A DNA stretch of 64,000 nt, taken from an uncultured Gammaproteobacteria bacterium (lineage in GTDB: Bacteria > Patescibacteriota > Microgenomatia > UBA1406 > HO2-37-13b). The stretch spans positions 32,272 through 96,271 of the forward strand of contig CAZTFB010000003.1 of NCBI GenBank assembly GCA_964612595.1, read 5' to 3'. The translations under genes and the position numbers were made by a program. The notes under the pieces are model-generated. The model ran no database searches. It was given only the letters and a program-made list of their open reading frames with translations, and was not told where the DNA came from. Of this stretch, positions 1 through 64,000 are shown piece by piece (positions within the stretch are counted from its first letter, which is position 1; each line of letters opens with the position of its first letter).

Positions 1-1023
1 TCTAGAGTGGAGTAGAGAATAGAGCTTTCTGACAATATATTCTCATATTTCCCGCATCTCATAGTATGAAATTTAATATAGAAATATACAGGGACGTATT
101 GGAGAACTATAGCAGAAACAATCCAGAACTCATTTCGCCAACATACACACAAATCGGAGAAATGCACATCTATTAAGTATAAGCTATGATTCTACACTAC
201 CCTCGTTGGACGTTTGGGTGACGTCGTAAAAGATACAATTTACGACGTCGCATAAACAACATTCCCCGCAACGATGGATATCACATAAGACACATATAGG
301 ACACTTCTCACAGAGTGATGGTAGAAAACACCTCACTAGACATAGGTGTCACCATATTTTTTGATTTTGTCATTGCAATTGCGTATTGATACGTATTAAT
401 GTTTCTATCTATTGCTACCACTCACAACCACTCTCGTGATTTGATGAACTTTCCTAATTTAGCGCATCATATCAAACTATTCGTAAATCTTTGAGCTTAA
501 TTTTAATTGACTTTAGTGTGTCTTTGTAAAAACAATTCAGTTTAGAGCCTTATATCTATCTATTCGCTCACTTTTAGCCTCACAACTATATCAAAAGCAT
601 TCAATTTTCCATTGCAATTTAGAGCGTTACAATAATCTTTTTATTAACTTTTGAGGCTATTTTCCGCTGCTAAGTAATGTATGAATTAGCAGTTATCCAC
701 ATCAGTGCCAGCCCCTTCTCGAGAGTGAGGGTGTCCGCAATGTGGTATGCAATAGCAATCTAATCTAAGCAGACTATCTATCTACGCTTAATTTTCTTAC
801 CATTTCATATTCATGAGCACACGAGCCAAAAGTACTTTCTCACGTCTCGCCTTTCATAAATTACACGTACGTGAGTTTTTAATAAATACTATAGGATATA
901 ATACTATGGGCCATTTACTATAGGATACAACATTCACGTTCGTGAAATCTGCTTCTCCCCTCTCCTCTACTGCGACCTGTCACATTATGAAGTTCTGAGC
1001 TCACAATAATAAACAATTTGATT

Positions 1024-1818
1024 CTACCAACGCGTGCCCAGCACGAAAATAATGAGTGTAAAAATAAAGACAAAAATGAACTCTCGGATACGCTCCTTAA
1101 AAAACGAACCTTGGTGGTAGACCTGGAACAAACCACACAATCCGTAATAAAGCGAGGTCAAAATGAGCGCGTAAATCGATTGGTTTATTGGCATAAATGA
1201 CAACAACATCCCTACTTCAGCAATAAGTAAAGCTATATAAACACTTTGACGAACCAAACTTCGCTTCACCCTTGAGGCGGGCTCAATACTCCATAACAAA
1301 TGTAGCGCTAAAGGTATTGTCGTCAGAAATATGAATAAAAAGTTAAAAAAGAAATACATACGTAATGAAATAATGAGGCTGTAAGTAAGAAACGTAGAAA
1401 TTGTCAGAAAGAGAAAATTAACAGAGTATGCTGCTCTAAAGAGCTGCAAGCTCTTTGATACGCCGACATTAAAAATATTCTGCGACAGCAAAACGGCGTA
1501 AATAGAAATTGTATAGAACACAATAAAGGGCAAACGGGTAAGCCATCGCTGAGGTAAGAAGAAGTAAAATAAGTAGAAAACAAGCGTAAGATATACAGGA
1601 TGCAAAAACAACATAACCCATTCGTGGTCTGAGATATCCTCAAGGACTGAAAAAAACGTACCCATATAGACAATAAGGAATAAAATCGGGACGAATATGT
1701 AAATTTCTTGAAAACTAAAGAAGGATGACACGGTAAGTGCACTTGTGAGGGAGAATGTCGTTATAATAAATCTTCTTCGCTTCCCTATTCGACCAAAAAG
1801 TTTTAGCAGTCGTTTCAT
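1024..1818 (-). CDS. polytopic integral membrane protein, unknown function
   Basis: 264-aa ORF, very hydrophobic with multiple predicted TM helices. No recognisable catalytic motif. Stop overlaps the yebC start by 4 nt. Confidence 0.5.
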   Translation of the reverse strand: MKRLLKLFGRIGKRRRFIITTFSLTSALTVSSFFSFQEIYIFVPILFLIVYMGTFFSVLEDISDHEWVMLFLHPVYLTLVFYLFYFFLPQRWLTRLPFIVFYTISIYAVLLSQNIFNVGVSKSLQLFRAAYSVNFLFLTISTFLTYSLIISLRMYFFFNFLFIFLTTIPLALHLLWSIEPASRVKRSLVRQSVYIALLIAEVGMLLSFMPINQSIYALILTSLYYGLCGLFQVYHQGSFFKERIREFIFVFIFTLIIFVLGTRW

Positions 1819-2504
1819 GCGTAGTTTGTATAGACATTCATAACATCATCCAGATCCTCAAGCTTTTCAATAAATGCTTCTATTCGCTCAATTTCTGCAT
1901 CAGTGAGCTGTATTGTTACCGACGGTCGATAAAAGACATCGATACTCCCTTTTACTTTGCCCATGAGCTCAAACGGAATATACAGAATATATGACTCTTC
2001 GTCTTCCTCCATATCAAGTGCCTGATACGCGTCATACAGCTCAAATGCCTGTTCTTCGGTTGTATTGCTCTTTTTACACTCCAGCACTCCACACTTTGTA
2101 AACTGATACGCTACAGCGTTAGGAGATGCCATTTTCCCTCCATTTTTCTCTAATGCAAGCTTCACTTCAGCATAAGTTCTATTAGGATTATCAGTCGTTG
2201 CAGCGATAAGCACTGCTACACCGTGTGGACCAAAGCCCTCGTACAGCATTTCTTTCATTTGTGACCCATCACCGCCCGCTGCTTTATCAATGGCGCGTTG
2301 GATGGTATCTTTCGGCATATTGACCGCTTTTGCTCTATCTACGGCAAGGCGAAGCTTAAAATTTTTATCAGGGTCACCTATTCCCCCTCCTTCATGAACT
2401 GCAGTGGAGATAATGCGAGACATTTTAGTGAAGACGGCACTACGCTGGGCGTCATTTACGCCTTTTTTTCGTTTTATGTTCGCCCATTTAGAGTGTCCTG
2501 ACAT
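1815..2504 (-). CDS. yebC: YebC/PmpR-family transcriptional regulator (TACO1 family)
   Basis: N-terminus MSGHSKWANIKRKK, plus the central and C-terminal blocks typical of the YebC family. About 229 aa is the typical length. Confidence 0.9.
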   Translation of the reverse strand: MSGHSKWANIKRKKGVNDAQRSAVFTKMSRIISTAVHEGGGIGDPDKNFKLRLAVDRAKAVNMPKDTIQRAIDKAAGGDGSQMKEMLYEGFGPHGVAVLIAATTDNPNRTYAEVKLALEKNGGKMASPNAVAYQFTKCGVLECKKSNTTEEQAFELYDAYQALDMEEDEESYILYIPFELMGKVKGSIDVFYRPSVTIQLTDAEIERIEAFIEKLEDLDDVMNVYTNYA

Positions 2505-2522
2505 AGAATGTAATGTTGTTTG

Positions 2523-2551
2523 TTGACAATCAATTGCGTTCTCATTATACT
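2523..2551 (+). promoter_or_regulatory. sigma70-like promoter (TTGACA-17 nt-TATACT) upstream of the TPR gene
   Basis: Consensus -35 TTGACA at 2523-2528, a 17-nt spacer, and TATACT at 2546-2551. The ATG of the TPR gene is at 2571. Confidence 0.4.
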
Positions 2552-2570
2552 ACAAAATCAGTTTGTCGCT

Positions 2571-3419
2571 ATGGAACTACAAATAGAAAACCTTCACAAA
2601 CAAGCCGTTGATGCCGCCATCACCAGTAACTGGGATAAATCAATACAGCTAAATCTAAAAATTGTTGACATGAATCCTGATTACCTAGATGCTTACCTTG
2701 GATTAGGATTTGCCTATATGCAGCGCAGTAAGTATAAAGAGGCGAAAAAATACTATCAGGAAGCTGTAAAAATTGATCCGAACAATGTAATTGCAAGAAA
2801 CAACATTGAAAAACTTAGTATTCTCTCCAAATCAGGAAAAAAGGCAACCAGTGACCTTCCTGTCGATCCAAACATTTTTATGAATCTCAGGGGCAAAACG
2901 AAAGTCGTTACACTTTTAAACGTTGGAAAACCTGATGTACTCGTTAAGCTGAGTATTGGTGAGAAAGTTGAGCTTCGCATTAAAAAGCGACGTATTGAAG
3001 TACGCAACGAACAGGATGAGTACGTCGGAGCGCTTCCCGACGATATTTCTAAGCGACTTATATTTTTTATTGAAGGAAAAAGCACTTTTAATACTTTTGT
3101 AAAATCTGCGACAAAAAATACGGTGGATGTCTTTATTCGTGAAGAAAAAAAGGGCCGAAAAGTAAAAAACTTCGTCTCATTTCCTGAAAATATTCAGGAT
3201 GATTTTAAGCTTATGTCTGGCAAGCACAGTGATGAAGATGGACATGAGTCCTCAGAAGAAGGAGACGACAGCGACATCATATCAACTGAGATTGAGCAGG
3301 ATGAAGATCGTTCAAATGAGTTTGATAGCCTCGACGAATTTGACCGTAATGAAAAAGACGAAGACACCTATTTCTCTGAAATTGAGGAGGATGACGGTGA
3401 CGATGACTTTGAAGATTGA
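2571..3419 (+). CDS. TPR-repeat protein with a strongly acidic (D/E-rich) C-terminal tail
   Basis: Tetratricopeptide-like repeats (AYLGLGFAYMQRSKYKEAKKYYQEAVKIDPNN). The last ~70 aa are poly-acidic (EEGDDSD...EEDDGDDDFED). The ATG at 2571 is preferred over the TTG at 2520 listed in the ORF track. Confidence 0.7.
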   Translation: MELQIENLHKQAVDAAITSNWDKSIQLNLKIVDMNPDYLDAYLGLGFAYMQRSKYKEAKKYYQEAVKIDPNNVIARNNIEKLSILSKSGKKATSDLPVDPNIFMNLRGKTKVVTLLNVGKPDVLVKLSIGEKVELRIKKRRIEVRNEQDEYVGALPDDISKRLIFFIEGKSTFNTFVKSATKNTVDVFIREEKKGRKVKNFVSFPENIQDDFKLMSGKHSDEDGHESSEEGDDSDIISTEIEQDEDRSNEFDSLDEFDRNEKDEDTYFSEIEEDDGDDDFED

Positions 3420-3576
3420 TCCTGGTAATGTGCAACTTTATCTTCAAAAAAGACAATACTTCCCTTGATTTTCTTTCGTTGGAATAATTTCTCAAGTTCC
3501 TCACCAAAACTCGTATCTTTCATTGAGCGCAATGCAAATAGAAACGATATGACTAAAATGACGAATGATATTGCAA

Positions 3577-4494
3577 TTATTCCCATAAGGCTTCTAAGTC
3601 TTTTCCTAAATATAGCACAACATCAACACCTTCTGTTTCACCTTGTTCAACATCACACATAAGTGCTCGTTTTAGAAATTGGACCGTGTGGGTTTTTTTT
3701 GATTCATTTGTGCGAATAAGACAACGCTTTACATCTGTTCGATCTGTAAGAGAGAAATCTGTGATGCGAATTCCTTGACCTTCAATAACTCTTGAGAGTG
3801 TCACAGCGCTCTTATACATTGAATACCTTATTTGTACCTCCATTCCCTCTTCACGAACTGATTGATGATAAAAGAATCCTTTGTATTTTTTCTGAAAACT
3901 CTTCTCAGAAAAAATGCGGGCGCCGTCATCTTCGTCTCGTCGTACGGTGCTACGCAGAACGACATAGTCCTGTTGGCGCCGCTTGCCGATAAGGTATGAG
4001 ACATACAGTTTGTCAATTATATTCATATTGGACATATACTTAGATGAAAATATTTTTCCTATCAAGTCTCTTTTTTTATATGTCGGCTCATCCGTATCTG
4101 GCTTTTCATACACATCTGGTTTTGTAGGTGAAATGAAATAGTTGATATGAGCCGAGGTCATCGATGAGAAGGTACGTTGTAAAATGGTCGGGTCCTTCTC
4201 GATTTCTACAAGCTTACCTAGAGAACCTAAAGGATACTGATTGTATCCTCCCGGTATCATAATTTTCTGTTCATGGGATAGACTAACTATGTAATTTACA
4301 TTATCCGTAAGTCCAAATGAAAGAATTGTCGCTTCCTCACCAAAGAATGCAACATTTACTCTATCATGGCGAGCAAATATTGCTGATACATATACTACGC
4401 GTACTGTCACAATGGCCAAGTAGATAAGGATTGCTGCTGTAGCGACATAGAGGAAAATATGCTGTTTCGAAGACTTTGTTTTACGCCATGCCAT
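3577..4494 (-). CDS. N-terminally membrane-anchored extracytoplasmic protein, weakly LytR-CpsA-Psr (LCP)-like
   Basis: Single N-terminal TM helix (IFLYVATAAILIYLAIVTV) followed by an about 270-aa domain. A segment (NYIVSLSHEQKIMIPGGYNQYPLGSLGKL) loosely resembles the LCP-domain core, but the catalytic Arg/Asp are not evident. Confidence 0.35.
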   Translation of the reverse strand: MAWRKTKSSKQHIFLYVATAAILIYLAIVTVRVVYVSAIFARHDRVNVAFFGEEATILSFGLTDNVNYIVSLSHEQKIMIPGGYNQYPLGSLGKLVEIEKDPTILQRTFSSMTSAHINYFISPTKPDVYEKPDTDEPTYKKRDLIGKIFSSKYMSNMNIIDKLYVSYLIGKRRQQDYVVLRSTVRRDEDDGARIFSEKSFQKKYKGFFYHQSVREEGMEVQIRYSMYKSAVTLSRVIEGQGIRITDFSLTDRTDVKRCLIRTNESKKTHTVQFLKRALMCDVEQGETEGVDVVLYLGKDLEALWE

Positions 4495-6202
4495 GTTCGA
4501 TCTTCAGGCGCTTTACTTTTCCTACAATATCTTTTTTTGGGATATTAAAACCGACAAGCACCTTTTTTACAATTGATAATGCTGCTTCAAACTCTGGCTG
4601 CACAACCACCTCAGCACCCAAATCTTTTATACGCTGACGATACTCATCAACAGCGATGCGTGACAAAATCGTAATTTTTGGATTCAAAATTTTTGCATTT
4701 AGAACGATCATTTCCTGCGAAAACTGATCAGGAACGGCAGAAACCAACATATTTGCATGCTCGGTCTCGGCGAAATCCAATATATCAATATCGCTTGGAT
4801 CTCCGTAGATAATGTTGATGCCTTTTTTCTTCTGCTCCTCAACTATACGTGAATTATAATCAATCGCAATAAAGGGCACCTGAGCGAGCGTCAGGGCACG
4901 TCCTATATAACTCCCCACTCTTCCATATCCACAGATCACCACATGATCCTTAAGCTGCAGTACATCGATATGTGCAGGCTCACTATCTATACGATGTGCA
5001 ATATAATGATCAAGCCCAGGTAAGCGAGCGCGAATGAATTTTCTAATGCGCGCATACATATAGTCCTTTCGCTCTATTAGAATTGGTGAAATGGTTATAG
5101 TGACGAGCGTTGAAGCAATAGCAAAGTAATATATATCATTGCTAATGATTCCTCCTTCATGGCCCTGTTTGAGCACCACAAATGCAAATTCTCCTATCTG
5201 CGAAAGCAGGAGCGCACCGCTAAATGCTGTCTTTGAATGGAATCTGAAGTAAGTAAAGATGGCATCAACAATAAGAAATTTAGCTATCATCGCGACCATG
5301 ACAAAGATGATTGTTCCAGGTAAATGCGCGAGCAGTTGGCCAACATCGAGCGTCGCACCCATGACGACAAAAAAGAGAATCGTAAATAGGTCGCGCATAG
5401 GTCGCATCTGAGAAAAGATTTGATAATGCTCCATAGTACCGCCAATAATGACACCAGCTGCAAACGCAGCTATTGCTGGCGAGAGGCCAAGATATGAGAA
5501 TACGAACACTGCAGATACAACTGTCAATACAGTGAGCAAATTTAATAATTCTTTTGATACTCGTGCTGTCTTGGAAAATACGAATGGGGCGAATTTTTGG
5601 CCGACAAAATACATAACAGCCAGAATAAACACCGTTTTTCCTGACGTTATCAGTATATCTATGACAATATCTAAGCCTGTAGTTGCTCTTCCTAGTGAGG
5701 AAAGAAAAATCATAAAAGGAATCACAAGGAGGTCTTGAAGAATTAATATGCCTAGCGTAAGACTACCCATGAGTGAATCTTCCTCACCTTTCTCTTGGAT
5801 AATTTTTGATACAAGCGCCGTTGAGGATAGCGAAAATGCAAAAGCAACAACAAATGCTTCGATAAGAGTAGAGCCTCGTAAAAGAATCAATGAAAAGAAT
5901 ACCATTGTGGTTAGCACCATTTGTGAAACTGAGACGGCTATAAGAAGCTTTCCAAACCTTCTCAATTTATTTATGTTTGTCTCAAGACCGATAGTGAACA
6001 GTAAAAGTATTAAGCCGGTTTGTGCAATATTTGATAGAAATTGATCCCCTGTTCCCTTAGTCAACACACCTAGTACCATGCCAGAAAAAATATAGCCCAG
6101 CATACGTGGAAGTCGTAACTTAGTCATAACCATGCCGCCAAGAAAAGGAAAGAGAATAAATAGAATTAAATTAAAAAGAAAGTCTAGAGGCAGTTCAGAC
6201 AT
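4481..6202 (-). CDS. CPA2-family K+/H+ antiporter with C-terminal RCK (TrkA-N) domain, Kef-type
   Basis: About 12 TM helices in the first ~400 aa, then a Rossmann RCK motif (VVICGYGRVGSYIGRAL...IAIDYN). Confidence 0.8.
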   Translation of the reverse strand: MSELPLDFLFNLILFILFPFLGGMVMTKLRLPRMLGYIFSGMVLGVLTKGTGDQFLSNIAQTGLILLLFTIGLETNINKLRRFGKLLIAVSVSQMVLTTMVFFSLILLRGSTLIEAFVVAFAFSLSSTALVSKIIQEKGEEDSLMGSLTLGILILQDLLVIPFMIFLSSLGRATTGLDIVIDILITSGKTVFILAVMYFVGQKFAPFVFSKTARVSKELLNLLTVLTVVSAVFVFSYLGLSPAIAAFAAGVIIGGTMEHYQIFSQMRPMRDLFTILFFVVMGATLDVGQLLAHLPGTIIFVMVAMIAKFLIVDAIFTYFRFHSKTAFSGALLLSQIGEFAFVVLKQGHEGGIISNDIYYFAIASTLVTITISPILIERKDYMYARIRKFIRARLPGLDHYIAHRIDSEPAHIDVLQLKDHVVICGYGRVGSYIGRALTLAQVPFIAIDYNSRIVEEQKKKGINIIYGDPSDIDILDFAETEHANMLVSAVPDQFSQEMIVLNAKILNPKITILSRIAVDEYRQRIKDLGAEVVVQPEFEAALSIVKKVLVGFNIPKKDIVGKVKRLKIEHGMA

Positions 6203-6216
6203 ATCTTTTCATGATA

Positions 6217-6588
6217 TCATATCTTGATCTGACGTTCGTACTCAATTGAATAGCGAGCTTCAGGAACAAGTTTGAGGCGTTCAAATGGAATGGGCTGTTT
6301 TGTTTTTTCACAAATACCGTATGTCCCCTTCTCCATTTTGGTAAGGGCCATATGTACAAGCTCCATTTTCTTTCTGAGAGAATCGATTTCTGCCGAAATG
6401 GTTTCATGACCCATTTGCTCTCGCACATCCGTATCTACCGCAGCATTATCATTTGCATGATCAGGATCATTAAACGGGTCCTGCTTTCTTAGACGTTCGA
6501 TAGTGGCCTGGAGATTGATATCTTCATTCAGAAGAGCTTGTTTCAGGTCCTCCATTTGAACTTTGCTGAGATGTGCGGCTGTCATGTT
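6217..6588 (-). CDS. DksA/TraR-family protein with a non-canonical (Cys-poor) C-terminal finger
   Basis: Coiled-coil N-terminus and a C-terminal block (GTYGICEKTKQPIPFERLKLVPEARYSIEYE) matching the DksA zinc-finger region, but with only one Cys. The start is assumed at MTAAHLS, and the ORF overlaps the 3' end of lgt. Confidence 0.45.
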   Translation of the reverse strand, partial: NMTAAHLSKVQMEDLKQALLNEDINLQATIERLRKQDPFNDPDHANDNAAVDTDVREQMGHETISAEIDSLRKKMELVHMALTKMEKGTYGICEKTKQPIPFERLKLVPEARYSIEYERQIKI

Positions 6589-7372
6589 TTTTTGTTTTGG
6601 AAAATAAATGTGTAATAACGTACAGGATATTGCTTCTATATGTAGTAAGCAAAAAGATTGTCCCAATAATTAAAAGCGTACCACCCGCGATACTATTGAA
6701 CGACAATCCGGACAAGTATAAATGATTCTGTTTTATGTTGTCAAGGATCAGTTCGACAAGTCCAAAGTATATGATAAAAAGAATAAGCGAGGTTCCCGCC
6801 TTTGCTCGATCCCTTCGAACGATAAATAAAATGCGATGCGTGACTAAGAAGCCGATCATGAAAAAAACCGCTTCGTAAAGTGCTGTGATATGGCGTAACC
6901 CACTTACCCCTACGTAGTTTACGCTGAGCAAAAACTTAGTTTGCGTACCCACATCAGTGCCACTTAAAAAACTACCCACCTTGGAAATTGCTAGTCCTAG
7001 GAATAAGGGTGAAATAATATATTCGGATAGGTCGAGAAAACTAATTTTTCGCAGTTGCGTAAAAAGGGAAAGTGTAATAAAGCCGCCAAGTAGAGCCCCA
7101 AACATAGAAATACCTGGATAACCATTTATGAGAATAAACTTTAAAATACTAAAACCAAACTTATCAAAATTAAGTAGTACGTAAATGAGACGACCTCCCA
7201 AAAACGCACCAATCATGCTCAAAAAGAGCCCATCGAATATTTCCTCCTCCTTATACGATGTAATTTTCAGGTTCTTCCACAGCAAAAATGAGCTCACAAG
7301 AAATGCGAACGTCAAAAAAACACCTAAGGTATATATTTTAATAAAACCAAAATGTAAGAGTACGGGTATCAT
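6524..7372 (-). CDS. lgt: prolipoprotein diacylglyceryl transferase
   Basis: 282-aa polytopic membrane protein with an N-terminus (MIPVLLHFGFIKIYTLGVFLTFAF) and a GGRLIYVL block characteristic of Lgt. Confidence 0.7.
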   Translation of the reverse strand: MIPVLLHFGFIKIYTLGVFLTFAFLVSSFLLWKNLKITSYKEEEIFDGLFLSMIGAFLGGRLIYVLLNFDKFGFSILKFILINGYPGISMFGALLGGFITLSLFTQLRKISFLDLSEYIISPLFLGLAISKVGSFLSGTDVGTQTKFLLSVNYVGVSGLRHITALYEAVFFMIGFLVTHRILFIVRRDRAKAGTSLILFIIYFGLVELILDNIKQNHLYLSGLSFNSIAGGTLLIIGTIFLLTTYRSNILYVITHLFSKTKKHDSRTSQQSSNGGPETSSSE

Positions 7373-7384
7373 TGTTTAGATTTG

Positions 7385-8452
7385 CTAGTAGTCTAGTCGT
7401 GATGCAACCTTGTCACCCAGCTCAATCATTATATCACTAAAATTTTTTCCTTCTAGGTGCACTGACACAAACCCTCGTTCGTCTATACACGAAAACGTGA
7501 GCTCATAAAGTCCACCACCATGTTTACCACGCACAACTAGATGCCCCCCCTTTATATTATGTGTAGTGAGTTTTTGCTCCAACATAGGGACAGATCTGAG
7601 CAATATTTTCTCCTCATCTTTGCCAAGATCCTTTGTAGAAACCTCAATGCCCCGCTGTATACTCTTTGGCACCATAAATACAAGAATGTCTTTTGTTGTC
7701 ACAATTCCAGTTGGTATTCTCTTTTGGTCAATAATGACGATGCTCCCTATCTTTTGCTCGAGAATTTGCGTTGTAACATCAGCATATGTAGCATGTGCAC
7801 TCAGCGTATGTACATGACTGCGGGCATAGTTTCGGACTGGCTTATCCAACTGGGCATCCTTATCGCCAGATCGAGATGCAGAACCATGACGCTCCTTCGG
7901 GGCAGACACTTCATCGATTACATCATACTGAGATACGATGCCATCGAGTGTTCCCTGCTTATTTACCACAACAAGCTTCGAAATCTTATGATCTTTGAAA
8001 AGGTTTAGGGCTTTGCTTAGCTTATCTTCCCCATGAATTGTTATAATTTTTTTACCACCTACTTTTTTCTGCATTTCATCGTTAAAATCGTTTGTCCTCA
8101 GCATATAGCTGAGTAATCTGCGTGCCGAAACGATACCGACAAACTCATGTTCTTCGTTTATAACGGGAAGATAATGAATTTTCGACTCAATCATAAGTCT
8201 TGCAGCCTTTGACATATCATCTTCAAGCTTAAGTTTTGGCGGATGAATTAAGCACGATTGAACCTTTGCACTACTCGGAAAGGTTTTTTTAATAACAGCG
8301 TAATAAGGATTAACCACACCTACGTACTTTTCACCATCAAATACAAACCCAGCATCGTGGGATGATTCAAGCTGAGAAAGCACTGAGGAAAGTGTGTCTT
8401 GAGGTGAGACTTTGATAACATCGGTCGTTTTTAATAAATCCTTAACTTTCAT
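7385..8452 (-). CDS. CBS-domain protein (two or more CBS pairs)
   Basis: Repeated CBS signatures (GIVTTKDIL, VGIVSARRLL, LDGIVSQYDVI). No other catalytic domain is recognised. Confidence 0.7.
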   Translation of the reverse strand: MKVKDLLKTTDVIKVSPQDTLSSVLSQLESSHDAGFVFDGEKYVGVVNPYYAVIKKTFPSSAKVQSCLIHPPKLKLEDDMSKAARLMIESKIHYLPVINEEHEFVGIVSARRLLSYMLRTNDFNDEMQKKVGGKKIITIHGEDKLSKALNLFKDHKISKLVVVNKQGTLDGIVSQYDVIDEVSAPKERHGSASRSGDKDAQLDKPVRNYARSHVHTLSAHATYADVTTQILEQKIGSIVIIDQKRIPTGIVTTKDILVFMVPKSIQRGIEVSTKDLGKDEEKILLRSVPMLEQKLTTHNIKGGHLVVRGKHGGGLYELTFSCIDERGFVSVHLEGKNFSDIMIELGDKVASRLDY

Positions 8453-8519
8453 AAAAACGTTGTAAAACTGCTAACCTGATTCTATTATACGCCATTTAGT
8501 ATAATAAGTCTCACTGATA

Positions 8520-8601
8520 GCCAGAGTGCTGGAATGGTAGACAGGTCAGTCTCAAAAACTGATGTCCTTTGGGCGTGAGGGTTCGAGTCCCTCCTCTGGT
8601 A
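8520..8601 (+). tRNA. tRNA-Leu (anticodon CAA)
   Basis: Cloverleaf folded by hand. Acceptor GCCAGAG/CTCTGGT, 3-bp D-stem, anticodon stem TCAGT/ACTGA with loop CTCAAAA (anticodon CAA). Long variable arm (class II) and T-arm GAGGG-TTCGAGT-CCCTC. Preceded by a TATAAT box at about 8498. Confidence 0.8.
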
Positions 8602-8606
8602 CACAG

Positions 8607-8616
8607 TCTTTATTTA
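8607..8616. repeat. 10-bp direct repeat TCTTTATTTA (left copy) flanking the high-GC insert downstream of tRNA-Leu
   Basis: An identical 10-mer recurs at 9200-9209. The repeats bracket a ~590-bp segment of about 57% GC. Confidence 0.4.
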
Positions 8617-8681
8617 TCCCATAGTATTGCATTTGCGCCTCAATTCTAGTATACTACTCCCCCACTGGGTAGGCACCAGAG

Positions 8682-9152
8682 GTGAACATGCAGATGATTC
8701 GTAGCGTATACGTGCTTATGATGACTGTGCTTGTTGTACTGGCTCAGATGCCAGCCACTGCACAGGAACAAGACACCGTCACGATCGAGATGCGACACGT
8801 TGCACAAGTTTTCTCGATCGATGGCTGTCTGTCGTCGGCAGGTTCGGCGACATTCATCATCTCGCCGCCGGTACAGGCTGCACTGTTGCCCACTGAAGTT
8901 GTGGCAACAACGGAAGAAGGGACCGAGCTTCGAACACGGGCTACGTGGAAGCTCGATGCCGGCGGAGATATGTTTACGTGGGAGCAGTATATCCCCGCAA
9001 GCGTGGTGGACATTAGGTTTGTCGGTGGCACTGCCGCCGTACAAGCCAGGACCACTGCGCACATGTGGAGAGGGGTGTCAGATGTGTTTCAGCGGACCGC
9101 TGAGGTTCGCTGTTTCGATTTCAACTTCATGCCGTTCCTCCTCACTAGATGA
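8682..9152 (+). CDS. small secreted hypothetical protein encoded in a high-GC insert
   Basis: RBS AGAGGTG upstream. Signal-peptide-like N-terminus (MIRSVYVLMMTVLVVLAQMPATAQE). Actinobacteria-like codon usage. Chosen over overlapping alternative-frame ORFs because it has a signal peptide and an RBS. Confidence 0.45.
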   Translation: MNMQMIRSVYVLMMTVLVVLAQMPATAQEQDTVTIEMRHVAQVFSIDGCLSSAGSATFIISPPVQAALLPTEVVATTEEGTELRTRATWKLDAGGDMFTWEQYIPASVVDIRFVGGTAAVQARTTAHMWRGVSDVFQRTAEVRCFDFNFMPFLLTR

Positions 9153-9162
9153 TCAGAGCCTC

Positions 9163-9198
9163 GGACGGGCACATCGCCTACCCCCCGTCCGAGGCCAC
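9163..9198. terminator. GC-rich hairpin between convergent genes (putative bidirectional terminator)
   Basis: CCTCGGACGGG-12 nt loop-CCCGTCCGAGG, an 11-bp stem, followed by a T-rich run. Lies between the stop of the 8682..9152 ORF and the stop of the HD gene. Confidence 0.4.
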
Positions 9199-9199
9199 C

Positions 9200-9209
9200 T
9201 CTTTATTTA
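9200..9209. repeat. 10-bp direct repeat TCTTTATTTA (right copy)
   Basis: Identical to 8607-8616. Overlaps the stop codon of the HD gene. Confidence 0.4.
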
Positions 9210-9775
9210 CTGAAGAACTTCAAAGTAGTAAATAATGTATTGATTTCATCTAGCGTTTTTTGTGCAAATTCGTTATACACGTTACTTGTAGTTATTGCCT
9301 CCGCTCTTTTCGACTCGATAAGCTTTATGTACTCTTTCAATAGAGGAACAAAAAACTTTTGATACCAATCAACTCCATTATTTCGTATAACAAAATTACT
9401 TTTGCGTACATTGTCATAAATATCTGCTAATTTCACTATCATTGTGTACTCTCCTACACTGTACATGGGTTTTACTGCTTGCTTGATTGACCTATTATCA
9501 AAACTAATAGTCATTTCTTGCACAATAGTAAGTGTTCGTGGCGAAGAAAGTTTAAGAATATCCTTTTCAGTAGCTAATGTATCTTCGAGCAAATCATGAA
9601 AAAGCCCTGCTCTCCTAATGTCTTTTACTAATGATTGTTCGACATCATGAGCTGTAAGTACCACATTAAGACAAGCCCACACACGCATTGCATGATCAAA
9701 GATAAGCGTATTTGATCCGTCTGTAAGATCTCCCAACATCTCACGAGCATATTTTATTTGTAGTTCGTCCATCAT
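9203..9775 (-). CDS. HD-domain metal-dependent phosphohydrolase
   Basis: Ordered H...HD...D motifs (DHAMRV; LFHDLLED; KLADIYDN). Start overlaps the stop of the upstream NTase gene (ATGA), implying translational coupling. Confidence 0.7.
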   Translation of the reverse strand: MMDELQIKYAREMLGDLTDGSNTLIFDHAMRVWACLNVVLTAHDVEQSLVKDIRRAGLFHDLLEDTLATEKDILKLSSPRTLTIVQEMTISFDNRSIKQAVKPMYSVGEYTMIVKLADIYDNVRKSNFVIRNNGVDWYQKFFVPLLKEYIKLIESKRAEAITTSNVYNEFAQKTLDEINTLFTTLKFFSK

Positions 9776-10545
9776 ATATCAGATACTTTTCTTGCAATCG
9801 CCTCCTCAAGCTGTTCAAGTAGTTCTGGATCATCTCCTGCAAGGATACTCATAATATCTCTTGTTCCGTTACCTAGCAAACCCATTGCTGCTAGGCGTCG
9901 AAGATCCATGTCGTCCTGCTTTGGAACAGAACCATGCTCAGCATATCCATTTCTGTTCATGGATGCTTTATAAAACATAACATATCCTGGATGAGCTACC
10001 TGAATAGGTTTTCCTCCAACTTGAATCGTTGTAGCTGCATCAAACAATTCTCTCCTATGATTGGGAAAGTCGTAATCCACTCCTCTCAATCGAGGTATTG
10101 GTGCATTAGAAGGAAATGTTGTACGCATGACGGATAAGATATCCAGCGGAAATCCGTTTTGCCCCTTCGTTTCAAGAATAGGATTACTAAAAACAAACCC
10201 ATGGTGTGTTCGTGGCTCCTCAACAAAACGAGTGTCAGTAAATTCACCAAATTCTTTGAGAGCTGCATGAATTCTCCGAAGTCGGGCATGTGCGTCAGCG
10301 ACTGAAGCGTACGTCATTACGATATCAAGATCAGTCGAAAATCTATCGTTACCAATACCTTTCGCAAGTTGGCGTAATGTAACACTTCCTCCTGAAATTA
10401 CTTGCCAATCTTGACGAGGAATGTCTGCGGCATCGAGCAGCTCACCTGCATGGTGCACACATGAGAGAAAATCTGCATGTTTAGGATACTCTAGCCTTTC
10501 AATTCGATCTATTTGTGGTGGTATTGGATCATTATTTACTAACAT
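9772..10545 (-). CDS. Pol-beta-superfamily nucleotidyltransferase, AbiEii/DUF1814 (MenT-like) toxin family
   Basis: Motif ISGGSVTLRQLAKGIGNDRFSTDLDIV matches the hG[GS]...RFSxDLD signature recalled for AbiEii-type NTases. An additional downstream acidic residue is present. Operonic with the HD gene. Confidence 0.55.
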   Translation of the reverse strand: MLVNNDPIPPQIDRIERLEYPKHADFLSCVHHAGELLDAADIPRQDWQVISGGSVTLRQLAKGIGNDRFSTDLDIVMTYASVADAHARLRRIHAALKEFGEFTDTRFVEEPRTHHGFVFSNPILETKGQNGFPLDILSVMRTTFPSNAPIPRLRGVDYDFPNHRRELFDAATTIQVGGKPIQVAHPGYVMFYKASMNRNGYAEHGSVPKQDDMDLRRLAAMGLLGNGTRDIMSILAGDDPELLEQLEEAIARKVSDI

Positions 10546-10703
10546 ATATGCCTGTTAAAATTCCGTCAGTATAGTCAAGTAAATGAACGAACGCAAGAGG
10601 ACATTATTACGTTTCTCTTGACGTCGACATCAACCATATGATACTATGGTTTTTTAGGAAAAACACGCAGTTTTTATAATTTTCGCGAGGTTTTCTCTAA
10701 AAA

Positions 10704-11645
10704 ATGACCAAAATTCGCCATTTTCTTTCGATAACCGATATCACAAAAGATGAGCTCCTTTCTATCCTCGACCTCTCCTCACAGATGAAAAAGGAAATCT
10801 ACGAAGGCAAACTTAATAACGAACTTCTCAAGAACAAAACAATGCTGATGATTTTTGAGAAACCCTCCCTGCGCACGCGCGTGTCCTTTGAAATCGGTAT
10901 GACACAGCTTGGTGGACACGCGATATACCTCGCCCCCGCAGACATTGGTATGGGCAGCCGCGAAGAACCAAAAGATGTTGCTGCTGTCGTCTCACGCATG
11001 GGCGATATCATCATGGCGCGCACCTTTAAACACAGTACCGTCGAAGAGCTCGCCGACCATTCAAAAGTTCCCGTCATTAACGCCCTCTCCGACCTTGAGC
11101 ACCCATGTCAGATTCTCGCTGATCTACTGACCATCCAAGAAACAAAAGGAAAACTCGAAGGTTTAACGGTCGTATTTCTAGGCGACGGGAATAATAATGT
11201 GACGCATACGTTGTGTCTCACCGCCGGCATGCTTGGCATGCACTTTAAGGTTGGGGCTCCAGAAGGCTACTTTATGGACAAAGACATCGTTGCCCGTGCG
11301 AAAAAATTTGCCGATGCATCTGGCGGATCAATAACCGAGTCGACGAATCCAGAAGAAATAGTAAAAGATGCCGACGTTGTCATAACCGATACCTGGGTCA
11401 GTATGGGTGACGAGGCAGAAAAAGCTGAGCGCCTTCGCATATTCCCACCATACCAAGTATCTGAGTCGATGATGAAACGTGCAAAGCCCGACGCAATATT
11501 TATGCACTGTCTTCCGGCTTATCGCGATAAAGAGGTTGCTGCAGCGGTCCTCGATGGACCACAGTCAGTCGCTTACCAAGAAGCTGAAAACCGACTTCAT
11601 GCCCAAAAGGGATTAATAGTTTGGCTTATGAACCATGAAAAATAA
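10704..11645 (+). CDS. argF: ornithine carbamoyltransferase
   Basis: Carbamoyl-phosphate site (PSLRTRVSFE), DTWVSMG and HCLPA motifs typical of OTCase. 313 aa. Confidence 0.8.
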   Translation: MTKIRHFLSITDITKDELLSILDLSSQMKKEIYEGKLNNELLKNKTMLMIFEKPSLRTRVSFEIGMTQLGGHAIYLAPADIGMGSREEPKDVAAVVSRMGDIIMARTFKHSTVEELADHSKVPVINALSDLEHPCQILADLLTIQETKGKLEGLTVVFLGDGNNNVTHTLCLTAGMLGMHFKVGAPEGYFMDKDIVARAKKFADASGGSITESTNPEEIVKDADVVITDTWVSMGDEAEKAERLRIFPPYQVSESMMKRAKPDAIFMHCLPAYRDKEVAAAVLDGPQSVAYQEAENRLHAQKGLIVWLMNHEK

Positions 11646-12588
11646 CCCATTTTCCAACAAGAGTTTTATCTCGATTGATCAGATAACCTCACCTGCCGAT
11701 ATTAACTATATTTTCGGTGTCGCAGATAAGATGAAGAAGACAATCCAATCTGGAAAAGTCTACGAGCCTCTGAAAGGAAAAACAGTTGCTGTCCTGTTTT
11801 ACCAGCCATCCACACGTACATTTACTTCATTCGTAGCCGCCGCAAAGCGCCTAGGCGCATACGTCATCGACATTAATGAAATGACGAGCTTCAGCTCGGC
11901 AGTAAAAGGAGAAAGTCTTGAGGATACTATTAAATCGATCTATCAAACCACCGGCGCCAATGCAATAGTGCTACGCCATCCAGAAAACACATCGAGCGAG
12001 ATTGCTGCTTCAGTACAAGACATTCCTGTCATCAATGGTGGTAGCGGCACTGCAGAACATCCTACACAGGCATTACTTGACCTCTATACGATTTATCAAA
12101 AATTCGGTCGTCTTGATAACCTGCACACAATGATGGTCGGCGACCTAAAATACGGGCGCACTATTAAGTCTCTCGCAAAACTGATCGCCCGCGTAAGTAA
12201 AAATTCGACCATAACCTTTGTGTCGCCAAAAGAACTCCGCGCACCAAAAGATTTCATTAAGGACCTCAAGGATAAAGTTGTAGTTTCCCAGCGCTCTAGC
12301 TTTGGTACTGAAATCGAACAGGCAGATGTCGTATATATGACGCGTGTACAAAAGGAATGGTTTGAGAAGGAAGGCAAACTAGATCAATACGAAGCCTTAA
12401 AGCTCAAGTTTATCATGAACAAGCACACCGCAGAAAAAATGAAGAAAGATGCCATTATTCTCCACCCGCTGCCGCGTGTAGGAGAAATCCTTCTCGAAGT
12501 TGATAGCGACCCTCGCGCATGGTACTTTGAACAAATGCGCTCAGGTCTTTATATTCGTATGGCACTTATTGAGTCGATCTTAGCGTAA
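11635..12588 (+). CDS. second transcarbamylase paralog, aspartate-carbamoyltransferase-like
   Basis: STRT(F) carbamoyl-phosphate motif and HPLPR motif (ATCase-like). 317 aa. Overlaps the argF stop by 11 nt. Confidence 0.65.
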   Translation: MKNNPFSNKSFISIDQITSPADINYIFGVADKMKKTIQSGKVYEPLKGKTVAVLFYQPSTRTFTSFVAAAKRLGAYVIDINEMTSFSSAVKGESLEDTIKSIYQTTGANAIVLRHPENTSSEIAASVQDIPVINGGSGTAEHPTQALLDLYTIYQKFGRLDNLHTMMVGDLKYGRTIKSLAKLIARVSKNSTITFVSPKELRAPKDFIKDLKDKVVVSQRSSFGTEIEQADVVYMTRVQKEWFEKEGKLDQYEALKLKFIMNKHTAEKMKKDAIILHPLPRVGEILLEVDSDPRAWYFEQMRSGLYIRMALIESILA

Positions 12589-13815
12589 TAATAGGTCAGG
12601 GTCATTGGGATACCTATTATTCCCAAGAAGCGCTATCGCGAGTGGTACAACAGCTCTTGGATCATCACTAGACAAGGCTTCTGCAGTACGCCTCACACTC
12701 CTTGCCAACCCAGGAGTAACGTCAACTCCAACTGGAAGATGTTTCTTAATGACGGGTACAATATCATCATATTCCAATCTATCAACTCCTGCATCTACCT
12801 CTGCAAGACCAATATCAGCATTAATCCTGTGCAACAATCCCCCTGCAGCAACAACCACATCTATACATTCATACGCAAGATGTTCTTGTATATATGCCTC
12901 AAGCCCTTCTAATGAATGAATACCGGTGTAAATTTCAAGCTCATCATCTTTTATGTCCCCCGCTGCTGCTCTTTGTCTAACAGCGTCATGAAACTCCTGA
13001 ATAGAGTTAAAGTTGAGTATTATTTGTGCTGGTTCACCTGGGGTATTACCGTTTTCAATGTGAAAAAAGCTTCTTAATTCGACCACCTCTGCCATTTCAG
13101 ATACAAGTTGGATCATACTATCTGCTGCGTCTTGTCCAGTAAGTTTTTCGAATTCACGCGATGAATCAACAATTCCCTGAAGTCCTGATTTAAGTCCTAG
13201 ATACTTTGTCACGTCGAAATGTCGGCTTTCTCCAGCATCTGTTAGATATTCCCTTTCTGTACTATAATTATTTTCATCTAAATATAACTTGGCAAACTCC
13301 CGTGCTTCTTCAGGAGTAAAGCCAGCACGAATAGCCTCCTCATACTTTGGCCTACCAACTTCTAATGCATCTTTCTCGTCATCAGTAATTGTAAATTGAT
13401 GTTTTCCCCACATGGTTCTACACTCGTCTTTGATGAGGGCAACAGTGGGTTCATGGCCTGCGGCGATAACACGCTTCATTGCTTCATGCCAAACTTCAAT
13501 ATATTTTTCGCTACGGCCTATAAGAACATCTAATGTTGCTCTTTGAGGATCAATTTTCGCACTACGACAAAATTCTCTCATTCCAAGCTCAAATCGAGCG
13601 ACGCGATTAGCATATTCTTGAGCTTCATCAGGAGCTATTGTTCCATGTACGAGTGCAGATTCGTACTTATTATTAACCTCAACGAAGTTTCCAAAAGCAG
13701 CCTCAGCAGTACGGAAATGCTCAGCAGTTGGAATGTGTGCACCATACACCGTCTCGTGCCAAGTTGGTGCTGCGCCATTTGTTCCCTGTCCTGTTACGCC
13801 TAGCTCTGCTGTCAT
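12580..13815 (-). CDS. hypothetical protein (411 aa), function unknown
   Basis: Long intact ORF convergent with and slightly overlapping the transcarbamylase pair. No motif recognised. No resemblance to arginine deiminase as far as memory allows. Confidence 0.4.
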   Translation of the reverse strand: MTAELGVTGQGTNGAAPTWHETVYGAHIPTAEHFRTAEAAFGNFVEVNNKYESALVHGTIAPDEAQEYANRVARFELGMREFCRSAKIDPQRATLDVLIGRSEKYIEVWHEAMKRVIAAGHEPTVALIKDECRTMWGKHQFTITDDEKDALEVGRPKYEEAIRAGFTPEEAREFAKLYLDENNYSTEREYLTDAGESRHFDVTKYLGLKSGLQGIVDSSREFEKLTGQDAADSMIQLVSEMAEVVELRSFFHIENGNTPGEPAQIILNFNSIQEFHDAVRQRAAAGDIKDDELEIYTGIHSLEGLEAYIQEHLAYECIDVVVAAGGLLHRINADIGLAEVDAGVDRLEYDDIVPVIKKHLPVGVDVTPGLARSVRRTAEALSSDDPRAVVPLAIALLGNNRYPNDPDLLLR

Positions 13816-14010
13816 ATACTATAAATCTATACTAGTAACAACCTCTTGTCAAGTACTATAAGATAGTACATTCCCAACCAAAAAAAGCCTTTTTTATTTT
13901 GTGCGTAACGGGAGAAAGAAACGAGAGGTTCTTGTCGAAGATTCAAGAGCACCATAGAGCATCTTACATGAAGTCGAAGTAAAATGCAATATACTGTATA
14001 ATTTCGGTAG

Positions 14011-14616
14011 ATGAAGAAACAACTTCACAAAATAATCCTCGCATCAACCTCACCTCGTCGTAAAGATCTGCTTTCTTCCATAGGGCTTACGTTTGAGGTA
14101 GTACCAAGCAATTACGAAGAAGATATGACGCTTCCCCTTCTTCCTGAGGAGCTCACTATACATCTATCCAAAGAAAAGGCGCTTGCTATCGCCGATAGAT
14201 ATCCTGATGCAGTTATTATTGGCGCCGACACGATCATTGCTTTTGACGAAAAAGTCCTCGGGAAGGCGCATACAAAAGAAGAGGTGCAGCGTATGTTGGC
14301 CCTACTTTCTGGTAAGAAACACTCGGTTGTTACTGGTTTAACCGTGATTATTCCTGCCTCTATAGCCCAAACCCAGGAACGAATTATAGAAACATATGCA
14401 AGTAAGAATCGCGTTCATTTTAAAACAATTACTCAAGATGAAATAAACTGGTACATCGCCACTGGAGAACCATTTGGAAAAGCAGGTGGCTACGCAATCC
14501 AAGGCTTCGGTGCAGTATTTGTCAATGGTATTGAAGGAAACTATAGTGGCATTGTAGGATTGCCCGTAGAGGCAGTCTATAGCATCTTAAGGTCATACGA
14601 CGTGTTTGTGTTATAA
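14011..14616 (+). CDS. maf: Maf-family nucleoside triphosphate pyrophosphatase (septum formation protein Maf)
   Basis: N-terminal ILASTSPRRKDLL, GADTII and the conserved Maf core. 201 aa. Confidence 0.85.
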   Translation: MKKQLHKIILASTSPRRKDLLSSIGLTFEVVPSNYEEDMTLPLLPEELTIHLSKEKALAIADRYPDAVIIGADTIIAFDEKVLGKAHTKEEVQRMLALLSGKKHSVVTGLTVIIPASIAQTQERIIETYASKNRVHFKTITQDEINWYIATGEPFGKAGGYAIQGFGAVFVNGIEGNYSGIVGLPVEAVYSILRSYDVFVL

Positions 14617-14634
14617 TACCAACCCAAACCTAAT

Positions 14635-15762
14635 ATGACAACACCCGGTGCTCGAGTAGAGCGAGATACACATATTAACCTCGAACCTACACTTGCCTTC
14701 AATGGCGACCCGAATCGTATCCCAGTACAGATGCCTGAGCGCATCTCGGGCTATAAGGATCTCGTTATTGAGGCACTCACACCAGAGCATGAGGCGTTTG
14801 AAGAATATGCAAAAGCATATGTTGCACACATCTTAAACAAGCAAAATATAGAAGCTGGCAACTTCGTATGGCCACCTTTTAAGCTCAGCCACTTAAAAGA
14901 CATGCCTGATGAAGCGATGTATGACGCAGAAGGAAACATGCATGAAGAGTACGTTGTTAATGTTATAAGAGACTATCTCATACCTACAATCAAAGATAAA
15001 GGCAATCATCTTTTAGTATTGCACGGCTTGATCGATGGAAAACCAGGATTTATAGGCGGTGGGCTTTCTTTTGATAGTGTTGATACTGAGGATGAGGGTT
15101 GGATAAGTAAAGGTATTATCGCTCGTAACACAAATGGCAAGGAACACCGTGGAAATGGCCTTGGTCGCATTATCCAAGAAGCACGCGTTATGCACTGGAT
15201 GCTCGAACATCCACAGTTAAACAATCTCAATACGGGGGTCAATATAAACGAAGAAGGTTGTGATCGCTTTAAGCACGTAGTGACAAGCCAGGTTTTGGGC
15301 GACATGAGCATCCTGCATAAACTTCGCACTGGTGAGACTATTAAGAGTGATGATATCCAATCGTTGTTTTCTGCAAGTATGCGACTCCGGGTAGAACAGG
15401 GATACGCAGAAAACCTTATTTTTACAGAAGAAGAATACAAAAAATTCGTAGACAAGGTCGAAAATATTATTGGACCATGGCCATTGTATGGATTTACTCC
15501 AGAATCTGTACGCAAAGGAAAAGACATAATAGCAGCAACTGCAGAGCTACTTGGCGTACCGTTAACACCAACCGAGCATACATTCCTCGGTCTTGGCGGA
15601 AGACATCTTAACGCAATAGAAAACAGCGCACGGGTAAAAGGAAAAGATGAACTTAATCATACACGACGCCTTATTATCGTAAGAGAAGATTGGGAGGCTT
15701 TGGCAAAACAACGATATCCAGATTTAGCGTCGTATCTAGATCAAGCAAAACGAGCAGCATAA
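14635..15762 (+). CDS. hypothetical cytoplasmic protein (375 aa)
   Basis: Intact ORF with typical spacing after maf. No recognised motif. Confidence 0.4.
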   Translation: MTTPGARVERDTHINLEPTLAFNGDPNRIPVQMPERISGYKDLVIEALTPEHEAFEEYAKAYVAHILNKQNIEAGNFVWPPFKLSHLKDMPDEAMYDAEGNMHEEYVVNVIRDYLIPTIKDKGNHLLVLHGLIDGKPGFIGGGLSFDSVDTEDEGWISKGIIARNTNGKEHRGNGLGRIIQEARVMHWMLEHPQLNNLNTGVNINEEGCDRFKHVVTSQVLGDMSILHKLRTGETIKSDDIQSLFSASMRLRVEQGYAENLIFTEEEYKKFVDKVENIIGPWPLYGFTPESVRKGKDIIAATAELLGVPLTPTEHTFLGLGGRHLNAIENSARVKGKDELNHTRRLIIVREDWEALAKQRYPDLASYLDQAKRAA

Positions 15763-15809
15763 AACTCATATGCACGTACGAAAATGTGCTATACTAAGCA
15801 CAAGCACCT

Positions 15810-17066
15810 ATGAAAGTAGCAAATTTCATGCGAACCTCGGTGGTTTCGGTATCTTCAGACGAACCCGTGCGAACGGTAACCCGTCTTATCTTCAACCTTG
15901 GTATAAAAAGCGTTCCCATATGTGACGATGGGAAACTAGTCGGTATCGTTACCGAAGAAGACATTCTTACAAAACTCTTCCCTTCTGTACGGGATTTTAT
16001 GGAAGATCGCGCCCATGCTGATGATTTTGAGGCTATGGAAAAAAATTTGGGCGCACTGATAAATAAACCCGTTAAAAAAATAATGACGAGCAAACCCAGG
16101 GTTGTTCATGCGGATCTCCCCATTATGCAAGCTCAATCACTCATGATTGTCGGGAAAATAAGTCATCTCCCCGTTGTTGATGATCAAAAGAAACTAGTTG
16201 GAATTATTTCACAAGGTGACATATTTAGAGCCATTGTAGGCCAAGAAATACCATATGATGACAATGAAGAATATCATGCGTGGCTCTCGCGCCATTGGGA
16301 CCTTGTCGTACCTTGGAAACAACGACTCAGTGGTGAAATTGCTGCGTTCAATAAACTATTCGAAAAGAAATATTCGTATCGCATTCTTGATATTTTCTGC
16401 GGTACCGGCGAACATGCCATCGCTCTTGCCCGTGAGGGCTACGATGTAACTGGTATGAATAAATACATTCTTATGCATAATGCTGCGACGAAAAAACACA
16501 CGCAACTTCCTGAGTACCTCCAAAGACGCATCGAATTTGTCCATGGCGACTATATTGATCTTTTGAAGGATAAAAAGGAAGACTACGACGCAGCAATATT
16601 TATGGGCAACTCTCTCGCCCATAATCCGCATGATTATAAAAAAATCATCAAAACAACAAGCCAAAGTCTCACAAAGAAAAATGCGATAATGATCTTGCAG
16701 ATTGCTAATTTCGATAAAATTCTTGAAAATGGAGGCCTCCAGGATTTCAATATGCGCCCCTCAAAACTTAACGATGACACAAAATACACCTTTATTGAGT
16801 TTTATGACAGTCCCAAAGTTACGGGAAAAAAAGATCTGCTTACGCTCAACATGGCGATATTACGCCACGTTGGTCATCGATGGACCTTCGCTGCTATGAA
16901 TAGCACCCCGATCGCCTATATATCGCCAGATATTATTACTGCAGTTCTAAAAGAGGCTGGATTTAAAAAAGTTGAATTATTCGGTAGCCGCTTTTTAGAG
17001 CCCCTCTTTGAACATAAATTCTCTGTCTCCGATCACGATTGGCTGAACGTGATCGCTTCGCGATAA
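15810..17066 (+). CDS. CBS-pair + class I SAM-dependent methyltransferase fusion protein
   Basis: N-terminal CBS pair (VGIVTEEDIL, VGIISQGDIF). C-terminal methyltransferase motif I (ILDIFCGTGEHAIALAREGYDVTGMN). Confidence 0.7.
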   Translation: MKVANFMRTSVVSVSSDEPVRTVTRLIFNLGIKSVPICDDGKLVGIVTEEDILTKLFPSVRDFMEDRAHADDFEAMEKNLGALINKPVKKIMTSKPRVVHADLPIMQAQSLMIVGKISHLPVVDDQKKLVGIISQGDIFRAIVGQEIPYDDNEEYHAWLSRHWDLVVPWKQRLSGEIAAFNKLFEKKYSYRILDIFCGTGEHAIALAREGYDVTGMNKYILMHNAATKKHTQLPEYLQRRIEFVHGDYIDLLKDKKEDYDAAIFMGNSLAHNPHDYKKIIKTTSQSLTKKNAIMILQIANFDKILENGGLQDFNMRPSKLNDDTKYTFIEFYDSPKVTGKKDLLTLNMAILRHVGHRWTFAAMNSTPIAYISPDIITAVLKEAGFKKVELFGSRFLEPLFEHKFSVSDHDWLNVIASR

Positions 17067-17150
17067 GACCGCAACCTCTCGAGGATCGCTCCTCGACTTG
17101 AAATATTCCCCTCCGTTTGATATAATGCTATAGGTTGTTTTCGACCCCCA
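17055..17150 (+). promoter_or_regulatory. repeated promoter module, copy 1 (33-bp identical box + TTGAAA-17-TATAAT + CTATAGGTTGTT)
   Basis: TTCGCGATAAGACCGCAACCTCTCGAGGATCG is identical to 17616-17648. It is followed by -35 TTGAAA, a 17-nt spacer and TATAAT. It begins inside the last codons of the CBS-MTase gene. Confidence 0.5.
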
Positions 17151-17237
17151 CTCAGCGAGATGATGAACCATAAGCTGTAGAATGAAGATTGTTACAGGAG
17201 TAGTCGGTTGTAAGACTGAGCTACCCAAATTTTTTGA

Positions 17238-17320
17238 GTGATAATTTGATTCACCCAAAGTGGATTAGATTGCCGCCCAAAACGTACTGAGCCTGGTCGG
17301 CGTAAAAAAGGGAGTTTCCA
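17238..17320 (+). ncRNA. conserved ~50-nt leader element (copy A) preceding a small ORF
   Basis: GAGTGATAATTTGATTCACCCAAAGTGGATTAGATTGCCGCCCAAAACGT is about 85% identical to 18282-18331. It contains a hairpin whose 3' arm differs between copies but stays complementary. RBS AAAAGGGAG follows. Confidence 0.35.
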
Positions 17321-17515
17321 GTGGGTTTCGCACCACCAGTTGTTTCACAAACGACCGAAGTGGAAGCCGTTGTTGAAATCACTTGCGAGTGGCGTGATGC
17401 AGGTGGAGAAGTCCATCTTACGGTCTATAATGGACCTGAAGGTGATCTCGCGGGATACCTAGAAAAGTTTGGAGAGAGTCGAAACTGGACATTAGTGTCC
17501 AAGCAACGGCGTTGA
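17321..17515 (+). CDS. small high-GC hypothetical protein (64 aa, GTG start)
   Basis: ORF immediately after the leader and RBS. GC about 58%. Terminated by a G8CC/GGC7 hairpin. Confidence 0.4.
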   Translation: MGFAPPVVSQTTEVEAVVEITCEWRDAGGEVHLTVYNGPEGDLAGYLEKFGESRNWTLVSKQRR

Positions 17516-17540
17516 TCTCTCCGGACAAACCAACTCCAAT

Positions 17541-17563
17541 GGGGGGGGCCTCCGGCCCCCCCT
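17541..17563 (+). terminator. GC-rich hairpin (GGGGGGGGCC-TCC-GGCCCCCCC)
   Basis: 9-10 bp G/C stem 26 nt after the small-ORF stop, followed by TCCATACTTTCTG. Confidence 0.35.
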
Positions 17564-17615
17564 CCATACTTTCTGTGAAATTCTCAAAAGACCATCTGTA
17601 CCCCTATCATACTCA

Positions 17616-17712
17616 TTCGCGATAAGACCGCAACCTCTCGAGGATCGTGGCAGACTTGAAAAATCATCTTCTTTTTAGTATAATACTATAGGTTGTTCTT
17701 AACACACAGCGA
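17616..17712 (+). promoter_or_regulatory. repeated promoter module, copy 2 (drives the LysM gene)
   Basis: Same 33-bp box, TTGAAA-17-TATAAT and ACTATAGGTTGTT as copy 1. ATG of the LysM gene at 17721. Confidence 0.5.
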
Positions 17713-17720
17713 GGTGAAGC

Positions 17721-18188
17721 ATGAGCGGTAAAATGAAAATCGCAACTGCTGTTGGGCTCTTCCTACTATGGGTTGGTGTGAGCAATAAGCTCCAACCAAT
17801 CAACTTTGGAGGCAGCTCGAACGAGGAGGTTGCGGTCAGCGGCTCGGTGGATACCAGCGCTTGCGCGGGGGTTCACTGGGTCAAGCCTGGCGAAACACTG
17901 AGCAACATTGCAGCGCGATACGGGCATACCGTCATCGCACTCGCACAGGCAAGCAACATCTCGAACCCGAACAAGATCAGTATCGGGGAGAAGGTCTGCC
18001 TGCCCAAGAGCCCAGCGCCAAAGGTCGCAGCCTCAAGCTGCAGCCAACAACATGTCGTCGCCGAAGGCGACACATTGGAGAAGATCGGCAGGCAGTACGG
18101 GACGACGGCTGGGGTGTTGGCGAGCAAGAATGGGCTCGCCAATCCGAATTACATCATACCCGGATGGAAGCTCTGTGTGAGCCCTTAG
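17721..18188 (+). CDS. secreted tandem-LysM peptidoglycan-binding protein
   Basis: N-terminal signal or anchor helix. Two LysM modules (HWVKPGETLSNIAARYGHTVIALAQAS...IGEKVCLP; HVVAEGDTLEKIGRQYGTTAGVLASKNGL...PGWKLCV). GC about 58%. Confidence 0.8.
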   Translation: MSGKMKIATAVGLFLLWVGVSNKLQPINFGGSSNEEVAVSGSVDTSACAGVHWVKPGETLSNIAARYGHTVIALAQASNISNPNKISIGEKVCLPKSPAPKVAASSCSQQHVVAEGDTLEKIGRQYGTTAGVLASKNGLANPNYIIPGWKLCVSP

Positions 18189-18216
18189 GGGCAAGCTCAG
18201 ACGAACAAAGACAATC

Positions 18217-18254
18217 GGTGACCTAGTCGCAACGTGCGTTGCGACTAGGTCACC
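18217..18254. repeat. perfect 38-nt palindrome (17-bp stem, 4-nt loop) after the LysM gene
   Basis: GGTGACCTAGTCGCAAC-GTGC-GTTGCGACTAGGTCACC. No downstream U-tract. Could be a terminator or a protein-binding site. Confidence 0.5.
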
Positions 18255-18281
18255 ACAGTACCTTGCAATAAAAAGGTTTGA

Positions 18282-18365
18282 GTGACAGTTTAATTCATGC
18301 AAAATATGGATTAGATTGCCGCCCAAAACGTTCACAGTCGGGGCGGTCCAGGAAAGGTATAGGAG
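18282..18365 (+). ncRNA. conserved leader element (copy B)
   Basis: GAGTGACAGTTTAATTCATGCAAAATATGGATTAGATTGCCGCCCAAAACGT, with CCGCCC/GGGCGG hairpin and RBS GGAAAGGTATAGGAG. Confidence 0.35.
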
Positions 18366-18512
18366 ATGGACATCTATTATATCGTCACGTATGTGACGAA
18401 GGATGGCGAGACCAAGACTCAGATTGTCAGCTCTGACAACCTCGAGTGGTTCAAGAGCTACGTCGCCTCACAGGGCGGCAGTGTCATTCATATTTCTTCT
18501 AAAATCTTTTAG
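18366..18512 (+). CDS. small hypothetical protein (48 aa) not in the ORF track
   Basis: ATG 7 nt after the RBS. Translation MDIYYIVTYVTKDGETKTQIVSSDNLEWFKSYVASQGGSVIHISSKIF. High GC. Confidence 0.35.
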   Translation: MDIYYIVTYVTKDGETKTQIVSSDNLEWFKSYVASQGGSVIHISSKIF

Positions 18513-18677
18513 TATACTCACCTATTTTGCCTCTGACCCCATAAAAACGGGATTTTGATTATATAGATGAAAATTTAAGAAGAAAAATGAAAATATATAC
18601 CGTACAGGTGCCAGCGGCCTAACCGCTGGCACCTGTCTCGGTACCTTCATTCGATAACACATCTCCTTTCTGGACCT

Positions 18678-19442
18678 CTAGGTCCATTTGCCGTTGCTAG
18701 CCCAGCTTGCCAGTGACTTTAACATCAGTGCATAGCCGGGACCAGCACTGATCCTCTTCTCTCTTGGCCGTTGCAAGCTTGTCGGCCACCACATTCCGCG
18801 ACGTGGTAGGAGAAGTCGTCTCTCTTTGTCTGAACCCCTCACCGTGAACTTCACCACGGTCAGATCCAGAACCATTTCCGACCAGACCACTCCCTCGAGG
18901 TCTACCTTTTCAGGCAGCTGTATGTCATCCAGCTCAATAACCCACATCTGCCCCGCCCGATCCCAGAACCATGAGGTGGAGTACACCAGACGCTTGCTGT
19001 CGGTGTGAATCTCAACTCTCAAGAACAGCAGCTCGATGAGGCTGATATGAGCTGCATGCCGAGCAGAGAGAGAGAACAAGCCCATCCAAGGCTTCGGGAG
19101 AACGATGACCGTGGGTCGAACATCCATGGCCATCTTCCCATCGCCCTCGTCACGCTCCCACAGATCTGTTCTGAACCTGAGCGGATTACCTCCCTCTTTG
19201 CGAGGAGTGGTGCGGTTCTGCTTTCTGGTCAAATGTGACCTCAGCCAGCCCGAAAGCCGGTAGATTGCCACCATAGGCCAGTCCAGCAGAGTTGTCTCAC
19301 TGGTGGGGGCGGCTTGCTGTGTGCTTGCCGCCCTCTCATCGGATGCAGGTTTTGAGCTCTGCAAGGACGCGATGAAGCTTCTCACCTGACCAGAAAGCCA
19401 GTAGACCAGCTCCATTGGGAGGTCAAGAATCTTGTCGATCAT
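18678..19442 (-). CDS. hypothetical protein (254 aa) in high-GC island, with an internal N-terminal repeat
   Basis: Two copies of a D(L/W)PMxxxYxLSGxxRS motif near the N-terminus. GC about 58%. No recognised domain. Confidence 0.45.
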   Translation of the reverse strand: MIDKILDLPMELVYWLSGQVRSFIASLQSSKPASDERAASTQQAAPTSETTLLDWPMVAIYRLSGWLRSHLTRKQNRTTPRKEGGNPLRFRTDLWERDEGDGKMAMDVRPTVIVLPKPWMGLFSLSARHAAHISLIELLFLRVEIHTDSKRLVYSTSWFWDRAGQMWVIELDDIQLPEKVDLEGVVWSEMVLDLTVVKFTVRGSDKERRLLLPRRGMWWPTSLQRPREKRISAGPGYALMLKSLASWASNGKWT

Positions 19443-19451
19443 ACTGACCTC

Positions 19452-20498
19452 CTACTGAATGTGGCTCAAGCCACGCCAGATCTGCGCCCAGCAGGTCGTT
19501 CCCTGCACGTTCATGAGCACTTCGACCCGAGGCACCTCGTTGGCCCTGTTGTTGCGGATGCTTCGCGGATCGAAGCGATGCTTAGTTCCGCTAGCAAGGA
19601 TCTTGCTCCCGTTATCCCAGACACACGGGATACCTGCAGGAGCATCGATCACAAGCCAACTCGTGAACACCGATGTTAGTGCATCAGGTCCATCGCCGGT
19701 CGAGACGACCGGCGCAGGCCCCGGCGCGGACGCCGGGGCCTGGCTCTGCTGATCAACCTGGATGAAGATGCCCTTCGGGTAGTGCCGGGGGCCAAGGTCA
19801 CCGGTTCCATCCAGTGCCTTGCCGTTCATGGCACCCAAACCCTTCACGGCAGCTTCGGTCAGGGTGATCTTGACGATGCCGTAGTCGCTGTTTTCCCTGT
19901 CATTGCAGGTCATCTGCCACTCCTGAGGGCCGAACCACGGATCATCGACCATGGCAAACGCACAGCGAACCCCGATCGGGATCTGGGCCGATGTCGCATC
20001 GCCATTCGTATGGTAGTGATTGCCTCTGAACCAATTCCCCCAGGCAACAACCGGCTTCTCGTACTCCTGATGGTACTTGATCGGCGTCGCCGTAGGGGCT
20101 GGTGTTGGCTTGATGATCTCGATGTTGGCACCGTCCTCGGTGTACGTATCGGACGCCGGCCCGCTGCTGTGAGAGTCGCCAGACGTGTCGCTTCTTTCCT
20201 GGATCTGGACCGAGTCGTTCACGGCCAAGATGTCGCCATCGAGGACGTTGTCCACTCCGTTGGAAAGAACGTCATCTACCTGAGCCCGCTCGGCTCCCTT
20301 GGCGAGGAACTTGAAGCCGAGGTCCGTCACCGGCCAGAAGCCGATGGTGATGCTGAAGAACATGATGAGCATGCCTCCGATCACCGTAAGCGCGTTCTCG
20401 ACCTTCAAGCCGTTCGTCTTGACGTCGCGGATGCCCGCGACAATCAGGAGCAGAGCGAGACCAAAGGCGATCAGTGCGTTCAGGACGCTGTTTTCCAT
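19452..20498 (-). CDS. membrane-anchored hypothetical protein (348 aa) in high-GC island
   Basis: Two N-terminal TM helices, a Ser/Thr/Pro-rich linker, and a C-terminal globular domain of unknown fold. Confidence 0.45.
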   Translation of the reverse strand: MENSVLNALIAFGLALLLIVAGIRDVKTNGLKVENALTVIGGMLIMFFSITIGFWPVTDLGFKFLAKGAERAQVDDVLSNGVDNVLDGDILAVNDSVQIQERSDTSGDSHSSGPASDTYTEDGANIEIIKPTPAPTATPIKYHQEYEKPVVAWGNWFRGNHYHTNGDATSAQIPIGVRCAFAMVDDPWFGPQEWQMTCNDRENSDYGIVKITLTEAAVKGLGAMNGKALDGTGDLGPRHYPKGIFIQVDQQSQAPASAPGPAPVVSTGDGPDALTSVFTSWLVIDAPAGIPCVWDNGSKILASGTKHRFDPRSIRNNRANEVPRVEVLMNVQGTTCWAQIWRGLSHIQ

Positions 20499-20513
20499 CT
20501 GAGTGACCTCCTG

Positions 20514-22997
20514 TCACTGTTGTGCCAGCCACCCGAGGGCGGCTAGCTGCGGATAGGTCTCCAGCATTGCCTTCCACGATTGGCAGTCGTAGCCGTTTGT
20601 GTTATTCGAAGACGTGCAGGAGTTATTTACGGGCCAGCGACGATCAAAGAACATCATCCCGACCCGATTGTTATCCGACACGCCATAGTGAGACTTAGTC
20701 TTCTGCAGACTCTCCCACTTGGCGGAAGCGCCTCCGAAGCCATCGTTGATCACAACGAATCGAAGGCCCGGGACTCCACCGAAGTCGGCATTGTTGCCTC
20801 CCATCGAATGGAACACGTCCCAGACCAACACTATACCCTCGCCCTTCAAGCCAGCCTTTTCTCGAGCTCTTGCAAACTCTTGAGCAACTTGCTTGACGTC
20901 AGCGAAAGTCAGCGCCGTGTTGTGCTCTTGGTCAACCACGATGCCATCCAATCCAAGTGGCGTTAGCTGAGTAATCCCCTTGCGAAGATCCTCGACCTTA
21001 CCACTCGTATCGAGCAGAACCATGGTGCCATTGGCATGAGCAGTTGGAATCAACTTCACGAAATGATTCATCGTGAAGCCAGAGTGTAGTACGGGTACGA
21101 CAACCGGAGTTGCCGACCTACTCGTTGCGCCTTCTACAGCGCTAGCCCAACTCCTCGCTGCCCCAACGATCTGGTCTTCGGAACAGGTATTCCCGAGCGT
21201 TCCTGGCCCACCGTTTGTACATGGCCACCCCCAGACAGGAGTGAAGAGGCCCGTTGCAGGTACCTCAAACGCGTACGACCGGCTGACACCAGTGAATTTC
21301 TCGAGAACCGAAGCGTCGAAGGTCACGTTACTGTAATTCCTCAGGAAGCGAAGAGCTCCCATTTCGTGCGTCCGGATGGACATGCCGAAGAGGAATGCCA
21401 GCATCATGATCTGGACGTAGTAAACCGCGAATTGAACCCAAAGCCCTTTCAGACTCCCATTCTCGCTCTTGATAAAGTACCGGATAATCAGCCCCATCGA
21501 ACGAAGGGGCACGATGATCACAGCACCCATCGCAAGCAAGATGGCAAGCAAAAGGAGCGTTGGACCGAGCGCTAGTGCATAGGTAAGTGACGGACCTGAC
21601 TGCATGGGATTATTGCCTTGGTAAGGCTCATCCCACGGCCAATCTTCCGTCGATCCGCGAAGGCGATATTCCATTAGCTCAGGATCGAAGTATGTATCGA
21701 CCCTTTCTTGCCTCTGGTTCGCATCGCGGATTTCAAAGTGGACATGCGACCAGCCTGTCATACCAGTCATTCCCACTCTGCCTAGCACAGTTGATTGATC
21801 CACTTCTTGACCCGTCTTTACCATGACGTATCCTTCCGGATCGCCACTGGAACCAGACGGAATCTTGAAAGATGGATCTCGCTCATCAACAAGGTGGGCA
21901 TACACAGTGGAACGGCCGTCTGGATGCTTTATCCACACCCAGCAGCCATAGTTACCGGCGTTATTACAGCCGGCGTATTCCACCTTGCCCGGGGCGGCAG
22001 CACGCACAGCAGCAAGCTGCACCGCGCTGAGATCCCACGCATTCACAGAACACCGACCGGTCTTCACCGGACCAATGATCGTGCACTGCGTGTGATCGTC
22101 TTCATCGGAGCTGATGGTATTGCTGGCAACCGGAAGGCGCCAGCCATCCTTACCCACAAGTCGTCCGTCCCTGAAACCGTCTACCAGCTCTGGTCGTTGC
22201 ACGATCAAATCGGGCTTGAACCAGTTAATGGGAAGACTGAACAGGAACTTCTGGGTTGCGAGGACAGGATGGTTGTAGACCTTCAGACGGTTCTCCACGT
22301 TGTTGTCAGAGACTAATAGCGATGTTTCGCTACACTCTGGCACATTGCATGGATCTCGTCTCCCATATTTTTCATGGGTAGCATAACCCATGTAATCTGC
22401 TCCGATCGACACAAAAGTCCAACCGGACAGATTCATGGGAGCCTTCGGATCATCCGCCTTTACAAAAACGCCTTTGTATCGTCTTGCAAAGTGAAGATGA
22501 GATCCACTAGTTCTACCGTACGCACAGTCAACACGACCGATCCGATCGCTCGCCTGCACCACTGTACCAACAGGTATGCGATCAGTATCGGACATGTGAT
22601 AGTACAGCAGCGACCACGAGTTGTTCGGGTCACCATCACCATCGAGGTCCACGATAACCTCTCCCTCTTTGGAGGTGGTAACCACTCCCGGGGCCGCGGC
22701 AAGAACCCATTCATGCGATATTTCACAGCCCCTTGAAATAGGGACTGCGAAGTCAACTGCAGCAAATTGGCCATCTTTGTAGCCAAGGTGCGGTCCTCCC
22801 GAGTAAATCCATTTCTCCTCAGAGGAGAATGGCAAAAGTAGAGGTGGTTGTTGAGGCGCACGTGCAAGATCGACCCACGTGGAATCCATATGGGTTGAGT
22901 TCTGCGCGTAAACGACATTTTGTTCTTTTGTATGTGCTGAAAGGACGAAAGCCATGATGGCCACCGTCCTCAGCATGCGAAACGCTGGGGTGGTCAT
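20514..22997 (-). CDS. multidomain cell-wall hydrolase with two M23 (LytM-type) metallopeptidase domains, mid-protein TM segments and an uncharacterised C-terminal domain
   Basis: Signal peptide. M23 signatures GRTSGSHLHFARRY and GMTGMTGWSHVHFEIRD. Hydrophobic helices around residues 470-540. 827 aa, GC about 60%. Confidence 0.7.
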   Translation of the reverse strand: MTTPAFRMLRTVAIMAFVLSAHTKEQNVVYAQNSTHMDSTWVDLARAPQQPPLLLPFSSEEKWIYSGGPHLGYKDGQFAAVDFAVPISRGCEISHEWVLAAAPGVVTTSKEGEVIVDLDGDGDPNNSWSLLYYHMSDTDRIPVGTVVQASDRIGRVDCAYGRTSGSHLHFARRYKGVFVKADDPKAPMNLSGWTFVSIGADYMGYATHEKYGRRDPCNVPECSETSLLVSDNNVENRLKVYNHPVLATQKFLFSLPINWFKPDLIVQRPELVDGFRDGRLVGKDGWRLPVASNTISSDEDDHTQCTIIGPVKTGRCSVNAWDLSAVQLAAVRAAAPGKVEYAGCNNAGNYGCWVWIKHPDGRSTVYAHLVDERDPSFKIPSGSSGDPEGYVMVKTGQEVDQSTVLGRVGMTGMTGWSHVHFEIRDANQRQERVDTYFDPELMEYRLRGSTEDWPWDEPYQGNNPMQSGPSLTYALALGPTLLLLAILLAMGAVIIVPLRSMGLIIRYFIKSENGSLKGLWVQFAVYYVQIMMLAFLFGMSIRTHEMGALRFLRNYSNVTFDASVLEKFTGVSRSYAFEVPATGLFTPVWGWPCTNGGPGTLGNTCSEDQIVGAARSWASAVEGATSRSATPVVVPVLHSGFTMNHFVKLIPTAHANGTMVLLDTSGKVEDLRKGITQLTPLGLDGIVVDQEHNTALTFADVKQVAQEFARAREKAGLKGEGIVLVWDVFHSMGGNNADFGGVPGLRFVVINDGFGGASAKWESLQKTKSHYGVSDNNRVGMMFFDRRWPVNNSCTSSNNTNGYDCQSWKAMLETYPQLAALGWLAQQ

Positions 22998-23158
22998 CGG
23001 CCTTGTCCTTTCGAAGGTACCGAGTTGTCAAAGTTCAAAACTGAGTCTTTTCAGACACAGTCCTCCCACACATTGCGGAAGGGAATATATTATACCACGA
23101 GACACAAAAAATAGACTTATAGCAATAAACTACAAGCTTTTTTAAAAAGATTTCGCAG

Positions 23159-24505
23159 CTATATTCCCCCAACGGTATCCACACTGAAGAATCTTACGCG
23201 ATCACCGCGGAAGATAAGCTCTATCTCCCCCGTTGGACCGTTGCGATGTTTTGCAATAAGAAGTTTCATCATTCGTTTTGATTGATCCATCAGTTCGTCG
23301 TTGTCCTCATCACTGTAAAGGAACATAACAATATCTGCATCCTGTTCAATCGATCCCGATTCACGTAGATCAGCAAGCTGCGGTTTTTTTTCACCACGAT
23401 GCTCAATTGCGCGCGAAAGCTGTGATAGCGCGATAACCGGAATTTTAAGTTCGCGCGCGATATTCTTTAAACTCTGAGAAATAAATGACACCTCCTGGAC
23501 CCGACTCTCAAGTCTCTTTCCCGGCGTCGCTAACTGCAAATAATCGACAATAATCATTTTAAGACCCCTTTCGATCGTCAACTTTCTCGCTTTTGTACGC
23601 ATCTCCAAAATTGAAAGGCCGGGCGTATCATCTATGAAAATTGGAGCTTCAGAAAGCTCCCCCATTGCTTGTGTTAAGCGTGTATAGTCTTCATCCGAAA
23701 GTTTCCCCGTTTTCAATTTCCACGCATCAATATCTGCCTGACCAACCAATAAGCGATCCACAAGTTCCTCCTTACTCATCTCCAGTGAAAAAAAGCCAAT
23801 AGGCATTTTTTCTCTTAATGCAATATGAAGAGCCATGTTTAAAGCAAAGGTCGTTTTTCCCACACCCGGACGCGCCGCCAGAATAATTAAGTTAGAATCC
23901 TGAAGCCCCGCAAGTTTACTATCTAAACCTGAAAATCCCGTCGGAATACCACGCATCTTACTATCTGATTTCATAAACTCCTCTAGACGCTCAAAGCTCT
24001 CCGCGAGAATATCTTTTAGCTCGACAAAGTCCCTATGCAAAAAGGCTTGGGAAAGAGCAAAGATATCTGTTTCCGCACTATTTAGAAGATCGCGCACATC
24101 TCCCGTTTCGTCGAACGATTGCTCAACAAGCTTCGACGCTACCGAAATAAGCGTACGCTTTAGATAGCAGTTTTTTACAATTTCAGCATATTGTTTTACA
24201 TATGCTGAGGTTGGCACGATATCAATAAGACCATTCAAATAATCCTTATCACCAATACGCTTCAATGTCCCTTGCTCTTTTAACTCAGCAGCAACCGTAA
24301 TAATATCGATAGGCTTATTCTTCTCAAAAAGTAGGAGAGCTGCTTCGTATATTAGTCTGTTATCGTTGTAATAGAAGTGTTGCGGTAAAAGAATCTCTGC
24401 AACTTCTGAGATTGAGCCTGCATCAATAAGAATTCCGCCGAGAACAGATTTTTCGGCGTGTAAATCATGCGGCGGAATTTTGGTCGGATTCAATTTTTGA
24501 TCCAT
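23159..24505 (-). CDS. dnaB: replicative DNA helicase DnaB
   Basis: N-terminal DnaB domain and Walker A (AARPGVGKTTFALNMALHIA). 448 aa. Confidence 0.9.
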   Translation of the reverse strand: MDQKLNPTKIPPHDLHAEKSVLGGILIDAGSISEVAEILLPQHFYYNDNRLIYEAALLLFEKNKPIDIITVAAELKEQGTLKRIGDKDYLNGLIDIVPTSAYVKQYAEIVKNCYLKRTLISVASKLVEQSFDETGDVRDLLNSAETDIFALSQAFLHRDFVELKDILAESFERLEEFMKSDSKMRGIPTGFSGLDSKLAGLQDSNLIILAARPGVGKTTFALNMALHIALREKMPIGFFSLEMSKEELVDRLLVGQADIDAWKLKTGKLSDEDYTRLTQAMGELSEAPIFIDDTPGLSILEMRTKARKLTIERGLKMIIVDYLQLATPGKRLESRVQEVSFISQSLKNIARELKIPVIALSQLSRAIEHRGEKKPQLADLRESGSIEQDADIVMFLYSDEDNDELMDQSKRMMKLLIAKHRNGPTGEIELIFRGDRVRFFSVDTVGGI

Positions 24506-24511
24506 GAAAGA

Positions 24512-25165
24512 CTATGCTTGTTGGGATAACACGATCACCTTTGTTTGTTCTTCAAAATCAGCTGGTGTTACAGTAAGCTTTTGCAGTGGCTCGTAGGTCG
24601 TGATGCCTAGTTTGCTGAGGAAATCTTCAAGTGGCGCCAGTTTTTCCATAATGTCTGAAGAGAAGGCGTCGTTTCTATAGTGCATTGGAATGACAATTGA
24701 GGGTTCTAACTTTTCGATGACCTGACGAGCTTCTTCTGCGTCGATGGTATAGAACCCACCCACAGGAATAAGAAGCACATCGACGCCATCGATCAATTCT
24801 ATAGTTTCTGCTGAAAGCGTATGACCAAGATCGCCACAATGAAGAACCGAAACATTTTCAGATTCTATTTTATACATAACGTTCCTACCTCGTTCTTCAC
24901 CCTTAGTCTTATCATGGTATGATTCAAATCCAGTAATGCGAATACCGCTTCGCTCGTATTCTCCAGGAAGATCAATGACCAGCGGGTCACCACCTACTTG
25001 CGAGTACGCATTATGATCATCATGATGATGAGAGAGCGTTACGACATCAGCATCAACTTTTGGGAACGCTTTGCCTAGCACCTTTGCATCGAAGGGGTCT
25101 AAAACGACAGATCCAGTTTTAGATTTGATTCTGAACGAAGAATGTCCGAAGTATGCAATTTCCAT
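24512..25165 (-). CDS. metallo-beta-lactamase-fold metal-dependent hydrolase (UPF0173-like)
   Basis: HxHxDH motif (LSHHHDDHNA) and downstream His/Asp ligands. 217 aa. Confidence 0.75.
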   Translation of the reverse strand: MEIAYFGHSSFRIKSKTGSVVLDPFDAKVLGKAFPKVDADVVTLSHHHDDHNAYSQVGGDPLVIDLPGEYERSGIRITGFESYHDKTKGEERGRNVMYKIESENVSVLHCGDLGHTLSAETIELIDGVDVLLIPVGGFYTIDAEEARQVIEKLEPSIVIPMHYRNDAFSSDIMEKLAPLEDFLSKLGITTYEPLQKLTVTPADFEEQTKVIVLSQQA

Positions 25166-25274
25166 AGTAGGTGTATGGTAGCAAAATACCGAGTCTATTT
25201 CAAGGACTGCTCAATACATGCTATAATGCTGGATCGTTCGACTTTGGCATTCACCCAGCAACAAAGGAGCTCGT

Positions 25275-25454
25275 ATGTCCGGCGGCAGCGTACATCACAT
25301 GAAACCGAGTTGTCAAGGAGGGACTGGTTGTCGCGGCAAAGGCACACACACATGTAAATGCGGCGACAAGGTCTGCAGGGATCACTGGGTCAAGGAGTGC
25401 GGCACGTGGATGTGCACGAGTTGTCGCACCAAAAGGCGGCGCGGCCACATGTGA
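25275..25454 (+). CDS. small Cys-rich basic peptide (59 aa, 8 Cys) in a ~250-bp high-GC insert
   Basis: TATAAT at about 25234, RBS AAAGGAG, ATG at 25275. Translation MSGGSVHHMKPSCQGGTGCRGKGTHTCKCGDKVCRDHWVKECGTWMCTSCRTKRRRGHM. Followed by a 9-bp GC hairpin at 25480-25512. Confidence 0.4.
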   Translation: MSGGSVHHMKPSCQGGTGCRGKGTHTCKCGDKVCRDHWVKECGTWMCTSCRTKRRRGHM

Positions 25455-25541
25455 CATTCCTCACTAGCTGAGTCGAATCAGCGACCCCTCGGCCTGGCGT
25501 CGGGGGGTCGCTACCTTACCTTAAAGACCCTATAGGAAGTC

Positions 25542-26585
25542 GTGTACAATACTGGCATGAAATATCCCCTACTCGTATCTAACCCAGCAAACATTTTTTA
25601 CCTTACGGGGGTGCACATTGAAGCCCGCGATGCGTGGGTTTTGCTTACTGAGAAAGAAACTCACTTCTTTACCGATGCTCGATATAGTGACGTGCTCGCA
25701 AGTATGAAAAGCCCCATCATTCCTCATGAAATTTCTGCATCTAGTCCGCTTTCAACACAGATCCAACAGCTACTCGCCGATTTGAACAAAGACTACATAT
25801 ATTTTGAAGCTGATAATCTGACCGTTTTAGAACTAGCTACGTTAAAAAAGAAAGTTCCTCTCACTTTTAAGTCGACAAACGGAATTATGACTAAACAACG
25901 AGAAGTTAAAACTCCTCAAGAAATCACAAAAATTAAAAAGGCATGCAACACAATTGACGCGTGTTTGTTTGATATAAAAAAACTTATCCGCCCGGGCTTA
26001 ACTGAATATGAGATTGCATATAAGCTTGATTCATGGCTTCGCGAAAAGGGGTATGAAAGCGCCTTCCCACCAATCATCGCCGTAAACGAACATGCAGCAA
26101 TCCCCCACTTCAATACCCAAAAGCATGGCACCAACAAAATTACTGAAAACAGCATTATTCTCATTGATGCTGGCGCGAAAGTTGATGGATATTGTTCAGA
26201 TATTTCTCGTATGTTTATTGTGGGAAAACCATCAACAACCTTTTTGAATATTTATAAGAAAATGCTTTACGTTCAGGAAAAAACTATTGCCAAATTAAGC
26301 ACAAGTAAAACATATAGTGAGGTTGATCTCTTTTGTCGCGGTGAATGTGAGAATCACAACATAGTCCCCCACCGACATGCGACAGGTCATGGAATCGGCA
26401 TAGACGTCCACGAGAAACCATACGTTAGTTTCACTTCGAAGGATGCTATAAAATCAGGTCAAGTTGTAACCATTGAGCCGGGAACCTATGTCGAAGGACA
26501 ATATGGCATTCGCATCGAAGATACTGTTTTACTAAACCCGGCTAGACTGCCAATAGTACTTACAAAATATCCAAAGGCGCTTTAG
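25542..26585 (+). CDS. pepP: Xaa-Pro aminopeptidase / M24-family metallopeptidase
   Basis: M24 pita-bread signatures (DAGAKVDGYCSDISR; HGIGIDVHEKP; TIEPG). 347 aa. Confidence 0.85.
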   Translation: MYNTGMKYPLLVSNPANIFYLTGVHIEARDAWVLLTEKETHFFTDARYSDVLASMKSPIIPHEISASSPLSTQIQQLLADLNKDYIYFEADNLTVLELATLKKKVPLTFKSTNGIMTKQREVKTPQEITKIKKACNTIDACLFDIKKLIRPGLTEYEIAYKLDSWLREKGYESAFPPIIAVNEHAAIPHFNTQKHGTNKITENSIILIDAGAKVDGYCSDISRMFIVGKPSTTFLNIYKKMLYVQEKTIAKLSTSKTYSEVDLFCRGECENHNIVPHRHATGHGIGIDVHEKPYVSFTSKDAIKSGQVVTIEPGTYVEGQYGIRIEDTVLLNPARLPIVLTKYPKAL

Positions 26586-26908
26586 TTAATAGAAATTTAA
26601 CATCCATCTATTAATATGAGTCACATGAACATCCAGGCAGTTTTAACAACAACGAGGGATTTATTTATTAACACTGCAAGTGTACAACTTGCAATACTTG
26701 TGTACGTTCCTAGAGGTCGATCTCGAGCAGACATGCTTGAAACTATAGCAAACACCATTTTTTCCATGTTGCTCTTTGCATTGTCAATTTTGATAGAATC
26801 AAACATATGACAGTAAAAGAGGCCGAGAATATTAATTTCCGAATGGCGGTTGTGTCTGGATTAATGATTATCGTATTTCTACTCTTTTGGATTGCCTTCG
26901 TGAAGTAA

Positions 26909-29713
26909 TTAGCTCGTTTCTGCGCTTTCTTCTGCAAGTTTCTTTTGAATCTCACTAATTTTTGGGTCTGACTGTGCTGGTTGCTCATCCTTGTTTATTT
27001 CCTCGTCAATCTTCAATTCTTGTTGTAGTGTTTGTTCCTTTGCTGCCTCCGCTTGTTTTGGCATATCAATATCAACAAACTCTTCTTCAGATGTAACTTT
27101 ATTGCGAATTTCTTCTTCTTTCTGTATGTCGCGCTGAACTTGCTTAGCAGCCTCGACTTTGGCTTTGAGATAGACGAGAAGCTCCTCGCCCGATAGATTG
27201 TTAATCATAAATATGGGGAGAATAAACCCTACCTCGTCAAGACCTTGCTCCTGTAGCTTAATGTCTGAAGACATAATCTTGTTCAAAAGATTGCTGATCT
27301 TTATGACATCTTGCTCAACCCATTCGCTTCGCGAGGTAATATTTTCAGTAACTGGAATTTCGCCGTTTTCATACTGCTCAATCCACATCTTTTTAACTTC
27401 CTCATAATCCTCAATCGAAACTTTCTTTGAGGTTGGAATATGCTGCTCAATATGTTTTTCAGGTGCTGTCGCAACTTCGAGTTGGGCTTTTGCAACATTC
27501 TTAACGGTATCTTGTTCGACTTTCTCTTGTTGTGCAACTTCGCTTGTTACCGATTGGTCAGTCTTGACAATCACCGCTGTTTTAGAGATGACAAGCTTCA
27601 CCTGCTCCTCTTTCAATCCGGTTGCTTCTGCTGTTTTTTTGACGAGCTCGACTGTCGGGCCGTCAATCAAGTCAGGTGTACTAATGGTTTGAAGCACCTG
27701 CTGGGTTTTTGCCGGCGTAAGGTGGGTTTCTTGAGAAATGGTCTGCACAAAGCGTTGATTTACCGCAATGTTACTGAAAATTCTGCTGACAATATCACGC
27801 GTCTTTTCTTTTGGAATACTAAATTTAATGGCGATATTTTGGATGACCGGCACCATCTTTGGCATTGACTGTAAAATACGCTGCTTTGCAGCTTGTTGTT
27901 GCGCGACCGACTTTGAGGTAACTGAGGCTAAATTCTTTGCATCTTGATCACCTTTTATCGCACGACTTTGAATTTCGTCGCGCATATTCATTAGCTTCTG
28001 GCGCTCTGTTGGGGTCTCGGCCTTGAAAGGATTCTGTATCTTGTCGAGATTTCTGCGAGCTTCCTGATTCTCTGTTTTGTTTGTTTCGAGGCGCGCAATT
28101 TCTGTTAGATTAGACGCTTTCATATTCATCGATTGGACAATTGTTTCTGTACGCGCCATACGAATATCCTGTACCGTATCAAGATTAACTCTGGCCTTAA
28201 TCTCAACATCCTTAGGCAGCTTTAGTGCTAGGCCAGCAGTACCTGTTGGTCCTGCTACCGGTCCTGGCGTTGGTCCCTGTCCGGGAGGATTGCGCAGCGT
28301 GTCATACATCGATAAAAGAATATTCTTCATCGCGTATATGCCGTCACAACAGTAATCTCTGAATATGCGAAGGAGCCACCACGGCAATATTAGCACAGTC
28401 CATAACATAATCAATGCAATGACATATTCGGCAAATGTGTCGACATAGTTTGAGGTATTCCAGATGCCTAATGTTTGTGCAGGTCCTCCATATAGAATAT
28501 TGATAGAAGTTGGGTATACGGCTTGCGACATCTGATGGGTGCGAGAAAAATCAAAGACATACGGAATATGCGAGGGAGAATTCCAAATTTTTGCAAGCGA
28601 ACCAAGAAATAAGGCAAATAGCGGACCGTAAAAAACCCACTGGAAAAATACTCCGACCCAAATCCAACCAATGTTGCGAATAAACACCCAAGGGGCAAGA
28701 ATCGCTAAAAATGGCGATACAATAAGTAAGAACCAAAGAACGATCTTGCGCAGAATCATCATAATACCCAGGAAATAGTAGGTCATATTGGTAAACTTGA
28801 CCATAAATTTTGAGGTACGAACCATCTCAAAATTTTCTGCGTTCCAGTTTGTACAACCAATAAATTGTCGATACGCCTGCTCGCTCACCTTTGTCACATC
28901 CCCCTTAGTAAAATCGACAAAGAAAATGTTGAAGAGTTCACGGACACCAAGAGTGCGAATGAAGAATTCCATAACAATATCCGAGAGTTTAATAATAAGA
29001 AGAACAATCTGTGCAGAAAAGAGTACAAAAATTATCAATACCGCAAGTCGTATAACAAGAGGAGTGACTTCTATACCTAGATTGAAGTTGTTGCGCTGAC
29101 TTATGATGATGCCTAGGCCCATGATAATGGCGATGATTAAAATAAAGAATAGTGCAACATTTTGGGATAGCTTCCATACCTCGAGAATAGTTGGATGATC
29201 ATCTATTGAAGGTCTTGTAAGAACCCACAGCAAGAATTGACGAGATCGCTCCCCACCTTTGCCTAATGCTGTTATTTCTGGGTCTTCAACCCAAAAATTT
29301 CTGTTTTTATCGGCAAGCCATTCAGAGTAACTTTTTGCACAGCTTGCTGAATATTGTTCAGATTCTTTTTTACAGCGATCTTCAAGGAGTTTTTTCTGAT
29401 CTGCCGGCAAGGCAGGATCAATAATACATGCTGCGGCAAGGTTCGGACAATACGAACCTTGCCGCGCGCTTGAGGGCTTATCTCCCTGTCCGCTCGCACA
29501 TGGTTCTGGTTCAACAAATTGAGAAGGATCTGACAATGGTGTTCCCGGCTGTGGATAGTATTGAGCAGCTACAAAAGGCGCAAAAATAGACAGAAAAACA
29601 CTTGCCATCACAGCAACAACCAATATGATACGCGCCGACTTTTTCATGAATACTTTCATCATAAAGATAAGTCCCGACCTTTTCAAGACCTGGTCTTCTT
29701 GTATAATATCCAT
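26909..29713 (-). CDS. large polytopic membrane protein with Pro-rich linker and long coiled-coil C-terminal region, possibly VirB6/TrbL-like
   Basis: Signal/anchor (MKKSARIILVVAVMASVFLSIFAPFVAA), about 7 TM helices, a PPGQGPTPGPVAGPTG linker, then an about 430-aa K/E/Q-rich tail. The true start is probably an internal Met near 29650, because the listed start abuts the divergent spoU ATG with zero spacing. Confidence 0.5.
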   Translation of the reverse strand: MDIIQEDQVLKRSGLIFMMKVFMKKSARIILVVAVMASVFLSIFAPFVAAQYYPQPGTPLSDPSQFVEPEPCASGQGDKPSSARQGSYCPNLAAACIIDPALPADQKKLLEDRCKKESEQYSASCAKSYSEWLADKNRNFWVEDPEITALGKGGERSRQFLLWVLTRPSIDDHPTILEVWKLSQNVALFFILIIAIIMGLGIIISQRNNFNLGIEVTPLVIRLAVLIIFVLFSAQIVLLIIKLSDIVMEFFIRTLGVRELFNIFFVDFTKGDVTKVSEQAYRQFIGCTNWNAENFEMVRTSKFMVKFTNMTYYFLGIMMILRKIVLWFLLIVSPFLAILAPWVFIRNIGWIWVGVFFQWVFYGPLFALFLGSLAKIWNSPSHIPYVFDFSRTHQMSQAVYPTSINILYGGPAQTLGIWNTSNYVDTFAEYVIALIMLWTVLILPWWLLRIFRDYCCDGIYAMKNILLSMYDTLRNPPGQGPTPGPVAGPTGTAGLALKLPKDVEIKARVNLDTVQDIRMARTETIVQSMNMKASNLTEIARLETNKTENQEARRNLDKIQNPFKAETPTERQKLMNMRDEIQSRAIKGDQDAKNLASVTSKSVAQQQAAKQRILQSMPKMVPVIQNIAIKFSIPKEKTRDIVSRIFSNIAVNQRFVQTISQETHLTPAKTQQVLQTISTPDLIDGPTVELVKKTAEATGLKEEQVKLVISKTAVIVKTDQSVTSEVAQQEKVEQDTVKNVAKAQLEVATAPEKHIEQHIPTSKKVSIEDYEEVKKMWIEQYENGEIPVTENITSRSEWVEQDVIKISNLLNKIMSSDIKLQEQGLDEVGFILPIFMINNLSGEELLVYLKAKVEAAKQVQRDIQKEEEIRNKVTSEEEFVDIDMPKQAEAAKEQTLQQELKIDEEINKDEQPAQSDPKISEIQKKLAEESAETS

Positions 29714-30265
29714 ATGAAAAAGCTTGATGCGAAAGCTCTTCGTGGCCTAGATGAAAACGAAGACACACCCGAAATCCAGCGCTATCCCATTTTTTTTATT
29801 CTTGACAATATTTATGACACATATAATATAGGTGGACTTTTTCGCCTCGCTGATGGTCTCGCCATCGAAAAATTATATATATGTGGCGAATCAGAAACGC
29901 CTCCAAATCACCGCATAAAAAAGGCCTCGATTGGTACCTATAAAATTGTTCCTTGGGAATATTGCAAAACATCGACCGAAGCTATAAACGCACTTCGCAA
30001 AACACATCCAGACATTCATATCGCTGCTATTGAACAAGACCCCCGCTCAGTTCCCTATCACACACGAACATATACGGCACCGTTAGCTCTTATACTGGGT
30101 AACGAAACGACAGGCGTCTCTCCTGAAGTGCTTGATCAATGTGACAGTATTCTAGAAATCCCTATGTTTGGTATTAATATTTCATTAAATGTCATCGTCT
30201 CTGCTGCAATTGTCAGTTATCATGCGTATAACCAACTTGACATTCTGTCTACACAACAAGTATAA
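29714..30265 (+). CDS. SpoU/TrmH-family RNA 2'-O-methyltransferase
   Basis: SPOUT motifs (YNIGGLFRLADG; LILGNETTGVS; EIPMFGINISLNV). ATG at 29714 chosen instead of the overlapping upstream extension. Confidence 0.8.
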   Translation: MKKLDAKALRGLDENEDTPEIQRYPIFFILDNIYDTYNIGGLFRLADGLAIEKLYICGESETPPNHRIKKASIGTYKIVPWEYCKTSTEAINALRKTHPDIHIAAIEQDPRSVPYHTRTYTAPLALILGNETTGVSPEVLDQCDSILEIPMFGINISLNVIVSAAIVSYHAYNQLDILSTQQV

Positions 30266-30272
30266 ACATATA

Positions 30273-32765
30273 ATGGATACGCTTCCCGATCGATTGCGCG
30301 CACTAACAGAAAAGAAATACTTTGCAATTCTCGCTGTTGTGTTTTTTGCGTTCATAACAGCTATAGTTTTTGCCTTTCTTGCACAACAACCAACCGTTCA
30401 GAATGTAGATCAACTTCGTACCGATATACGACAAGGTGTGTCTTCTGATACATACAGCGGCAGTGATCGAACTGGAGGTAGGAATGGAGGTTTGACCGAT
30501 ACGACTGACGAACAACCTTCGCTCATCGAGCGCGTTGTATCGAGAATTACAGGAAGAAATACACAAACTACACAACGAAACAGCCAAAACAGTCCATCGA
30601 CAACCGATCCTGCCCAAGGCGGAACTCGCCCCGGTCAAAATATCTCAAGTGGTTCTGTCATACCTCCTGAAAATCAAGAGGAAACGCGTAAAAAAATTGA
30701 TGAAGTTGTTATGCCGCTACCAAAAGTGGTGGTTAAAGATTATGTGCTTCAAACCGAACTACCAAGCCCACCGCAAACAGCTAAAATATATAAGCTAAAA
30801 ACAAGCTATACAGATGCAGACATAGAAAAAATGGCTGCTACATTCGGGATGACATCACTAAAGAGCAATGACGTTGTGATTGAAAAAAATAATAGTGGTC
30901 TTACCCAGATATTTGACTTAAAAAACAATATCTATTTAGCGATCAACAATAGAAATGGTAGAATTTTGTTCTCTGCTCAAAATGGTATTCCAGCAGTTTC
31001 CCAAGGAGATCCCAAACAGAACGCGCTCGCGCTCGCGCGCTCGCTCGGCTTTTCACAAGCTTGTCTTAAAGCCACATCATCGTATACCAAACAATCAGAA
31101 CCTCACACAATTTTCGTCGATATCCATTGTGACTGGGAATCAGCTGGAGCTCCAATTGTAAATTACTTTGGCATTTTGAACTTACCACTAAATGAAGCAT
31201 TAAAGGATGTCTCACTTGGTGAACTCCCTTTAACATCTAGTGCTAATTCCGATGGTATAAAAGACGATAATACGGGAGAATTTTCTTCCCGACCAAACGA
31301 TTTTAATACCATTACGCTTCAACAAGACACGCTGACCGGCAACATAATGGGATTCAGTTCGAATATTATGCCTGTTGCCGCTGAAATTGAAGTAAGTGCA
31401 GATAGTATAATCCCCCCTTCCGATGGTTTTGAAAAGTTAAGAAATAATGAGAAACAGTTTGCATTCGCCGGCCCCCAAGGTGCAGGTGCTACAGATCTAC
31501 GTAACGTTTACATAAACAATACTGCCCAGGCAGAAAGCGTACAGCTCACTGACTTTGTACTTGCCTATCCTGTTGTGCCAGGCATAAAGCAAGAATATAT
31601 GTGTCCAGAATGGGTAACTCGCTCACAAGGACGACTCGAGAGCGGTTATGATGGGACATTTGTTGAGTCAGCGCGAGCTATTAATGATAGTCGCTGCTCA
31701 CGTTCCGCTGTACTCGGTACGAGCATAGCGCAAGCTGTCCTTCCAAACCCTATTCCGACAGTGATTGATCCTCTGTCGAGAGGCTCAACACTTCAATATA
31801 AAAACATCATCGTTCAGGGTGATCCGGTTACAGAATCATCATGTCCACCAAAGGCCTCCTTCACAAACGCCATGCAAATTTCAGAAGGTGTGTACCTATT
31901 GTGGATTGATCGCAATGAACGTGGACCAGGTATAAAAAGGTTAGGAATTGGTGGAACAGTTAAAGGTCCCATCACCCCACGCGAATGGTGGATAGGAACA
32001 ACAAGTGAACAACAAGTTGCTGGAGTACTAGGTACTGGAGAAAAAATTTCACCTGATAAAGTATCCTCTTATATGCGTTTTAGAGCTACCAGAGGAGTTA
32101 AAAGCACTATTGGAGATAGATCCGACAACCCTATATCGTCAGTACAAGGAACAATCGTCGCATGCAAATATCTTACAACTGGCTCACCGTCACTCTATAT
32201 TTATAGTTCGACGCAAAAAAGAGTGCACATTACACTTAATCCTGTTGGAGGTATCGTTTTTTCTCAACCAGCCCTCACAACATCGAACGGATGGAGTATT
32301 ACTACCCTCTTAGATGGCACTCTCGATTTTGGCAGCAACACAACAAACAATCGCGCCTATTATGAGTATGATAAGAAAGCATTGAGTGAAGCGCTTTCAA
32401 AGTTCAAATACGTTGAAACTGGTTATGTGGTCAAAAAAGATGAACTAATAGAGCTCTTTGAGAAGCACATTGCATCTGCAATACAGCTCAACGATGCGCA
32501 AACATATGATCTCGTTGGTGAGGTTAAGCGTGAGCTAAACTTAATTACTTCTCCCTATGCAAAAGTCGTCCTTTTGCCGCAAGCAGTGCTCGACGACGTG
32601 CTTCCTGTCGACATCACACCAACTCCTCTCAGTTTTAAAAGATACTTTTTCATCATAAGTGAGGCACATGCAAAAACCACACTTCAAAATCCATCGCTAT
32701 CGCCTATCACCAAAAACGAATTCTATGCTATCGAAACCGGTACCTTCTTTCATATAACCAAGTAA
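30273..32765 (+). CDS. large N-terminally anchored extracellular protein (~830 aa), unknown function
   Basis: TM helix (KKYFAILAVVFFAFITAIVFAFLAQQ), a Ser/Thr/Gln-rich low-complexity linker, and a long beta-rich ectodomain. Confidence 0.5.
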   Translation: MDTLPDRLRALTEKKYFAILAVVFFAFITAIVFAFLAQQPTVQNVDQLRTDIRQGVSSDTYSGSDRTGGRNGGLTDTTDEQPSLIERVVSRITGRNTQTTQRNSQNSPSTTDPAQGGTRPGQNISSGSVIPPENQEETRKKIDEVVMPLPKVVVKDYVLQTELPSPPQTAKIYKLKTSYTDADIEKMAATFGMTSLKSNDVVIEKNNSGLTQIFDLKNNIYLAINNRNGRILFSAQNGIPAVSQGDPKQNALALARSLGFSQACLKATSSYTKQSEPHTIFVDIHCDWESAGAPIVNYFGILNLPLNEALKDVSLGELPLTSSANSDGIKDDNTGEFSSRPNDFNTITLQQDTLTGNIMGFSSNIMPVAAEIEVSADSIIPPSDGFEKLRNNEKQFAFAGPQGAGATDLRNVYINNTAQAESVQLTDFVLAYPVVPGIKQEYMCPEWVTRSQGRLESGYDGTFVESARAINDSRCSRSAVLGTSIAQAVLPNPIPTVIDPLSRGSTLQYKNIIVQGDPVTESSCPPKASFTNAMQISEGVYLLWIDRNERGPGIKRLGIGGTVKGPITPREWWIGTTSEQQVAGVLGTGEKISPDKVSSYMRFRATRGVKSTIGDRSDNPISSVQGTIVACKYLTTGSPSLYIYSSTQKRVHITLNPVGGIVFSQPALTTSNGWSITTLLDGTLDFGSNTTNNRAYYEYDKKALSEALSKFKYVETGYVVKKDELIELFEKHIASAIQLNDAQTYDLVGEVKRELNLITSPYAKVVLLPQAVLDDVLPVDITPTPLSFKRYFFIISEAHAKTTLQNPSLSPITKNEFYAIETGTFFHITK

Positions 32766-32808
32766 TTACTTCTTGACTTTTTTTTACACAATTATTAGTG
32801 TTAATGAT

Positions 32809-34683
32809 ATGCAGGTGTCAAAAAAAGCATTTCGTTTTTTGTTTTCTTTAAGTTTAGTTGGATTTGCTACAAGTCTTCTTTTTAGCTCATCTGCTCACGC
32901 ACAAGGAACTCGTGTTGAATCTCCTGCATGTGAAAATACAATCTGGGTTTGCCCAAGCGTTACTGATTTGGGGCCAAACAATCATGGCATACACACCTTG
33001 AAGCTCAATGCAACTGGCCTCCCCACAACTGATCCACAAAATGGTGCACCAATACAATGGTATACCGTATGTGGTTACGATGATCCGACCAGAGGACAAC
33101 TTTTTTCATCTAACGATAAAGAAACAGACCGACAGCTGTGTTTAGGCGAAGATACTCTTGACTATATGTCGCGCCCTGTTCCATTTTCAGGTGGTCAGTT
33201 AAGCAACTGGTCTATGCAAATGCTCAATGGCTCAACATCGCCAACCACCACATCAAATGGCAATCTTGAGGTGTATGTACGACCGAGATCAGTCAATGTC
33301 CAAAATCATACGTGTTTCTTTGTTGCTAAAACTACGCCATCTGTTGTTGGAAGAGATGAGACAAACGTCGCAGCAGGATCGAAAGATACAGACAGCCTAA
33401 CTTACGCTACTTTTCGTACACAAGGCGAACCTGCAGCATGTCTTTCAGTCCGCGCCGACCCCTTTGGGCGCATTTTTAATGATGCTTTAAAGCCCGTTCC
33501 TGGAGCAGTGGTTAACATTTACGACTTCAACAGCAAGGCGCTCATAAAGATGCCTGGCGTACCAAACCCGGTCGTCACACGCGAAGATGGCATGTTTAAC
33601 TTCAATATCGAGCCGGGTACAAGCTATCTCACCGCAAATCTCACCAATACAGAAGTTACAAAGGTACATCCAAACGCAGTACTTGCCTACAGCAATATAT
33701 ATAAGTATGGCGATCCAATAGTAGAAACACTCAACAATCCGGAACAGCGTGATATTCCTGTTCAAGGAGGACTTCAGCCCGTTCTTAAAGTAATGGGATT
33801 CAGCCATCTCCAACTTGGAGAACAAACACGCATCGAAGGTCGCGCCTCATGGCCTCTTACACAAGTCAATGTCATGCAAGGCACTGTTTCCATCGCACAG
33901 CAGAACGCCGATAAGTTTGGTGGCTTTAGCTTCTTTATAGACAACGGTTCTATCGACCCATCTCAACAACTTAGACTCGTACTTACCGAGGTCGACATGA
34001 CTCAAGGCACGCCAGTCATACCTACAAATCCAAGAACTATTGAGCGAATTTTTGATCCAATCGCCCGTTATCTCGAAGGATACGCCTACGATAAAGCAGG
34101 AAGACTTATGCCTTTTGCTACTGTCCGCATTGTGCTCGACAACACTGACGTCGTCTACTATGAAACAAAAGCAGACGATAAAGCTTTTTATTCTATAAGT
34201 CCAAAATTCCTCCCTATTCTTCCCTACCATCTCGAGTATAGTCCAGCAAATGTTGTACCGGAGCCAGCCAACACAATTAAAGTAACTCTGCCTGAGTTTG
34301 TAAAGAGAAACAAAGAGTATCATGATACAAACCTCATAAGTCCAATGAAAGGTACAAAAAATGGTGTCCAAGTTGATCCTGGAGCATATGTAAAGAACAA
34401 GATGCAGGCTAAAAATGGCCAGGATAACACTACGGGAAATGAGCGCATGCGAGGAGGAAATAATGACCCATACAATAAAATGGGAAATAAAGGTGGCTCA
34501 CCACTTGAAAACCTTGCGCTTGCAACAGGCCAGTCCACAACGACACTTCTTGTAGTTCTCATTGTGCTCTTTATCGCAGTCGCTGTTACCCTTGTTCTCT
34601 ATGTGCGCAATCAGCGCACTAGTCTTATGTCATCAAAAAAATCTCGTGAATACGATGACGAAGAACCCGAAGAAATGGTATAA
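32809..34683 (+). CDS. secreted protein with C-terminal TM anchor, unknown function
   Basis: Signal peptide (MQVSKKAFRFLFSLSLVGFATSLLFSSSAHAQG). C-terminal helix (TTTLLVVLIVLFIAVAVTLVLYV) plus a short acidic cytoplasmic tail. Possible CarbopepD-regulatory-like beta-sandwich segment. Confidence 0.5.
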   Translation: MQVSKKAFRFLFSLSLVGFATSLLFSSSAHAQGTRVESPACENTIWVCPSVTDLGPNNHGIHTLKLNATGLPTTDPQNGAPIQWYTVCGYDDPTRGQLFSSNDKETDRQLCLGEDTLDYMSRPVPFSGGQLSNWSMQMLNGSTSPTTTSNGNLEVYVRPRSVNVQNHTCFFVAKTTPSVVGRDETNVAAGSKDTDSLTYATFRTQGEPAACLSVRADPFGRIFNDALKPVPGAVVNIYDFNSKALIKMPGVPNPVVTREDGMFNFNIEPGTSYLTANLTNTEVTKVHPNAVLAYSNIYKYGDPIVETLNNPEQRDIPVQGGLQPVLKVMGFSHLQLGEQTRIEGRASWPLTQVNVMQGTVSIAQQNADKFGGFSFFIDNGSIDPSQQLRLVLTEVDMTQGTPVIPTNPRTIERIFDPIARYLEGYAYDKAGRLMPFATVRIVLDNTDVVYYETKADDKAFYSISPKFLPILPYHLEYSPANVVPEPANTIKVTLPEFVKRNKEYHDTNLISPMKGTKNGVQVDPGAYVKNKMQAKNGQDNTTGNERMRGGNNDPYNKMGNKGGSPLENLALATGQSTTTLLVVLIVLFIAVAVTLVLYVRNQRTSLMSSKKSREYDDEEPEEMV

Positions 34684-34690
34684 CATTTCT

Positions 34691-35425
34691 ATGCGCATCA
34701 ATATACGTACTCTACTGCTACCTTTAATCTTCTCTGCGCTCATATTATGTGCGACTTCCAATACTTATGCACAAGAGAAAACATACGACCTAAACAAAGT
34801 ACGTATGAAAATCTTTCATCTTTTGAACTTTTCACCTGCCGATAACACATTAGTTCCGCATCCTGGTTCAGGCACAAAAACAACCCCTACCCCTACACCG
34901 ACCTCTCCAGGTGGAGGTGGCTCGGCAAGCTATACACGTATATATATTGCCGAGCCGAGCGGAGATAATGTGGTAGGTGGTGGCAGTTTTAACCCAAGTA
35001 CGAACATATATCGTCTCGTAATAAACAAAACTGTACCTTTAAAGTCTAAGACTGCCACGAACAAATATGTGTTATGGCTTACTAAAACCACCGTCACCCC
35101 TCAGCTTAATGAATTCGTAGCTTCCTTTGAGGCAAGTTCATTGCCGTCAATCGATAAGCCATATACAAAAAATCTCTCAGATTACAATGAGCTGATAGTA
35201 ACCGAAGAAAGCTCAGCCTCTCCTGTAACACCAAATCTTGGCGCCATAATTATTAGAGGCATTCTCCAAGCTCCCGCAGCTGCAACACCAACACCTCCAC
35301 CACCCACTCCTACGGCCATTGTGCCTGCGACGCCAACACCTTCTGGTAGCGGGCAAAGTGGTGAAGATGTGGGTGGACTCTTCGGGAGTATAGAAAATAT
35401 CTTTCGCGGATTATTCGGGTTATAA
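34691..35425 (+). CDS. secreted Thr/Pro-rich protein
   Basis: Signal peptide (MRINIRTLLLPLIFSALILCATSNTYAQE). TPTPTPT and PTPPPPTPT linkers. Stop is 12 nt before tRNA-Thr. Confidence 0.45.
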   Translation: MRINIRTLLLPLIFSALILCATSNTYAQEKTYDLNKVRMKIFHLLNFSPADNTLVPHPGSGTKTTPTPTPTSPGGGGSASYTRIYIAEPSGDNVVGGGSFNPSTNIYRLVINKTVPLKSKTATNKYVLWLTKTTVTPQLNEFVASFEASSLPSIDKPYTKNLSDYNELIVTEESSASPVTPNLGAIIIRGILQAPAAATPTPPPPTPTAIVPATPTPSGSGQSGEDVGGLFGSIENIFRGLFGL

Positions 35426-35437
35426 ACAGATAGTGTG

Positions 35438-35509
35438 AGCCGATGATGGGAATCGAACCCATGACCCCCTTCTTACCAAGAAGATGCTCTACCACTGAGC
35501 CACATCGGC
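35438..35509 (-). tRNA. tRNA-Thr (anticodon GGU)
   Basis: Reverse complement folds as GCCGATG acceptor, D-arm GCTCAGTGGTAGAGC, anticodon stem TCTTC/GAAGG with loop TTGGTAA, and T-arm GGGTTCGATTCCC. Confidence 0.8.
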
Positions 35510-35570
35510 ATGTTAGCTACATCTGCAATTATACACAACCCAGTTCACATTAGGGGTATAATTACAACAT

Positions 35571-36023
35571 ATGGTGTTAAAGCGCATCTTCCCTACCAAA
35601 GACAAAGAAGAAGAACGTCATAAGCAGGCAGTAGCTAAAATGATCTTTCTTACCATCGTTGGTCTGAGCATTTTGGCGGCATACATTCTTGTCGATACTA
35701 ATAAAAATACCCCAGAAGCCCAACCGCCTAAGACACTTGGCGAAGAAACTGTTGCCCGTGCAGAAGAGCAAGACAAAGCCCTTGCAAAGAACATATCCGA
35801 AGGCGTCGATACAGTAAAAGATACTGCAGAATTTCTTCAATTGGAAATAGAATCAACAACTCAAAATGCCGTTCAGGAGGGAAAAAAGCAAGTAGAAAAC
35901 GCTGCTAATGAGCTGCTCTACAGCAAAGCGTTAAAACCAATCGTAGACAAAATCGAAGACCTCCCACCCGCCCAACAGGAACAACTTCGTAGACAGATAT
36001 GTCCTATAGTTGACACCGAGTGA
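35571..36023 (+). CDS. small membrane-anchored protein (150 aa)
   Basis: One TM helix (MIFLTIVGLSILAAYILV), then a charged coiled-coil-like region. Confidence 0.4.
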   Translation: MVLKRIFPTKDKEEERHKQAVAKMIFLTIVGLSILAAYILVDTNKNTPEAQPPKTLGEETVARAEEQDKALAKNISEGVDTVKDTAEFLQLEIESTTQNAVQEGKKQVENAANELLYSKALKPIVDKIEDLPPAQQEQLRRQICPIVDTE

Positions 36024-36038
36024 AACTTATAGTATAAT
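36010..36038 (+). promoter_or_regulatory. consensus sigma70-like promoter TTGACA-17-TATAAT
   Basis: TTGACA at 36010-36015, a 17-nt spacer, and TATAAT at 36033-36038. Lies 11 nt upstream of the ATG at 36049. Confidence 0.4.
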
Positions 36039-36048
36039 ACCCCTTCAT

Positions 36049-36702
36049 ATGAAAAACCTTGGTATTCTTGGACTAACAGTAATGATATTTCTTATCGCCG
36101 CAGGTCAGGCCCATGCTGGTCAATATGGCCCATACGATGGTAAGAAACCCTCACTTGCAATTACTGTAGATAAAAAAGTCGGTCTTCCTCAAAACACTAC
36201 TAAAGGTGGGCAAACTGAATATGCCTACGTAGACAATCTCACAAGTGCAGATCGTCGCTTTGTGCCCCAGGAACATGTATTTTTTCAGATCAAAGTAAAA
36301 AATACCTCAAAAGTTCACTTAGATAATGTCGTGCTTCGTGATTATGCTCCCGCTTATGTTGAGTTGTTTGAAAATCCTGGAAGTTTCGACGGAAAAGACA
36401 CGGTCTTACACGTTGGCACACTCCAACCAGGTGAAGAAAAAGAATATATATTTAAGGGTCGTATTGTTGCCTACAATCAGCTTCCTGCTGACAAAGGTGT
36501 CGTATGTACAACTAACAAAGTTCGCGCATCAAATGATAAAGTTGCTGATGAAGATACGGCTCAGTTTTGTATTGAAAAAACCGTTACTAGCGTAAATCCA
36601 CCTACAGATATTCCAAAAACTGGTCCAGAACATGGTATTCTCATCATGGTTTCTGCACTTGGTTCAGCCATCACAGGCCTAAAGCTTCGTCGATCTCGCT
36701 AA
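36049..36702 (+). CDS. cell-surface protein with DUF11-like repeat domain and sortase-type C-terminal sorting signal (IPKTG)
   Basis: Signal peptide. IPKTG followed by a hydrophobic helix and a KLRRSR tail, the LPXTG-class architecture. Confidence 0.55.
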   Translation: MKNLGILGLTVMIFLIAAGQAHAGQYGPYDGKKPSLAITVDKKVGLPQNTTKGGQTEYAYVDNLTSADRRFVPQEHVFFQIKVKNTSKVHLDNVVLRDYAPAYVELFENPGSFDGKDTVLHVGTLQPGEEKEYIFKGRIVAYNQLPADKGVVCTTNKVRASNDKVADEDTAQFCIEKTVTSVNPPTDIPKTGPEHGILIMVSALGSAITGLKLRRSR

Positions 36703-36726
36703 AGAAAAACTGTATACTAAGTTCAT

Positions 36727-39153
36727 ATGACCGCGCTTTCGTATTTGCAAATTCGTACGCCTAAAGAGGATGAGACGCCTATTGAGGCGACAACTCAGAT
36801 TTTTTCCTCACTCCTACCCTCTTCCACAAAGTGGTGGAAAGTTATTTTTAAGAAACAGGTTGGCTATAGCTTCGAAATATATCTTTTGGGTCAACGCATT
36901 TATTTTTATCTCACCACACCTACATCGAAAGAAACATTCGTAAAAAGCTTGATTGCTTCTTCATTTCCTTCTTCAGCAGTGGTAAAAACAAAAGATCCGC
37001 TCGATTTTGTCCTTTCATCGCCGTATATAGCTACTGGCGAGGCTGTTTTAACAAACGACTTCTATTTGCCCATTAAATCCTATACTGAATTTAAGGGGGT
37101 CGACTCCCTTGCTTCGCTAGTTGGATTTCTTGCTAAAGGATCAACACAACAAAAAGCCGTCATGCAGGTTCTAATTACACCCGCAACGTTCCCATGGCAA
37201 AAAATGGCTAATAAACTCGCGAACCCTGCCCCATCAGCAGATGGCGAAAAAGCCGCTCCAGTCTCGGGAAGAGCGCTTATAGGCCAAAAAACAGCCTATC
37301 TGGGCGGTAAAGCACTAATAAGGATTCTTGTGGGGTCTGGTGGCCCTGAGGCAGGTACGTTTATGGATCATCTCATCGGAACCTTTGGCGCCTTCGCCAT
37401 GGGCGAAGGCAATCAATTTAAGCTCAAAAAGCCACGTGATAAAAAAGCATTTGTTTTGAGCGTAAAAGAGCGTGCAACACATTTTTTTGAGCATCGAGGT
37501 CAGATTTTGAACTCAGCTGAGCTCACCACATTATGGCATCCACCAGGCCTTATGCTCGCAGGAGTAAAAAATATAGCTTGGGGAAAGACACTTGCTGGTG
37601 AGCCTCCAGAAAATATTCCGATCCCTGAAGGCATGAGTGATGAAGAGAAAAAAGATGTTAACTTCTTCGCTCGAACTGAATATAAAAATAAAGAACAGAT
37701 TTTTGGTATTAAAACATATGACCGACGAAAACACGTCTATATTATTGGTAAAACAGGCGCAGGTAAATCGACGCTTATTGCTAATATGGCAATCGACGAT
37801 ATTCGCCGTGATCGAGGTGTTGGTATTATTGACCCCCACGGCGACCTCACCGAAGCTGTGCTTGATTATGTGCCTAAGCGACGTATAAACGATATTGTGT
37901 ACTTAGAACCGTTTGATCTTGAGCGTCCGTTCCATTTGAATATTCTCCAGGTTCCAAATCCTGAGCAAAAACACTTAGTAGCCTCAGGTATTGTATCGAT
38001 TTTCTATAAATTATATGGAGATGTAAGCTGGGGACCTCGTTTAGAGTATATTTTGCGTAATCTTGTGCTTACTTTGCTCGACATTCCTAATGCAACGCTC
38101 CCCGATGCGCTGCGCATCTTAGCTGATGATAAATATCGCGCGCGCGCGCTTGAAGATGTGCGCGATCCGGTCGTAATGGCTTTCTGGAAGAAGGAATTCG
38201 ATAAAATGCCGGATCGTATGAAAGCTGAGGCCGTCTCACCTCTTCAGAATAAGATTGGCCAGTTTGTGACGGCGCCTATGATTCGTAACATTATCGGAAG
38301 CCCCAAATCGACCATTGACCTCGCTGAAATTATGGATGAGCGTAAAATTCTCCTTTTGAACCTATCTCAGGGAAAACTTGGAGAAGATAATGCAGCACTT
38401 CTTGGTGCTATGTTTATTACGCAACTTCAGCTCGCCGCTATGAACCGCGCGTTCAAAAAAGAAGAAGAGCGTCAAGATTTCTTCCTGTATGTCGATGAGT
38501 TCCAAAACTTTGCCACAAGCTCATTTATTAAAATACTCTCTGAGGCAAGAAAATATCGCCTTGCACTCACGTTAGCAAATCAATATATCGATCAGCTCGA
38601 CGAAGATGTCAGTCGCGCTATATTCGGTAACGCGGGCACACTCGTTTCCTTCCTCGTCGGCGCCCGCGATGCAGACCCACTTTCCAAAGAATTTGGAGGC
38701 ATCTACTCAGACAAAGATCTCGTATCGCTTGGAAAATTTGAAATTGTGCTTAAACTCTCTGTTGATGGTCAAACATCTATGCCGTTCCCCGCGCGTACGC
38801 TCCCGCCGCCTAGCCTCAAAAATGACAACCGAGAAAAAATTATCCGCCTTTCTAAAGAGAAATATGGACGCCCTGCTCCAAGCACAGATACAATCAGCAC
38901 GCGCTCATACCCAATTTCAGAACCAAGCACAAGTAAAGTTGAAAAGCCAGTTGTAGAACCACAAGAAGTACCAAGCAAACCACAAAATAGCACAAGTATT
39001 GCCCATATTGTCCGCTCGCACGAAGAAAAGTCGTCTCAACCTCATCGACAGCCACATCAGGGTAGTTCAAGTCAAGGCAGTGGTCAAAATAGGTCCAGAA
39101 ACAACCGTTCACGTCCAAGACATTCTCAGAGACCTTCCGAGCGTAGATCTTAA
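36727..39153 (+). CDS. FtsK/HerA/VirB4-superfamily P-loop ATPase (probable type IV secretion / conjugation ATPase)
   Basis: Walker A (YIIGKTGAGKST) followed by IDPHGD, and Walker B (FFLYVDEFQNF). No TM helices. The about 110-aa C-terminal tail is S/Q/R-rich low complexity. Confidence 0.55.
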   Translation: MTALSYLQIRTPKEDETPIEATTQIFSSLLPSSTKWWKVIFKKQVGYSFEIYLLGQRIYFYLTTPTSKETFVKSLIASSFPSSAVVKTKDPLDFVLSSPYIATGEAVLTNDFYLPIKSYTEFKGVDSLASLVGFLAKGSTQQKAVMQVLITPATFPWQKMANKLANPAPSADGEKAAPVSGRALIGQKTAYLGGKALIRILVGSGGPEAGTFMDHLIGTFGAFAMGEGNQFKLKKPRDKKAFVLSVKERATHFFEHRGQILNSAELTTLWHPPGLMLAGVKNIAWGKTLAGEPPENIPIPEGMSDEEKKDVNFFARTEYKNKEQIFGIKTYDRRKHVYIIGKTGAGKSTLIANMAIDDIRRDRGVGIIDPHGDLTEAVLDYVPKRRINDIVYLEPFDLERPFHLNILQVPNPEQKHLVASGIVSIFYKLYGDVSWGPRLEYILRNLVLTLLDIPNATLPDALRILADDKYRARALEDVRDPVVMAFWKKEFDKMPDRMKAEAVSPLQNKIGQFVTAPMIRNIIGSPKSTIDLAEIMDERKILLLNLSQGKLGEDNAALLGAMFITQLQLAAMNRAFKKEEERQDFFLYVDEFQNFATSSFIKILSEARKYRLALTLANQYIDQLDEDVSRAIFGNAGTLVSFLVGARDADPLSKEFGGIYSDKDLVSLGKFEIVLKLSVDGQTSMPFPARTLPPPSLKNDNREKIIRLSKEKYGRPAPSTDTISTRSYPISEPSTSKVEKPVVEPQEVPSKPQNSTSIAHIVRSHEEKSSQPHRQPHQGSSSQGSGQNRSRNNRSRPRHSQRPSERRS

Positions 39154-39181
39154 TACTTTTTTAATAATTCTGCTGTAGAAT

Positions 39182-39472
39182 GTGTCGTATATGCTCAACG
39201 AGAGTGATTTGGGGAAAATAGGAAATGTACTCGAAATGAAGCTTCATAATGCGCTTGAGCCCATTCATGAACGCCTTGATCGCATTGAGAAACGTATTGA
39301 GGCATTAGAAATGCGCGTATCGTTACTTGAAAAACGCATGGACAAACTAGAAAAGGAAGTGCGTGAGTTTAGATTCGAATTCAATGCTATTGTTTACCAA
39401 AACAACGAAAGATTTGGAGATCATGAAGATCGTATAGTTGAACTCGAGGAGAAGTCTAAAACCGTAAATTAG
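39182..39472 (+). CDS. small coiled-coil protein (96 aa)
   Basis: Heptad-like repeats (RLDRIEKRIEALEMRVSLLEKRMDKLEKEV). Confidence 0.4.
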   Translation: MSYMLNESDLGKIGNVLEMKLHNALEPIHERLDRIEKRIEALEMRVSLLEKRMDKLEKEVREFRFEFNAIVYQNNERFGDHEDRIVELEEKSKTVN

Positions 39473-40668
39473 ACCACAAATTGACCCTTGCGATAAATCA
39501 CTTTTTTACTCCCATCACGCATTATAGCCTCAACCTGCCTATCTCCCGTTGCAATAATGTCGGTGTGTTCCGGCGAATCATTAAACCCGAGATCACGCCA
39601 CCCTTTTTCTGTCACCCGCCTCACATTTCCGGTATACGCCTCATGATAGCTTGATCCAAGGGCAAGATGGGTATTCCCCCACTTTCCACCGAAATTTTCG
39701 TCATAGAGCGTGTTTGCCATAAATGCATCGATGTGTGAGAAACGCGTGTCTGTAAGCGAATATTCGCCGACTTTATCAGCATTTTTCTGCTTTACGAGCT
39801 CTTTGATGAGATTGTCGTTCTTTTGTGCCTGTGCGCTGATGACACGACCATTTTTGAACTCAAGTCGTACATCCTTGATTAGATTGCCGTAACGATATAA
39901 AGGATGGTCAAAGAATACATAGCCATTCGTACCTCTCCAATCAGGTGAAGTAAACATCTCAAAACTTGGGATATTTCTACCTGAGCCTGCAAGCCATTGT
40001 CTCTTTTCACCTAGTTTTATGGTTAAGTCGGTATCTTTTGCTGTTAAGTGAAGGCTTTCTATAGGGAGCGCACTCAATTTAGTACGTAATTGTTCTAATT
40101 TTTTGAACGTGGAACGCCACACTGCTATAGGATTCTTCTCAGTTAAAAAACACGCCTTTTCTATCTGCTCCCAAAACTTATCGAGGCTCAATCCAGCCTC
40201 AGCGGCCATACCTTCTGTACCATACAATGCAAGCGTCCACGTCAACTTTCCTTTGTCTTCTTTATCGAATAACCATTTTTTCATAATCTGGGTATTCTTA
40301 TTCCCTAACATGATTTTCTTTGGATCAACGCCTTTTAGTAAAAACGGATCTGCAGTACCAATAAGATACATTCTGTGGTCAATAGTGTCGACGAGACTCT
40401 TCATGTAGTTTTTTGGGAAGAACTGTAGTTGTTCATCTGAGGCTGATTCGTATAATAGTCGTGAAAAATCCTCTTCATGCATCCGTACTATTGGGTGCCC
40501 CCCTTTTTCAAGAATACGAGTATAAACTGCTTTCGCTAGTGGAAGCGCTGGAAGATCAAACTGAAGCAAAACCACATCATTTTTTTTAATCCCTTTCTCG
40601 TTTCCCAACGCGAAATCAACGAGTACCTTAGCGTAATTGGTTAAGATGAGGTCAGATGGCACATACAT
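39469..40668 (-). CDS. M29-family (AmpS/PepS-like) aminopeptidase
   Basis: 399 aa. Segments resemble the M29 core (SFEMFTSP, GEYSLTDTRF, HLALGSSY). Assignment is from memory. Confidence 0.55.
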   Translation of the reverse strand: MYVPSDLILTNYAKVLVDFALGNEKGIKKNDVVLLQFDLPALPLAKAVYTRILEKGGHPIVRMHEEDFSRLLYESASDEQLQFFPKNYMKSLVDTIDHRMYLIGTADPFLLKGVDPKKIMLGNKNTQIMKKWLFDKEDKGKLTWTLALYGTEGMAAEAGLSLDKFWEQIEKACFLTEKNPIAVWRSTFKKLEQLRTKLSALPIESLHLTAKDTDLTIKLGEKRQWLAGSGRNIPSFEMFTSPDWRGTNGYVFFDHPLYRYGNLIKDVRLEFKNGRVISAQAQKNDNLIKELVKQKNADKVGEYSLTDTRFSHIDAFMANTLYDENFGGKWGNTHLALGSSYHEAYTGNVRRVTEKGWRDLGFNDSPEHTDIIATGDRQVEAIMRDGSKKVIYRKGQFVV

Positions 40669-40801
40669 AAGCTCACATTATATCTGTCACACATTAAAAT
40701 GACAAGGACATCAATAGTGTATAGCTTATAGAGTTTGGCAGGAGCACTTTGTGTATGGAATGTGGATAAGGTTTGGAATGCCTTTCTATAGATCACTATA
40801 C

Positions 40802-40830
40802 TTGACAAATGGTCTGCGATATACTATACT
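40802..40830 (+). promoter_or_regulatory. consensus promoter TTGACA-17-TATACT followed by ACTATAGG, heading a ~430-nt ORF-free region
   Basis: -35 at 40802-40807 and -10 at 40825-40830. No ORF until 41263. Confidence 0.4.
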
Positions 40831-40993
40831 ATAGGTCACTAAGTTTTAGTCTTCGGACTTTTACTTGGTATAATAAGATAACCATTTATATCTGCCCAGT
40901 GTTTTGCTGAAGCAGAGATAAAAGGTGCACCTTTACAACTAGGGTTCAGGAAATTTAATTAACTACTCGATTTATGGGATAGCAGCTTTACTG

Positions 40994-41002
40994 CTAGGTT
41001 CC
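40994..41002. repeat. 9-bp direct repeat CTAGGTTCC (left copy) at the left edge of the high-GC island
   Basis: Recurs at 43305-43313, and partially at 43260 and 43290. GC jumps from about 35% to over 60% some 40 bp to the right. Confidence 0.4.
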
Positions 41003-41262
41003 CTATCGTGGATTGGAGCACCATTATCTATTTACATAATGTTCCAATCTACAATGGGGGGCCTAGGAGCTAGAGGCTGCGGGCAGGCAGCTTTGGCTGT
41101 TAGGCCTCCCATTGAATCGATAACTCAGGCCGCGGGCGCGAACGCCCGCTGCGGACAGCAATGTTCCGCTGCGGTGCATACCGCGTCTGAGGCCATTCAA
41201 CCATCCACACACATCTCGTTTTAGCTCGAAAGAGCAGTCCGCTTAAGGAGGCGGAGAAAGTC

Positions 41263-41481
41263 ATGGACAGTGTTTTCGGTCGGTTCCTGCTCAAGCAGGC
41301 GGCGGCGGCGGTGCTCGGTTTCATCAGCACCATCGTCGTACTCGGTGTGATCCTCTTCATCCAGAACAACTACATGGGCGGCGTCTTGAACGCCGGTGTG
41401 TTCTTGTTCATCGGATGGGGGGTCAGCTGGAACTGGTGGTTCTCCACCATCTGCTTCTTCATGGACCACAGCGACAGCTAA
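41263..41481 (+). CDS. small two-TM membrane protein (72 aa), high GC
   Basis: RBS AAGGAGG upstream. Two hydrophobic helices. Confidence 0.4.
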   Translation: MDSVFGRFLLKQAAAAVLGFISTIVVLGVILFIQNNYMGGVLNAGVFLFIGWGVSWNWWFSTICFFMDHSDS

Positions 41482-41512
41482 CCTACGCAAACGAACTAAG
41501 GAGAAACAGCAC

Positions 41513-43150
41513 ATGAACGCGAAGCTCATCAAGTTCTTGCTCATCGCCGTCCTGGCGGTGAGCACCATGGTCCTCACGGGTTGCACCGCTTTCGGCGGAC
41601 CGAATTCCGGGAAGCCGGCTTCGGAGATGACCGTCAGCGAGGCGCTCGGGCTCGGCAACGCCCAGGCCTCCGAGGCCGTGACCGGAACGCAGCAAGTGGC
41701 AGTCGTCGGCGAGACGATCGACGCGGCGCAGTACGCCGCGGACGTCCAGCGCACCATCGATGAGGTGGCGGGGCTCGAGGCGGCGATCCGCAACGAGGGC
41801 TATACGTGGGCTGACGACGTGAAGACCTGCAGTGGCAACACGCAGGAGAAGCACGTCTGCGCCAACACGGCCCTTGCGAAGATCAAGAAGGCCTTCCCCG
41901 ACCTGGTCGTCGGCAGCGGTGGCAATACCGCGGTCGCGAACCAGGCGCAGGTCGCAATCGGTGCGTTGAGCCAGGCGAATAGATGGGCAACGTCCGTTTG
42001 GATCTGTCTGAAGCCCGGTGAGACATTGACCGGCCCCTCCCTCAGCGGCAAGACGATCACCGTAGGCTACCCCAAGGGCGCGAAGCTCATCAAGGTAGCC
42101 ACCGGCGAGATCGTGAACCTCGAGGAATGTGGGTCGGTCTGTCACCCGAACGAGGACGCCAACGGCAAGCCGACGTCCAACGCCGAGTGCCACATCTACA
42201 ACGTCGTTGTTCCCCCGCCTGGCGGTGGTGGCAGCGGTGGAAGTGGCGGTGCAGGCGGACAAGGCGGAGCCGGAGGCGCAGGTGGTGCTGGCGGAGCCGG
42301 AGGCGCAGGTGGTGCTGGCGGAGCCGGAGGCGCAGGTGGTCGGGGTGGCGAAGTTCCCCCGCCGTTCTGGTGCTTCTGGTGCCCGCCGCCGTGCACGACG
42401 TGTCCGACGCCGGTGCCGCCGACGAACACGCCGATCGTCATCAACGACGGCTGCGTCGTCGGTTGCGGCCTGCACTGGAACTCCCCTCAGGAGGCCAGGG
42501 CTTACGGCTGCAACGGGCCGTTCGTGATCGGCAGCTGCCCCACGGCGACGCCGACGTTGGTTCCGACATGCGTCCCCGGATGCGTGGTCACGGTCGAGCC
42601 GACGGCGACGAACACGCCGAGGGGGCCGGTCGATACGGCGACCCCGCCGCCGACGTTCATTCCGCCGACGGCGACGCCAACGGCTACGGCGACGGTGGCG
42701 GCGTGTACCTTCGAGTGGTACGCGGTCTGCGCGAACAGCGCGGTCTGCCCGAGGGGGAACGTTATCCCCAAGGGCGAGGCCGTGCTCATCCAGGTGATCA
42801 ACCGTGACGACACGGCGAAGGTCACCCGGGTTTGGCTCCGGGTTCAGCAGGTCAACCCTGACAAGGTGGACACGCAGGACCTGGTAACGCCTGGGGGGTA
42901 CCAACAGACCGACGGTTGGATCTTCAAGTGCCCGCAAGGCGCGCTCGATGCGGTGACCCCCGACATTCCGTCGTTCCTCGCAGCTCAGCTGCGGAGTCAG
43001 TGGAACGTCATCACCTCCGGGCGGGCCGGGTACGATAAGGTCGTACCGACCGGTTCCGGATGGACCGTGCGCGTCTGCCACGCGTACGAAGACGGCCGAG
43101 GATGGCAGCCGGTTCCCGGCTTCAATCCGGCCGTAGGCTGCGGCGAGTAA
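41513..43150 (+). CDS. lipoprotein with Gly/Ala tandem repeats and a Pro/Thr/Cys-rich region (545 aa), high GC
   Basis: RBS AAGGAGA. Lipobox LTGC after the signal helix. (GAGGAGGAG)n tract, then PPPFWCFWCPPPCTTCPTPVPPT and further C-rich modules. GC about 65%. Confidence 0.6.
   Translation: MNAKLIKFLLIAVLAVSTMVLTGCTAFGGPNSGKPASEMTVSEALGLGNAQASEAVTGTQQVAVVGETIDAAQYAADVQRTIDEVAGLEAAIRNEGYTWADDVKTCSGNTQEKHVCANTALAKIKKAFPDLVVGSGGNTAVANQAQVAIGALSQANRWATSVWICLKPGETLTGPSLSGKTITVGYPKGAKLIKVATGEIVNLEECGSVCHPNEDANGKPTSNAECHIYNVVVPPPGGGGSGGSGGAGGQGGAGGAGGAGGAGGAGGAGGAGGAGGRGGEVPPPFWCFWCPPPCTTCPTPVPPTNTPIVINDGCVVGCGLHWNSPQEARAYGCNGPFVIGSCPTATPTLVPTCVPGCVVTVEPTATNTPRGPVDTATPPPTFIPPTATPTATATVAACTFEWYAVCANSAVCPRGNVIPKGEAVLIQVINRDDTAKVTRVWLRVQQVNPDKVDTQDLVTPGGYQQTDGWIFKCPQGALDAVTPDIPSFLAAQLRSQWNVITSGRAGYDKVVPTGSGWTVRVCHAYEDGRGWQPVPGFNPAVGCGE
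42266..42340 (+). repeat. 27-bp tandem repeat (about 2.8 copies) encoding the Gly-Ala tract
   Basis: GGAGCCGGAGGCGCAGGTGGTGCTGGC repeated head-to-tail inside the lipoprotein gene. Confidence 0.7.
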
Positions 43151-43168
43151 CCGCAGCCGAACGAGTTT

Positions 43169-43216
43169 GGGCAGGGCGCGGCCTTCGGGAAGCGCCCTGC
43201 CCGGCTCGGGCTTTTT
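43169..43216 (+). terminator. intrinsic terminator after the lipoprotein gene
   Basis: GGGCAGGGCGC-(12-nt loop)-GCGCCCTGCCC, an 11-bp stem, then GGCTCGGGCTTTTT. Confidence 0.65.
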
Positions 43217-43304
43217 ACAGAACAAGCTCAAGGAATTACGTAGCCAATTGCTGGTTACCGTAGGTTCTTGCTGACTTAACTGTATAAGCATAGGTTCCTG
43301 AACC

Positions 43305-43313
43305 CTAGGTTCC
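43305..43313. repeat. 9-bp direct repeat CTAGGTTCC (right copy) at the right edge of the high-GC island
   Basis: Matches 40994-41002. GC drops back below 40% here. Confidence 0.4.
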
Positions 43314-43359
43314 TTTTTTAAGTTAAGCAGAGCTCTCTGCTTGAAGTAAGAAATGAACT

Positions 43360-44646
43360 ATGAAAAACACCATCGCTATAATCACTAGCTTCCCTGAAAA
43401 GAGGAAGCGCATGCATTCAAACAATAACTTTAATGCTATTGGTTGGCATGCAGAAAAGATAATCTCTCGCCTATCACGGGGCAATCGTCTTGTGGTCCTC
43501 GCTGAAAAAACATCATCAAAAGCTTCGATGTCAAAATTTAACAAAAATACTACCATTCTGAGGACATGGAAAAAGGGCAATCCCCTATCTATACTTATGC
43601 TCTCCAGACACCTTTTGAGTCTTCAAAAAGTCAAACGTATCTATGTGCCTTTCGAATTCAATATATTCGGTGGAACTTTACCAAACATTGCTTTAGTAGG
43701 ACTTCTCATTATTCTCAGAGTGATGGGTAAACAAATTACGTTTGAATTCCATCAGGTAATTTTTGATATCGGTGACCTTAAGAAGCATATTTTCATTAGA
43801 AATGCTTTCCAGAAATATTTTTACAATTTCGGTCTCAAAGTCTTTTATACGCTCATTGGTATTCTTTCAGAATCCGTGATTGTGTTTGAATTAGAACTTA
43901 AAGAACGACTTTCAAAATTCGTTAATAGAAACAAAATATCTGTGCTAAGTCTTTCAACATCAGTATCATCTTCGCTTTCAAAAAAAGCTGCTCGTGAGAA
44001 ACTGAAGATTTCTCATAATGACTTCATTGTGTTAGTTTTTGGCTATATTAATGGCTACAAAGGTATTCCATGGATAATGGAGAAACTCAGCTCGCCAGTG
44101 AAGCTCATTATTGCTGGAGGTAAAAATCCATATCTTAAACACCTTCAACATTACAAAAACTTTTACGCTTCAATCGTCAATGCAGCTCGCAAGTTACCTC
44201 ATGTAACACATACTGGTTTTATTCCTGATACAAAAGTAGAAACATACTATAAAGCAGCAGATCTTGTTGTTATCCCATATGAAGTATTCATGTCGGCATC
44301 TGGACCTTTTTCTCTTGCACTGAGTTATAAAAAACCAGTGCTCTTGGCAGATACGCTCATTGATTACAGTAAATCTAAGGATTTTGCATGTGCTATGACT
44401 AGAGCCGGGATTAAAAGTAAAGACCTATTTTTTTCACATCAAAACAATGAACTACCACAACTTATTAGGAAATATCGCACAAACAAACTCTATCGTGTCA
44501 AACTTCATACTTTTGTTGAACTACTCTCGAATGAACGATCTGAGGAGAAAGTTGTTGAAAAATTGAACTCTCTCCTTGCTTTTACACCAGCATCGAAAAG
44601 GGCTACAATCAATATACTGCCACGATTTCTTTTATTGAGATCGTGA
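43360..44646 (+). CDS. glycosyltransferase, GT-B fold (GT4-like)
   Basis: Rossmann-like N-terminus (IAIITSFPEK). The C-terminal block (YEVFMSASGPFSLALSYKKPVLLAD) resembles the GT4 donor-binding region, although the canonical EX7E is degenerate. Confidence 0.45.
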   Translation: MKNTIAIITSFPEKRKRMHSNNNFNAIGWHAEKIISRLSRGNRLVVLAEKTSSKASMSKFNKNTTILRTWKKGNPLSILMLSRHLLSLQKVKRIYVPFEFNIFGGTLPNIALVGLLIILRVMGKQITFEFHQVIFDIGDLKKHIFIRNAFQKYFYNFGLKVFYTLIGILSESVIVFELELKERLSKFVNRNKISVLSLSTSVSSSLSKKAAREKLKISHNDFIVLVFGYINGYKGIPWIMEKLSSPVKLIIAGGKNPYLKHLQHYKNFYASIVNAARKLPHVTHTGFIPDTKVETYYKAADLVVIPYEVFMSASGPFSLALSYKKPVLLADTLIDYSKSKDFACAMTRAGIKSKDLFFSHQNNELPQLIRKYRTNKLYRVKLHTFVELLSNERSEEKVVEKLNSLLAFTPASKRATINILPRFLLLRS

Positions 44647-47585
44647 AAGAGTATATGAAATTCACCAAAACAACCACCTTCCATCTTTTTGCTATTCTCT
44701 GTGTTGTTGTTATGCTTGGCATACTTAACTACACACCGGGCACAATACTCTCAGGGTGGGATAATCTTCAGACTGAACTCAATCCAATTCTTGGAATAAA
44801 AAGAGCATTTTTTTCAGTTTGGCAGGAATATCAAAGTCTTGGACTTATAGCGGGTATGGCACATGCTGCTGATCTACCACGCGCAATCCTCGTATGGTTT
44901 CTGTCAACGATACTCCCTACAAACGTCGTTCGATATGTACTGCATTTTTTACTCATTCTCGTAGGTGCCTTTGGTAGCTATTGGCTATTACGAGCATCAG
45001 AACTGAAGGATTCATCATCACACTTTGCCTTCGCAGGAAGCATTGCTTACATTTTTAGTTTTGCATCATTACAACTGCTTGCGCTCCCATTCGAAGCATT
45101 TGTTTTCTTTTTCGCTTTTTTACCTTGGGAGATTGGATTATTCCTGAAACTATTAGAAGCAAAAAACCTCAATAAACTATACTTGATTGTTTTTCTCATT
45201 TTAAATATCATCGCTAGTCCTCAGTGGGTTGCCCAACAACTCTTTGTTGTGTACGCCATTTGTCTTTTTATACTCGGTGCATACTATGGCGTTAAATATA
45301 AAACTCTTTGGAGAGCAACTTCTCTCTATTTCTTAGTTCTATGTGTAAATACCTATTGGATATTGCCTCAGATATATTTTTTAGTGTCTAATGGTTCAGT
45401 CGTGTGGACAAACAAAATTAATCAGCTTTCAACAGGTGATGTTTTATATAGCAATCTTGCTCGTGGCACACTTCAAAGTTATATTCGACAAGAAGGTTTT
45501 TTTTATGACCGGCTTAGTATTAATCATAGTTATCTATTTGAAGCATGGAAAACTTTCAGAAACCTGCCTGCGGTTAGCATGGGTATTTATCTTAGTTTTA
45601 TATGTGCATTGCTTGGCATATTTAATAAGTCAAAATTTCGTATGGGACTTGTTCTTCTTTGGCTGTTTGCCAGTATTGCATTGTTAGCCAATACATTTCC
45701 AATAAACTACCTCAATGTCATCTTTAGATCCAATGACTTTTTAAACCAAATATTTAGATCTCCCTTTACAAAGTTTGCGATTCCCTATGCGTTAGTGTTC
45801 AGTTACTTTTTTGCACACGGACTTGCACTGTGCTCGAAAATAGTCAAACGGTGGGTAAATTCAAAAACTATTGTCGCACTATTGGGGGTTATTATTGTAT
45901 TAGGAACATCTATACCAGCTTTCACCGGACACTATCTCATTAAAGATATGCGGGTAACATACCCTGAGGATTACACAATGGTGATGGATTACTTTCGTCA
46001 ACAAGACCCAAACCAGCGAATCGCCCTCATGCCTGACTATACGTTTTGGGGATGGTTCTTTCATACGTGGGGCTACAACGGTTCTGGATTTCTCTGGTAC
46101 GGGGTTGAGCAACCTATCATATCGAGGACGTTTGATGTGTGGAGCAAAGAAAGTGAAGACTATTTTTGGCAAATCAAGTCGGCACTTGAAGCAGAAGACA
46201 TCGATCGCGTTGTCTCAACACTTCAAAAATATTCGGTTCAGTATATCGTTTTCGATACTTCATTAGAAGCCGTTTCATCTAATATTAAGGCACTTCAGTT
46301 TGATCGCATTCATGATTTACTCAAGAATAGCAACAAGTTCCAACACGAGTTAAGCGGTGAATTTATTCATATTTACAAGCTTTCATCCAGCGTGCCACAA
46401 AAAAGCTTTGTGAGCACCGCACCTACTCTTCCTCGCGTTAAACTCGGTAATGGCATGACCGTACGAGATATGGGATACGAGTCATATGGGACATATCGCT
46501 CTGCATTACAACCAGATGTTATATATCCATTTAACGGATTATTCTCACAAACACGTCAACTCGGTCAGAATTGGGATGTACGGATAGAAGACGATGCAAT
46601 CATGTTCACCACACCACTACCAAACAATGTTCAAAACTACGATGTAATTATCCCGAAACTAGAGTTTGATGAGTCTACCATATTTAATGGTTTGCAACAA
46701 TCTTTCCGGGGTAAAGTTGAAATTAGCACTGATCTAAAAACCATGTTTGTTAAGATACCACTATTAGCCGTACCGATCCCTAGTATCCACGCTGCAACAA
46801 CATATCCATGCGGTACTGTAAATGATGCAAACCTCTCGTTTCATACTGACAACGAAAAGATAGTCACTAGTGCCACTCAAGGAGCTGTGGGTTGTATATC
46901 TCTCCCGATTCCAGCGATAGATCAACGATTTGGTTATTTGTTTCGTATTAAAAACCGTATTACTACTGGTCGCACACTCTTCTTTGCTTTGACTGATCAG
47001 ACAAAAAGTCAGTCAATTATTGAAGAGCGACTATTGCGCAATGATGAATTGTTTGTCGTACCTCCACATTACACATATGGACTTGGATACAATATTCATC
47101 TTCAAACTGATTCATACCCTAATATACCTGCCGAAAATACTGTATATCAGCCTGAGGCATACTTTATTCCTTACAGCATCTTATCAAGCTTAAGATTTGA
47201 AAGAAAAAATTACATCCAACCCACACCATCAATCAATGCGCTTGATAGTTTTCAAGTAAATAAAAAATCACCATATAGATATGAGGTGTCTCTCAACACC
47301 TACAAAGCTGGTGATAATCTTATCCTATGGCAGTCATATGCTACAGGCTGGGTAGCATTTATTCAGGAAGACAATAGGCCATTTATTTTGGGTAAGAGAC
47401 TTCCCAATCACCACACAATCAACAATTGGGCAAATGGGTGGACTATTGTGCCGGAAGATCGTCCTTCCAACGAACCCTTACATATCATTATCTTTTTTTG
47501 GCCGCAACTACTGCAATATGCAGGTTATGCACTTCTCATCATTGCCCTCCTTGGCGTAGGTGTTTTTGTAAAAAAAAGACATTAA
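44643..47585 (+). CDS. large polytopic membrane protein with extracytoplasmic C-terminal domain, GT-C-like (putative membrane glycosyltransferase)
   Basis: At least 12 TM helices in the first ~450 aa, an about 480-aa soluble domain, and a terminal TM helix. Overlaps the stop of the upstream GT gene, so the two are probably co-operonic. Confidence 0.4.
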   Translation: MKEYMKFTKTTTFHLFAILCVVVMLGILNYTPGTILSGWDNLQTELNPILGIKRAFFSVWQEYQSLGLIAGMAHAADLPRAILVWFLSTILPTNVVRYVLHFLLILVGAFGSYWLLRASELKDSSSHFAFAGSIAYIFSFASLQLLALPFEAFVFFFAFLPWEIGLFLKLLEAKNLNKLYLIVFLILNIIASPQWVAQQLFVVYAICLFILGAYYGVKYKTLWRATSLYFLVLCVNTYWILPQIYFLVSNGSVVWTNKINQLSTGDVLYSNLARGTLQSYIRQEGFFYDRLSINHSYLFEAWKTFRNLPAVSMGIYLSFICALLGIFNKSKFRMGLVLLWLFASIALLANTFPINYLNVIFRSNDFLNQIFRSPFTKFAIPYALVFSYFFAHGLALCSKIVKRWVNSKTIVALLGVIIVLGTSIPAFTGHYLIKDMRVTYPEDYTMVMDYFRQQDPNQRIALMPDYTFWGWFFHTWGYNGSGFLWYGVEQPIISRTFDVWSKESEDYFWQIKSALEAEDIDRVVSTLQKYSVQYIVFDTSLEAVSSNIKALQFDRIHDLLKNSNKFQHELSGEFIHIYKLSSSVPQKSFVSTAPTLPRVKLGNGMTVRDMGYESYGTYRSALQPDVIYPFNGLFSQTRQLGQNWDVRIEDDAIMFTTPLPNNVQNYDVIIPKLEFDESTIFNGLQQSFRGKVEISTDLKTMFVKIPLLAVPIPSIHAATTYPCGTVNDANLSFHTDNEKIVTSATQGAVGCISLPIPAIDQRFGYLFRIKNRITTGRTLFFALTDQTKSQSIIEERLLRNDELFVVPPHYTYGLGYNIHLQTDSYPNIPAENTVYQPEAYFIPYSILSSLRFERKNYIQPTPSINALDSFQVNKKSPYRYEVSLNTYKAGDNLILWQSYATGWVAFIQEDNRPFILGKRLPNHHTINNWANGWTIVPEDRPSNEPLHIIIFFWPQLLQYAGYALLIIALLGVGVFVKKRH

Positions 47586-47634
47586 GGCCTCACGACGTGA
47601 CAAATGACCTTCAGTATGATATACTATAGACCTT

Positions 47635-47895
47635 ATGATGGATCGACAACCCATATCAAATATAGTTTCACTAGCAGTCGGCGGTATTATTACGCTTATT
47701 GTCCTCTTGGGCGTCTACAAACTAGCAGATTCATATATTGAAAAAAGTATTGGTTTTAACTACCAGCACACTCGAAATGAAGCTGTTGATCAGTGTATGA
47801 AAGAAGCTCGCTCACTCGTCGCAAATGTATTTAACGAATCCCTCTACCGCGTTTGTCTTCAAGACAAAGGCTTCTCGACAAGCTTTCCAAAATAA
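47635..47895 (+). CDS. small membrane-anchored protein (86 aa)
   Basis: Single TM helix (IVSLAVGGIITLIVLLGVYKL). Confidence 0.35.
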   Translation: MMDRQPISNIVSLAVGGIITLIVLLGVYKLADSYIEKSIGFNYQHTRNEAVDQCMKEARSLVANVFNESLYRVCLQDKGFSTSFPK

Positions 47896-47919
47896 GGTGT
47901 ATAGGTTACAATACTTCCT

Positions 47920-48465
47920 ATGAAGATTGTCCAAGTACCCCATCCAATTTTATCTCAGAAAGTAAAACCGATTTTAAAGATAGATCGCAAACTTACTACC
48001 ATTATTCAGAAAATGATAACAACCCTTGAGACTGAAAAAGATCCTGAAGGCGTCGGTCTTGCTGCAAACCAGGTGGGGCTTGGTATAAGCCTTTTCATCA
48101 TGAAATCATCAAAGAAAGCCCCTTTATACGTTTGCATCAATCCTGAGATTGTTTCTATCGAAAAAACATCTTCTTCAGAAAAGAGTAAAAGGGGAGAGAA
48201 AAAATCAGGCTCACGTGCACGTCTCGAAGGTTGCCTTTCAATCCCCCGCCTTTGGGGCTATATAGAGCGAAGTTCAAAAGTGCATCTGAAGTACACGGAT
48301 ATTGATGGTAAACAACATGAAAGGGCTTTTACTGGTTTTGAGGCAGTTATCGTACAACATGAAATGGATCATCTTCATGGCATTGTGTTTACACAACGCG
48401 TGCTTGAACAGAAGAGAAAATTGTATCAGGAAATTGATGGTGAGTTAGAACCTCTTAAGATTTAG
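47920..48465 (+). CDS. def: peptide deformylase
   Basis: Motifs GVGLAANQVG, EGCLSIP and HEMDHLHG. Contains an inserted Ser/Lys-rich loop. Confidence 0.85.
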   Translation: MKIVQVPHPILSQKVKPILKIDRKLTTIIQKMITTLETEKDPEGVGLAANQVGLGISLFIMKSSKKAPLYVCINPEIVSIEKTSSSEKSKRGEKKSGSRARLEGCLSIPRLWGYIERSSKVHLKYTDIDGKQHERAFTGFEAVIVQHEMDHLHGIVFTQRVLEQKRKLYQEIDGELEPLKI

Positions 48466-48769
48466 CAGTAGTTTTCGCAGCTTTTCTGTCTTCAAGAACC
48501 TTTTTAAGATCAGCTGGGAGATATGCAAGTTTGACTACAGGAGATTTACCTTCGAGAATATCCTTTCGCACTCTCTTAATTACTTTTGTTGCTAAAACTA
48601 CTCTCTTTGTCACACCATCTTCGAGAATAGCGACCATTTGAAGATTTGGCTTGAAGATTCGATTCATTTTCTGAGCACGCTTTTTCCAACGACCACCCGC
48701 CACACCACGATGGTGCGTATGAGTTCGTCCGTGCATTGATGTTTTACCTGATACGTAGCAGTGAGCCAT
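48455..48769 (-). CDS. rpmB: 50S ribosomal protein L28 with C-terminal extension
   Basis: MAHCYVSGKTSMHGRTHTHHRG...FKPNLQMVAIL matches the L28 N-terminus and the PNLQ motif. Start taken at MAHCY, not at the upstream in-frame Mets. Confidence 0.65.
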   Translation of the reverse strand: MAHCYVSGKTSMHGRTHTHHRGVAGGRWKKRAQKMNRIFKPNLQMVAILEDGVTKRVVLATKVIKRVRKDILEGKSPVVKLAYLPADLKKVLEDRKAAKTTAKS

Positions 48770-48813
48770 GGGTAGTATCATACCAAATATATGATGCAAA
48801 ATCAATGTTATAA

Positions 48814-49455
48814 TTGCCGTATATGATACTTTCCGAACTTTTCACAAACCCTATCGGTGTGATTTTTTTTCTTGTTTCAATTGTCATTGCAGTGACAGTT
48901 CATGAGTTTTCCCATGCAAAAACAGCTGATAATCTTGGTGATCCAACGCCCGAAATGCAAGGTCGCGTAACACTCGATCCCCGCTCCCATCTTGATCCAC
49001 TTGGCTCGATTCTCTTTCTTATTTTTGGATTTGGCTGGGGAAAGCCCGTTCCCTATGATCCATATAACTTAAAAAATCCGCGAAAGGACGCAGCAATGAT
49101 CGCTCTTGCAGGCCCTATGTCTAACTTCGGCATGGCGCTCGTTTCAGGAGTGATTTTACAGGTTCTAGGGCCACAATTCGCAACAGAGAACCTCATTGGC
49201 GCCTTCCTCTCAATCTTCGTATCTACAAATCTAATATTGGGCGTCTTTAACTTTATTCCTGTTGCACCGCTTGATGGGTTTAGAATTGTTGGAGGGCTTG
49301 TTCCCGAAGACCAGGCAGATGAGTGGTATAGTTTAGAGCGCTATGGATTTATATTGCTGCTCTTCATTATTTTGCCTTTTGCAGGAGGTAGATCGATTCT
49401 ACAGACGTTTATTAGCCCTGTCATAAGCCTGCTCACCGGCATTCTGATTCCTTAA
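48814..49455 (+). CDS. M50-family (site-2 protease-like) membrane zinc metalloprotease
   Basis: HEFSHA (HExxH) within a TM helix and the downstream PVAPLDGFRIV (LDG) motif. Confidence 0.7.
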   Translation: MPYMILSELFTNPIGVIFFLVSIVIAVTVHEFSHAKTADNLGDPTPEMQGRVTLDPRSHLDPLGSILFLIFGFGWGKPVPYDPYNLKNPRKDAAMIALAGPMSNFGMALVSGVILQVLGPQFATENLIGAFLSIFVSTNLILGVFNFIPVAPLDGFRIVGGLVPEDQADEWYSLERYGFILLLFIILPFAGGRSILQTFISPVISLLTGILIP

Positions 49456-50138
49456 GGAGTTGGGGTTGCGTTATGACGATAGTAGCCTCGGATACATGCA
49501 TTACTGCTTACCTGTTGGCCTTTATTATCGAAGTACGTAAGACAGTCTCCCCAATCATCTCCTGTATTACTGCCGTCGTAGTAGGCATCGATCTCATCAT
49601 CGGTCGTTAGGCTTTGTGGTGGTTGAGAAGTTGGTGCGGATGTTGGCAACAATGTCTCAGGTGTTGTTGGCTGTGGATCAACAACATCAGGAGTCGATGG
49701 ACTTGGTGTTGCCTCAAGCAATACAGACCCTGCGTCACCTGCGGATGCCTTAGGCACCTCAACGATCCTGTCTTCATCTCCACCTGGTGCTGAACAGTAG
49801 CTTTGGTTCGCAACAAGAGGTTGTAACGTAACCTTATGCTCAAAATTGCCATCACCTATCGCTACAGGATCAGTAAGTTCTTCAGCAATAAACACCAAAT
49901 TACATTTCTGTATCCCTTCTGGAGGCATACTTGCATATAAGACCGTTCCTCTTGACTGGTCATTGCTGTTCCACGTACATTCTGCATCAACAGCGCTTTT
50001 CCTTACACAGGTGTAATTTTCAGCAACTCCCGCTTGTGAACCACGTTTCTGAACAATACGAAAGCCAATATATATTAAGAGAACTGATAAGACAAATCCT
50101 ATAGCTATTGCAGCGAATTTTTGTGATTTTTTGTTCAT
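49452..50138 (-). CDS. N-terminally anchored secreted protein, Pro/Thr-rich C-terminus
   Basis: TM helix (FAAIAIGFVLSVLLIYIGFRIV). Four Cys in the ectodomain. PTTPETLLPTSAPTSQPP tail. Confidence 0.4.
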   Translation of the reverse strand: MNKKSQKFAAIAIGFVLSVLLIYIGFRIVQKRGSQAGVAENYTCVRKSAVDAECTWNSNDQSRGTVLYASMPPEGIQKCNLVFIAEELTDPVAIGDGNFEHKVTLQPLVANQSYCSAPGGDEDRIVEVPKASAGDAGSVLLEATPSPSTPDVVDPQPTTPETLLPTSAPTSQPPQSLTTDDEIDAYYDGSNTGDDWGDCLTYFDNKGQQVSSNACIRGYYRHNATPTP

Positions 50139-50806
50139 ATTCGTAATAGTGCCTTAGCACCAAGTCCAACTATCATAAAGCCAAATCCGATCATACCATA
50201 AACTATAAAATCTTCAACAATACCAGTTCTGGGAAGCTCACTCGGCGTTTTTGCACTACCCGAGGAGGTCTTTGGTTTTGGATTTGTTGCACTACTTCCA
50301 CCAACCGTCACAACAGCCTCTCCATTTAGGGAGCATTGGATAAGATCTGGTGCATCGGTTGATTTTTCGGAAATGTTTGATTCATTCGTCTCGCCAGTTT
50401 CACATGTGTACGTAAAGGTTGTTTTCCCACCAGCAAGCGCTTTACATTGGAGTGTGGCGAGGACACCCTCCCCTGTTATTGATTCTCCAGGATTTGAAAC
50501 CACCCCAGCGATATAAATCTTTCCAGGTTGCGAGAACTCCTTAATACCTATTTCAAGAAAATCACCATCAGTTATACTTTCGATTTCGCAAATCGCAGGA
50601 TCATACTCAATAAGCGCATCAACACCAAGTATCTCTTTTTCCTCAGCGTCAACGACCACATCAAGCTTAAATGTTTCGCCGACATTTGTGCTAACCGTAC
50701 TAGGATCGAACTTTAGTGTTGCGGCAGATACAACACTAACAATGGGCGCGACTATGAGAAATGCGCCAAGTATAAATATGGTGCTTATGATGCGATTCTG
50801 TATCAT
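50135..50806 (-). CDS. cohesin-like domain surface protein with LPXTG-type sorting signal (LPRTG)
   Basis: Signal peptide. Cohesin-like beta-sandwich pattern (LKFDPSTVSTNVGETFKLDVVV...IEYDPAICEIESI...GEGVLATLQCKALAGGKTTFTY). C-terminal LPRTG plus a hydrophobic helix and KALLRI. Confidence 0.55.
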   Translation of the reverse strand: MIQNRIISTIFILGAFLIVAPIVSVVSAATLKFDPSTVSTNVGETFKLDVVVDAEEKEILGVDALIEYDPAICEIESITDGDFLEIGIKEFSQPGKIYIAGVVSNPGESITGEGVLATLQCKALAGGKTTFTYTCETGETNESNISEKSTDAPDLIQCSLNGEAVVTVGGSSATNPKPKTSSGSAKTPSELPRTGIVEDFIVYGMIGFGFMIVGLGAKALLRI

Positions 50807-51439
50807 TTAATTTATTTGCAATGACATTCCTTGCACATTGCTTAATATATCCTGTGTTTGTGTATTCATGAGATTAGAATCGGTAGTATGATTTGGCGAA
50901 AATACCATGTCAATAGAAGCGGTTCCTGATTTTAAGAGACTAAAGGTTACTTCTGCTATAGGTGTCTGTGCAAAAAGGTATGGCTCTTCCTGACTAATGC
51001 TTTGAATGCCTGTCACCACAAGATCCTGTAAGCCAGCAATCTCTGATGGCGTGCTTGTTTGATACAAATCCATTCCTTCCGCAAGTGACGTTACTTTATC
51101 TAGTTTGAGTAGTGTCGGATCATAGCGCAAAACAGCATCATATCCCGTTATTCGATCGCCTTTTGAATCGGCAGTGATCGTAATCGTTACAAGATCACCT
51201 TTGCGATACGACGGCTTCGCTGTTTTATCAGTCATACTCAAAACACCCGTCAAGGGTGCCAATGTGGGCTCAACTGGCTCAACAAACCGGTTTATCAAGT
51301 TTTTTTCTTTAACGATATACTTCTCGGGCAATTTTCGCTGTGCAACATACATAATTCCCCCTATCACCAATACAATGCCAACAACTGAAAATATTCCTGT
51401 TAAGAGCATCTTGTTTTTTATTTCTCTGTCATCTTCCAT
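50807..51439 (-). CDS. membrane-anchored cohesin-like domain protein
   Basis: N-terminal TM helix. Domain (VTITITADSKGDRITGYDAVLRYDPTLLKLDKVTS...AEVTFSLLKSGTASIDM) is paralogous to 50135..50806. Confidence 0.5.
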   Translation of the reverse strand: MEDDREIKNKMLLTGIFSVVGIVLVIGGIMYVAQRKLPEKYIVKEKNLINRFVEPVEPTLAPLTGVLSMTDKTAKPSYRKGDLVTITITADSKGDRITGYDAVLRYDPTLLKLDKVTSLAEGMDLYQTSTPSEIAGLQDLVVTGIQSISQEEPYLFAQTPIAEVTFSLLKSGTASIDMVFSPNHTTDSNLMNTQTQDILSNVQGMSLQIN

Positions 51440-51443
51440 AATA

Positions 51444-52295
51444 TTAGTTTAATGATTTTCCGGCAGCATAATAAACGGTTACACTGTCGCCTGTACCCTT
51501 TTCAACTTGAAACACATAGCTTGAAGAATCTTCAATATTCTTTGAGACTAGTCCGGTTCCCCATGTAAATTTCTTTGGTTCAACCCTACCTGCGACAGAT
51601 ATATCAAGATTTGCAGACTCAACTGTCACATCTTTCAACGTAAATTTAATATTTGTGTTTGGTACAGCTACTGCTTCCCTCGTCGTCACTACCACTTTCT
51701 TTCCTACGTATATGTCCACACCTTTTACATCGCCAAGACCGTCTTTTGAGGTGGTAAGCACTATGTTAGATTCTGTTGTATCGCCAGGTTTAAAAATGAA
51801 GTCCACATTTGAATGGCCTTCTGCTTGAGCAGAAAATGTAAGCTCCGCTAGTTCAGCATTATCAAATATGCTTGCGTTTTTACTATCCAGTCTTCGAATG
51901 CCGCCAATATATACACGTTCAGCATTCACATTATCGAATGTTTCAAATGAAGGAAGCTTTGAGATGGATTGGCTAAATCCAAGCACATTTTGATTTATTT
52001 TGAGCGCCGCATCAAACCCAACAGCATCTTTACCATCTGAATTCCCAATCAAGAGCAAGACAACAGATTCGCCTTTCTCATAAATGTATCGTTCAGATGC
52101 CGGGGCAATACTAAGTGTTCCTCTTACAACATCATTACCTTCAACGCTATCATCACTCTTATCGTTAACAGTATTTTTTGCTCCAGTTGTGCCCGACTTG
52201 TTCCCCTGTATAAAGTGAATGCCACCTGCAGCAAGTAGCAATACCACAACAAGTGCAATAACTAATGATTTGTGTTCTTTTAGTTCTTCTATCAT
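51444..52295 (-). CDS. membrane-anchored cohesin-like domain protein
   Basis: N-terminal TM helix. Cohesin-like module (GFDAALKINQNVLGFSQS...AELTFSAQAEGHSNVDFIF). Confidence 0.5.
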   Translation of the reverse strand: MIEELKEHKSLVIALVVVLLLAAGGIHFIQGNKSGTTGAKNTVNDKSDDSVEGNDVVRGTLSIAPASERYIYEKGESVVLLLIGNSDGKDAVGFDAALKINQNVLGFSQSISKLPSFETFDNVNAERVYIGGIRRLDSKNASIFDNAELAELTFSAQAEGHSNVDFIFKPGDTTESNIVLTTSKDGLGDVKGVDIYVGKKVVVTTREAVAVPNTNIKFTLKDVTVESANLDISVAGRVEPKKFTWGTGLVSKNIEDSSSYVFQVEKGTGDSVTVYYAAGKSLN

Positions 52296-54088
52296 TTTAT
52301 ATCTGCGACATTTATTCTCGATGCTGTCATTATCGAGAAGTCGAGTGCATTAACTATGCCGTCAAAATTAAGATCAGCCTTGCGAATAGCATCTTCGTCT
52401 GATTTACCTAGTAGATTGCGAACAAGAGCAAAATCAGCAGAGTTACAAACGCCGTCCTGTTTTCCTGCTGGGATATCACATGCAAGCTGAACTATACCTG
52501 AAAGGTCGAAAGTATTTGTACCACCTTTAAGCTCTATCTTTCCTTTGTCACATACATATGTACCAGCCTCGGTTTCTTTTGCATCTTTATCACAAACTTT
52601 TCTTTGCAGACAATGCTCACATTTCACTAAAAGCTTGTAGTCTTTTCTTGCTGGCACATTAAAGTTGGCTGTTCCATTAAAGTGGCCATTTCCATCAGAT
52701 TTAAATTCAACTGTCTTATATACTGGCTCTGTAAGGCCACCATCGCCAACGCCCACTCGTACTTGCATAGAGTCACGTTTGCTTGGTTTCTTTGTAATGC
52801 CTTGTAGGCGGAGCTTGAGCTTTACATCGACACTTCCTCCTCCACCCTGACCGATTACATAGCTCGCTGTGCCTTTATTGACGCTATACAGTCCCGCGAC
52901 TGCTTGAGGGCCTGCAACTTGAACATCAGAAATTGTCAGCGTCCCTTCACCTTCTCCTATGGCATCAAACGTTAAGGTATTTGTAAGGCTTGTTTTCAAA
53001 TCAGTACTTGCATGATCACACACATAGAGCAAGGTCATTACACCCTTTTCATTATCGACGTCTGCGGTAATCATGCTGCATGACCCCTCTCTTGGAGGTA
53101 CAACAATTGGGTTTCCGCCTACCGGAGGAGGTGTAAGTGTCGTTGTAATAGTACCTGTAGGTGCAACGCTGTCAGTCGGAGTAATGCCACCTGTAGGCGC
53201 ATTCGCTCCTGTCGGCGAGTTTGTTGGTGCACCCGTAAGCGAATTTGTCGGAACTGCTGTTGGCGGAATTACTGGAGGAACGCCTGGTGCTACGGGAGGC
53301 ACAATAGAGTGGCCAGGAGTAGCTACAGGTGCTTGAGCTAACAGCCCCTTTACTGATGCTGGTCCCGCTGCTGTTTTTCCTTTCAAAATACTTTTGTCGA
53401 AGTTTACCTTGACGTAATAGCCAGAAATCTTTTTCGCATTATCGTTCGATTTTATGGTGAGTGCGTAGGAGCATGCACTCCCCTTATCACCACGACAGGT
53501 TGTTGGTTCAAATTCAGCGCTTACATCGGATGGAATTGGTGTTGGTGTCGTTCCTGAAGCACTACAGTTATATGTCACCGTTTGGGATGGATTAAAAGCA
53601 TACAACGTGCCCTCTACAGGACCACTCACCTGAGATTTCTGGGTATCAAGTGTAATAATGACCGGCCCCGTTCCTGAGCATTGCACGGCACCAGAAAGAA
53701 CAAGTCCGCTGACGAGGTTTTCATCTTTATCGAGCACCACACAACCATATCGTGGTGTCGCTCCGACTGTCTCGATGAGTGGTTTTATTTGCGGATTGGC
53801 GCCACCTTCAAGCGAGGTACAAGGTAACCATGAACTGATTGTACCGTTTTGGACTGTCAAAGTTACATCAGCACCTGATATTTTCTCAGTTGGTTTTTCT
53901 GGTTTAAGAACTATGCGAAATGGCGACTCGCCTAAAGTGCCGGTTTGTGGCGAAAATTCAACGACGACTTTGCTTTGGGCTGCGCTCGTGCGTAAAACAT
54001 AACGATTGACAAACGTCCCAAAAAGAGTCATCGCAACAAGTCCAACAACAATAAAAAATGGTAGTCGTGCTGATATATGCTTAGTCAT
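52292..54088 (-). CDS. large secreted protein with several cohesin-like/Ig-like modules, Pro/Thr linker and C-terminal dockerin-like domain
   Basis: N-terminal anchor or signal. Repeated beta-sandwich modules. The C-terminus carries two Ca-binding dockerin-type segments (DIPAGKQDGVCNSADFALVRNLLG; DLNFDGIVNALDFSIM). Confidence 0.55.
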   Translation of the reverse strand: MTKHISARLPFFIVVGLVAMTLFGTFVNRYVLRTSAAQSKVVVEFSPQTGTLGESPFRIVLKPEKPTEKISGADVTLTVQNGTISSWLPCTSLEGGANPQIKPLIETVGATPRYGCVVLDKDENLVSGLVLSGAVQCSGTGPVIITLDTQKSQVSGPVEGTLYAFNPSQTVTYNCSASGTTPTPIPSDVSAEFEPTTCRGDKGSACSYALTIKSNDNAKKISGYYVKVNFDKSILKGKTAAGPASVKGLLAQAPVATPGHSIVPPVAPGVPPVIPPTAVPTNSLTGAPTNSPTGANAPTGGITPTDSVAPTGTITTTLTPPPVGGNPIVVPPREGSCSMITADVDNEKGVMTLLYVCDHASTDLKTSLTNTLTFDAIGEGEGTLTISDVQVAGPQAVAGLYSVNKGTASYVIGQGGGGSVDVKLKLRLQGITKKPSKRDSMQVRVGVGDGGLTEPVYKTVEFKSDGNGHFNGTANFNVPARKDYKLLVKCEHCLQRKVCDKDAKETEAGTYVCDKGKIELKGGTNTFDLSGIVQLACDIPAGKQDGVCNSADFALVRNLLGKSDEDAIRKADLNFDGIVNALDFSIMTASRINVADIK

Positions 54089-54899
54089 GATTGGTCTTCC
54101 AGATTGTTAAATCGACACTATTTATTGTGCCATCGCCATTCACATCACAGGCTTGTCCCTCACTTCTTATTGAGCTTCGCAATATTTCCCAGTCAATAAC
54201 ATCAATCTTTCCATCACAGTTACAGTCGCCTTTTATCTTCGATGAACAGTTTCCTCCAACTGGAGGTGTTACAGGGAGATTTGGTCCGCTCCCTACAGGT
54301 GGTGTTATGGTTATAGATGGTATGGGGGCGTTTGGCGAGAATGTAATTGCAACAGGCGTTGTATCAACGTCGGGAACGAGTGTTTTTGAACCTACTGCCT
54401 GCCACTGCGCATTCTCTGCCAAGGCTACCTTTGCATCGCTGACAATAGTTCCATTTGAGTTTGTTACACGTTTAAATCCCACTGTCGTAATACACTTCGT
54501 ACCATCGGCGAGTAGATTGTCACCTTTTATAGTAACCAGTGAAAATTTGAGCCCACCGGTGCCAGCCGTATATTTAAGTACGGAGTCAAGTCCAAAAGCT
54601 GCCTGTCCACAAAACCCTTCTTGCGTAATTCCTTGGAGGGTAAGGTTTTCTGAGAAACTAATCGCGCCAGTAACTCCAGCCACACCTGCTGCTGGCTCGG
54701 TAGAGCCGAAAATATGGACCAAACAGAGCGAATCGGGCTTGTCATTACACTGTATTGCTTTCTCTGAAATAAAGATCTTCATGTTTGGGGCAAGCTGTGC
54801 TTTAGAAGGGATTAGGTATGTGTTAATGGCCTGCCAAAAAAATAGCGTTGATACGACAAATACTAACCCAAGTACGATAAGCCTGGTTGTCTTATTCAT
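54081..54899 (-). CDS. secreted cohesin-like module + C-terminal dockerin-like domain protein
   Basis: Signal/anchor. C-terminal duplicated segments (CDGKIDVIDWEILRSSI and DVNGDGTINSVDLTIW). Confidence 0.55.
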   Translation of the reverse strand: MNKTTRLIVLGLVFVVSTLFFWQAINTYLIPSKAQLAPNMKIFISEKAIQCNDKPDSLCLVHIFGSTEPAAGVAGVTGAISFSENLTLQGITQEGFCGQAAFGLDSVLKYTAGTGGLKFSLVTIKGDNLLADGTKCITTVGFKRVTNSNGTIVSDAKVALAENAQWQAVGSKTLVPDVDTTPVAITFSPNAPIPSITITPPVGSGPNLPVTPPVGGNCSSKIKGDCNCDGKIDVIDWEILRSSIRSEGQACDVNGDGTINSVDLTIWKTNHD

Positions 54900-54906
54900 T
54901 AATATG

Positions 54907-55485
54907 TTACTTTTGAGCGATAAACGCTATTCTAAATATATTAAAGTCTAACAAATCCACAACACCATTTGTGTCGTTATCGCAAAACAATGTTGTGGCA
55001 CTTCCGCTAAATTCTTTTCGAAGCAAATTAAAGTCTGCAAGGTCAACTTTTCCGTCTTTTGTACCCTCAACAGGCCCCGAACAATCGCCTGCTGAACCAC
55101 CCCTAGGGGCACCAGTGACGGCTGGTGTCAAAATACCAGCACCAGGTGTGATGTTTGTACCGGGATCTGTTGAGCCTGGTGTTGTGGCGGTTGTAGGTAC
55201 GACGGGGTTTCCTGGTTTTGTGACCCCCGTTGGAACTGTTGTTGGGGCAGGTCGCGCTGGTTTGTTTGAACGGCAACATGCAGGACGACCAAGATTAGGA
55301 TCACATCCATTCTCATAACACACTTTTAATGTCGGGTGACAATATGAATTTGTTATACATGTAGGACGTGCAGGGTCACAAATTTGACCGCATCTTAATC
55401 CTCTCTGTGCAAAGGCATCGTGTGGAGAAAAGAAGATTAATAAAAGCAACGAGCTTGCCAAGAATTTTATCGTGTTTAGATACAT
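54907..55485 (-). CDS. secreted Cys-rich module + Pro/Thr linker + C-terminal dockerin-like domain protein
   Basis: Signal peptide from MYLNTIKFLASSLLLLIFF. Eight Cys in the first ~60 mature residues. Dockerin-like segments (DGKVDLADFNLL; DNDTNGVVDLLDFNIF). Confidence 0.5.
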   Translation of the reverse strand: MYLNTIKFLASSLLLLIFFSPHDAFAQRGLRCGQICDPARPTCITNSYCHPTLKVCYENGCDPNLGRPACCRSNKPARPAPTTVPTGVTKPGNPVVPTTATTPGSTDPGTNITPGAGILTPAVTGAPRGGSAGDCSGPVEGTKDGKVDLADFNLLRKEFSGSATTLFCDNDTNGVVDLLDFNIFRIAFIAQK

Positions 55486-55566
55486 AGTGATAATCCAGAA
55501 TATCACAATATTTGTACGAAAGTCAAATAAAAATTGCAGGTTACTAATGCTCAATGAATCAAAGAT

Positions 55567-56835
55567 TTATCGGCCAAAAAATTGCATTATTCCTTTGAGT
55601 AATGAAGGATCACTTTCAACCTCACGTCGCATATTATCATCACCAGGTTTCCCTAATAAATATGGGTCTGTTGGTCGTGGTGTTGGTAATGGACAATACG
55701 GGTTACTACATTGCCCTATAGTTTTGCCATCCGTTGAGCAAGTAAAATGCGGAGGGCACCCCCCGTAGTCTTCAGTACACACCTCTCCAATACCTGGAAG
55801 TGTGAAACATTGCTTTCCACATAAGAGATCTTTAGGGTCTGTTGGCCTACAATGTGCCTTATTCAAACATATGCATGCTTTACTTCCATCTGTACAGTCA
55901 GTGTTGACCATACATTTACACTCAGATGTTCTGCAATCTGGGTTAGGGTCAGATGGATTTGCTACGTTTCGACAGCTTCCTTCAGCACATTGGCCTGGCA
56001 AACATCGATCACCACAAACGCCACTCATTGGAGTAGGTGTGAGCGTAAGTGTTGGTGTTGCGGCATTACAAGTTATGTCATAAACGGTCTTCTTTTTTCC
56101 TGGGTTCTCGGGATCATCAATTTCTCTAGTCGCTCTGACTGAGCACGAATTTGGCGCACAACATGGATTACCTCCTGGAAAGGCTGGATTACTGCACCCA
56201 AAGCTTGTTCCATTGCGATCACCTGTGGGAAGACATCGAGGTGGTCCTCCAGGGGTCGGGGTGATTTCAGATAAAGGTATACACCTCTTGGTACCTTGAC
56301 CTAAATCCTGACAGAAATGACCATCAGCACAGCATTGTTCTATACCGACACAACTCTGACCACCAACAGGTCTACGTGGACAGCCAGCACCCGCCTCAGG
56401 AGTTGGTTGTTGTGTGGGCAGTGGCGTACTAGTAAGAGCCCCGGGGGGGCTATTGGTTGGAGTGAGTGTTGAGCTCACCCCACAACACCATGCTTGGGCA
56501 ATCTGAGCCCATCTCTCCGCAGAAAAACATGTTCCACCATAATTGCTTTGTACCCAACGTATTATATCTCTGCTCGCACTTGGTTGAAATCTTCGACCAT
56601 CAGAACATGTCGCATTAATACCGGGCGATCCATTAGATCCATAATATCGGTAGCAGTTTCCTCTTGGGTTCCAACTCGCACCCCCCAGATCGAAGGTGCC
56701 CTCTGAAACCCCACAAGTCTGTGCATTACCAAATCTACTTGTTGAGTTTTGCAATCCTTCTGTAACGAGTGATGTGACGAAGAGTGAAAGACCAACGAGA
56801 AGCGTACCAGCAATAGCAGCGAACCTTGTATTCAT
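55567..56835 (-). CDS. secreted Cys-rich protein (422 aa, over 40 Cys) with Pro/Thr linkers
   Basis: Signal peptide. Dense, regularly spaced Cys (CxxGxC, CC pairs) suggest multiple disulfide-knotted modules. Unknown function. Confidence 0.5.
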   Translation of the reverse strand: MNTRFAAIAGTLLVGLSLFVTSLVTEGLQNSTSRFGNAQTCGVSEGTFDLGGASWNPRGNCYRYYGSNGSPGINATCSDGRRFQPSASRDIIRWVQSNYGGTCFSAERWAQIAQAWCCGVSSTLTPTNSPPGALTSTPLPTQQPTPEAGAGCPRRPVGGQSCVGIEQCCADGHFCQDLGQGTKRCIPLSEITPTPGGPPRCLPTGDRNGTSFGCSNPAFPGGNPCCAPNSCSVRATREIDDPENPGKKKTVYDITCNAATPTLTLTPTPMSGVCGDRCLPGQCAEGSCRNVANPSDPNPDCRTSECKCMVNTDCTDGSKACICLNKAHCRPTDPKDLLCGKQCFTLPGIGEVCTEDYGGCPPHFTCSTDGKTIGQCSNPYCPLPTPRPTDPYLLGKPGDDNMRREVESDPSLLKGIMQFFGR

Positions 56836-56890
56836 GATTTAAGTAAAACATAGCGTGAAATCACTGTCAAGGGGAATATATTGTAGGCAA

Positions 56891-56923
56891 CAAAAAAGGC
56901 CCCGAAATCGGGGCCTTTTTTTA
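56891..56923. terminator. strong bidirectional intrinsic terminator downstream of rplL
   Basis: A6-GGCCCCG-AAAT-CGGGGCC-T7. Perfect 7-bp GC stem flanked by A- and T-runs. Confidence 0.8.
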
Positions 56924-56956
56924 TAAGACACGACCTTTTCAAGCCGCGGGCTTGTT

Positions 56957-57382
56957 TTATTTCAGCTCTGCTTTACCGCCTGCTTCTGTGATTTTTGCCA
57001 CAGCTGCATCGGCGTCTTCTTTCTTAGCGTTCGCAAGAATCTCTTTTGGAGCTTCTTCGACGAGTTTCTTAGCATCCATAAGACCAAGTTCTGGCTTGAC
57101 CTCACGAACTGCTTTAATAACTGCGAGTTTATTAGCACCTGCGTCGGTGAGCATTACGCTGAAGGATGTTTTCTCCTCAGCCGCTTCACCAGCTGCTGGA
57201 GCACCAGCCATTGGCATAGCAGCCATCGCTGGCATCGCGGATACGCCGAACACCTCTTCGAGGTGCTTTGCCAGTTCTGAAAGCTCCAATGCAGTAAGAC
57301 CTTCAATTTCTTTAGCGATCTTTTCTACTTTTGCTGAGAGTTTCGTTGTTGTTTTTGTTTCTTCTACTTGTTCATCTGCCAT
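56957..57382 (-). CDS. rplL: 50S ribosomal protein L7/L12
   Basis: Ala-rich hinge and the conserved C-terminal domain (KLAVIKAVREV...GLMDAKKLVEEAPKEI...AGGKAELK). Confidence 0.9.
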   Translation of the reverse strand: MADEQVEETKTTTKLSAKVEKIAKEIEGLTALELSELAKHLEEVFGVSAMPAMAAMPMAGAPAAGEAAEEKTSFSVMLTDAGANKLAVIKAVREVKPELGLMDAKKLVEEAPKEILANAKKEDADAAVAKITEAGGKAELK

Positions 57383-57409
57383 ACCTTTTTCACCTCCTTT
57401 AAATAAATA

Positions 57410-57973
57410 TCAGTTAGCTTTTTCAGCTGCATTTTTAAGTACCGTTACCAACTGTGTTGCATTGAACTTTAAGCCATACACCAACTTCGAAGACGGAGCG
57501 CGCAGTGACCAGATTATCTTTGTGATGAGCTCTTCTTTGCTTGGAAGATCTGCGAGTTGTGAGAGTCCTGCTTGAACGTACACAACGCCGTCGATGAGCC
57601 CAGCTTTAAACTGCATCCCCTCTTCTTCCTTGCCGAATGTTTTGAGTGTTTTTAATCCAGTAATCCAATCTTCAGAAAGGAAAAGCACGGCTGACTGTCC
57701 AGAAGTATTTTCGACGAGTGTTGCAACCTCTTCGGCGGTCATTGCCTTTGCATTTTTATTAAACTTTTCGAGTGCGACTTTAAAAAGGGAGTTTTTTAGA
57801 ATCATGAGGCCAGATTTTGCTGTTTTATCTGGGGCAAGCTCGCGAAGTTTCGCACGAAATTCCTCAAGTTTTTTATGTTTTGTTGCGCCAAATCCAATAA
57901 CAATGAACTGAGGATTTTCCTCAAGTAAGGTAACAAAATTTTCTACGTATGCACGTTTCTGTGTGTTTGGCAT
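57410..57973 (-). CDS. rplJ: 50S ribosomal protein L10
   Basis: Immediately upstream of rplL, 187 aa, L10-like composition and order. About 210 nt of ORF-free leader upstream is consistent with the autoregulatory L10 leader. Confidence 0.8.
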   Translation of the reverse strand: MPNTQKRAYVENFVTLLEENPQFIVIGFGATKHKKLEEFRAKLRELAPDKTAKSGLMILKNSLFKVALEKFNKNAKAMTAEEVATLVENTSGQSAVLFLSEDWITGLKTLKTFGKEEEGMQFKAGLIDGVVYVQAGLSQLADLPSKEELITKIIWSLRAPSSKLVYGLKFNATQLVTVLKNAAEKAN

Positions 57974-58185
57974 GTAAGCGTTCTACCGCTGGAACTATTT
58001 TAGTAATTTATGTCTTGCGACGACCCGCGGTCTCTGAACAGAAGTTATTGTATAACATATGTGTGCGAATTTCAAGATCTATAAATTTAAATGCAGTATC
58101 GCTCATCCTGAAGAAGACCCGCTGCTCGACCTCATTACTACTTGCAATTAACCAAAATTTCATATAACGTGTATATATTATATAT

Positions 58186-58692
58186 ATGCAGCCACAGATA
58201 CAAAAATTTGCCTTACTCACATGTTCTTTTATGTTTTTGTTGTCTCTCCTCCTTACAGCCTTCACTCCAGTTAGCGCCGCCGTGCCAAAAACCGACACCA
58301 CAGAAAATTTCGCCACCCAGCCAACCCCAAACCAAGTCATCGTTAAATATAAGAAAGACCTCTCCCCACAAGCCTTACAACTAAAAGTCGATGAACGCAA
58401 GATACAAAGATCTGGCACGTTCGGCTCAATCCGCCTATTTTTCGATAACTTAAAATACAAACTAAATAAGCAAGCTCTCCCAGAAGACCAACTTCTTCGC
58501 ATCCAGCAGGCCGACGAGAAAGCTGGAGCAAAAAACAAGTCGCGCATATTCGAAGGTAATGATGAAAATCAACGTAACCTTTTTGTTGTTGAAATCGAGC
58601 CATCAAAAACAATCGAAGATGCAATCCGAATTTACGAAGCACTACCAGAAGTTGAATACGCTGAACCCAATTATACATTTTTCGCATTTTGA
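58186..58692 (+). CDS. stand-alone subtilisin-propeptide (inhibitor I9)-like secreted protein
   Basis: Signal peptide. VIVKYKKDLSPQAL...VEYAEPNYTFFAF parallels the pro-domain of the downstream S8 protease (EFIIKFKDGHSPAQL...VEYIEPNYIY). No catalytic domain. Confidence 0.55.
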   Translation: MQPQIQKFALLTCSFMFLLSLLLTAFTPVSAAVPKTDTTENFATQPTPNQVIVKYKKDLSPQALQLKVDERKIQRSGTFGSIRLFFDNLKYKLNKQALPEDQLLRIQQADEKAGAKNKSRIFEGNDENQRNLFVVEIEPSKTIEDAIRIYEALPEVEYAEPNYTFFAF

Positions 58693-60377
58693 CAGATATG
58701 AAACACATCAAACTTACACTTGGTCTCACCGTTCTCACGCTATTTCTTTCTGTCATCATGTTCTCTTTAAGGAACGCAGAACCGATCAAAGCACAAGAAC
58801 GACCAACCACTTATCTACTTGAAGAAGGTCAATATGTACCCGGCGAGTTTATCATTAAATTTAAAGATGGCCATTCCCCTGCACAACTCGAGCAAGCAGT
58901 TGTGACTGATTCTGAAAAACCAACGTTTCTCCGACGCGTACGATCAATTTTCGGCATGCAATCAGGTTTGCAAAGCGAGCTTAATAGTCTCAAAGCACTC
59001 GAAGATAAATATCAACTCCAATCAGCAAATGCAATTGAAACGTTTGGAAACGCAGGTGCAGAGGTGCTTTTTAACGAAACATACGTCTATTCCTATAGTT
59101 CAAGTGTGAACCCCGCTGATGTACTTCGCGACTATAACAATATGGAAAATGTAGAGTATATTGAGCCAAACTATATATATAGAACATCAAAAGCTCCTAA
59201 CGATCCAAATTATGGAAATTTGTGGGGTATGAAAACGATTAAGGCCGAAGAAGCTTGGGAAGAGTCAACCGGCTTAAGTAGCGTAAAGGTTGCGGTTGTT
59301 GATACAGGTGTACAAGTGAGCCATCCAGATTTACAAGCAAATGTACTTAAAAGTGAGGGCACTGGCCCAGGATGTCAAGATAACATAGACACAGGCAGTC
59401 ATGGCTCACATGTCGCAGGAACAATCGGCGCGGTTGGCAATAACGGCACGGGTGTTGCGGGCGTCAATTGGAATGTGAGCATTAATGGATATGCTGTGCT
59501 ATGTTCGGGAGGTTCCGGGTCACTTGCAACAATAGCTGCTGGTGTAAATAAAGCAGTCGCAGATGGCAATAAAGTAATTAATATGAGTCTTGGAGGGAAT
59601 AGCGATTCAACAACATTTCACAACGCCATAATCAATGCAAAAAATTCGGGTGTTACGGTTGTCGTCGCCGCAGGAAACTGTTGGAATCAGCCACAATCTC
59701 AAAAATGTCCGCTCCCCAACCAAGCACAGAGAGGAAGTTCTGACTTTACCTACCCTGCCGCATATCCAGAAGTGATTACCGTAGCTGCAACCACATCGAG
59801 TGATCAATCTGCATCTTTTTCTAACCGAGGAAGAGCAAACGATATCGCTGCACCAGGTGTCCAAATCGAATCAACATGGCCACCAAGCGGCTACAATTCT
59901 ATTTCTGGCACAAGTATGGCTTCGCCACATGTCGCGGGTGCAGCTGCTTTCCTATTATCAGTCAATCCAAACCTCACACCTGATCAAATTCAGAATGCGC
60001 TCCAATGCACAGGTGATGATCTTGGGGCTGCTGGATGGGACGAAATATTTGGTCATGGTCGACTTAACTTGAAAGCTGCAGTTGCTGCAGTTAAAAGTGG
60101 CAATATTCCCACATGTTCTGTACCAGGTCAACCAACAAGCGTGCCACAACCGACAAGTTCTGGCGGAACACCAAACCCAACAAGTGGTATAGGTACACCG
60201 GTTCCTACAGGAGGACAACGAGCACATCCATGTCCAGAAGAGGCAGCTAAAGGCAACTACAACTGTACAACGCCGACCGATGATACTGATTACAAAGCGT
60301 GGGAGGCAGAGTTTAAACAAGGCTTTGCATCACTTAGTCCGTGGTTTGAGTATATTCGCAAGGCAATATATAACTAA
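58689..60377 (+). CDS. subtilisin-like serine protease (peptidase S8) with N-terminal anchor and I9 propeptide
   Basis: Catalytic triad blocks VAVVDTGV (Asp), HGSHVAGTIGA (His) and GTSMASPHVAGAAAFL (Ser). Pro/Thr-rich C-terminal extension. Confidence 0.85.
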   Translation: MTDMKHIKLTLGLTVLTLFLSVIMFSLRNAEPIKAQERPTTYLLEEGQYVPGEFIIKFKDGHSPAQLEQAVVTDSEKPTFLRRVRSIFGMQSGLQSELNSLKALEDKYQLQSANAIETFGNAGAEVLFNETYVYSYSSSVNPADVLRDYNNMENVEYIEPNYIYRTSKAPNDPNYGNLWGMKTIKAEEAWEESTGLSSVKVAVVDTGVQVSHPDLQANVLKSEGTGPGCQDNIDTGSHGSHVAGTIGAVGNNGTGVAGVNWNVSINGYAVLCSGGSGSLATIAAGVNKAVADGNKVINMSLGGNSDSTTFHNAIINAKNSGVTVVVAAGNCWNQPQSQKCPLPNQAQRGSSDFTYPAAYPEVITVAATTSSDQSASFSNRGRANDIAAPGVQIESTWPPSGYNSISGTSMASPHVAGAAAFLLSVNPNLTPDQIQNALQCTGDDLGAAGWDEIFGHGRLNLKAAVAAVKSGNIPTCSVPGQPTSVPQPTSSGGTPNPTSGIGTPVPTGGQRAHPCPEEAAKGNYNCTTPTDDTDYKAWEAEFKQGFASLSPWFEYIRKAIYN

Positions 60378-60379
60378 TT

Positions 60380-60676
60380 ATGAGAATCGGGCCATTCTAC
60401 TTTGATACAAAGGAGATGTTTTTGATAATTGCTGTGCTTCTTTTGTCTGCGGCTCTCTACTTCAATATACAACTTATGTTTTTCGAGCCGCGATCACTAC
60501 TAACCCTTGCCGTTATCTTTCTCATACTAAAAGGCTTGCTTCCATCTATTCATAACGAGGCATTTTTCCTTCATGCTATTGTGACAATCCTTTTAACGAT
60601 GTTTCTCCCTTTGTTTCAGGTCATTCTATTTTACGCTGTCACATTCGTCTTCTTTAAAGTACTACGTGTAATTTAA
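60380..60676 (+). CDS. small three-TM membrane protein (98 aa)
   Basis: Hydrophobic throughout. Starts 3 nt after the S8 stop. Confidence 0.4.
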   Translation: MRIGPFYFDTKEMFLIIAVLLLSAALYFNIQLMFFEPRSLLTLAVIFLILKGLLPSIHNEAFFLHAIVTILLTMFLPLFQVILFYAVTFVFFKVLRVI

Positions 60677-60733
60677 GCGGTATAACAACCCAGACTATTG
60701 ACAGGATATAACACCTGCTTTATAATACCGTCT

Positions 60734-60958
60734 ATGTCAATCGAAGGCACAAGCAATAAAAAGCTATCACTCGAAGACTTACCAGATCTTCTTACCATTC
60801 GTGAAGTCGCAGATATTCTCCGTGTATCCCCTCTTACGATTAAAAGATGGGGTAAAAGAGGAAAGCTACCAGCAATTCGCATAAATTCTCGTGGTGACCG
60901 ACGCTATAGAAAAGAAGTCGTACTCAGAATGCTCGGTGTTGATGTTGAAGTAGCTTGA
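60734..60958 (+). CDS. excisionase/MerR-superfamily helix-turn-helix DNA-binding protein
   Basis: LLTIREVADILRVSPLTIKRWGKRGKLPAIRI matches the HTH_17/Xis-type motif. Start taken at MSIEGTS. Confidence 0.55.
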   Translation: MSIEGTSNKKLSLEDLPDLLTIREVADILRVSPLTIKRWGKRGKLPAIRINSRGDRRYRKEVVLRMLGVDVEVA

Positions 60959-60972
60959 GTATTCTAGGTTTT

Positions 60973-63036
60973 TTAGGAAATTCGCGATCTTCCTGCTCTT
61001 GCTGCTCCAGCAGCTGCACCACCAGCCAACGCAGCACCACCTACAGTAGGTCCAACTGCTTTAGCACCTGTAGCAATTGAGGCAAGACTAGCTGCCCCAA
61101 TTGCAGATCCAGTTGCTGTTAGTCCTGCCCATGCTACGGGCCCAAGCAATGCGCCTCCCGTTGTTAGAGCTAGTATCAAAAGTGCTATCTGCTTATTACT
61201 CAGTCGTCCGATTTTTTCTTTCCATGATCCTGGGCCCTGAAGCACATCACTCTTCATCAATGCATCCATATCTTTTACATGATCTGCATTATCTTGCAAA
61301 GCTTTTTCAAGAAGACCACTTCCCCATGTACTGTTTTTAATCTTAGCAATTTCAGAAGAATTGAGCCTCTTCACTCCTGTCGCCCTTCTCTGAAAAAATC
61401 CCCGGCTTGCATACATCTTCTCGCGTAGGACCTGCGTCGCGAAATCTTGTGATTCTGCCTTCATCCACTCAGCATCCTTCAACTTCCCAAGTATAAATTT
61501 TCCACCAAACTCCTTTGTCTTATTCATCATTTGTATGATGGCAAATTCCGGACCAGTAAGGTAATAAACCTCATTTCCAGGTGGAGGTGTTGTTCCCCAT
61601 CCAGATGGCGGCATTTCGGTAATGACAACCTCGTTCGGATTTGTTGGATGCTGCTCAATACGATACTCAGTACTATCTTTTTTCATGGCAACGAAGTCCT
61701 CGTTAATTGCTTTTCCATCAATCTTACCATCTTTGGTTTTATGTCTTTTTGCACGCAACTCCAGATACTGCTTCTCATCAACGTCCTTTGCTCTCTCTGC
61801 AGACTCTTCCATAGCCTTATCTGCAGCTGCTTTTGCTCTATCAAGACGCTCCATAAGCTCTTGTTCAATACCCTTCTTAAAAACGTTTTCGAGCTCTGAT
61901 ACAGCAAGCTCCTCAGTGCGAGCTTTTCCAGCTTCCAAGCGGGTTTTTTTTATTGTAATCTCAGCCAATTCATCATCTGTCGCTTTTTTATCGTCCTTTA
62001 ATTTTTGTAGTTCCTCTAACTTTATACGTAATTTATCATCTAAATCTTCTCTTTCACCCCTCCCTGCATCTACTTTCATCTGTTCAGCAGCTTTTTTCCT
62101 CTCTTCATCAGCAATTTTTTCCATGAATTCTTTTATCTTGTCATTCTTATCATCTATCTCACCAGCTACACGAGTACGATCAGGATCACCCTTTAGATTA
62201 GTCCACTGTCTTTCTGATTTTTGAACTTCAGAAGTAAGTGTTGCGATACTTGCTCTATGACCTGCAATAACGGCTTCATGGGCAGCGATTTTCGTCCTAG
62301 CAGCTTCTATGTCTTTATATTCTGTACCCAGCGTTTTTGGTTTAGTGAGATCAGGGTTTTTATCAAATTCTGCTCGTCGTTTTTTAATAACCACTATCTC
62401 GGCTTCAATTGCCGAAATATCGCTAGTAAGTTTTGTTGATTTATCCTTAAGCGATGTTGCCTTGACCTGAATTTCTGAAAATTCGTCTGCTACTTCACCC
62501 CTATTGATTGCAGACTCAAGCAGTGCTTGACGAACCTTTTCTCTTGCATATGGGTCCTGTAGATACTTCTCGGCAAGTGCTTTTGCTGCTGTAACACGAT
62601 CACCCGTTGGAACTAGTGCAAAATATTCTGTTAAAGCAGGATGGGTCATTAAAAATTTACCTGTTGATGTCACTACATTTTGACCTTCAGTTGTAGCTAA
62701 GAAGTCTGCAAAATCAAGTTGATCACTAAAGTAAGTTTCCACCCTTTTTATTGCGTCAACCGCGCGGTCATATCGACCCTGATACCCCACACCGGTATGA
62801 TCAATACTTCCATCTTTTTGTAAAATGCCTATAGAAACATCGAGATTAGCACGTAGGATTGCTGGACTTACCTGTTCACCAGCGGCGATTTGTAGCGTCG
62901 TAAAAACGTCTTTATCAGCTTCTGCTTTCAGCACGCCCGCTACCTGTGCACCATGATCAGTAATTTTATTTGGTGGTGGTGCCCCCTCTACTTTAGCTAC
63001 CGCCTCTTGTGCTACTTCGCGTAATGTGTCAGCCAT
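60973..63036 (-). CDS. large coiled-coil protein with C-terminal Gly/Ala-rich TM hairpin (687 aa)
   Basis: Extended K/E-rich heptad regions. C-terminus (LLILALTTGGALLGPVAWAGLTATGSAIGAASLASIATGA) is predicted to be membrane-embedded. Confidence 0.45.
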   Translation of the reverse strand: MADTLREVAQEAVAKVEGAPPPNKITDHGAQVAGVLKAEADKDVFTTLQIAAGEQVSPAILRANLDVSIGILQKDGSIDHTGVGYQGRYDRAVDAIKRVETYFSDQLDFADFLATTEGQNVVTSTGKFLMTHPALTEYFALVPTGDRVTAAKALAEKYLQDPYAREKVRQALLESAINRGEVADEFSEIQVKATSLKDKSTKLTSDISAIEAEIVVIKKRRAEFDKNPDLTKPKTLGTEYKDIEAARTKIAAHEAVIAGHRASIATLTSEVQKSERQWTNLKGDPDRTRVAGEIDDKNDKIKEFMEKIADEERKKAAEQMKVDAGRGEREDLDDKLRIKLEELQKLKDDKKATDDELAEITIKKTRLEAGKARTEELAVSELENVFKKGIEQELMERLDRAKAAADKAMEESAERAKDVDEKQYLELRAKRHKTKDGKIDGKAINEDFVAMKKDSTEYRIEQHPTNPNEVVITEMPPSGWGTTPPPGNEVYYLTGPEFAIIQMMNKTKEFGGKFILGKLKDAEWMKAESQDFATQVLREKMYASRGFFQRRATGVKRLNSSEIAKIKNSTWGSGLLEKALQDNADHVKDMDALMKSDVLQGPGSWKEKIGRLSNKQIALLILALTTGGALLGPVAWAGLTATGSAIGAASLASIATGAKAVGPTVGGAALAGGAAAGAARAGRSRIS

Positions 63037-63038
63037 AG

Positions 63039-63356
63039 TTAATTAACTGTATCGTCGTCCATTGTTTTAATATATGCGGACAATTTATCAATAACCTCTT
63101 TTTCTTTATCCTCAACCGCTTTGCCACCCGCAACCACCTGGGTATTTTTGAAAGCCGGCCATTTTTCGCTTAGCTCACTAAGGAATCCGTCAACTTCTTC
63201 TTCTTTTATTACTTGCGTTTTATCGAGAATAAACTTTGCAGCCTCACGCATTTCAGCCATATTCATCTCGCCAGACTCAACAGCCGCAATCAAATCATTA
63301 AGCAGTTTTTTTTGTAGTTCGTGAACAAAACCACCTTGTGCATTTTCGTCGTGCAT
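63039..63356 (-). CDS. small acidic protein (105 aa)
   Basis: Intact ORF 2 nt downstream of the coiled-coil gene, probably co-transcribed. Confidence 0.35.
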   Translation of the reverse strand: MHDENAQGGFVHELQKKLLNDLIAAVESGEMNMAEMREAAKFILDKTQVIKEEEVDGFLSELSEKWPAFKNTQVVAGGKAVEDKEKEVIDKLSAYIKTMDDDTVN

Positions 63357-63430
63357 ACATTGAATATATCATGATTAAAAATGTAGTGTCAAGGGCTTTA
63401 AGGTTAAAATTTTGTACGACCGTATTATTG

Positions 63431-63970
63431 TTACTGTGTTGAAGTGTCTGAGGATGCTGGTGATGCTGGAGCCTTGAAATCTGGTAGGTCTGGTTGTGAC
63501 TTTGACTGCAAATCCGCAAGTAGCCCGTCGAGTTGGTTTTGTGGATTTGCAGGAGCTACTTCTGTTGGTGCTGTAGGTTCCGCTGCAGCTGGCTCGCTTG
63601 GTACTGAAGGAACAACTGGCATTGATGGCGCTGTTTGTGGAGCTGCTGGATTTGCAGCTGGAGCCTCATCGATTCCAGGCATAGACGGCATATTTGGCGT
63701 TGCATCAGGCAAAGAAGATGTCGTTGACCCTGGAATAGTACCTGACATATCGGCTACTGGAGCGGCAGTTGTTGCCATAGGATCGGAAGGAGTAGCCATT
63801 GAGTCTACTGCAATTTGAGCTGGATCTGCCGCAACTGGTGTTGGCGCCACCTCTTCAGGTGCAGGTGCCATTACCGGCGCTCCCCCAGCTGTTAAACCGA
63901 GTGCTGTTTCAAACTCACTCTGTGTAAATCCTTTTAGTCCAATCTTTTCACCTGTATCCTTTTCTATCAT
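63431..63970 (-). CDS. Ala/Pro-rich low-complexity protein, N-terminus at 63970
   Basis: Listed start MIEKDTGEKIGLKGFTQSEFE, then A/P/T-rich repeats. Confidence 0.3.
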   Translation of the reverse strand: MIEKDTGEKIGLKGFTQSEFETALGLTAGGAPVMAPAPEEVAPTPVAADPAQIAVDSMATPSDPMATTAAPVADMSGTIPGSTTSSLPDATPNMPSMPGIDEAPAANPAAPQTAPSMPVVPSVPSEPAAAEPTAPTEVAPANPQNQLDGLLADLQSKSQPDLPDFKAPASPASSDTSTQ

Positions 63971-64000
63971 CGTAAAAGGAACACCAGCAAACTTGTCTGA

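Follow-up and report, generated by a model that had tools for sequence, protein, structure and literature searches.

A putative membrane-anchored cell-wall hydrolase of a Patescibacterium joins two M23 domains to a predicted TIM barrel from a rare family that lacks annotation

In a 64-kb stretch of DNA (referred to as the window), a single open reading frame appeared to combine two M23 endopeptidase domains, hydrophobic mid-chain helices and a C-terminal domain of unclear affiliation. Multi-domain cell-wall hydrolases are well known, and the locus raises the question of what this particular combination does and on whose cell wall it acts. An initial annotation, made from the sequence alone, had described a secreted, peptidoglycan-cleaving protein that might serve in the attack on a host. 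Only two tRNAs and no rRNA were found in the 64-kb window; by similarity of its DnaB protein, the organism is assigned to the Patescibacteria (Microgenomates-like; candidate phyla radiation). The features of the locus are compiled in Table 1.

Table 1. Position of the hydrolase gene, its predicted domains and neighbouring elements in the window
Feature	Position	Strand	Remarks
Whole ORF, 827 aa and stop	20514..22997	-	putative signal peptide, M23A-like domain, LytM-like M23 domain, TM hairpin, TIM-barrel C-terminal domain
Signal-peptide-like segment, residues 1-31, MTTPAFRMLRTVAIMAFVLSAHTKEQNVVYA followed by Q	22905..22997	-	predicted from sequence and ortholog alignment
M23 domain 1, residues ~51-232	22302..22847	-	M23A type; proposed active site H70, D82, H134, H167, H169
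M23 domain 2, residues ~281-445	21663..22157	-	LytM/DipM-like; V318 at the canonical HxxxD histidine position
Two-helix TM hairpin, residues ~471-545	21363..21587	-	TM1 474-498, basic loop 499-517, TM2 518-541
C-terminal domain, residues 584-827	20517..21248	-	predicted eight-stranded beta/alpha (TIM) barrel; rare unannotated family
Extended -10-like element, TGGTATAAT	23089..23097	-	read from sequence; in the spacer between dnaB and the ORF, ~92 nt 5' of the ATG
Partner gene, 348 aa	19452..20498	-	starts 15 nt after the hydrolase stop
Third gene, 254 aa	18678..19442	-	no TM helix, no family
Hairpin, 13-bp stem	18605..18635	-	43 nt downstream of the 254-aa gene's stop codon; T-rich stretch follows on the minus strand

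The frame of 827 codons runs without interruption on the minus strand; the plus-strand frame at 20514-22997 contains stops throughout. Both HxH-containing M23 signatures noted initially were recovered: SHLHFARRY (residues 166-174) and WSHVHFEIRD (residues 416-425). The Pfam family Peptidase_M23 (PF01551) matched with 93.9 bits (cut-off 28.7) in three stretches spanning both domains, and in NCBIfam and PDB sequence searches M23/LytM proteins were matched separately by residues ~54-185 and ~320-432. The full-length architecture recurred in at least six clusters at 90% identity (P0001-P0006; 72-100% identity, 98-100% coverage), originating from NCBI, JGI, ENA and Logan assemblies, as well as in two GTDB genomes (L003, 81%; L004, 72%). 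Values of dN/dS were 0.09-0.13 in each of the three putative catalytic domains, the C-terminal domain being the most conserved part of the protein, which strongly indicates purifying selection on all domains. Because the complete architecture is found in assemblies of independent origin and purifying selection acts on every domain, a fusion or assembly artefact, which had been considered at the outset, was ruled out. Dual-M23 forms occurred only in P0001-P0009 and P0132, in agreement with the initial view that such a protein with mid-chain TM segments is unusual.

By sequence comparison, the first M23 domain belongs to the LasA/beta-lytic-protease type and has all five active-site residues. 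Its best Pfam stretch comprised residues 97-179, and in alignments with pseudoalterin (6ik4) and LasA (3it5) the His, Asp and HxH positions were in register; in LasA, the active-site residues are H23, D36, H80, H120 and H122. All five proposed residues were kept in the nine homologs that have this domain (9/9). The AlphaFold model, with a pLDDT of ~75-88 across the region, resembled beta-lytic protease (8af1; E 3.8e-10, TM(target) 0.74) and LasA (3it5; TM 0.73). With LasA, beta-lytic protease and pseudoalterin (M23A), domain 1 has in common an HLHF motif, the histidine of YYHM and an extended distance between His and Asp (H70-x11-D82, with x12 in orthologs). However, sequence identity to known M23A enzymes is only ~20-23%, and whereas the latter are free, secreted single-domain bacteriolysins with a propeptide, domain 1 would form the first module of an anchored three-module protein.

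The concern that the M23 domains might lack their metal ligands does not apply to domain 1, where all are present, and holds for a single position of domain 2, the first His. Domain 2 matched DipM, Csd1 and NMB0315 in sequence and DipM, Csd1 and EnvC in fold. D322 aligned with the Asp of HxxxD in 3slu and was invariant in 13 sequences, as were H368 (YAHL) and H418-V-H420, which aligned to DipM, Csd1 and zoocin A. Further invariant residues of the domain are S296, S297, E299, D301, H302, W321, Y366 and A367 of the Y366-A-H368 motif and the C344/C352 pair. No HxxxD motif was found in domain 2, as position -4 from D322 is V318 instead of His within a conserved SVNAWD. Thus, the domain shares the LytM fold, the Asp of HxxxD, the catalytic His and HxH with M23B enzymes of the LytM/lysostaphin/ShyA/DipM type but differs from them by Val in place of the first His, by an invariant SSxExDH 10-20 residues upstream that provides another His, and by an extra conserved CNNAGxYGC disulfide loop. 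This other histidine, H302, was invariant in the 13 sequences, its distance to the following D322 varying from x9 to x19, and may stand in for the canonical first His. In P0132, H302 is absent and H420 is replaced by Arg, so that both were lost together. M23B includes the catalytically dead 'LytM factors' EnvC, NlpD and DipM, and because the canonical first zinc-binding His is V318, domain 2 could likewise be a non-catalytic regulator of this type. The domain 2 subfamily occurs in Chloroflexota, Patescibacteria and Oligoflexales loci.

The N-terminal segment resembles a signal peptide with a short hydrophobic core and an A-Q junction that are kept in orthologs. The mid-chain TM helices proposed initially were supported by two hydrophobic segments (Kyte-Doolittle 19-residue windows up to 2.79 for 474-498 and 1.86 for 518-541), which the AlphaFold model depicts as two long helices and which are connected by a basic loop. 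They were present in 13 of 13 aligned homologs and in many other family members. Because the two TM helices form a hairpin, all modules should face outward, and according to this hydropathy-based topology the hydrolase should be a membrane-anchored ectoenzyme. With regard to the earlier description of the protein as secreted, export of the modules is thus retained as a prediction, whereas free secretion is replaced by tethering to the membrane through the hairpin. Close homologs have kept three Cys pairs that flank the hairpin, C344/C352 before it and C593/C605 and C809/C820 after it, and where a barrel pair is substituted, as in P0136 and P0137, the substitution affects its two Cys jointly for each pair. 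Together with the basic loop, these pairs would be in line with an extracytoplasmic location of the modules on either side of the hairpin. Some distant family members displayed three mid-chain TM segments in a crude hydropathy scan, an arrangement in which the barrel would lie inside the cell.

The C-terminal part had been described as a domain of about 290 aa and unknown fold. It remains a separate domain, but its fold is now confidently modelled as a TIM barrel (AlphaFold pLDDT 96.2, pTM 0.93) with eight strands at model positions 5-11, 50-57, 80-84, 106-110, 142-148, 166-172, 200-204 and 244-247. Conserved in the family are G590, G599-T-L-G602, D663, D689-x-E691, R712, W726, D752-G753, K760, M782, F784, R787-W788 and the terminal Q827, with K760 as the only invariant polar residue. 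All conserved polar and aromatic residues are situated at or just past the C-terminal ends of strands 3-8, and D663, D689, E691, W726, D752, K760 and W788 cluster at the predicted catalytic face; the active site of TIM-barrel enzymes is located at the C-terminal strand ends. Residues ~584-827 yielded no Pfam, NCBIfam or PDB sequence match, either as a single sequence or as 9- and 28-sequence profiles. An exhaustive profile search among 1.84 billion proteins returned 31 representatives of the family, the distant ones bearing the database name 'hypothetical protein' or none, while P0130, a probable chimera, was the sole match to the domain in a word-based homolog search. An origin from phage or plasmid was rejected, as tblastn gave no match to the barrel in either.

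Structural matches to the barrel in PDB and BFVD were mostly TIM barrels. The best PDB Foldseek matches were generic ones with aldolases (E ~1e-4) and N-acetylneuraminate lyases on top; among the 50 PDB matches listed, the GH18 chitinase 4rl3 had the highest TM (0.55) and none had a GH25 fold. Membership in GH25 and in GH18 was rejected based on hhalign against the catalytic domain of Cpl-1 (probability 0.5%) and the GH18 domain of E. coli ChiA (probability 0.55%), and Glyco_hydro_18 (PF00704) gave no match in the barrel at E up to 10. In the alignment with ChiA, which has this same probability of 0.55%, the D-x-E of the barrel falls on DFDIE. The GH18 motif DxxDxDxE is represented in the window protein only by D-G-I-V-V-D-Q-E; the hallmark of GH18, D-x-D-x-E, occurs in distant members of the barrel family. 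The barrel shares with GH18, GH20 and GH25 glycosidases the eight strands, an acidic D-x-E at the end of strand 4, an Asp after strand 6 and Trp residues lining the catalytic face. However, it is much smaller (~245 aa), and the likeness is statistically non-significant throughout. The barrel also has an invariant Lys and, at its C-terminus, a conserved Gln, neither of which is known as a hallmark residue of GH18, GH20 or GH25. Catalysis other than glycosidase chemistry is possible for the barrel, since K760 is invariant and aldolases are among the fold matches.

The proteins in which the barrel occurs, and those in which it is exchanged, provided a further indication of its function. Among 20 family representatives scanned, 13 had an N-terminal Peptidase_M23, Amidase_2 or VanW domain and seven had no Pfam domain; the barrel is usually positioned behind cell-wall hydrolase domains. 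P0007-P0009 agree with the window protein in both M23 domains and in the TM region but have an SLT domain in place of the barrel; Pfam detected no SLT domain (PF01464, GH23) in the window protein itself. The gene of P0008 directly follows dnaB (83% identical), as in the window, identifying it as a syntenic SLT ortholog. The Chloroflexota paralogs L017 and L019 consist of a domain-2-type M23, the TM hairpin and a GH108 muramidase. Because SLT or GH108 fills the slot of the barrel in these related proteins, a glycan-cleaving role appears likely. Of the two activities suggested initially, glycosidase or amidase, a glycosidase-type enzyme is the most plausible by analogy, given the TIM barrel, the D-x-E and the SLT/GH108 swaps. 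Caldilineaceae (Chloroflexota) keep a core of M23 domain 2, TM hairpin and C-terminal domain along with the partner gene; one genome with this core is represented by a 14-Mb contig.

The hydrolase gene is directly preceded by dnaB with a spacer of 161 bp. Within this spacer, TGGTATAAT is a candidate promoter of a three-gene unit by consensus resemblance only, and it was not reported by a two-hexamer promoter scan. The partner protein begins with TM helices, which are followed by a low-complexity linker and a globular domain that contains Cys, and it is homologous to the TM and LysM protein encoded after the Caldilineaceae hydrolases (profile-profile probability 97.6%, E 2.7e-12). In 13 Caldilineaceae loci as well as in the Microgenomates-like relatives, hence in two phyla, the partner gene adjoins that of the hydrolase, and this conservation of a membrane-anchored partner suggests a regulated hydrolase-adaptor pair. 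In contrast, the 254-aa gene is conserved only within the Microgenomates-like relatives, and no homology was found between it and the gene that comes third in the Caldilineaceae clusters. The hairpin downstream, not listed by the terminator scan, is tentatively regarded as a possible end of the transcription unit. A LysM gene had been placed upstream in the same island. It is located downstream of the hydrolase gene and convergent to it (17721-18188, + strand), ~2.3 kb away and in another transcription unit, with two genes and the hairpin in between; it is syntenic in L003 and L004. The locus lies in conserved synteny among housekeeping genes (dnaB, M24 peptidase). Identity to relatives was 92-94% for DnaB, 72-81% for the hydrolase and 33-55% for the partner, indicating that the hydrolase and especially the partner evolve faster than the neighbouring housekeeping genes.

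Taken together, we lean towards the view that the protein is a membrane-tethered multi-catalytic peptidoglycan hydrolase that remodels the cell's own wall. The N-terminus would be exported, placing the two M23 zinc endopeptidase modules outside the membrane, and the two-helix hairpin would dip into the membrane and back, so that the TIM barrel is displayed on the same outer face. The M23 modules would cut peptide stems or cross-links, and the barrel, as a glycosidase or lytic-transglycosylase analogue with D689-x-E691 as its candidate acidic pair, would cut glycan strands, enabling one anchored enzyme to open the wall locally in both dimensions. The membrane-anchored and presumably co-transcribed partner would probably target or restrain the hydrolase. 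The most likely physiological role would be remodelling or splitting of the own wall, which we favour over an attack on a host because free-living-type Caldilineaceae carry the same core and because the enzyme appears to be membrane-tethered.

Breaching of host peptidoglycan at cell-cell contact by the anchored enzyme of an episymbiont would be in line with the grouping of the organism with Patescibacteria/Microgenomates by DnaB similarity, for which an epibiotic lifestyle is plausible, and with the 938-kb chromosome of the close relative L003, which is consistent with host dependence. LasA and beta-lytic protease, the enzymes closest to domain 1, are bacteriolytic, and the faster evolution of hydrolase and partner compared to DnaB also fits a weapon. 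In another Patescibacterium, peptidase and lysozyme homologues beside virB4 are reported to be essential for epibiotic growth (10.1101/2025.01.22.634366). However, the Caldilineaceae that keep core module and partner, including the one with the 14-Mb contig, are not epibionts, so that the core is no speciality of this lifestyle, and LysM-LasA-like proteins are abundant in Anaerolineae. The two-helix anchor would hold the enzyme at the membrane of its producer, the locus resides among housekeeping genes without a toxin-delivery or immunity-gene signature, and a host of Microgenomates might lack peptidoglycan. The host cell-wall attack proposed initially thus found no specific support, and we consider it unlikely. 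An even less probable role is that of a 'hole-puncher', comparable to VirB1, PrgK, TraG and CwlT of monoderm conjugation systems, which would act locally for a machine that spans the envelope, either type IV secretion or a type IV pilus. PrgK of E. faecalis is composed of LytM, SLT and CHAP domains, the SLT-bearing orthologs P0007-P0009 resemble T4SS hydrolases, and the window also encodes a VirD4-like coupling protein (36727-39153). In hydrolases of monoderm T4SS, SLT and peptidase domains are joined to a membrane anchor (10.1101/2025.01.22.634366). However, neither VirB4 nor any other T4SS component was found in a scan of ORFs from 26.9 to 48.5 kb, and the VirD4-like gene is ~14 kb off, with housekeeping genes in between. 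Instead of secretion genes, the conserved neighbourhood comprises dnaB and two genes of no known function, and the Caldilineaceae loci are devoid of a T4SS context as well. Based on the missing virB4 cluster and the distance of the sole VirD4-like gene, assignment as a T4SS-associated hydrolase of the VirB1/PrgK/CwlT type was rejected.

More room, although still rather little, is left for a barrel that does not cleave glycan and instead has a binding or regulatory function, acts as a Schiff-base enzyme or lyase via K760, or addresses a wall polymer other than peptidoglycan. The aldolases and N-acetylneuraminate lyases, not glycosidases, at the top of the Foldseek matches, the status of K760 as sole invariant polar residue and the lack of a significant match to any GH family are consistent with such a function. 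It is countered by the clustering of D663, D689, E691, W726, D752 and W788 at the catalytic face, the SLT or GH108 domains in the same slot, the fusion to cell-wall hydrolase domains and the high conservation of the barrel. Separately, and at similarly low probability, domain 2 may be a degenerate LytM regulator, as suggested by the missing HxxxD histidine and the clearly degenerated domain of P0132; the invariance of the Asp, the catalytic His, the HxH and the upstream His in 13 sequences argues against degeneration.

In its design, the protein would resemble multifunctional autolysins and T4SS hydrolases such as S. aureus Atl, PrgK, CwlT and the RipA-RpfB pairing, in which peptide- and glycan-cutting modules are joined in a single protein associated with membrane or wall. 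P0007-P0009 likewise unite M23 with SLT. In contrast to the autolysins and T4SS hydrolases, the anchor of the window protein is a mid-chain two-helix hairpin between modules rather than N-terminal, its glycan-side module is an unclassified TIM barrel, and a T4SS context is absent. The new element is this third module, a confidently modelled TIM barrel without a Pfam, NCBIfam or PDB relative. If the barrel cleaves glycan strands, it would represent a new family of carbohydrate-active enzymes. We tentatively suggest, with less confidence than for remodelling of the own wall, that it founds a family of peptidoglycan glycan-strand-cleaving glycoside hydrolases or lytic transglycosylases limited to Patescibacteria, Chloroflexota and a few other uncultured lineages. 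It would act close to the membrane within a conserved two-gene unit of hydrolase and anchored partner, which the LasA-like module of an episymbiont could extend to the wall of a neighbour. Little is understood of the envelopes of Patescibacteria and Chloroflexota, two groups that are sometimes placed side by side in phylogenies, and the system, if true, would provide a new handle on how their walls are built and split.

The 827-codon open reading frame on the minus strand (20514-22997) runs without interruption, while the plus-strand reading of the same interval contains many stops. Both M23 signatures reported in the initial annotation, SHLHFARRY and WSHVHFEIRD, lie in this frame, and domain annotation bore out the dual-M23 reading: Peptidase_M23 scored 93.9 bits (Pfam cut-off 28.7), its matched stretches falling into two distinct parts of the protein, and residues ~54-185 and ~320-432 each matched M23/LytM proteins independently in NCBIfam and PDB sequence searches. 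The concern that the protein might be a fusion or assembly artefact is contradicted by recurrence of the architecture across independent assemblies and GTDB genomes. It occurs at full length, with 72-100% identity, in six clusters of homologs (P0001-P0006; NCBI, JGI, ENA and Logan assemblies) and in conserved synteny in two GTDB genomes, L003 (81%) and L004 (72%). Comparison with these two orthologs by the Nei-Gojobori method gave dN/dS values of ~0.09-0.10 for each M23 domain and 0.12-0.13 for the C-terminal barrel, which are approximate because dS is near saturation in some regions. The barrel is the most conserved part (91% and 84% identity to L003 and L004, respectively). A literature search yielded no description of the architecture or of the barrel family. 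The protein is predicted to be a cell-wall hydrolase of several modules, the third of which is modelled as a rare, unclassified TIM barrel; this barrel is the novel element in an otherwise known kind of multi-module hydrolase.

Domain 1 (residues ~51-232) aligned with pseudoalterin (6ik4) and LasA (3it5), both of the M23A type, with the His/Asp pair of GGPH...AVDF, YYHM and HLHF all in register, and its active-site residues were kept in all nine homologs having the domain. The best PDB matches of the full-length model were beta-lytic protease 8af1 and LasA 3it5 (TM 0.73-0.74 on the target). The metal ligands of domain 1 are thus intact; in domain 2 the canonical first His is missing. Domain 2 (~281-445) is LytM-like and matched DipM, Csd1, NMB0315 and zoocin A. 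Its D322 falls on the Asp of the HxxxD motif, and H368 and H418-x-H420 are invariant; Val318 occupies the canonical His position, four residues before the Asp. An invariant SSxExDH motif puts His302 9-19 residues upstream, resembling the long His-Asp spacing of the LasA-type M23A enzymes. In P0132, an 803-aa dual-M23, hairpin and barrel protein from the representative search, domain 1 is intact, the upstream His is lost and HVRF replaces HxH, making it a natural variant with a degenerate domain 2. The joint loss of His302 and His420 hints that both belong to one site. Domain 2 could be either catalytic or a LytM-type regulator.

The mid-chain transmembrane segments were recovered as hydrophobic stretches at 474-498 and 518-541 (Kyte-Doolittle), modelled by AlphaFold as two long helices with a basic loop between them. 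The N-terminus is signal-peptide-like: its hydrophobic core is short, and the junction between A and Q is conserved. Domain 2 has a conserved cysteine pair (C344/C352) and the barrel has two (C593/C605 and C809/C820), and in the homologs P0136 and P0137 each barrel pair is replaced at both partners together. This pattern fits a predicted transmembrane hairpin that would place all three modules outside the membrane.

Residues ~584-827 had no sequence match in Pfam, NCBIfam or PDB. When 1.84 billion representatives were searched exhaustively with a profile, only 31 proteins of the barrel family were retrieved, and no barrel-encoding record was present among the phage and plasmid records searched. 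AlphaFold, using a 28-sequence alignment, returned an eight-stranded beta/alpha barrel (pLDDT 96.2, pTM 0.93). In this model all conserved residues lie at or just past the C-terminal strand ends, the canonical active-site face of TIM barrels. The last residue, usually in the context ...QQ, is a conserved Gln in 25 of 28 family members, and its position directly past strand 8 means that the C-terminus itself may reach this face. The barrel also forms the C-terminus of P0130 (JGI, 440 aa, 4.3-kb contig) behind a fumarate-lyase-type N-terminus (PF00206); it is identical to that of the full-length homolog P0002 from the motif RTYEFEVPATG onward, and P0130 probably stems from a chimera in assembly or gene calling and does not represent a real architecture.

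Conserved residues of the modelled C-terminal barrel
Residue or motif	Window position	Location
G590		strand 1
G599-TLG		loop past strand 1
D663		strand 3
D689-x-E691		strand 4
W726		strand 5
D752-G753		past strand 6
K760		helix start past strand 6
R787-W788		loop past strand 7
Q827 (terminal)	20517-20519	past strand 8

Foldseek matches of the barrel were weak, generic TIM barrels: aldolases and N-acetylneuraminate lyases at E ~1e-4, GH20, GH5 and hexosaminidases among PDB or BFVD matches, and GH18 chitinase 4rl3 with the highest TM (0.55) among the 50 PDB matches listed. The barrel profile was not significant against Cpl-1 (GH25) or E. coli ChiA (GH18); in the non-significant ChiA alignment strands 2-5 are in register and the barrel D-x-E falls on DFDIE. 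Peptidase_M23, Amidase_2 or VanW precedes the barrel in 13 of 20 scanned family representatives (the other seven have no Pfam domain), and a transmembrane helix lies within 56 residues in ~16 of 27. In P0007-P0009 both M23 domains and the transmembrane region are kept and an SLT lytic transglycosylase replaces the barrel; since P0008 directly follows a DnaB 83% identical to that of the window, this swap occurred at the orthologous locus. The Chloroflexota MAG P01_B01_bin.57 encodes three paralogs with this M23 subtype and hairpin, two ending in a GH108 muramidase (L017, L019) and one in the TIM barrel (L006). One Saccharibacteria protein of 550 aa (L021) carries the same subtype at its C-terminus, and its N-terminal ~330 aa match nothing in Pfam. 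Taken together, the fusions, the SLT swap and the GH108 paralogs suggest that the barrel probably cleaves cell-wall glycan. Of the three alternatives that occupy its slot, two are known to cleave glycan strands, which gives a function like that of a glycosidase or lytic transglycosylase roughly an even chance; the barrel may otherwise use a different chemistry via the invariant Lys or be non-catalytic. Of the earlier guess of a glycosidase or amidase, the model and domain swaps favour glycan cleavage, with no sequence-family match.

Along the minus strand a metallo-beta-lactamase-fold gene comes first, then dnaB and the hydrolase; 15 nt past the hydrolase stop a 348-aa gene begins, and a 254-aa gene follows it. 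DnaB (23159-24505) shares 67-73% identity with proteins named Woesebacteria, Roizmanbacteria, Microgenomates and Patescibacteria, and the closest genome, L003 (OZ246401.1), is a complete 938-kb chromosome, indicating that the window derives from a Patescibacteria bacterium of Microgenomates type. Judging by the syntenic DnaB, the title 'uncultured Gammaproteobacteria' of L003 is probably a mislabel. TGGTATAAT in the 161-bp spacer preceding the hydrolase and a 13-bp hairpin after the 254-aa gene are both tentative, as a consensus scan reported neither. The LysM gene (17721-18188), syntenic in L003 and L004, was thought to lie upstream in the same island; it is instead a convergent, downstream, separate unit on the plus strand. 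Just past it, on the side of the hydrolase unit, a perfect hairpin with an 18-bp stem (18216-18255) is the strongest terminator-like structure of the region and may serve both converging units. A CBS-domain and methyltransferase fusion gene (15810-17066, plus strand), duplicated in the SLT-variant locus L051 (4968-7483), is a loosely conserved neighbour of the hydrolase at these two loci. A 934-aa protein without Pfam/NCBIfam match (26909-29713, minus strand), 86-88% identical in L003 and L004, is more conserved there than the hydrolase. A 562-aa subtilisin-like protease (58689-60377, plus strand) best matched mycosin (type VII secretion-associated) and dentilisin PrtP models, under curated cut-offs.

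In the 348-aa partner protein, N-terminal transmembrane helices are joined through a linker to a Cys-containing domain, and homologs follow the hydrolase in L003, L004 and the SLT-variant loci L050 and L051. At 13 Caldilineaceae loci, a shorter hydrolase, made up of signal peptide, domain 2, hairpin and barrel, is in every case followed by a 344-aa transmembrane protein with a LysM end. Comparison by hhalign showed that the two partner families share a homologous central domain (probability 97.6%, E 2.7e-12), which indicates that the pair is conserved across two phyla; the third genes proved unrelated on comparison.

A role as a hole-puncher of a type IV secretion system (T4SS) is unlikely, as no virB4 was found among the ORFs scanned (26.9-48.5 kb) and the sole T4SS-like gene, encoding a VirD4-like coupling protein (36727-39153, plus strand), lies 14 kb off. 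Around that gene are large ORFs (858, 636 and 980 aa; 30189-34683 and 44643-47585) without family match, possibly a divergent Patescibacteria T4SS region. Host cell-wall attack, as proposed in the initial annotation, is possible: the genome is of an epibiont type, domain 1 resembles LasA, the hydrolase-partner pair evolves faster than its neighbours, and peptidase/lysozyme genes are reported to be essential in another Patescibacterium (10.1101/2025.01.22.634366). However, this proposal gained no specific support in our analysis. The core module is also present in large-genome Caldilineaceae, including a 14-Mb contig, and this occurrence, the predicted anchor in the cell's own membrane and the housekeeping-gene surroundings favour a self-wall role, in which the hydrolase would remodel or split the cell's own wall.

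What the first reader, a model, noticed from the sequence alone, without database searches (positions are those of the whole stretch)
25166..25541. About 250-bp high-GC insert encoding a promoter-, RBS- and terminator-equipped 59-aa peptide with 8 cysteines
The peptide MSGGSVHHMKPSCQGGTGCRGKGTHTCKCGDKVCRDHWVKECGTWMCTSCRTKRRRGHM is basic and Gly/Cys-rich. It has its own TATAAT box, a strong SD and a GC hairpin. It is inserted between an MBL-fold hydrolase gene and pepP, and its composition is foreign to the backbone. Candidates are a zinc-ribbon or metal-binding micro-protein, an antimicrobial peptide or RiPP-like product, or a small regulatory protein. The 11-mers TATAATGCTGG (25234) and TACAATACTGG (25529) at the two flanks may be degenerate direct repeats.
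Basis: seen in the sequence. Interest (0 to 1): 0.55.

Follow-up and report, generated by a model that had tools for sequence, protein, structure and literature searches.

The report
Orphan zinc-finger microprotein gene insert
A roughly 300-bp GC-rich insertion between two housekeeping genes of an uncultured Microgenomates (CPR) bacterium carries a real, selected gene for a 59-residue basic Cys/His-rich protein that most likely binds zinc; it has no relatives in public data and no known function, so it is a well-supported orphan gene, not a new kind of system.

Summary
Window 25275-25454(+) encodes the stated 59-aa, 8-Cys peptide in a GC-rich (0.55-0.63 vs ~0.42) stretch between an MBL-fold hydrolase gene and pepP. 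Five relatives with the same gene order have only 51-115 bp there. One relative (L007, 90% MBL identity) has a diverged copy, so the insert was gained once in a small clade. Window and L007 differ at 88/177 ORF bases, yet 7/8 Cys are kept (neutral simulation P=1.5e-5), 28/59 residues are identical (never reached in 200,000 simulations), an indel is in frame, and one position swaps His for Cys, which suggests a metal ligand. The antisense 68-aa ORF that public gene callers annotate is not conserved. Rfam and folding give no support for an RNA gene. No homolog was found in any protein or DNA collection searched. Weak hits (E 0.02-0.7) all point to RING-type two-zinc fingers, but none reaches threshold and AF2 was uninformative. 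The hairpin lacks a U-tract and is absent from L007. The two "11-mer repeats" are -10 promoter boxes. The ORF shares high GC3 and a Shine-Dalgarno site with the window's other high-GC genes (5/5, vs 0/33 backbone genes). Verdict: real orphan zinc-binding microprotein gene of moderate interest.

The parts
25231..25526 (+). Body of the lineage-specific GC-rich insert (5'UTR, ORF, 3' region)
   Evidence: It is absent from five syntenic relatives (gaps 51-115 bp). DNA identity to L007 falls from 0.88 (25166-25232) to 0.48-0.57 inside, then returns to 0.86 (25521-25556).
25219..25227 (+). Extended -10 promoter-like box TGcTATAAT for the small ORF. It sits where the pepP -10 box sits in relatives without the insert.
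   Evidence: It is conserved in L007 (GTGCTATAATGC). L010, which lacks the insert, has TATAAT at a similar distance from the conserved CAAGGACTGC block. No good -35 was found, and the scan did not call it. Function is inferred.
25263..25269 (+). Shine-Dalgarno sequence AAAGGAG, 5 nt upstream of the ATG
   Evidence: L007 has GAAAGGAA before a GTG at the homologous start. An SD is present in 5/5 high-GC3 genes and 0/33 backbone genes of the window.
25275..25454 (+). 59-aa ORF (stop included): basic (pI 9.6, net +9) Cys/His-rich microprotein. Conserved candidate ligands are H8, C13, C19, H25, C27, C29, C34, H37 (Cys in L007), C47 and C50.
   Evidence: It is 47% identical to the L007 copy, against 25-42% in the other frames. 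Differences by codon position are 24/26/38. pN is 0.42 and pS 0.80. There is an in-frame 6-nt indel. P(>=7/8 Cys kept) = 1.5e-5.
25480..25512 (+). GC-rich hairpin (14-bp stem, 5-nt loop) 26 nt after the stop codon; no U-tract
   Evidence: -28.1 kcal/mol, z = -3.3. The SNP 25489 T>C in L001 and L016 turns a U.G pair into C-G. It is absent from L007 and was not called as a terminator.
25545..25550 (+). -10 box TACAAT of pepP, ending 6 nt before the pepP ATG (25557), which implies a leaderless pepP mRNA
   Evidence: Relatives without the insert have TAYAAT/TATAAT 5-6 nt before the pepP ATG. The same layout is common among backbone genes.
25251..25457 (-). Antisense 68-aa ORF that public gene callers annotate here; judged spurious
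   Evidence: It was called in L001, L005 and L016. Between window and L007 this frame is 27% identical, has pN/pS above 1, and has a stop in L007 within the aligned stretch. Its SD-like GAGGA abuts the ATG with no spacer.

Best explanation
The insert is a small, self-contained gene. It was gained once in the common ancestor of the window lineage and its sister lineage L007, between the divergent leaderless promoters of pepP and the MBL-hydrolase gene.

Proposed mechanism:
1. It is transcribed from an extended -10 promoter (TGcTATAAT) that sits where the ancestral pepP promoter sat (inferred).
2. It is translated from a Shine-Dalgarno site (inferred from sequence; conserved in L007).
3. It yields a cytoplasmic, strongly basic microprotein of about 6.5 kDa.
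4. The fold is held together by metal, most likely two Zn2+, bound by eight conserved Cys/His ligands. Selection on these residues is shown; zinc binding is inferred.
5. The most likely arrangement is a RING-like cross-braced (binuclear treble-clef) finger. Ligands 3-8 follow the CNOT4/RNF4 pattern C-x-C-x4-C-x2-[C/H]-x9-C-x2-C. The first ligand pair is atypical (C-x5-C or H-x4-C). This is weakly supported.
6. Only the scaffold is conserved. The surface residues evolve quickly and the C-terminal tail is Arg/Lys-rich. The protein therefore probably works by binding a partner, either a nucleic acid or a protein, and not as an enzyme (inferred; the partner is unknown).
7. pepP keeps its own leaderless promoter downstream of the insert. 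In the window lineage, the 3' hairpin probably stabilises or ends the small transcript (inferred).
For: Coding and selection:
- Homologous copies in the window and L007 differ at 88/177 bases. Even so, the frame is open in both, an indel is in frame, and differences peak at codon position 3 (24/26/38).
- In a neutral simulation at the same divergence, the mean number of Cys kept was 1.3 of 8, P(>=7) = 1.5e-5, and 28 identical residues was never reached in 2e5 runs (maximum 22).
- tblastn of the L007 peptide against the window gives E = 8e-15.
- No other frame behaves like coding sequence.

Gain of the insert:
- Window and L007 form a clade. L008, L010, L012, L014 and the outgroup L017 lack the insert.
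- Flanking genes have pS 0.59-0.79, so the insert's divergence fits vertical descent.

Metal ligands, not disulfides:
- Window H37 aligns with Cys in L007, while window C42 is Gly in L007.
- There is no signal peptide or TM segment, and GRAVY is -0.93.

RING-like fold:
- Pfam zf-RING_4 E 0.26, covering profile positions 3-45 of 48.
- The two-sequence profile against PDB gives CNOT4 RING (E 0.23) and TRIM31 RING as top hits.
- hhalign against the CNOT4 RING gives 87% probability.
- The L007 peptide alone hits only RING domains. The RNF4 alignment spans the whole domain at E 0.48. It also hits NCBIfam RING_SCO0854 at E 0.022.

Not an RNA:
- Rfam finds nothing.
- Fold z-scores are -1.66 and -0.59.

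Expression signals:
- TGcTATAAT and an SD are conserved in L007.
- The SD places the ORF in a gene class: 5/5 high-GC3 genes against 0/33 backbone genes.
Against: - No expression, translation or metal-binding data exist.
- Only two diverged lineages are available, so all conservation rests on one pairwise comparison plus near-identical strains.
- Overall constraint is weak (pN/pS about 0.52, against 0.025-0.21 for the neighbours). Two of three within-species SNPs in the ORF are nonsynonymous (G16R, R54K).
- The stop codon and the hairpin are not conserved. The L007 ORF reads on for about 94 codons, to a TGA that overlaps the pepP ATG.
- Every RING-type hit is below threshold. Cys-rich queries tend to hit Cys-rich families, and RINGs are the commonest of those. 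The window peptide's own best PDB alignments (CBL, FYVE) use a different register.
- The first ligand pair does not have the C-x2-C spacing of RINGs.
- The AF2 single-sequence model has pLDDT 57, and Foldseek found nothing.
- The promoter has no recognisable -35 and was not called by the scan.
Confidence: 0.62

Rival explanations
1. The GC-rich segment is a structured non-coding RNA, or a cis-regulatory leader or attenuator of pepP, and the ORF is incidental.
For: GC-rich islands in AT-rich genomes are often RNA genes. The segment lies directly upstream of pepP and co-directional with it. It contains a very stable hairpin, and a within-species SNP strengthens a stem pair.
Against: There is no Rfam match at gathering or permissive thresholds. 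Whole-element folding is no better than shuffles (z = -1.66 and -0.59). The hairpin is absent from L007. Conservation follows codons and Cys/His residues, not pairing. pepP keeps its own -10 box 6 nt before the ATG.
Confidence: 0.05
2. The real gene is the antisense 68-aa ORF (25251-25457, minus strand), as public gene callers annotate it.
For: It was called as a gene in several assemblies and is in protein databases (P0125-P0127). An antisense ORF is also open in L007 (76 aa).
Against: Between window and L007 this frame is 27% identical with pN/pS above 1, and it has a stop in L007 within the aligned block. No family matches it. Its SD-like GAGGA has no spacer to the ATG. Open antisense frames are expected opposite GC-rich coding sequence.
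Confidence: 0.03
3. It is a secreted, disulfide-rich antimicrobial or toxin peptide, or a RiPP precursor.
For: The peptide is small, cationic, and rich in Cys and Gly. It evolves fast outside the Cys scaffold (pN 0.42), as conflict-related peptides do.
Against: It has no signal peptide, leader motif or TM segment (sequence). There are no modification, export or immunity genes; the insert holds this ORF only, between DnaB/MBL and pepP. The His-for-Cys swap at position 37 and the loss of C42 in L007 do not fit fixed disulfide partners. PADLOC and PHROGs give nothing.
Confidence: 0.07
4. It is a translated but functionless or decaying proto-gene: a leftover of a foreign fragment whose apparent conservation only reflects its recent origin.
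For: It is an orphan in every database searched. Its pN/pS is high and its C-terminus unstable. Nonsynonymous polymorphisms occur within the species.
Against: Synonymous sites are saturated (pS 0.80). Even so, the frame, the start with its SD, 7/8 Cys and the HMKPSC and HTC.CG..VC motifs survive. That is incompatible with neutral drift (P < 1e-5).
Confidence: 0.12
5. The insert is a miniature mobile element that duplicated its target, and the two 11-mers (TATAATGCTGG and TACAATACTGG) are the target-site duplication.
For: The two 11-mers match 9/11 at the two edges of the insert. The insert sits exactly between a -10 box and the pepP start. Its composition is foreign.
Against: In L007 the edges match only 6/11, and that match is essentially the -10 hexamer. 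There are no terminal inverted repeats. There is no second copy in the window or in any collection. No transposase is present. -10 boxes are expected at both places for functional reasons.
Confidence: 0.08

Closest known systems
C4C4 / RING-HC RING fingers of the CNOT4 and RNF4 type (Pfam zf-RING_4 PF14570; PDB 1ur6, 1e4u, 2xeu)
   Same: Both have eight Cys/His ligands in about 40 residues. Ligands 3-8 share the spacing and flanking residues: C-x-C-G-x-x-[IV]-C-x-x-[CH]-W ... C-x-x-C-R. These are the top weak hits in three libraries and for both diverged copies.
   Different: All scores are far below family thresholds (11.6 bits against a cut-off of 27). The first ligand pair is C-x5-C (or H-x4-C), not C-x2-C. 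Loop 1 is only 7-9 residues. The protein is a stand-alone 59-aa bacterial protein with no E2/ubiquitin system in sight. The fold is not confirmed.
Prokaryotic RING-like binuclear treble-clef domains (Burroughs, Iyer and Aravind 2011, as summarised in PMC4506424; NCBIfam NF041916 RING_SCO0854)
   Same: This is a bacterial protein with a putative two-zinc RING-like scaffold. The L007 copy gives a weak hit to RING_SCO0854 (E 0.022).
   Different: The known prokaryotic examples are domains of large multidomain proteins, or are linked to ubiquitin-like conjugation or membrane-protein quality-control genes. Here the domain is the whole protein, the neighbours are unrelated housekeeping genes, and the hit scores 12.9 bits against a cut-off of 600.
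Haloarchaeal one-domain zinc-finger micro-proteins (C(P)XCG proteins of Haloferax volcanii, PMC11241148, PMC10716476; Brz of Halobacterium, PMC2253796)
   Same: These are proteins under 70 aa that consist of little more than a Cys-knuckle zinc site. They are often missed by annotation. Brz is likewise encoded in an intergenic region just upstream of, and co-directional with, the gene it regulates.
   Different: There is no sequence similarity. The C(P)XCG knuckle motif is absent (the knuckles here are C-x2-[CH]-W and C-x2-C-R, plus C-x-C-G). Eight to ten candidate ligands suggest two metals, not one. The organism is a bacterium (CPR), not an archaeon.
Phage 'morons' (PMC3594210): independent transcription units of deviant composition inserted between two conserved genes
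   Same: The layout matches: a single small ORF with its own promoter-like box, an RBS and a 3' hairpin, with deviant GC content, inserted precisely between two genes that are adjacent in relatives.
   Different: The setting is a chromosomal housekeeping neighbourhood (DnaB, MBL hydrolase, pepP), not a phage or prophage. The hairpin is not a canonical terminator. There are no phage homologs.

Membership tests
RING finger / RING-like binuclear treble clef | Eight conserved Cys/His metal ligands within about 40-60 residues | tested here: met
   C13, C19, C27, C29, C34, H/C37, C47 and C50 are conserved between the window and L007, as are H8 and H25. Conservation is significant.
RING finger / RING-like binuclear treble clef | Canonical spacing C-x2-C-x(9-39)-C-x(1-3)-H/C-x(2-4)-C-x2-C-x(4-48)-C-x2-C | tested here: inconclusive
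   Ligands 3-8 fit (C-x-C-x4-C-x2-[CH]-x9-C-x2-C, as in CNOT4). The first pair is C-x5-C (or H8-x4-C13), and loop 1 is 7-9 residues.
RING finger / RING-like binuclear treble clef | Significant match to a family profile (Pfam gathering score, or E below 1e-3) | tested here: not met
   zf-RING_4 scores 11.6 bits against a cut-off of 27 (E 0.26). The best PDB E-values are 0.23-0.7. RING_SCO0854 scores 12.9 bits against a cut-off of 600. The hhalign result of 87% is a single chosen pair.
RING finger / RING-like binuclear treble clef | Cross-brace ligation of two zinc ions on a beta-beta-alpha core | tested here: inconclusive
   The AF2 single-sequence model has pLDDT 57 and Foldseek found no match. 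An experimental structure is needed.
RING finger / RING-like binuclear treble clef | Functional link to E2 or ubiquitin-like conjugation components | tested here: not met
   The neighbours are DnaB, an MBL hydrolase, pepP, a membrane protein and an M23 peptidase. No Ub-system genes appear in the loci examined.
C(P)XCG zinc-finger micro-proteins (haloarchaea) | Two C(P)XCG knuckles in a protein under 70 aa | tested here: not met
   The size fits (59 aa). The knuckles, however, are CRDH-W / CSKC-W and CTSC-R / CVIC-R. The only C..CG-like motif is C27-K-C29-G30, which is C-x-C-G.
Intrinsic (Rho-independent) terminator | GC-rich stem-loop immediately followed by a U-tract | tested here: not met
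   The stem is present (-28.1 kcal/mol). It is followed by ACCUUACCUUAAAG, the scan did not call it, and it is absent from L007.
Phage moron | Autonomous promoter-ORF-terminator unit of deviant composition located in a phage or prophage genome | tested here: not met
   The layout and composition fit. The surroundings are conserved chromosomal housekeeping genes, and no phage relative exists.
RiPP precursor / bacteriocin | Leader peptide plus adjacent modification, export or immunity genes | tested here: not met
   The insert contains only the ORF. The flanking genes are the same as in relatives that lack the insert.
Known structured RNA family (Rfam) | Covariance-model match at the gathering score | tested here: not met
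   Nothing at gathering score. The only permissive hit is BSnc120, at 16.5 bits against a gathering score of 114.

The most novel reading that the evidence does not exclude
The peptide is the smallest stand-alone RING-like (two-zinc, cross-braced) protein known in bacteria, and a founding member of a new fast-evolving family in CPR/Patescibacteria. In this reading it belongs to a distinct 'high-GC, Shine-Dalgarno-led' gene set: secreted LysM and M23 wall hydrolases, unknown surface proteins, and this microprotein. The otherwise SD-less, leaderless genome would maintain that set for interaction with its host cell. The microprotein would then act as an effector or regulator of the episymbiotic interaction, not as a housekeeping factor.
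Probability: 0.08. Interest if true: 0.75.

Novelty: new member of a known kind. Interest (0 to 1): 0.4.

Why it matters
- **Annotation:** this is a clean, statistically supported example of a real small gene that automatic annotation gets wrong. Public records carry the antisense ORF instead, so the true protein is missing from protein databases.
- **Dated gene gain:** the insertion point and polarity are resolved, in a CPR bacterium, a group where orphan genes dominate and functions are mostly unknown.
- **Structure:** if the RING-like two-zinc fold is confirmed, it would add a minimal stand-alone bacterial representative of that fold.
- **Translation signals:** the side observation may matter more. 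Only the high-GC genes of this genome use Shine-Dalgarno sites (5/5, against 0/33 backbone genes). That points to two translation-initiation regimes in one small genome and gives a simple handle for finding acquired or specially regulated genes in such organisms.

Tried and rejected
- **Known RNA gene (tmRNA, RNase P, SRP, 6S, riboswitch):** Rfam at gathering and permissive thresholds, ARAGORN, and folding of both strands gave nothing.
- **Protein homologs:** the word-indexed search of 5.8 billion clusters found nothing with the peptide or with the two-sequence alignment. Exhaustive HMMER over 1.84 billion representatives gave two hits, both repeat-driven artefacts: an intimin-like Big-domain array and a GSTGCSG..HTITM..NKTCTA repeat protein.
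- **DNA-level searches:**
  - The search for related loci in GTDB genomes, JGI metagenomes and IMG/VR found no relative.
  - A degenerate pattern for H-T-C-x-C-G-x-x-[IV]-C-x-x-[CH]-W found none in genomes or metagenomes.
  - The same pattern gave one viral match, which lies out of frame inside a 1035-aa ORF and is therefore chance.
  - Phage tblastn and plasmid blastn found no match.
- **Family libraries:** PHROGs and PADLOC gave nothing.
- **Paralogs in the window:** none.
- **Structure prediction:**
  - The single-sequence model had pLDDT 57.
  - Foldseek on the weak model was uninformative.
- **L009's apparently larger gap:** this was only a 1-nt difference in gene calling, not an insert.
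- **Cassette-swap idea:** I considered whether different alleles had been exchanged at one site. I dropped this once the flanking genes' pS (0.59-0.79) showed that neutral sites are saturated anyway.
- **Short repeats shared with pepP:** ACCCAGCAA and CACATGAAA occur in both the insert and pepP. They are in the wrong order for a duplication, and their number is about what chance predicts.
Full report
**1. Checking the observation**

- The ORF at 25275-25454(+) gives exactly the quoted 59-aa peptide, with 8 Cys.
- GC reaches 0.55-0.63 between about 25250 and 25520, against 0.36-0.48 around it.
- The neighbours are an MBL-fold hydrolase (24512-25165, minus strand; PF13483, E 2e-51) and an M24 Xaa-Pro aminopeptidase, pepP (PF00557, E 2e-54). 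DnaB lies beyond the hydrolase.
- TGcTATAAT is at 25219-25227. AAAGGAG is at 25263-25269, 5 nt before the ATG.
- A 14-bp GC hairpin lies at 25480-25512 (-28.1 kcal/mol, z = -3.3).
- Four corrections apply:
  - The 11-mers sit at 25222-25232 and 25545-25555.
  - The second Cys gap is x7, not x6.
  - The hairpin has no U-tract, and the terminator scan did not call it.
  - The insert is about 296 bp, not 250.

**2. Is it an RNA gene?**

A GC island in an AT-rich genome suggested a structured RNA, so I tested that first.
- Rfam finds only two distant tRNAs at gathering thresholds. Run permissively on the region, it finds only a meaningless 16.5-bit hit.
- ARAGORN finds no tmRNA.
- Neither strand folds significantly better than shuffles (z = -1.66 and -0.59).
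- The RNA hypothesis has no support.

**3. Is it an insertion, and when did it arrive?**

- The MBL protein is found unchanged on contigs from several independent samples (L001-L006, later L016). These are 99.4-100% identical to the window, so the arrangement is not an assembly artefact.
- MBL homologs identify the organism as a Microgenomates-type CPR bacterium (Roizmanbacteria/Woesebacteria-like names).
- Loci with 80-82% MBL orthologs (L008, L010, L012, L014) and a 69% ortholog (L017) keep the order membrane protein - pepP - MBL - DnaB (L017's contig ends soon after MBL); the four 80-82% loci extend on to the M23 peptidase. Their pepP-MBL gap is only 51-115 bp.
- Only L007 (90% MBL identity) has a long gap (385 bp) with a homologous insert.
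- In an MBL+dnaB tree, the window and L007 are sisters and the insert-free lineages lie outside them. The insert was therefore gained once in their common ancestor.
- In the insert-free relatives, a TAYAAT box sits 5-6 nt before the pepP ATG, which implies a leaderless mRNA. In the window this box is retained at 25545-25550. The TATAAT at 25222 occupies the position that the pepP -10 box has in L010.
In L007 they match only 6/11, so a target-site duplication is not supported.

**4. Is the ORF a gene?**

- Window and L007 are 0.82-0.88 identical in the adjacent genes and promoter blocks, but only 0.48-0.57 identical inside the insert.
- This does not need special explanation. Synonymous sites of the flanking genes are themselves near saturation (pS 0.59-0.79).
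- Against that background, the sense frame stands out on several counts:
  - It is open in both genomes.
  - It starts at the same place, behind an SD (ATG in the window, GTG in L007).
  - It carries an in-frame 6-nt indel.
  - It is 47% identical at the protein level, against 25-42% in the other frames.
  - Its differences by codon position are 24/26/38, with pN 0.42 against pS 0.80.
- I simulated 200,000 neutral descendants with the same number of substitutions:
  - The mean number of Cys retained was 1.3 of 8.
  - P(>=7 retained) = 1.5e-5.
  - The observed 28 identical residues was never reached (mean 12, maximum 22).
- The antisense 68-aa ORF, which gene callers annotate in public assemblies, is 27% identical with pN/pS above 1. 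It is an artefact of GC-rich coding sequence on the other strand.
- Within-species SNPs are too few to add anything: R54K, G16R, and a synonymous change at Cys34.

**5. What kind of protein is it?**

- It is 6.5 kDa, with pI 9.6, net charge +9 and GRAVY -0.93. It has no signal peptide or TM segment, and it has an Arg/Lys-rich C-terminus.
- Conserved residues are H8-M-K-P-S-C13, C19, H25-T-C27-x-C29-G, V33-C34, W38-V, M46-C47-x-x-C50-R-T.
- Window H37 is Cys in L007, and window C42 is Gly in L007. A His/Cys exchange at a conserved position suggests a metal ligand and is hard to reconcile with a disulfide partner.
- Eight to ten candidate ligands suggest two zinc ions.
- No family reaches significance, but the weak hits agree:

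| Query | Library | Best hits |
|---|---|---|
| Window peptide | Pfam | zf-RING_4, E 0.26, nearly full length |
| Two-sequence profile | PDB | CNOT4 RING E 0.23; TRIM31 RING E 0.68 |
| Two-sequence profile | hhalign vs CNOT4 RING | 87% probability |
| L007 peptide | NCBIfam | RING_SCO0854, E 0.022 |
| L007 peptide | PDB | only RING domains; RNF4 aligned over residues 11-57 |
| Window peptide | PDB | CBL RINGs and a FYVE finger, in a register that uses the non-conserved C42 |

- The shared motif is C-x-C-G-x-x-[IV]-C-x-x-[CH]-W...C-x-x-C-R.
- The first ligand pair (C-x5-C or H-x4-C) is not RING-like.
- AF2 without an alignment gave pLDDT 57, and Foldseek found nothing.
- My estimates are about 0.75 for zinc binding and about 0.45 for a RING-like cross-brace.

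**6. Origin**

- No relative exists in any of the following:
  - 5.8 billion protein clusters.
  - 1.84 billion HMMER-scanned representatives, where the two hits are repeat artefacts.
  - GTDB genomes, JGI metagenomes or IMG/VR. One further viral match was a chance, out-of-frame hit.
  - Phage or plasmid records.
  - PHROGs or PADLOC.
  - Elsewhere in the window.
- One caveat: because gene callers pick the antisense ORF, protein databases would under-represent this family.
- The ORF is compositionally distinct. Its GC3 is 0.68 in the window and 0.64 in L007, against 0.27-0.49 for backbone genes.
- It has an SD. In the window, 5/5 high-GC3 genes have an SD: LysM, two unknown proteins, M23, and this ORF. 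None of 33 backbone genes has one (Fisher p = 2e-6).
- The syntenic M23 gene keeps both its high GC3 and its GAAAGGA SD in most of the diverged relatives (L007, L010 and L014; AAAGGAG in L008). This class is therefore maintained and is not a fading trace of recent transfer.
- Horizontal acquisition from a GC-rich, SD-using donor is the simplest origin, but no donor was found. The layout resembles a phage 'moron' (PMC3594210) in a non-phage setting.

**7. Mechanism proposed**

- Shown: the gene is a selected coding sequence that was gained once.
- Inferred, step by step:
  - Transcription starts at TGcTATAAT, giving a 5'UTR of about 40 nt.
  - Translation is SD-dependent.
  - The protein folds around two Zn ions.
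  - It acts by binding a partner through its variable surface and basic tail.
- The hairpin is specific to the window lineage and probably stabilises or ends the transcript. In L007 the ORF instead runs on to a TGA overlapping the pepP ATG.
- The closest functional analogies are one-domain zinc-finger micro-proteins such as the Haloferax C(P)XCG proteins and Brz. Brz is also encoded just upstream of its target gene (PMC11241148, PMC10716476, PMC2253796). This ORF does not carry their motif, so it is not a member of that family.

**8. Verdict**

The antimicrobial/RiPP reading and the direct-repeat idea are not supported. It is a new orphan member of a familiar kind. Interest is moderate at 0.4. 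It would rise if the RING-like fold, or a role in host interaction, were shown.

Noticed in passing
whole window; e.g. genes starting at 14011, 15810, 25557, 35571, 36727, 40668(-) and 47920, versus 17721, 19442(-), 20498(-), 22997(-) and 25275: The window has two gene classes. 0/33 backbone genes (GC3 0.27-0.49) have a Shine-Dalgarno motif, and at least 8 of them have a TATAAT-like box ending 3-14 nt before the start codon (leaderless or short-leader). 5/5 high-GC3 genes (0.57-0.76) have a classic SD (Fisher p = 2e-6). The M23 gene keeps its SD and high GC3 in most of the diverged relatives.
   Followed up: partly
window 17700-23100: A 5.4-kb high-GC island (0.51-0.62). It encodes a LysM protein (17721-18188), two proteins with no Pfam match (18678-19442 and 19452-20498, minus strand), and an 827-aa M23 peptidase (20514-22997, minus strand). 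The M23 gene is syntenic next to dnaB in all relatives examined.
   Followed up: partly
window 41100-43300: A very GC-rich island (0.58-0.71) in a 0.40 GC background. It has long overlapping ORFs on both strands. The plus-strand 584-aa ORF (41396-43150) has a (GGA)n-encoded Gly-Ala run and Pro/Thr/Cys-rich segments, and no Pfam match. Its origin and true frame were not determined.
   Followed up: no
window 8650-9300: Another short high-GC patch (0.55), just downstream of tRNA-Leu(CAA) at 8520-8602. It has overlapping ORFs of 106-160 aa on both strands and no Pfam match for the 156-aa ORF. A tRNA-adjacent position could indicate an integration site.
   Followed up: no
window 25251-25457 (-); proteins P0125-P0127: Public gene calls, and hence protein databases, carry the non-conserved antisense 68-aa ORF in place of the true 59-aa gene (76 aa in L007). 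This is a misannotation that hides the family from protein searches.
   Followed up: yes
window 25166-25210 and relatives: The block GTAGGTGTATGGTAGCAAAA next to the MBL start is invariant in all relatives. On the minus strand it holds a TTGAAA-17-TACCAT promoter-like site whose -10 ends 9 nt before the MBL ATG. MBL and pepP thus appear to be driven by back-to-back short-leader or leaderless promoters within 51-115 bp.
   Followed up: partly
L007 2616-2900 (minus orientation): In L007 the small ORF has no stop at the window's position. It reads on for about 94 codons to a TGA that overlaps the pepP ATG (ATGA), and the GC hairpin is missing. The gene's 3' end was therefore remodelled after the two lineages split.
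   Followed up: partly
window 25306-25433: Short internal DNA repeats inside the ORF: CGAGTTGTC twice (111 nt apart), GTCAAGGAG twice (77 nt apart, in different frames), and GTTGTCGC(G/A)(G/C)CAAA twice (93 nt apart). This is slightly more than the roughly 0.6 exact 9-mer repeats expected by chance in 551 nt. It may hint at how the Cys-knuckle sequence arose.
   Followed up: no
window 25557-26585 versus L007: pepP evolves much faster than its neighbours between the window and L007: 71% aa identity and pN 0.168, against 90% and 0.05 for MBL and 98% and 0.015 for DnaB.
   Followed up: no
window 26909-29713 (-): A 934-aa multi-pass membrane protein with a long charged C-terminal region and no Pfam match. 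It is conserved in synteny next to pepP in all relatives (891-939 aa).
   Followed up: no

Follow-up and report, generated by a model that had tools for sequence, protein, structure and literature searches.

The window, namely the whole 64-kb stretch of DNA analysed here, contains two T4SS-type genes, one for a putative VirB6/TrbL-like membrane protein and one for a VirD4-type ATPase, together with genes for surface proteins, a tRNA and housekeeping genes. All ORFs described in the original prediction were recovered in their places by ORF calling, as was the tRNA-Thr by ARAGORN and Rfam, and the large ORFs are not chance products, each having hundreds to thousands of homologues. The features are as follows.

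25542..26585, plus strand: M24 (Xaa-Pro type) peptidase, housekeeping, convergent conserved neighbour and synteny marker of the VirB6-like gene (synteny)
26909..29713, minus strand: putative extended VirB6/TrbL-like polytopic membrane protein, 934-aa ORF (topology, transitive profile matches, fold, gene context)
28589..29140, minus strand: predicted core homologous to TrbL/VirB6 within the 934-aa protein, residues ~192-375, TM1 to TM4 (alignment of divergent members)
29714..30265, plus strand: SpoU-family RNA 2'-O-methyltransferase, housekeeping, outside the secretion system (Pfam SpoU_methylase, 107.7 bits)
30189..32765, plus strand: 858-aa surface protein anchored in the membrane by its N-terminus, of no known fold and restricted to the lineage (TM helix, homologue distribution)
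32773..34683, plus strand: 636-aa surface protein that has a signal peptide, an Ig/beta-sandwich domain resembling CarboxypepD_reg and a TM anchor at its C-terminus (Pfam, TM prediction, synteny)
34562..35425, plus strand: 287-aa secreted Pro/Thr/Gly-rich protein, lineage-specific, probable start ~34691 (signal peptide)
35437..35509, minus strand: tRNA-Thr (anticodon GGU), ordinary chromosomal tRNA (ARAGORN and Rfam, 70.1 bits)
35571..36023, plus strand: 150-aa protein with a membrane anchor, whose gene opens the probable operon p150-p230-ATPase-cc96 (TM helix, residues 24-42)
36010..36702, plus strand: 230-aa sortase-substrate surface protein with signal peptide, DUF11/CLIPPER, IPKTG, hydrophobic stretch and RRSR (Pfam, motif)
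36727..39153, plus strand: VirD4-type coupling-protein (T4CP) homologue, 808 aa (Pfam, NCBIfam, plasmid T4CP alignments)
39182..39472, plus strand: 96-aa coiled-coil protein directly downstream of the ATPase (generic coiled-coil Pfam matches only)

Several of these ORFs probably start at internal codons (SpoU 29714, 858-aa ~30270, 636-aa ~32809, 230-aa ~36049, besides the 287-aa ORF as listed). The SpoU start codon lies back-to-back with the start of the 934-aa ORF (CATATG at 29711-29716), and the true start of the latter is probably an internal Met near 29647.

The 934-aa protein carries a signal peptide, a Cys-rich ectodomain (residues ~50-175) and five strong hydrophobic helices (186-204, 223-241, 314-332, 351-369 and 430-448), after which a Pro/Gly linker (~476-497) leads into a helical C-terminal half. 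Its topology is predicted as N-out with five TM helices and C-in, an orientation suggested by the signal peptide and the positive-inside rule (Arg residues after TM5), and a ~430-aa helical domain with a conserved end module (~756-860) would lie in the cytoplasm. The protein is thus polytopic with a Pro-rich linker, as had been predicted, but the long coiled-coil tail ascribed to it gives way to a folded helical domain in the AF2 model (pLDDT about 85-95, residues 510-870), not a single long coiled coil.

The 934-aa protein itself has no Pfam, NCBIfam or PDB sequence match, and no TrbL match at E <= 0.1. The VirB6/TrbL-like character proposed for it is supported transitively, and we term it a putative “extended VirB6” because of the TrbL matches of its relatives, the fold match to TrwI and the gene context. 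Its family is large in Microgenomatia, with 731 clusters at 50% identity. Among 42 divergent members (26-38% identity), all of them recovered by the family profile with E <= 1e-103, 19 match Pfam TrbL (PF04610) with a best E of 3.5e-7, and P0361 and P0380 reach the gathering score (26.0 bits vs. 25.9). TrbL is the only family that recurs among these members and it does so always in register, with profile positions ~2-176 falling on residues 192-375; the TrbL-matching stretches of six divergent members were mapped onto that part of the 934-aa protein (alignment A3). The family HMM also aligns at its TM1-TM2 part with the short in-cluster VirB6 (TrbL-like) proteins of three loci, L015, L016 and L019 (E 1e-8 to 1e-11). 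In a Foldseek search with the AF2 model, the only high-probability PDB match was TrwI/VirB6 (7o3v_F; prob 0.87, TMt 0.52), with an E of 1.6 that is not significant alone, and the matches ranked above it all had a probability of <= 0.12.

Genes for VirB4, VirB3 and VirB2 are not found beside the 934-aa gene in the window, but they are present beside some of its relatives. Five of 80 metagenome loci place a VirB6-family relative in a VirB4-TrsD-PrgI cluster (within 6 kb), in the order VirB4<-TrsD<-PrgI ... cohesin, p636-like, extended VirB6, M24, and T4SS_pilin (VirB2-like) genes occur near the VirB6-family gene in 11 of the 80 as well as in L083, L084 and L090. The M24 peptidase gene adjoins the VirB6-family gene in 34 of the 80 metagenome loci, and a homologue of the 636-aa protein does so in 49; both are also its neighbours in L001, L083, L084, L085 and L092. 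Where VirB4 is present, in five loci, the 636-aa homologue stands between the VirB4-TrsD-PrgI block and VirB6. The 636-aa protein, whose Pfam match to CarboxypepD_reg (E 1.1e-4) is below threshold, is a conserved partner of the extended VirB6.

The large secreted or anchored proteins that had been predicted, one of them with an IPKTG sorting signal, are real by their signal peptides, TM helices and DUF11 domain, and the 636-aa protein among them is a conserved T4SS-locus neighbour. The 858-aa protein has one TM helix (residues 46-64) and no Pfam match; its homologues were seen only in close syntenic relatives (L085, L092, L093, L094), and its C-terminal part (~215 residues) is found again in a 508-aa protein within a pilin/VirB6 locus, L090 (E 5e-12). 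The 287-aa protein has no family match in Pfam or NCBIfam and a homologue only in the closest relatives, and a homologue of the 150-aa protein is found in L085 and L092. DUF11 is matched by the 230-aa protein at 32.9 bits (cutoff 24.6); its C-terminus reads IPKTG-PEHGILIMVSALGSAITGLKL-RRSR, which together with the signal peptide gives the layout of an LPXTG-type sortase substrate, and no sortase gene was detected among the scanned ORFs of the window. A gene of this type immediately precedes that of the ATPase in L005, L011 and L092, and lies within 10 kb of it in L009, L014, L017 and L018. Downstream of the ATPase, L092 has a small gene at the same place as the 96-aa gene.

The 808-aa ATPase consists of a soluble N-terminal domain (~1-300), a P-loop ATPase (~330-715) containing a helical insert, and a tail (716-808) that is basic and rich in Ser, Arg and Gln. 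The motifs on which the original prediction drew, GKTGAGKST (341-349), IDPHGD (368-373) and LYVDEF (587-592), are invariant in 51 homologues. Membership of the T4SS ATPase superfamily stands, whereas the proposed VirB4/HerA class does not: judged by sequence, the protein is a VirD4-type coupling protein and not VirB4, because T4CP models pass the Pfam thresholds while VirB4 models fall far below theirs, and because a plasmid T4CP aligns with it while plasmid VirB4 does not. The Pfam matches above gathering score are TrwB_AAD_bind 34.6 (cutoff 20.5), DUF87 27.2, T4SS-DNA_transf 25.3 (20.1) and TraG-D_C 24.4 (22), and the best NCBIfam model is VirD4-like CD1115 (54 bits, E 1e-14), short of its equivalog cutoff of 250. 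TrwB was the top PDB sequence match for the family profile, and the protein aligns over its full length with T4CPs of a B. subtilis plasmid (E 2e-44) and of Embleya (E 4e-76). Against the VirB4-type ATPases of the same Bacillus and Embleya plasmids, blastp gave E >= 0.09, and against pCF10 PrgJ no match at E <= 10. The VirB4 models scored 15.4 bits (TIGR00929; cutoff 643), 16.7 (CD1110; 325) and 16.6 (Mbov_0397; 590), and the true VirB4 of L015 matches P-loop_TraG and AAA_10, neither of which is matched by the 808-aa protein.

The ATPase falls with neither HerA/NurA nor FtsK: the HerA NCBIfam model scored 14.4 bits (cutoff 970) and no NurA-like gene was seen among the scanned ORFs, and FtsK_SpoIIIE was not detected, close homologues giving ~11 bits (cutoff 24). 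With a structural model of moderate quality (pLDDT 69.5), Foldseek placed full-length TrwK/VirB4 on top (E 4e-9, ~890 columns, TM-score 0.33), ahead of DotL, TrwB (E 2e-6) and HerA, and on this model the protein may have a VirB4-like two-domain architecture. No TM helix was predicted in it, and the 50 homologues aligned with it have no TM segment at the N-terminus; the T4CP of the Bacillus plasmid, itself a homologue, is also without one, while PcfC has two.

Homologues of the ATPase number more than 3,900, with 56-90% identity among the 120 listed, and relatives are encoded in 597 stretches of species-representative genomes across many CPR classes. Its neighbours in 82 loci are mostly housekeeping genes and include SecDF, TopA, DnaB and a sigma-like HTH protein, the latter in 29 of 80 loci. 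Only 3–4 of 80 loci have the ATPase inside a full T4SS cluster. In L015, L016 and L019 the order is DnaA-DnaN-M23-VirB4-TrsD-PrgI / T4CP ... TrbL-like, pilins, and the ATPase orthologues (48-49% identity) are divergent from PrgI-TrsD-VirB4, with the TrbL-like gene and the pilin arrays at a distance of 4-6 kb. On the Bacillus and Embleya plasmids, the homologues are encoded directly upstream of genes for relaxases of the replication-relaxation family; in the window, the ATPase is encoded neither beside a relaxase nor within a T4SS locus.

We consider it likely that the 64-kb stretch is ordinary chromosome of an ultra-small CPR/Patescibacteria bacterium (Microgenomatia-type, Roizmanbacteria-related), in keeping with the CPR origin assumed beforehand, and that it holds two dispersed T4SS pieces among housekeeping genes, one being a membrane channel protein, highly divergent and VirB6-like, together with its surface partner, and the other a VirD4-like coupling ATPase. 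Both T4SS-type genes of the predicted “cluster” are present, but their proximity is kept only in close relatives (L092, L094; about 86% identity) and the SpoU gene lies inside. At 62% identity, L085 retains the VirB6 block while the ATPase is not there; the ATPase is nearby in one of 80 VirB6-family loci, and none of 80 ATPase loci has a close homologue of the 934-aa protein within 10 kb. These counts speak for a reading in which the two are unrelated neighbours, the VirB6-like and 636-aa proteins serving a pilin/VirB4 apparatus, the soluble ATPase, though T4CP-like, having been exapted for another job in the cytoplasm such as DNA/nucleoprotein handling, and their vicinity being lineage-specific gene order. 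The housekeeping surroundings of the ATPase, the lack of TM helices in its family and a sequence conservation unusually high for a T4SS part point the same way. In addition, the t4cp gene, possibly exapted, was reported to be non-essential in S. epibionticum while the other T4SS genes were essential (PMC12102498), and for this reason the ATPase may act apart from the T4SS. We nevertheless regard unrelated neighbours as unlikely, given that ATPase orthologues sit in the midst of complete T4SS clusters in L015, L016 and L019 and that the full-length Bacillus and Embleya homologues are T4CPs of conjugation operons.

Far less probable is a reading along the lines of the original prediction, in which an ICE remnant or a conjugative element of Gram-positive type would be integrated at the tRNA-Thr, bringing adhesins, VirB6 and a motor of the VirB4 class. 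Outside CPR, the closest relatives of the ATPase are indeed T4CPs of real conjugation operons that include relaxases, LPXTG-type adhesins do go with Gram-positive T4SSs such as pCF10, and a tRNA does stand in the middle of the region. This reading fails, however, because mobile-element genes and an att repeat are missing, GC is uniform, housekeeping genes are interleaved and conservation is vertical. Among the 49 ORFs of the window scanned with Pfam there is no relaxase, integrase, VirB4, VirB3, VirB8 or pilin; no repeat of the tRNA-Thr occurs in 25-40 kb; and GC stays at 0.40-0.44 across 26-40 kb with no GC island. SpoU and the tRNA are kept within synteny in L085 and L092, the tRNA-Thr itself being found in L085, and both key genes are vertically conserved on the chromosome over hundreds of CPR species, among housekeeping genes, the ATPase moreover not being VirB4 by its sequence. 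That the 934-aa protein is an unrelated polytopic envelope protein, whose weak TrbL/TrwI matches stem from generic helical-bundle composition, is likewise very improbable: besides the missing direct matches and the Foldseek E of 1.6, hhalign of its family against pCF10 PrgH gave nothing (probability 0.8%; a single-sequence template and hence a weak test) and tblastn of its TM domain against 72,556 plasmids was empty, but the in-register recurrence of TrbL alone, with two members at gathering score, the sole high-probability fold match to TrwI and the independent gene-context evidence from adjoining VirB4-TrsD-PrgI and pilin arrays stand against it.

Under the preferred reading of two dispersed T4SS pieces, the first (26.9-34.7 kb) would be the extended VirB6, divergent from an operon of two membrane-anchored surface proteins. 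By analogy with VirB6/TrwI, the TM domain of the 934-aa protein could form a membrane platform or channel base for the passage of VirB2-like pilins and substrates, its ~430-aa cytoplasmic domain could dock ATPases, and the ectodomains of the 636-aa and 858-aa proteins would reach through the cell wall or decorate it. The second piece (35.6-39.5 kb) would be an operon of a small membrane protein, a sortase-anchored DUF11 protein, the soluble VirD4-type ATPase, whose Walker motifs are intact, and a small coiled-coil protein; judging by its family, the ATPase would be a ring-forming, ATP-driven translocase handing substrate to the channel, should the two pieces work jointly. Outside the single window analysed, the genome would presumably encode VirB4, TrsD, PrgI/VirB3 and the pilin array, provided that it has virB4 and pilins at all. 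With no relaxase present, the probable role of the system is in host interaction or something else non-conjugative, in line with earlier proposals for CPR, and plasmid or ICE transfer by it is unlikely.

Compared with the Prg/Pcf system of Enterococcus pCF10 (PrgA/B/C adhesins, PrgH, PrgI, PrgJ, PcfC), the likeness is that of a monoderm whose T4SS membrane and ATPase genes stand together with genes for surface proteins, including a sortase-anchored one. The surface proteins here, in contrast, have no sequence similarity to PrgA, PrgB or PrgC and the 934-aa family none detectable to PrgH, and the locus has no VirB4 (PrgJ), PrgI, PrgK or relaxase and is not on a mobile element. Among VirD4/TrwB/TraG T4CPs, those of the soluble-N-terminus type, from a 27.5-kb Bacillus plasmid (NZ_CP154917.1, annotated as DUF87 protein) and Embleya, share with the ATPase the Walker A/B P-loop domain, the all-alpha insert and the TraG-D_C region, and the homology of the Bacillus protein includes part of the N-terminal domain. 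Unlike these plasmid proteins, the ATPase family is chromosomal, nearly universal in CPR, highly conserved, and usually located among housekeeping genes with no relaxase. The 808-aa protein also has no TM anchor, whereas canonical VirD4 and PcfC have two helices, and this copy carries a basic low-complexity tail; in Foldseek, full-length VirB4 scores slightly higher than TrwB.

With VirB6/TrbL (PF04610; R388 TrwI, PDB 7O3V; “extended VirB6”, reviewed in PMC12857230), the 934-aa protein appears to share a five-helix core, the N-out/C-in orientation, a large C-proximal hydrophilic domain and, near its relatives, genes for VirB4, VirB3 and VirB2; by fold, TrwI is its one high-probability match (TM-score 0.52, with TrwI as the reference length), at an E that is not significant alone. 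It differs in its Cys-rich N-terminal ectodomain, in a conserved ~430-aa cytoplasmic domain that has no known counterpart, in the absence of a direct profile match, in its conserved Ig-like 636-aa partner and in its monoderm host.

The closest system is the chromosomal T4SS of CPR bacteria (Wang et al., 2023, PMC10633639; Quinonero-Coronel et al., 2025, PMC12102498), with which the present one has in common a monoderm (MPF-FATA-like) parts list, a chromosomal location, no relaxase and, nearby in relatives, wall hydrolases (M23 or others) as well as arrays of VirB2-like pilins. This T4SS was reported to be essential in a Saccharibacterium, and neither a coupling protein nor a relaxase was recognised in that system (PMC10633639). 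VirD4-type homologues in CPR are usually far from virB4, only 148 of 5,713 from 2,918 CPR genomes being near it in the published census, which also found relaxases to be rare and virB4 near dnaA in many Microgenomatia (PMC12102498); the clusters of L015, L016 and L019 likewise lie near dnaA-dnaN. The window differs in holding only the VirB6-like and T4CP parts, 7 kb apart with SpoU and tRNA-Thr between them, and in that its VirB6 would belong to a long family (800-1100 aa and more) missed by standard VirB6/PrgH profiles. The T4SS in view here is probably the already-described chromosomal, monoderm-type CPR system in dispersed form. Its novelty is modest and lies in the 934-aa family, a candidate for the VirB6 whose reported scarcity in Microgenomatia was described as “suggesting extreme sequence divergence” (PMC12102498).

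The two genes related to type IV secretion (T4SS) are separated by a SpoU gene, a tRNA gene and genes for surface proteins. Their 934-aa and 808-aa products have homologues in MAGs of Microgenomates, Roizmanbacteria and other Patescibacteria. The ORFs, the tRNA-Thr and the sequence motifs were all recovered where the original prediction had placed them, and are in order:

26909-29713, minus: 934-aa protein in which a signal peptide and a Cys-rich ectodomain precede five strong hydrophobic helices (residues 186-448), with a Pro/Gly linker and a helical C-terminal half after them
Next, plus: SpoU methyltransferase, the first gene between the 934-aa and 808-aa genes
30189-32765, plus: 858-aa protein with an N-terminal anchor
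32773-34683, plus: 636-aa protein, anchored at its C-terminus, that has a signal peptide and weakly matches CarboxypepD_reg
Next, before the tRNA: secreted Pro/Thr-rich protein
Next, on the strand opposite to the flanking surface-protein genes: tRNA-Thr(GGU)
Next: 150-aa anchored protein
36010-36702, plus: 230-aa DUF11/CLIPPER protein with IPKTG, then a hydrophobic stretch, then RRSR at its C-terminus
36727-39153, plus: 808-aa ATPase whose GKTGAGKST and LYVDEF motifs do not vary among 51 homologues

The 808-aa ATPase is a VirD4-type coupling protein (T4CP), and its proposed placement in the VirB4/HerA class is not upheld by sequence. Four T4CP-related Pfam families (TrwB_AAD_bind, DUF87, T4SS-DNA_transf and TraG-D_C) score above their gathering thresholds, and the best NCBIfam match is the VirD4-like CD1115 family at 54 bits, against 15-17 bits for VirB4 models and 14 bits for HerA. 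When the family profile was compared with PDB sequences, TrwB was the best match and no VirB4 was recovered. A tblastn search of 72,556 plasmids matched 613 records. The homologue on an Embleya plasmid (E 4e-76) shares its operon with PrgI, another ATPase, a relaxase of the replication-relaxation family and an NlpC/P60 hydrolase. A B. subtilis plasmid of 27.5 kb encodes an 885-aa "DUF87" protein that aligns to residues 36-712 (E 2e-44), and after it come a relaxase, conjugal-transfer genes and an ATPase of VirB4 size. The VirB4-type proteins of both plasmids lack significant similarity to the 808-aa ATPase (E >= 0.09). No hydrophobic helix was found in the 808-aa protein, and the B. subtilis coupling protein likewise has no transmembrane anchor. 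Against the T4CP assignment, Foldseek with the AlphaFold2 model (pLDDT 69.5) placed full-length TrwK/VirB4 first (E 4e-9), ahead of DotL (4e-7), TrwB (2e-6) and then HerA and Cag-beta; we read this model-based ranking as probably reflecting a two-domain layout shared within one superfamily. Foldseek aligns the whole ATPase to full-length VirB4. In most homologues the N-terminal domain (residues 1-330, 36727-37700) carries PF26449, a precomputed Pfam family, and the T4CPs of the Bacillus and Embleya plasmids share part of this domain.

More than 3,900 homologues of the ATPase were found, with 56-90% identity among the matches listed. Among species-representative genomes, 597 stretches encode a relative, from Microgenomates, Saccharibacteria, Dojkabacteria, Gracilibacteria, Peregrinibacteria, Berkelbacteria and many Parcubacteria groups. 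Clustering the ORFs of 82 loci gave as recurrent neighbours SecDF, topoisomerase I, DnaB and a sigma-70-region-4/HARE-HTH-like protein, whose gene is directly upstream of the ATPase in 29 loci. In Saccharibacteria and many Parcubacteria (29 loci among L036-L082), this protein of about 359 aa lies approximately 0.2-1.5 kb upstream and combines, as judged by eye, a sigma-70 region-4-like HTH with a HARE-HTH-like C-terminus; the pairing is much tighter than that with any T4SS gene and is a possible clue to the regulation or role of the ATPase. Complete T4SS clusters adjoining dnaA-dnaN occur in three genome loci, L015, L016 (Gottesmanbacteria) and L019. They consist of an M23 peptidase, VirB4 (P-loop_TraG, AAA_10), a TrsD-like protein, PrgI fused to a CarboxypepD_reg domain, a divergently transcribed T4CP orthologue, a TrbL-like protein and a T4SS_pilin array. 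The ATPase is a core chromosomal gene of CPR bacteria that is at times found inside T4SS clusters. The fused PrgI/VirB3-like protein of L015 (8425-9891, minus) carries a CarboxypepD_reg/SdrD_B-type Ig-like domain, the type weakly detected in the 636-aa protein.

The 934-aa protein is an extended VirB6, assigned without a direct profile match: searches of Pfam, NCBIfam and PDB sequences gave no relevant match, either with the single sequence or with the family profiles A1 and A3. It is tied to VirB6 by three independent lines, namely transitive homology, fold and gene context, and the VirB6/TrbL likeness claimed in the original prediction is borne out. A profile search of 1.84 billion representatives (E <= 1e-3) collected a family of 731 clusters at 50% identity. 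Divergent members (26-38% identity) matched Pfam TrbL/VirB6 in 6 of 9 and then in 19 of 42 cases, always in register with residues ~192-375 of the 934-aa protein; two of them reached the TrbL gathering score, and no other family recurred comparably. The family HMM also aligns at TM1-TM2 to the short VirB6 proteins inside the L015, L016 and L019 clusters. In the AlphaFold2 model (mean pLDDT 81.5, from an 80-sequence alignment), the sole high-probability Foldseek match in the PDB is TrwI/VirB6 of R388 (7o3v_F; probability 0.87), with a TM-score of 0.52 normalised to TrwI and an E value of 1.6 that is not significant alone. As for gene context, two T4SS_pilin genes lie 3-5 kb from the orthologues in L083 (a complete Roizmanbacteria genome) and L084, a family member directly follows three pilin genes in L090, a locus with nine or more, and pilins occur in 11 of 80 metagenome loci of the family. 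Five of the 80 loci (L107, L111, L152, L154 and L157) have the order VirB4<-TrsD<-PrgI<-two genes, a cohesin-domain gene, a 636-aa-like gene, the extended VirB6 and an M24 peptidase. Three further comparisons were uninformative or empty: hhalign of the family alignments against single pCF10 proteins (PrgH, PcfC and PrgJ) gave probabilities below 3%, which with single-sequence templates say little, hmmsearch with narrow HMMs of the family on pCF10 proteins was likewise uninformative, and tblastn of the TM domain against plasmids gave no match.

The description of the 934-aa protein as polytopic, with a Pro-rich linker and a tail, holds, but the tail is modelled by AlphaFold2 as a folded helical domain and not as a long coiled coil. 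Some family members (P0241, P0242, P0275 and P0288) are giants of 2,100-3,266 aa with 8-17 separately matching stretches, which suggests tandem multiplication of C-terminal helical modules. In the palindrome CATATG at 29711-29716, the minus-strand ORF start of the 934-aa gene abuts the plus-strand ORF start of the SpoU gene; the 934-aa gene probably starts at an internal Met ~66 nt downstream, leaving a divergent promoter region of ~70 bp.

The commonest neighbour of the VirB6-like gene is the 636-aa family (49 of 80 loci), followed by cohesin-domain proteins (40/80) and the M24 peptidase (34/80). The 858-aa protein is lineage-restricted, and its C-terminal domain recurs in the pilin locus L090. 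In L005, L011 and L092 the gene immediately before the ATPase encodes a DUF11/LPXTG protein, as does one within 10 kb of the ATPase in four further Microgenomates loci.

Are the two genes parts of one system? The main rival is that they are unrelated neighbours. The full arrangement is kept in relatives at ~86% identity (L092 and L094), L085 (62% identity) keeps the VirB6 block with no adjoining ATPase, and in L011, where the VirB6 block is lacking, DnaB, MBL, SpoU, DUF11 and the ATPase follow one another directly; their closeness at 7 kb in the window is therefore a lineage-specific trait of the two genes, as this rival would have it. A close 934-aa homologue lay within 10 kb of the ATPase in 0 of 80 genome loci, and shorter TrbL-like proteins were detected with a broader HMM in L015, L016 and L019, at a distance of 4-6 kb from the ATPase. 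Against mere neighbourhood, both gene families are tied to T4SS clusters in other genomes, and the best reading is that they are two dispersed pieces of one system. Searches of the window with pilin, VirB4, TrsD and PrgI queries from L015, L083, L084, L090 and L152 (tblastn/blastp) returned noise only.

The region is not a mobile element, and the proposed ICE remnant falls away: no relaxase, integrase or VirB4 was seen among 49 Pfam-scanned ORFs of the window, GC is uniform (0.40-0.44 across 26-40 kb), and housekeeping genes are interleaved with the T4SS-type genes in conserved synteny. The tRNA-Thr as an integration site is ruled out by the lack of both an att-like repeat and a GC shift. The rest of the window encodes, as housekeeping proteins, DnaB, M24 and M29 peptidases, Lgt, carbamoyltransferases, Maf, YebC, peptide deformylase and ribosomal protein L10, together with secreted or surface proteins of LysM, M23, cohesin, dockerin and subtilase type; it contains no rRNA gene.

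Several other features of the window were observed. A GC-rich island at 18000-23000 (0.55 against a background of ~0.42) carries the gene of an 827-aa M23 peptidase (20514-22997), which has two TM helices, and those of two proteins of no named kind, one of which (348 aa) has a GC3 of 0.76. The M23 gene adjoins DnaB in L092 too and, since an M23 peptidase adjoins VirB4 in L015, might by analogy be the wall hydrolase of the system, a VirB1 analogue. A second GC-rich stretch (41396-43150, plus; GC 0.55, GC3 0.79) has long ORFs on both strands. Its plus-strand reading looks real, with a lipoprotein-type signal (…LTGC), a long GGAGGAGG repeat, Cys/Pro/Thr-rich regions and no Pfam match; the stretch is possibly foreign or under unusual composition. 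At 43360-47585 a GT4 glycosyltransferase gene precedes that of a 980-aa protein (44643-47585) with ~11 TM helices and no Pfam match, whose homologues adjoin the T4CP-like ATPase in L002, L003, L009 and L022; we set it aside as a VirB6 candidate, for it adjoins the GT4 gene and looks like a membrane glycosyltransferase. A secreted-protein cluster (49452-56835) holds two cohesin domains, one dockerin domain and proteins of no named kind; cohesin-domain proteins are also the type ranking second among neighbours of the VirB6-like gene in other genomes. A tandem pair of the aspartate/ornithine carbamoyltransferase family (313 and 317 aa) lies at 10704-12588. A small HTH_17/MerR (excisionase-type) DNA-binding protein is encoded at 60698-60958, 22 kb from the T4SS-type genes, adjoining a 687-aa protein without a Pfam match, and no recombinase was seen nearby.

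With about even confidence, we propose that the 934-aa family (at least 731 clusters, some members above 3,000 aa) would be the "missing" VirB6 of Microgenomatia, found scarce in profile-based censuses, that the conserved ~430-aa cytoplasmic helical domain fused to it and an obligatory Ig-like, membrane-anchored partner of the 636-aa family would be two parts of the system not assigned before, and that the anchor-less, near-universal and highly conserved T4CP would serve as a core non-conjugative motor. CPR bacteria account for much of bacterial diversity and seem to live on other cells, and to our knowledge nobody knows the substrate of their chromosomal T4SS. This system is essential in the one lineage tested (PMC10633639). 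A channel-subunit gene and its specific surface partner in Microgenomatia offer concrete targets for structural and genetic work, and the 934-aa family would improve T4SS detection profiles for this group. Annotation of the region should record chromosomal T4SS parts (VirB6-like and T4CP-like), dispersed among housekeeping genes, rather than a mobile element.

Chromosomal T4SSs of CPR bacteria have already been described, with monoderm ancestry, no relaxase, pilin arrays and mostly unlinked T4CP homologues (PMC10633639, PMC12102498, PMC12857230). What is new here is a candidate Microgenomatia VirB6, its conserved partner protein and its conserved cytoplasmic extension, which are of moderate, specialist interest; VirB6 of Microgenomatia was reported as scarce and "extremely divergent" in the earlier census (PMC12102498). 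That census counted 5,713 VirD4-type homologues in 2,918 CPR genomes, just 148 of them near virB4, and the ATPase distribution found here, mostly away from T4SS clusters, agrees with it. The "extended VirB6" type has been defined by five or more helices and a large C-proximal hydrophilic domain (PMC12857230), and the architecture of the 934-aa protein fits this type.
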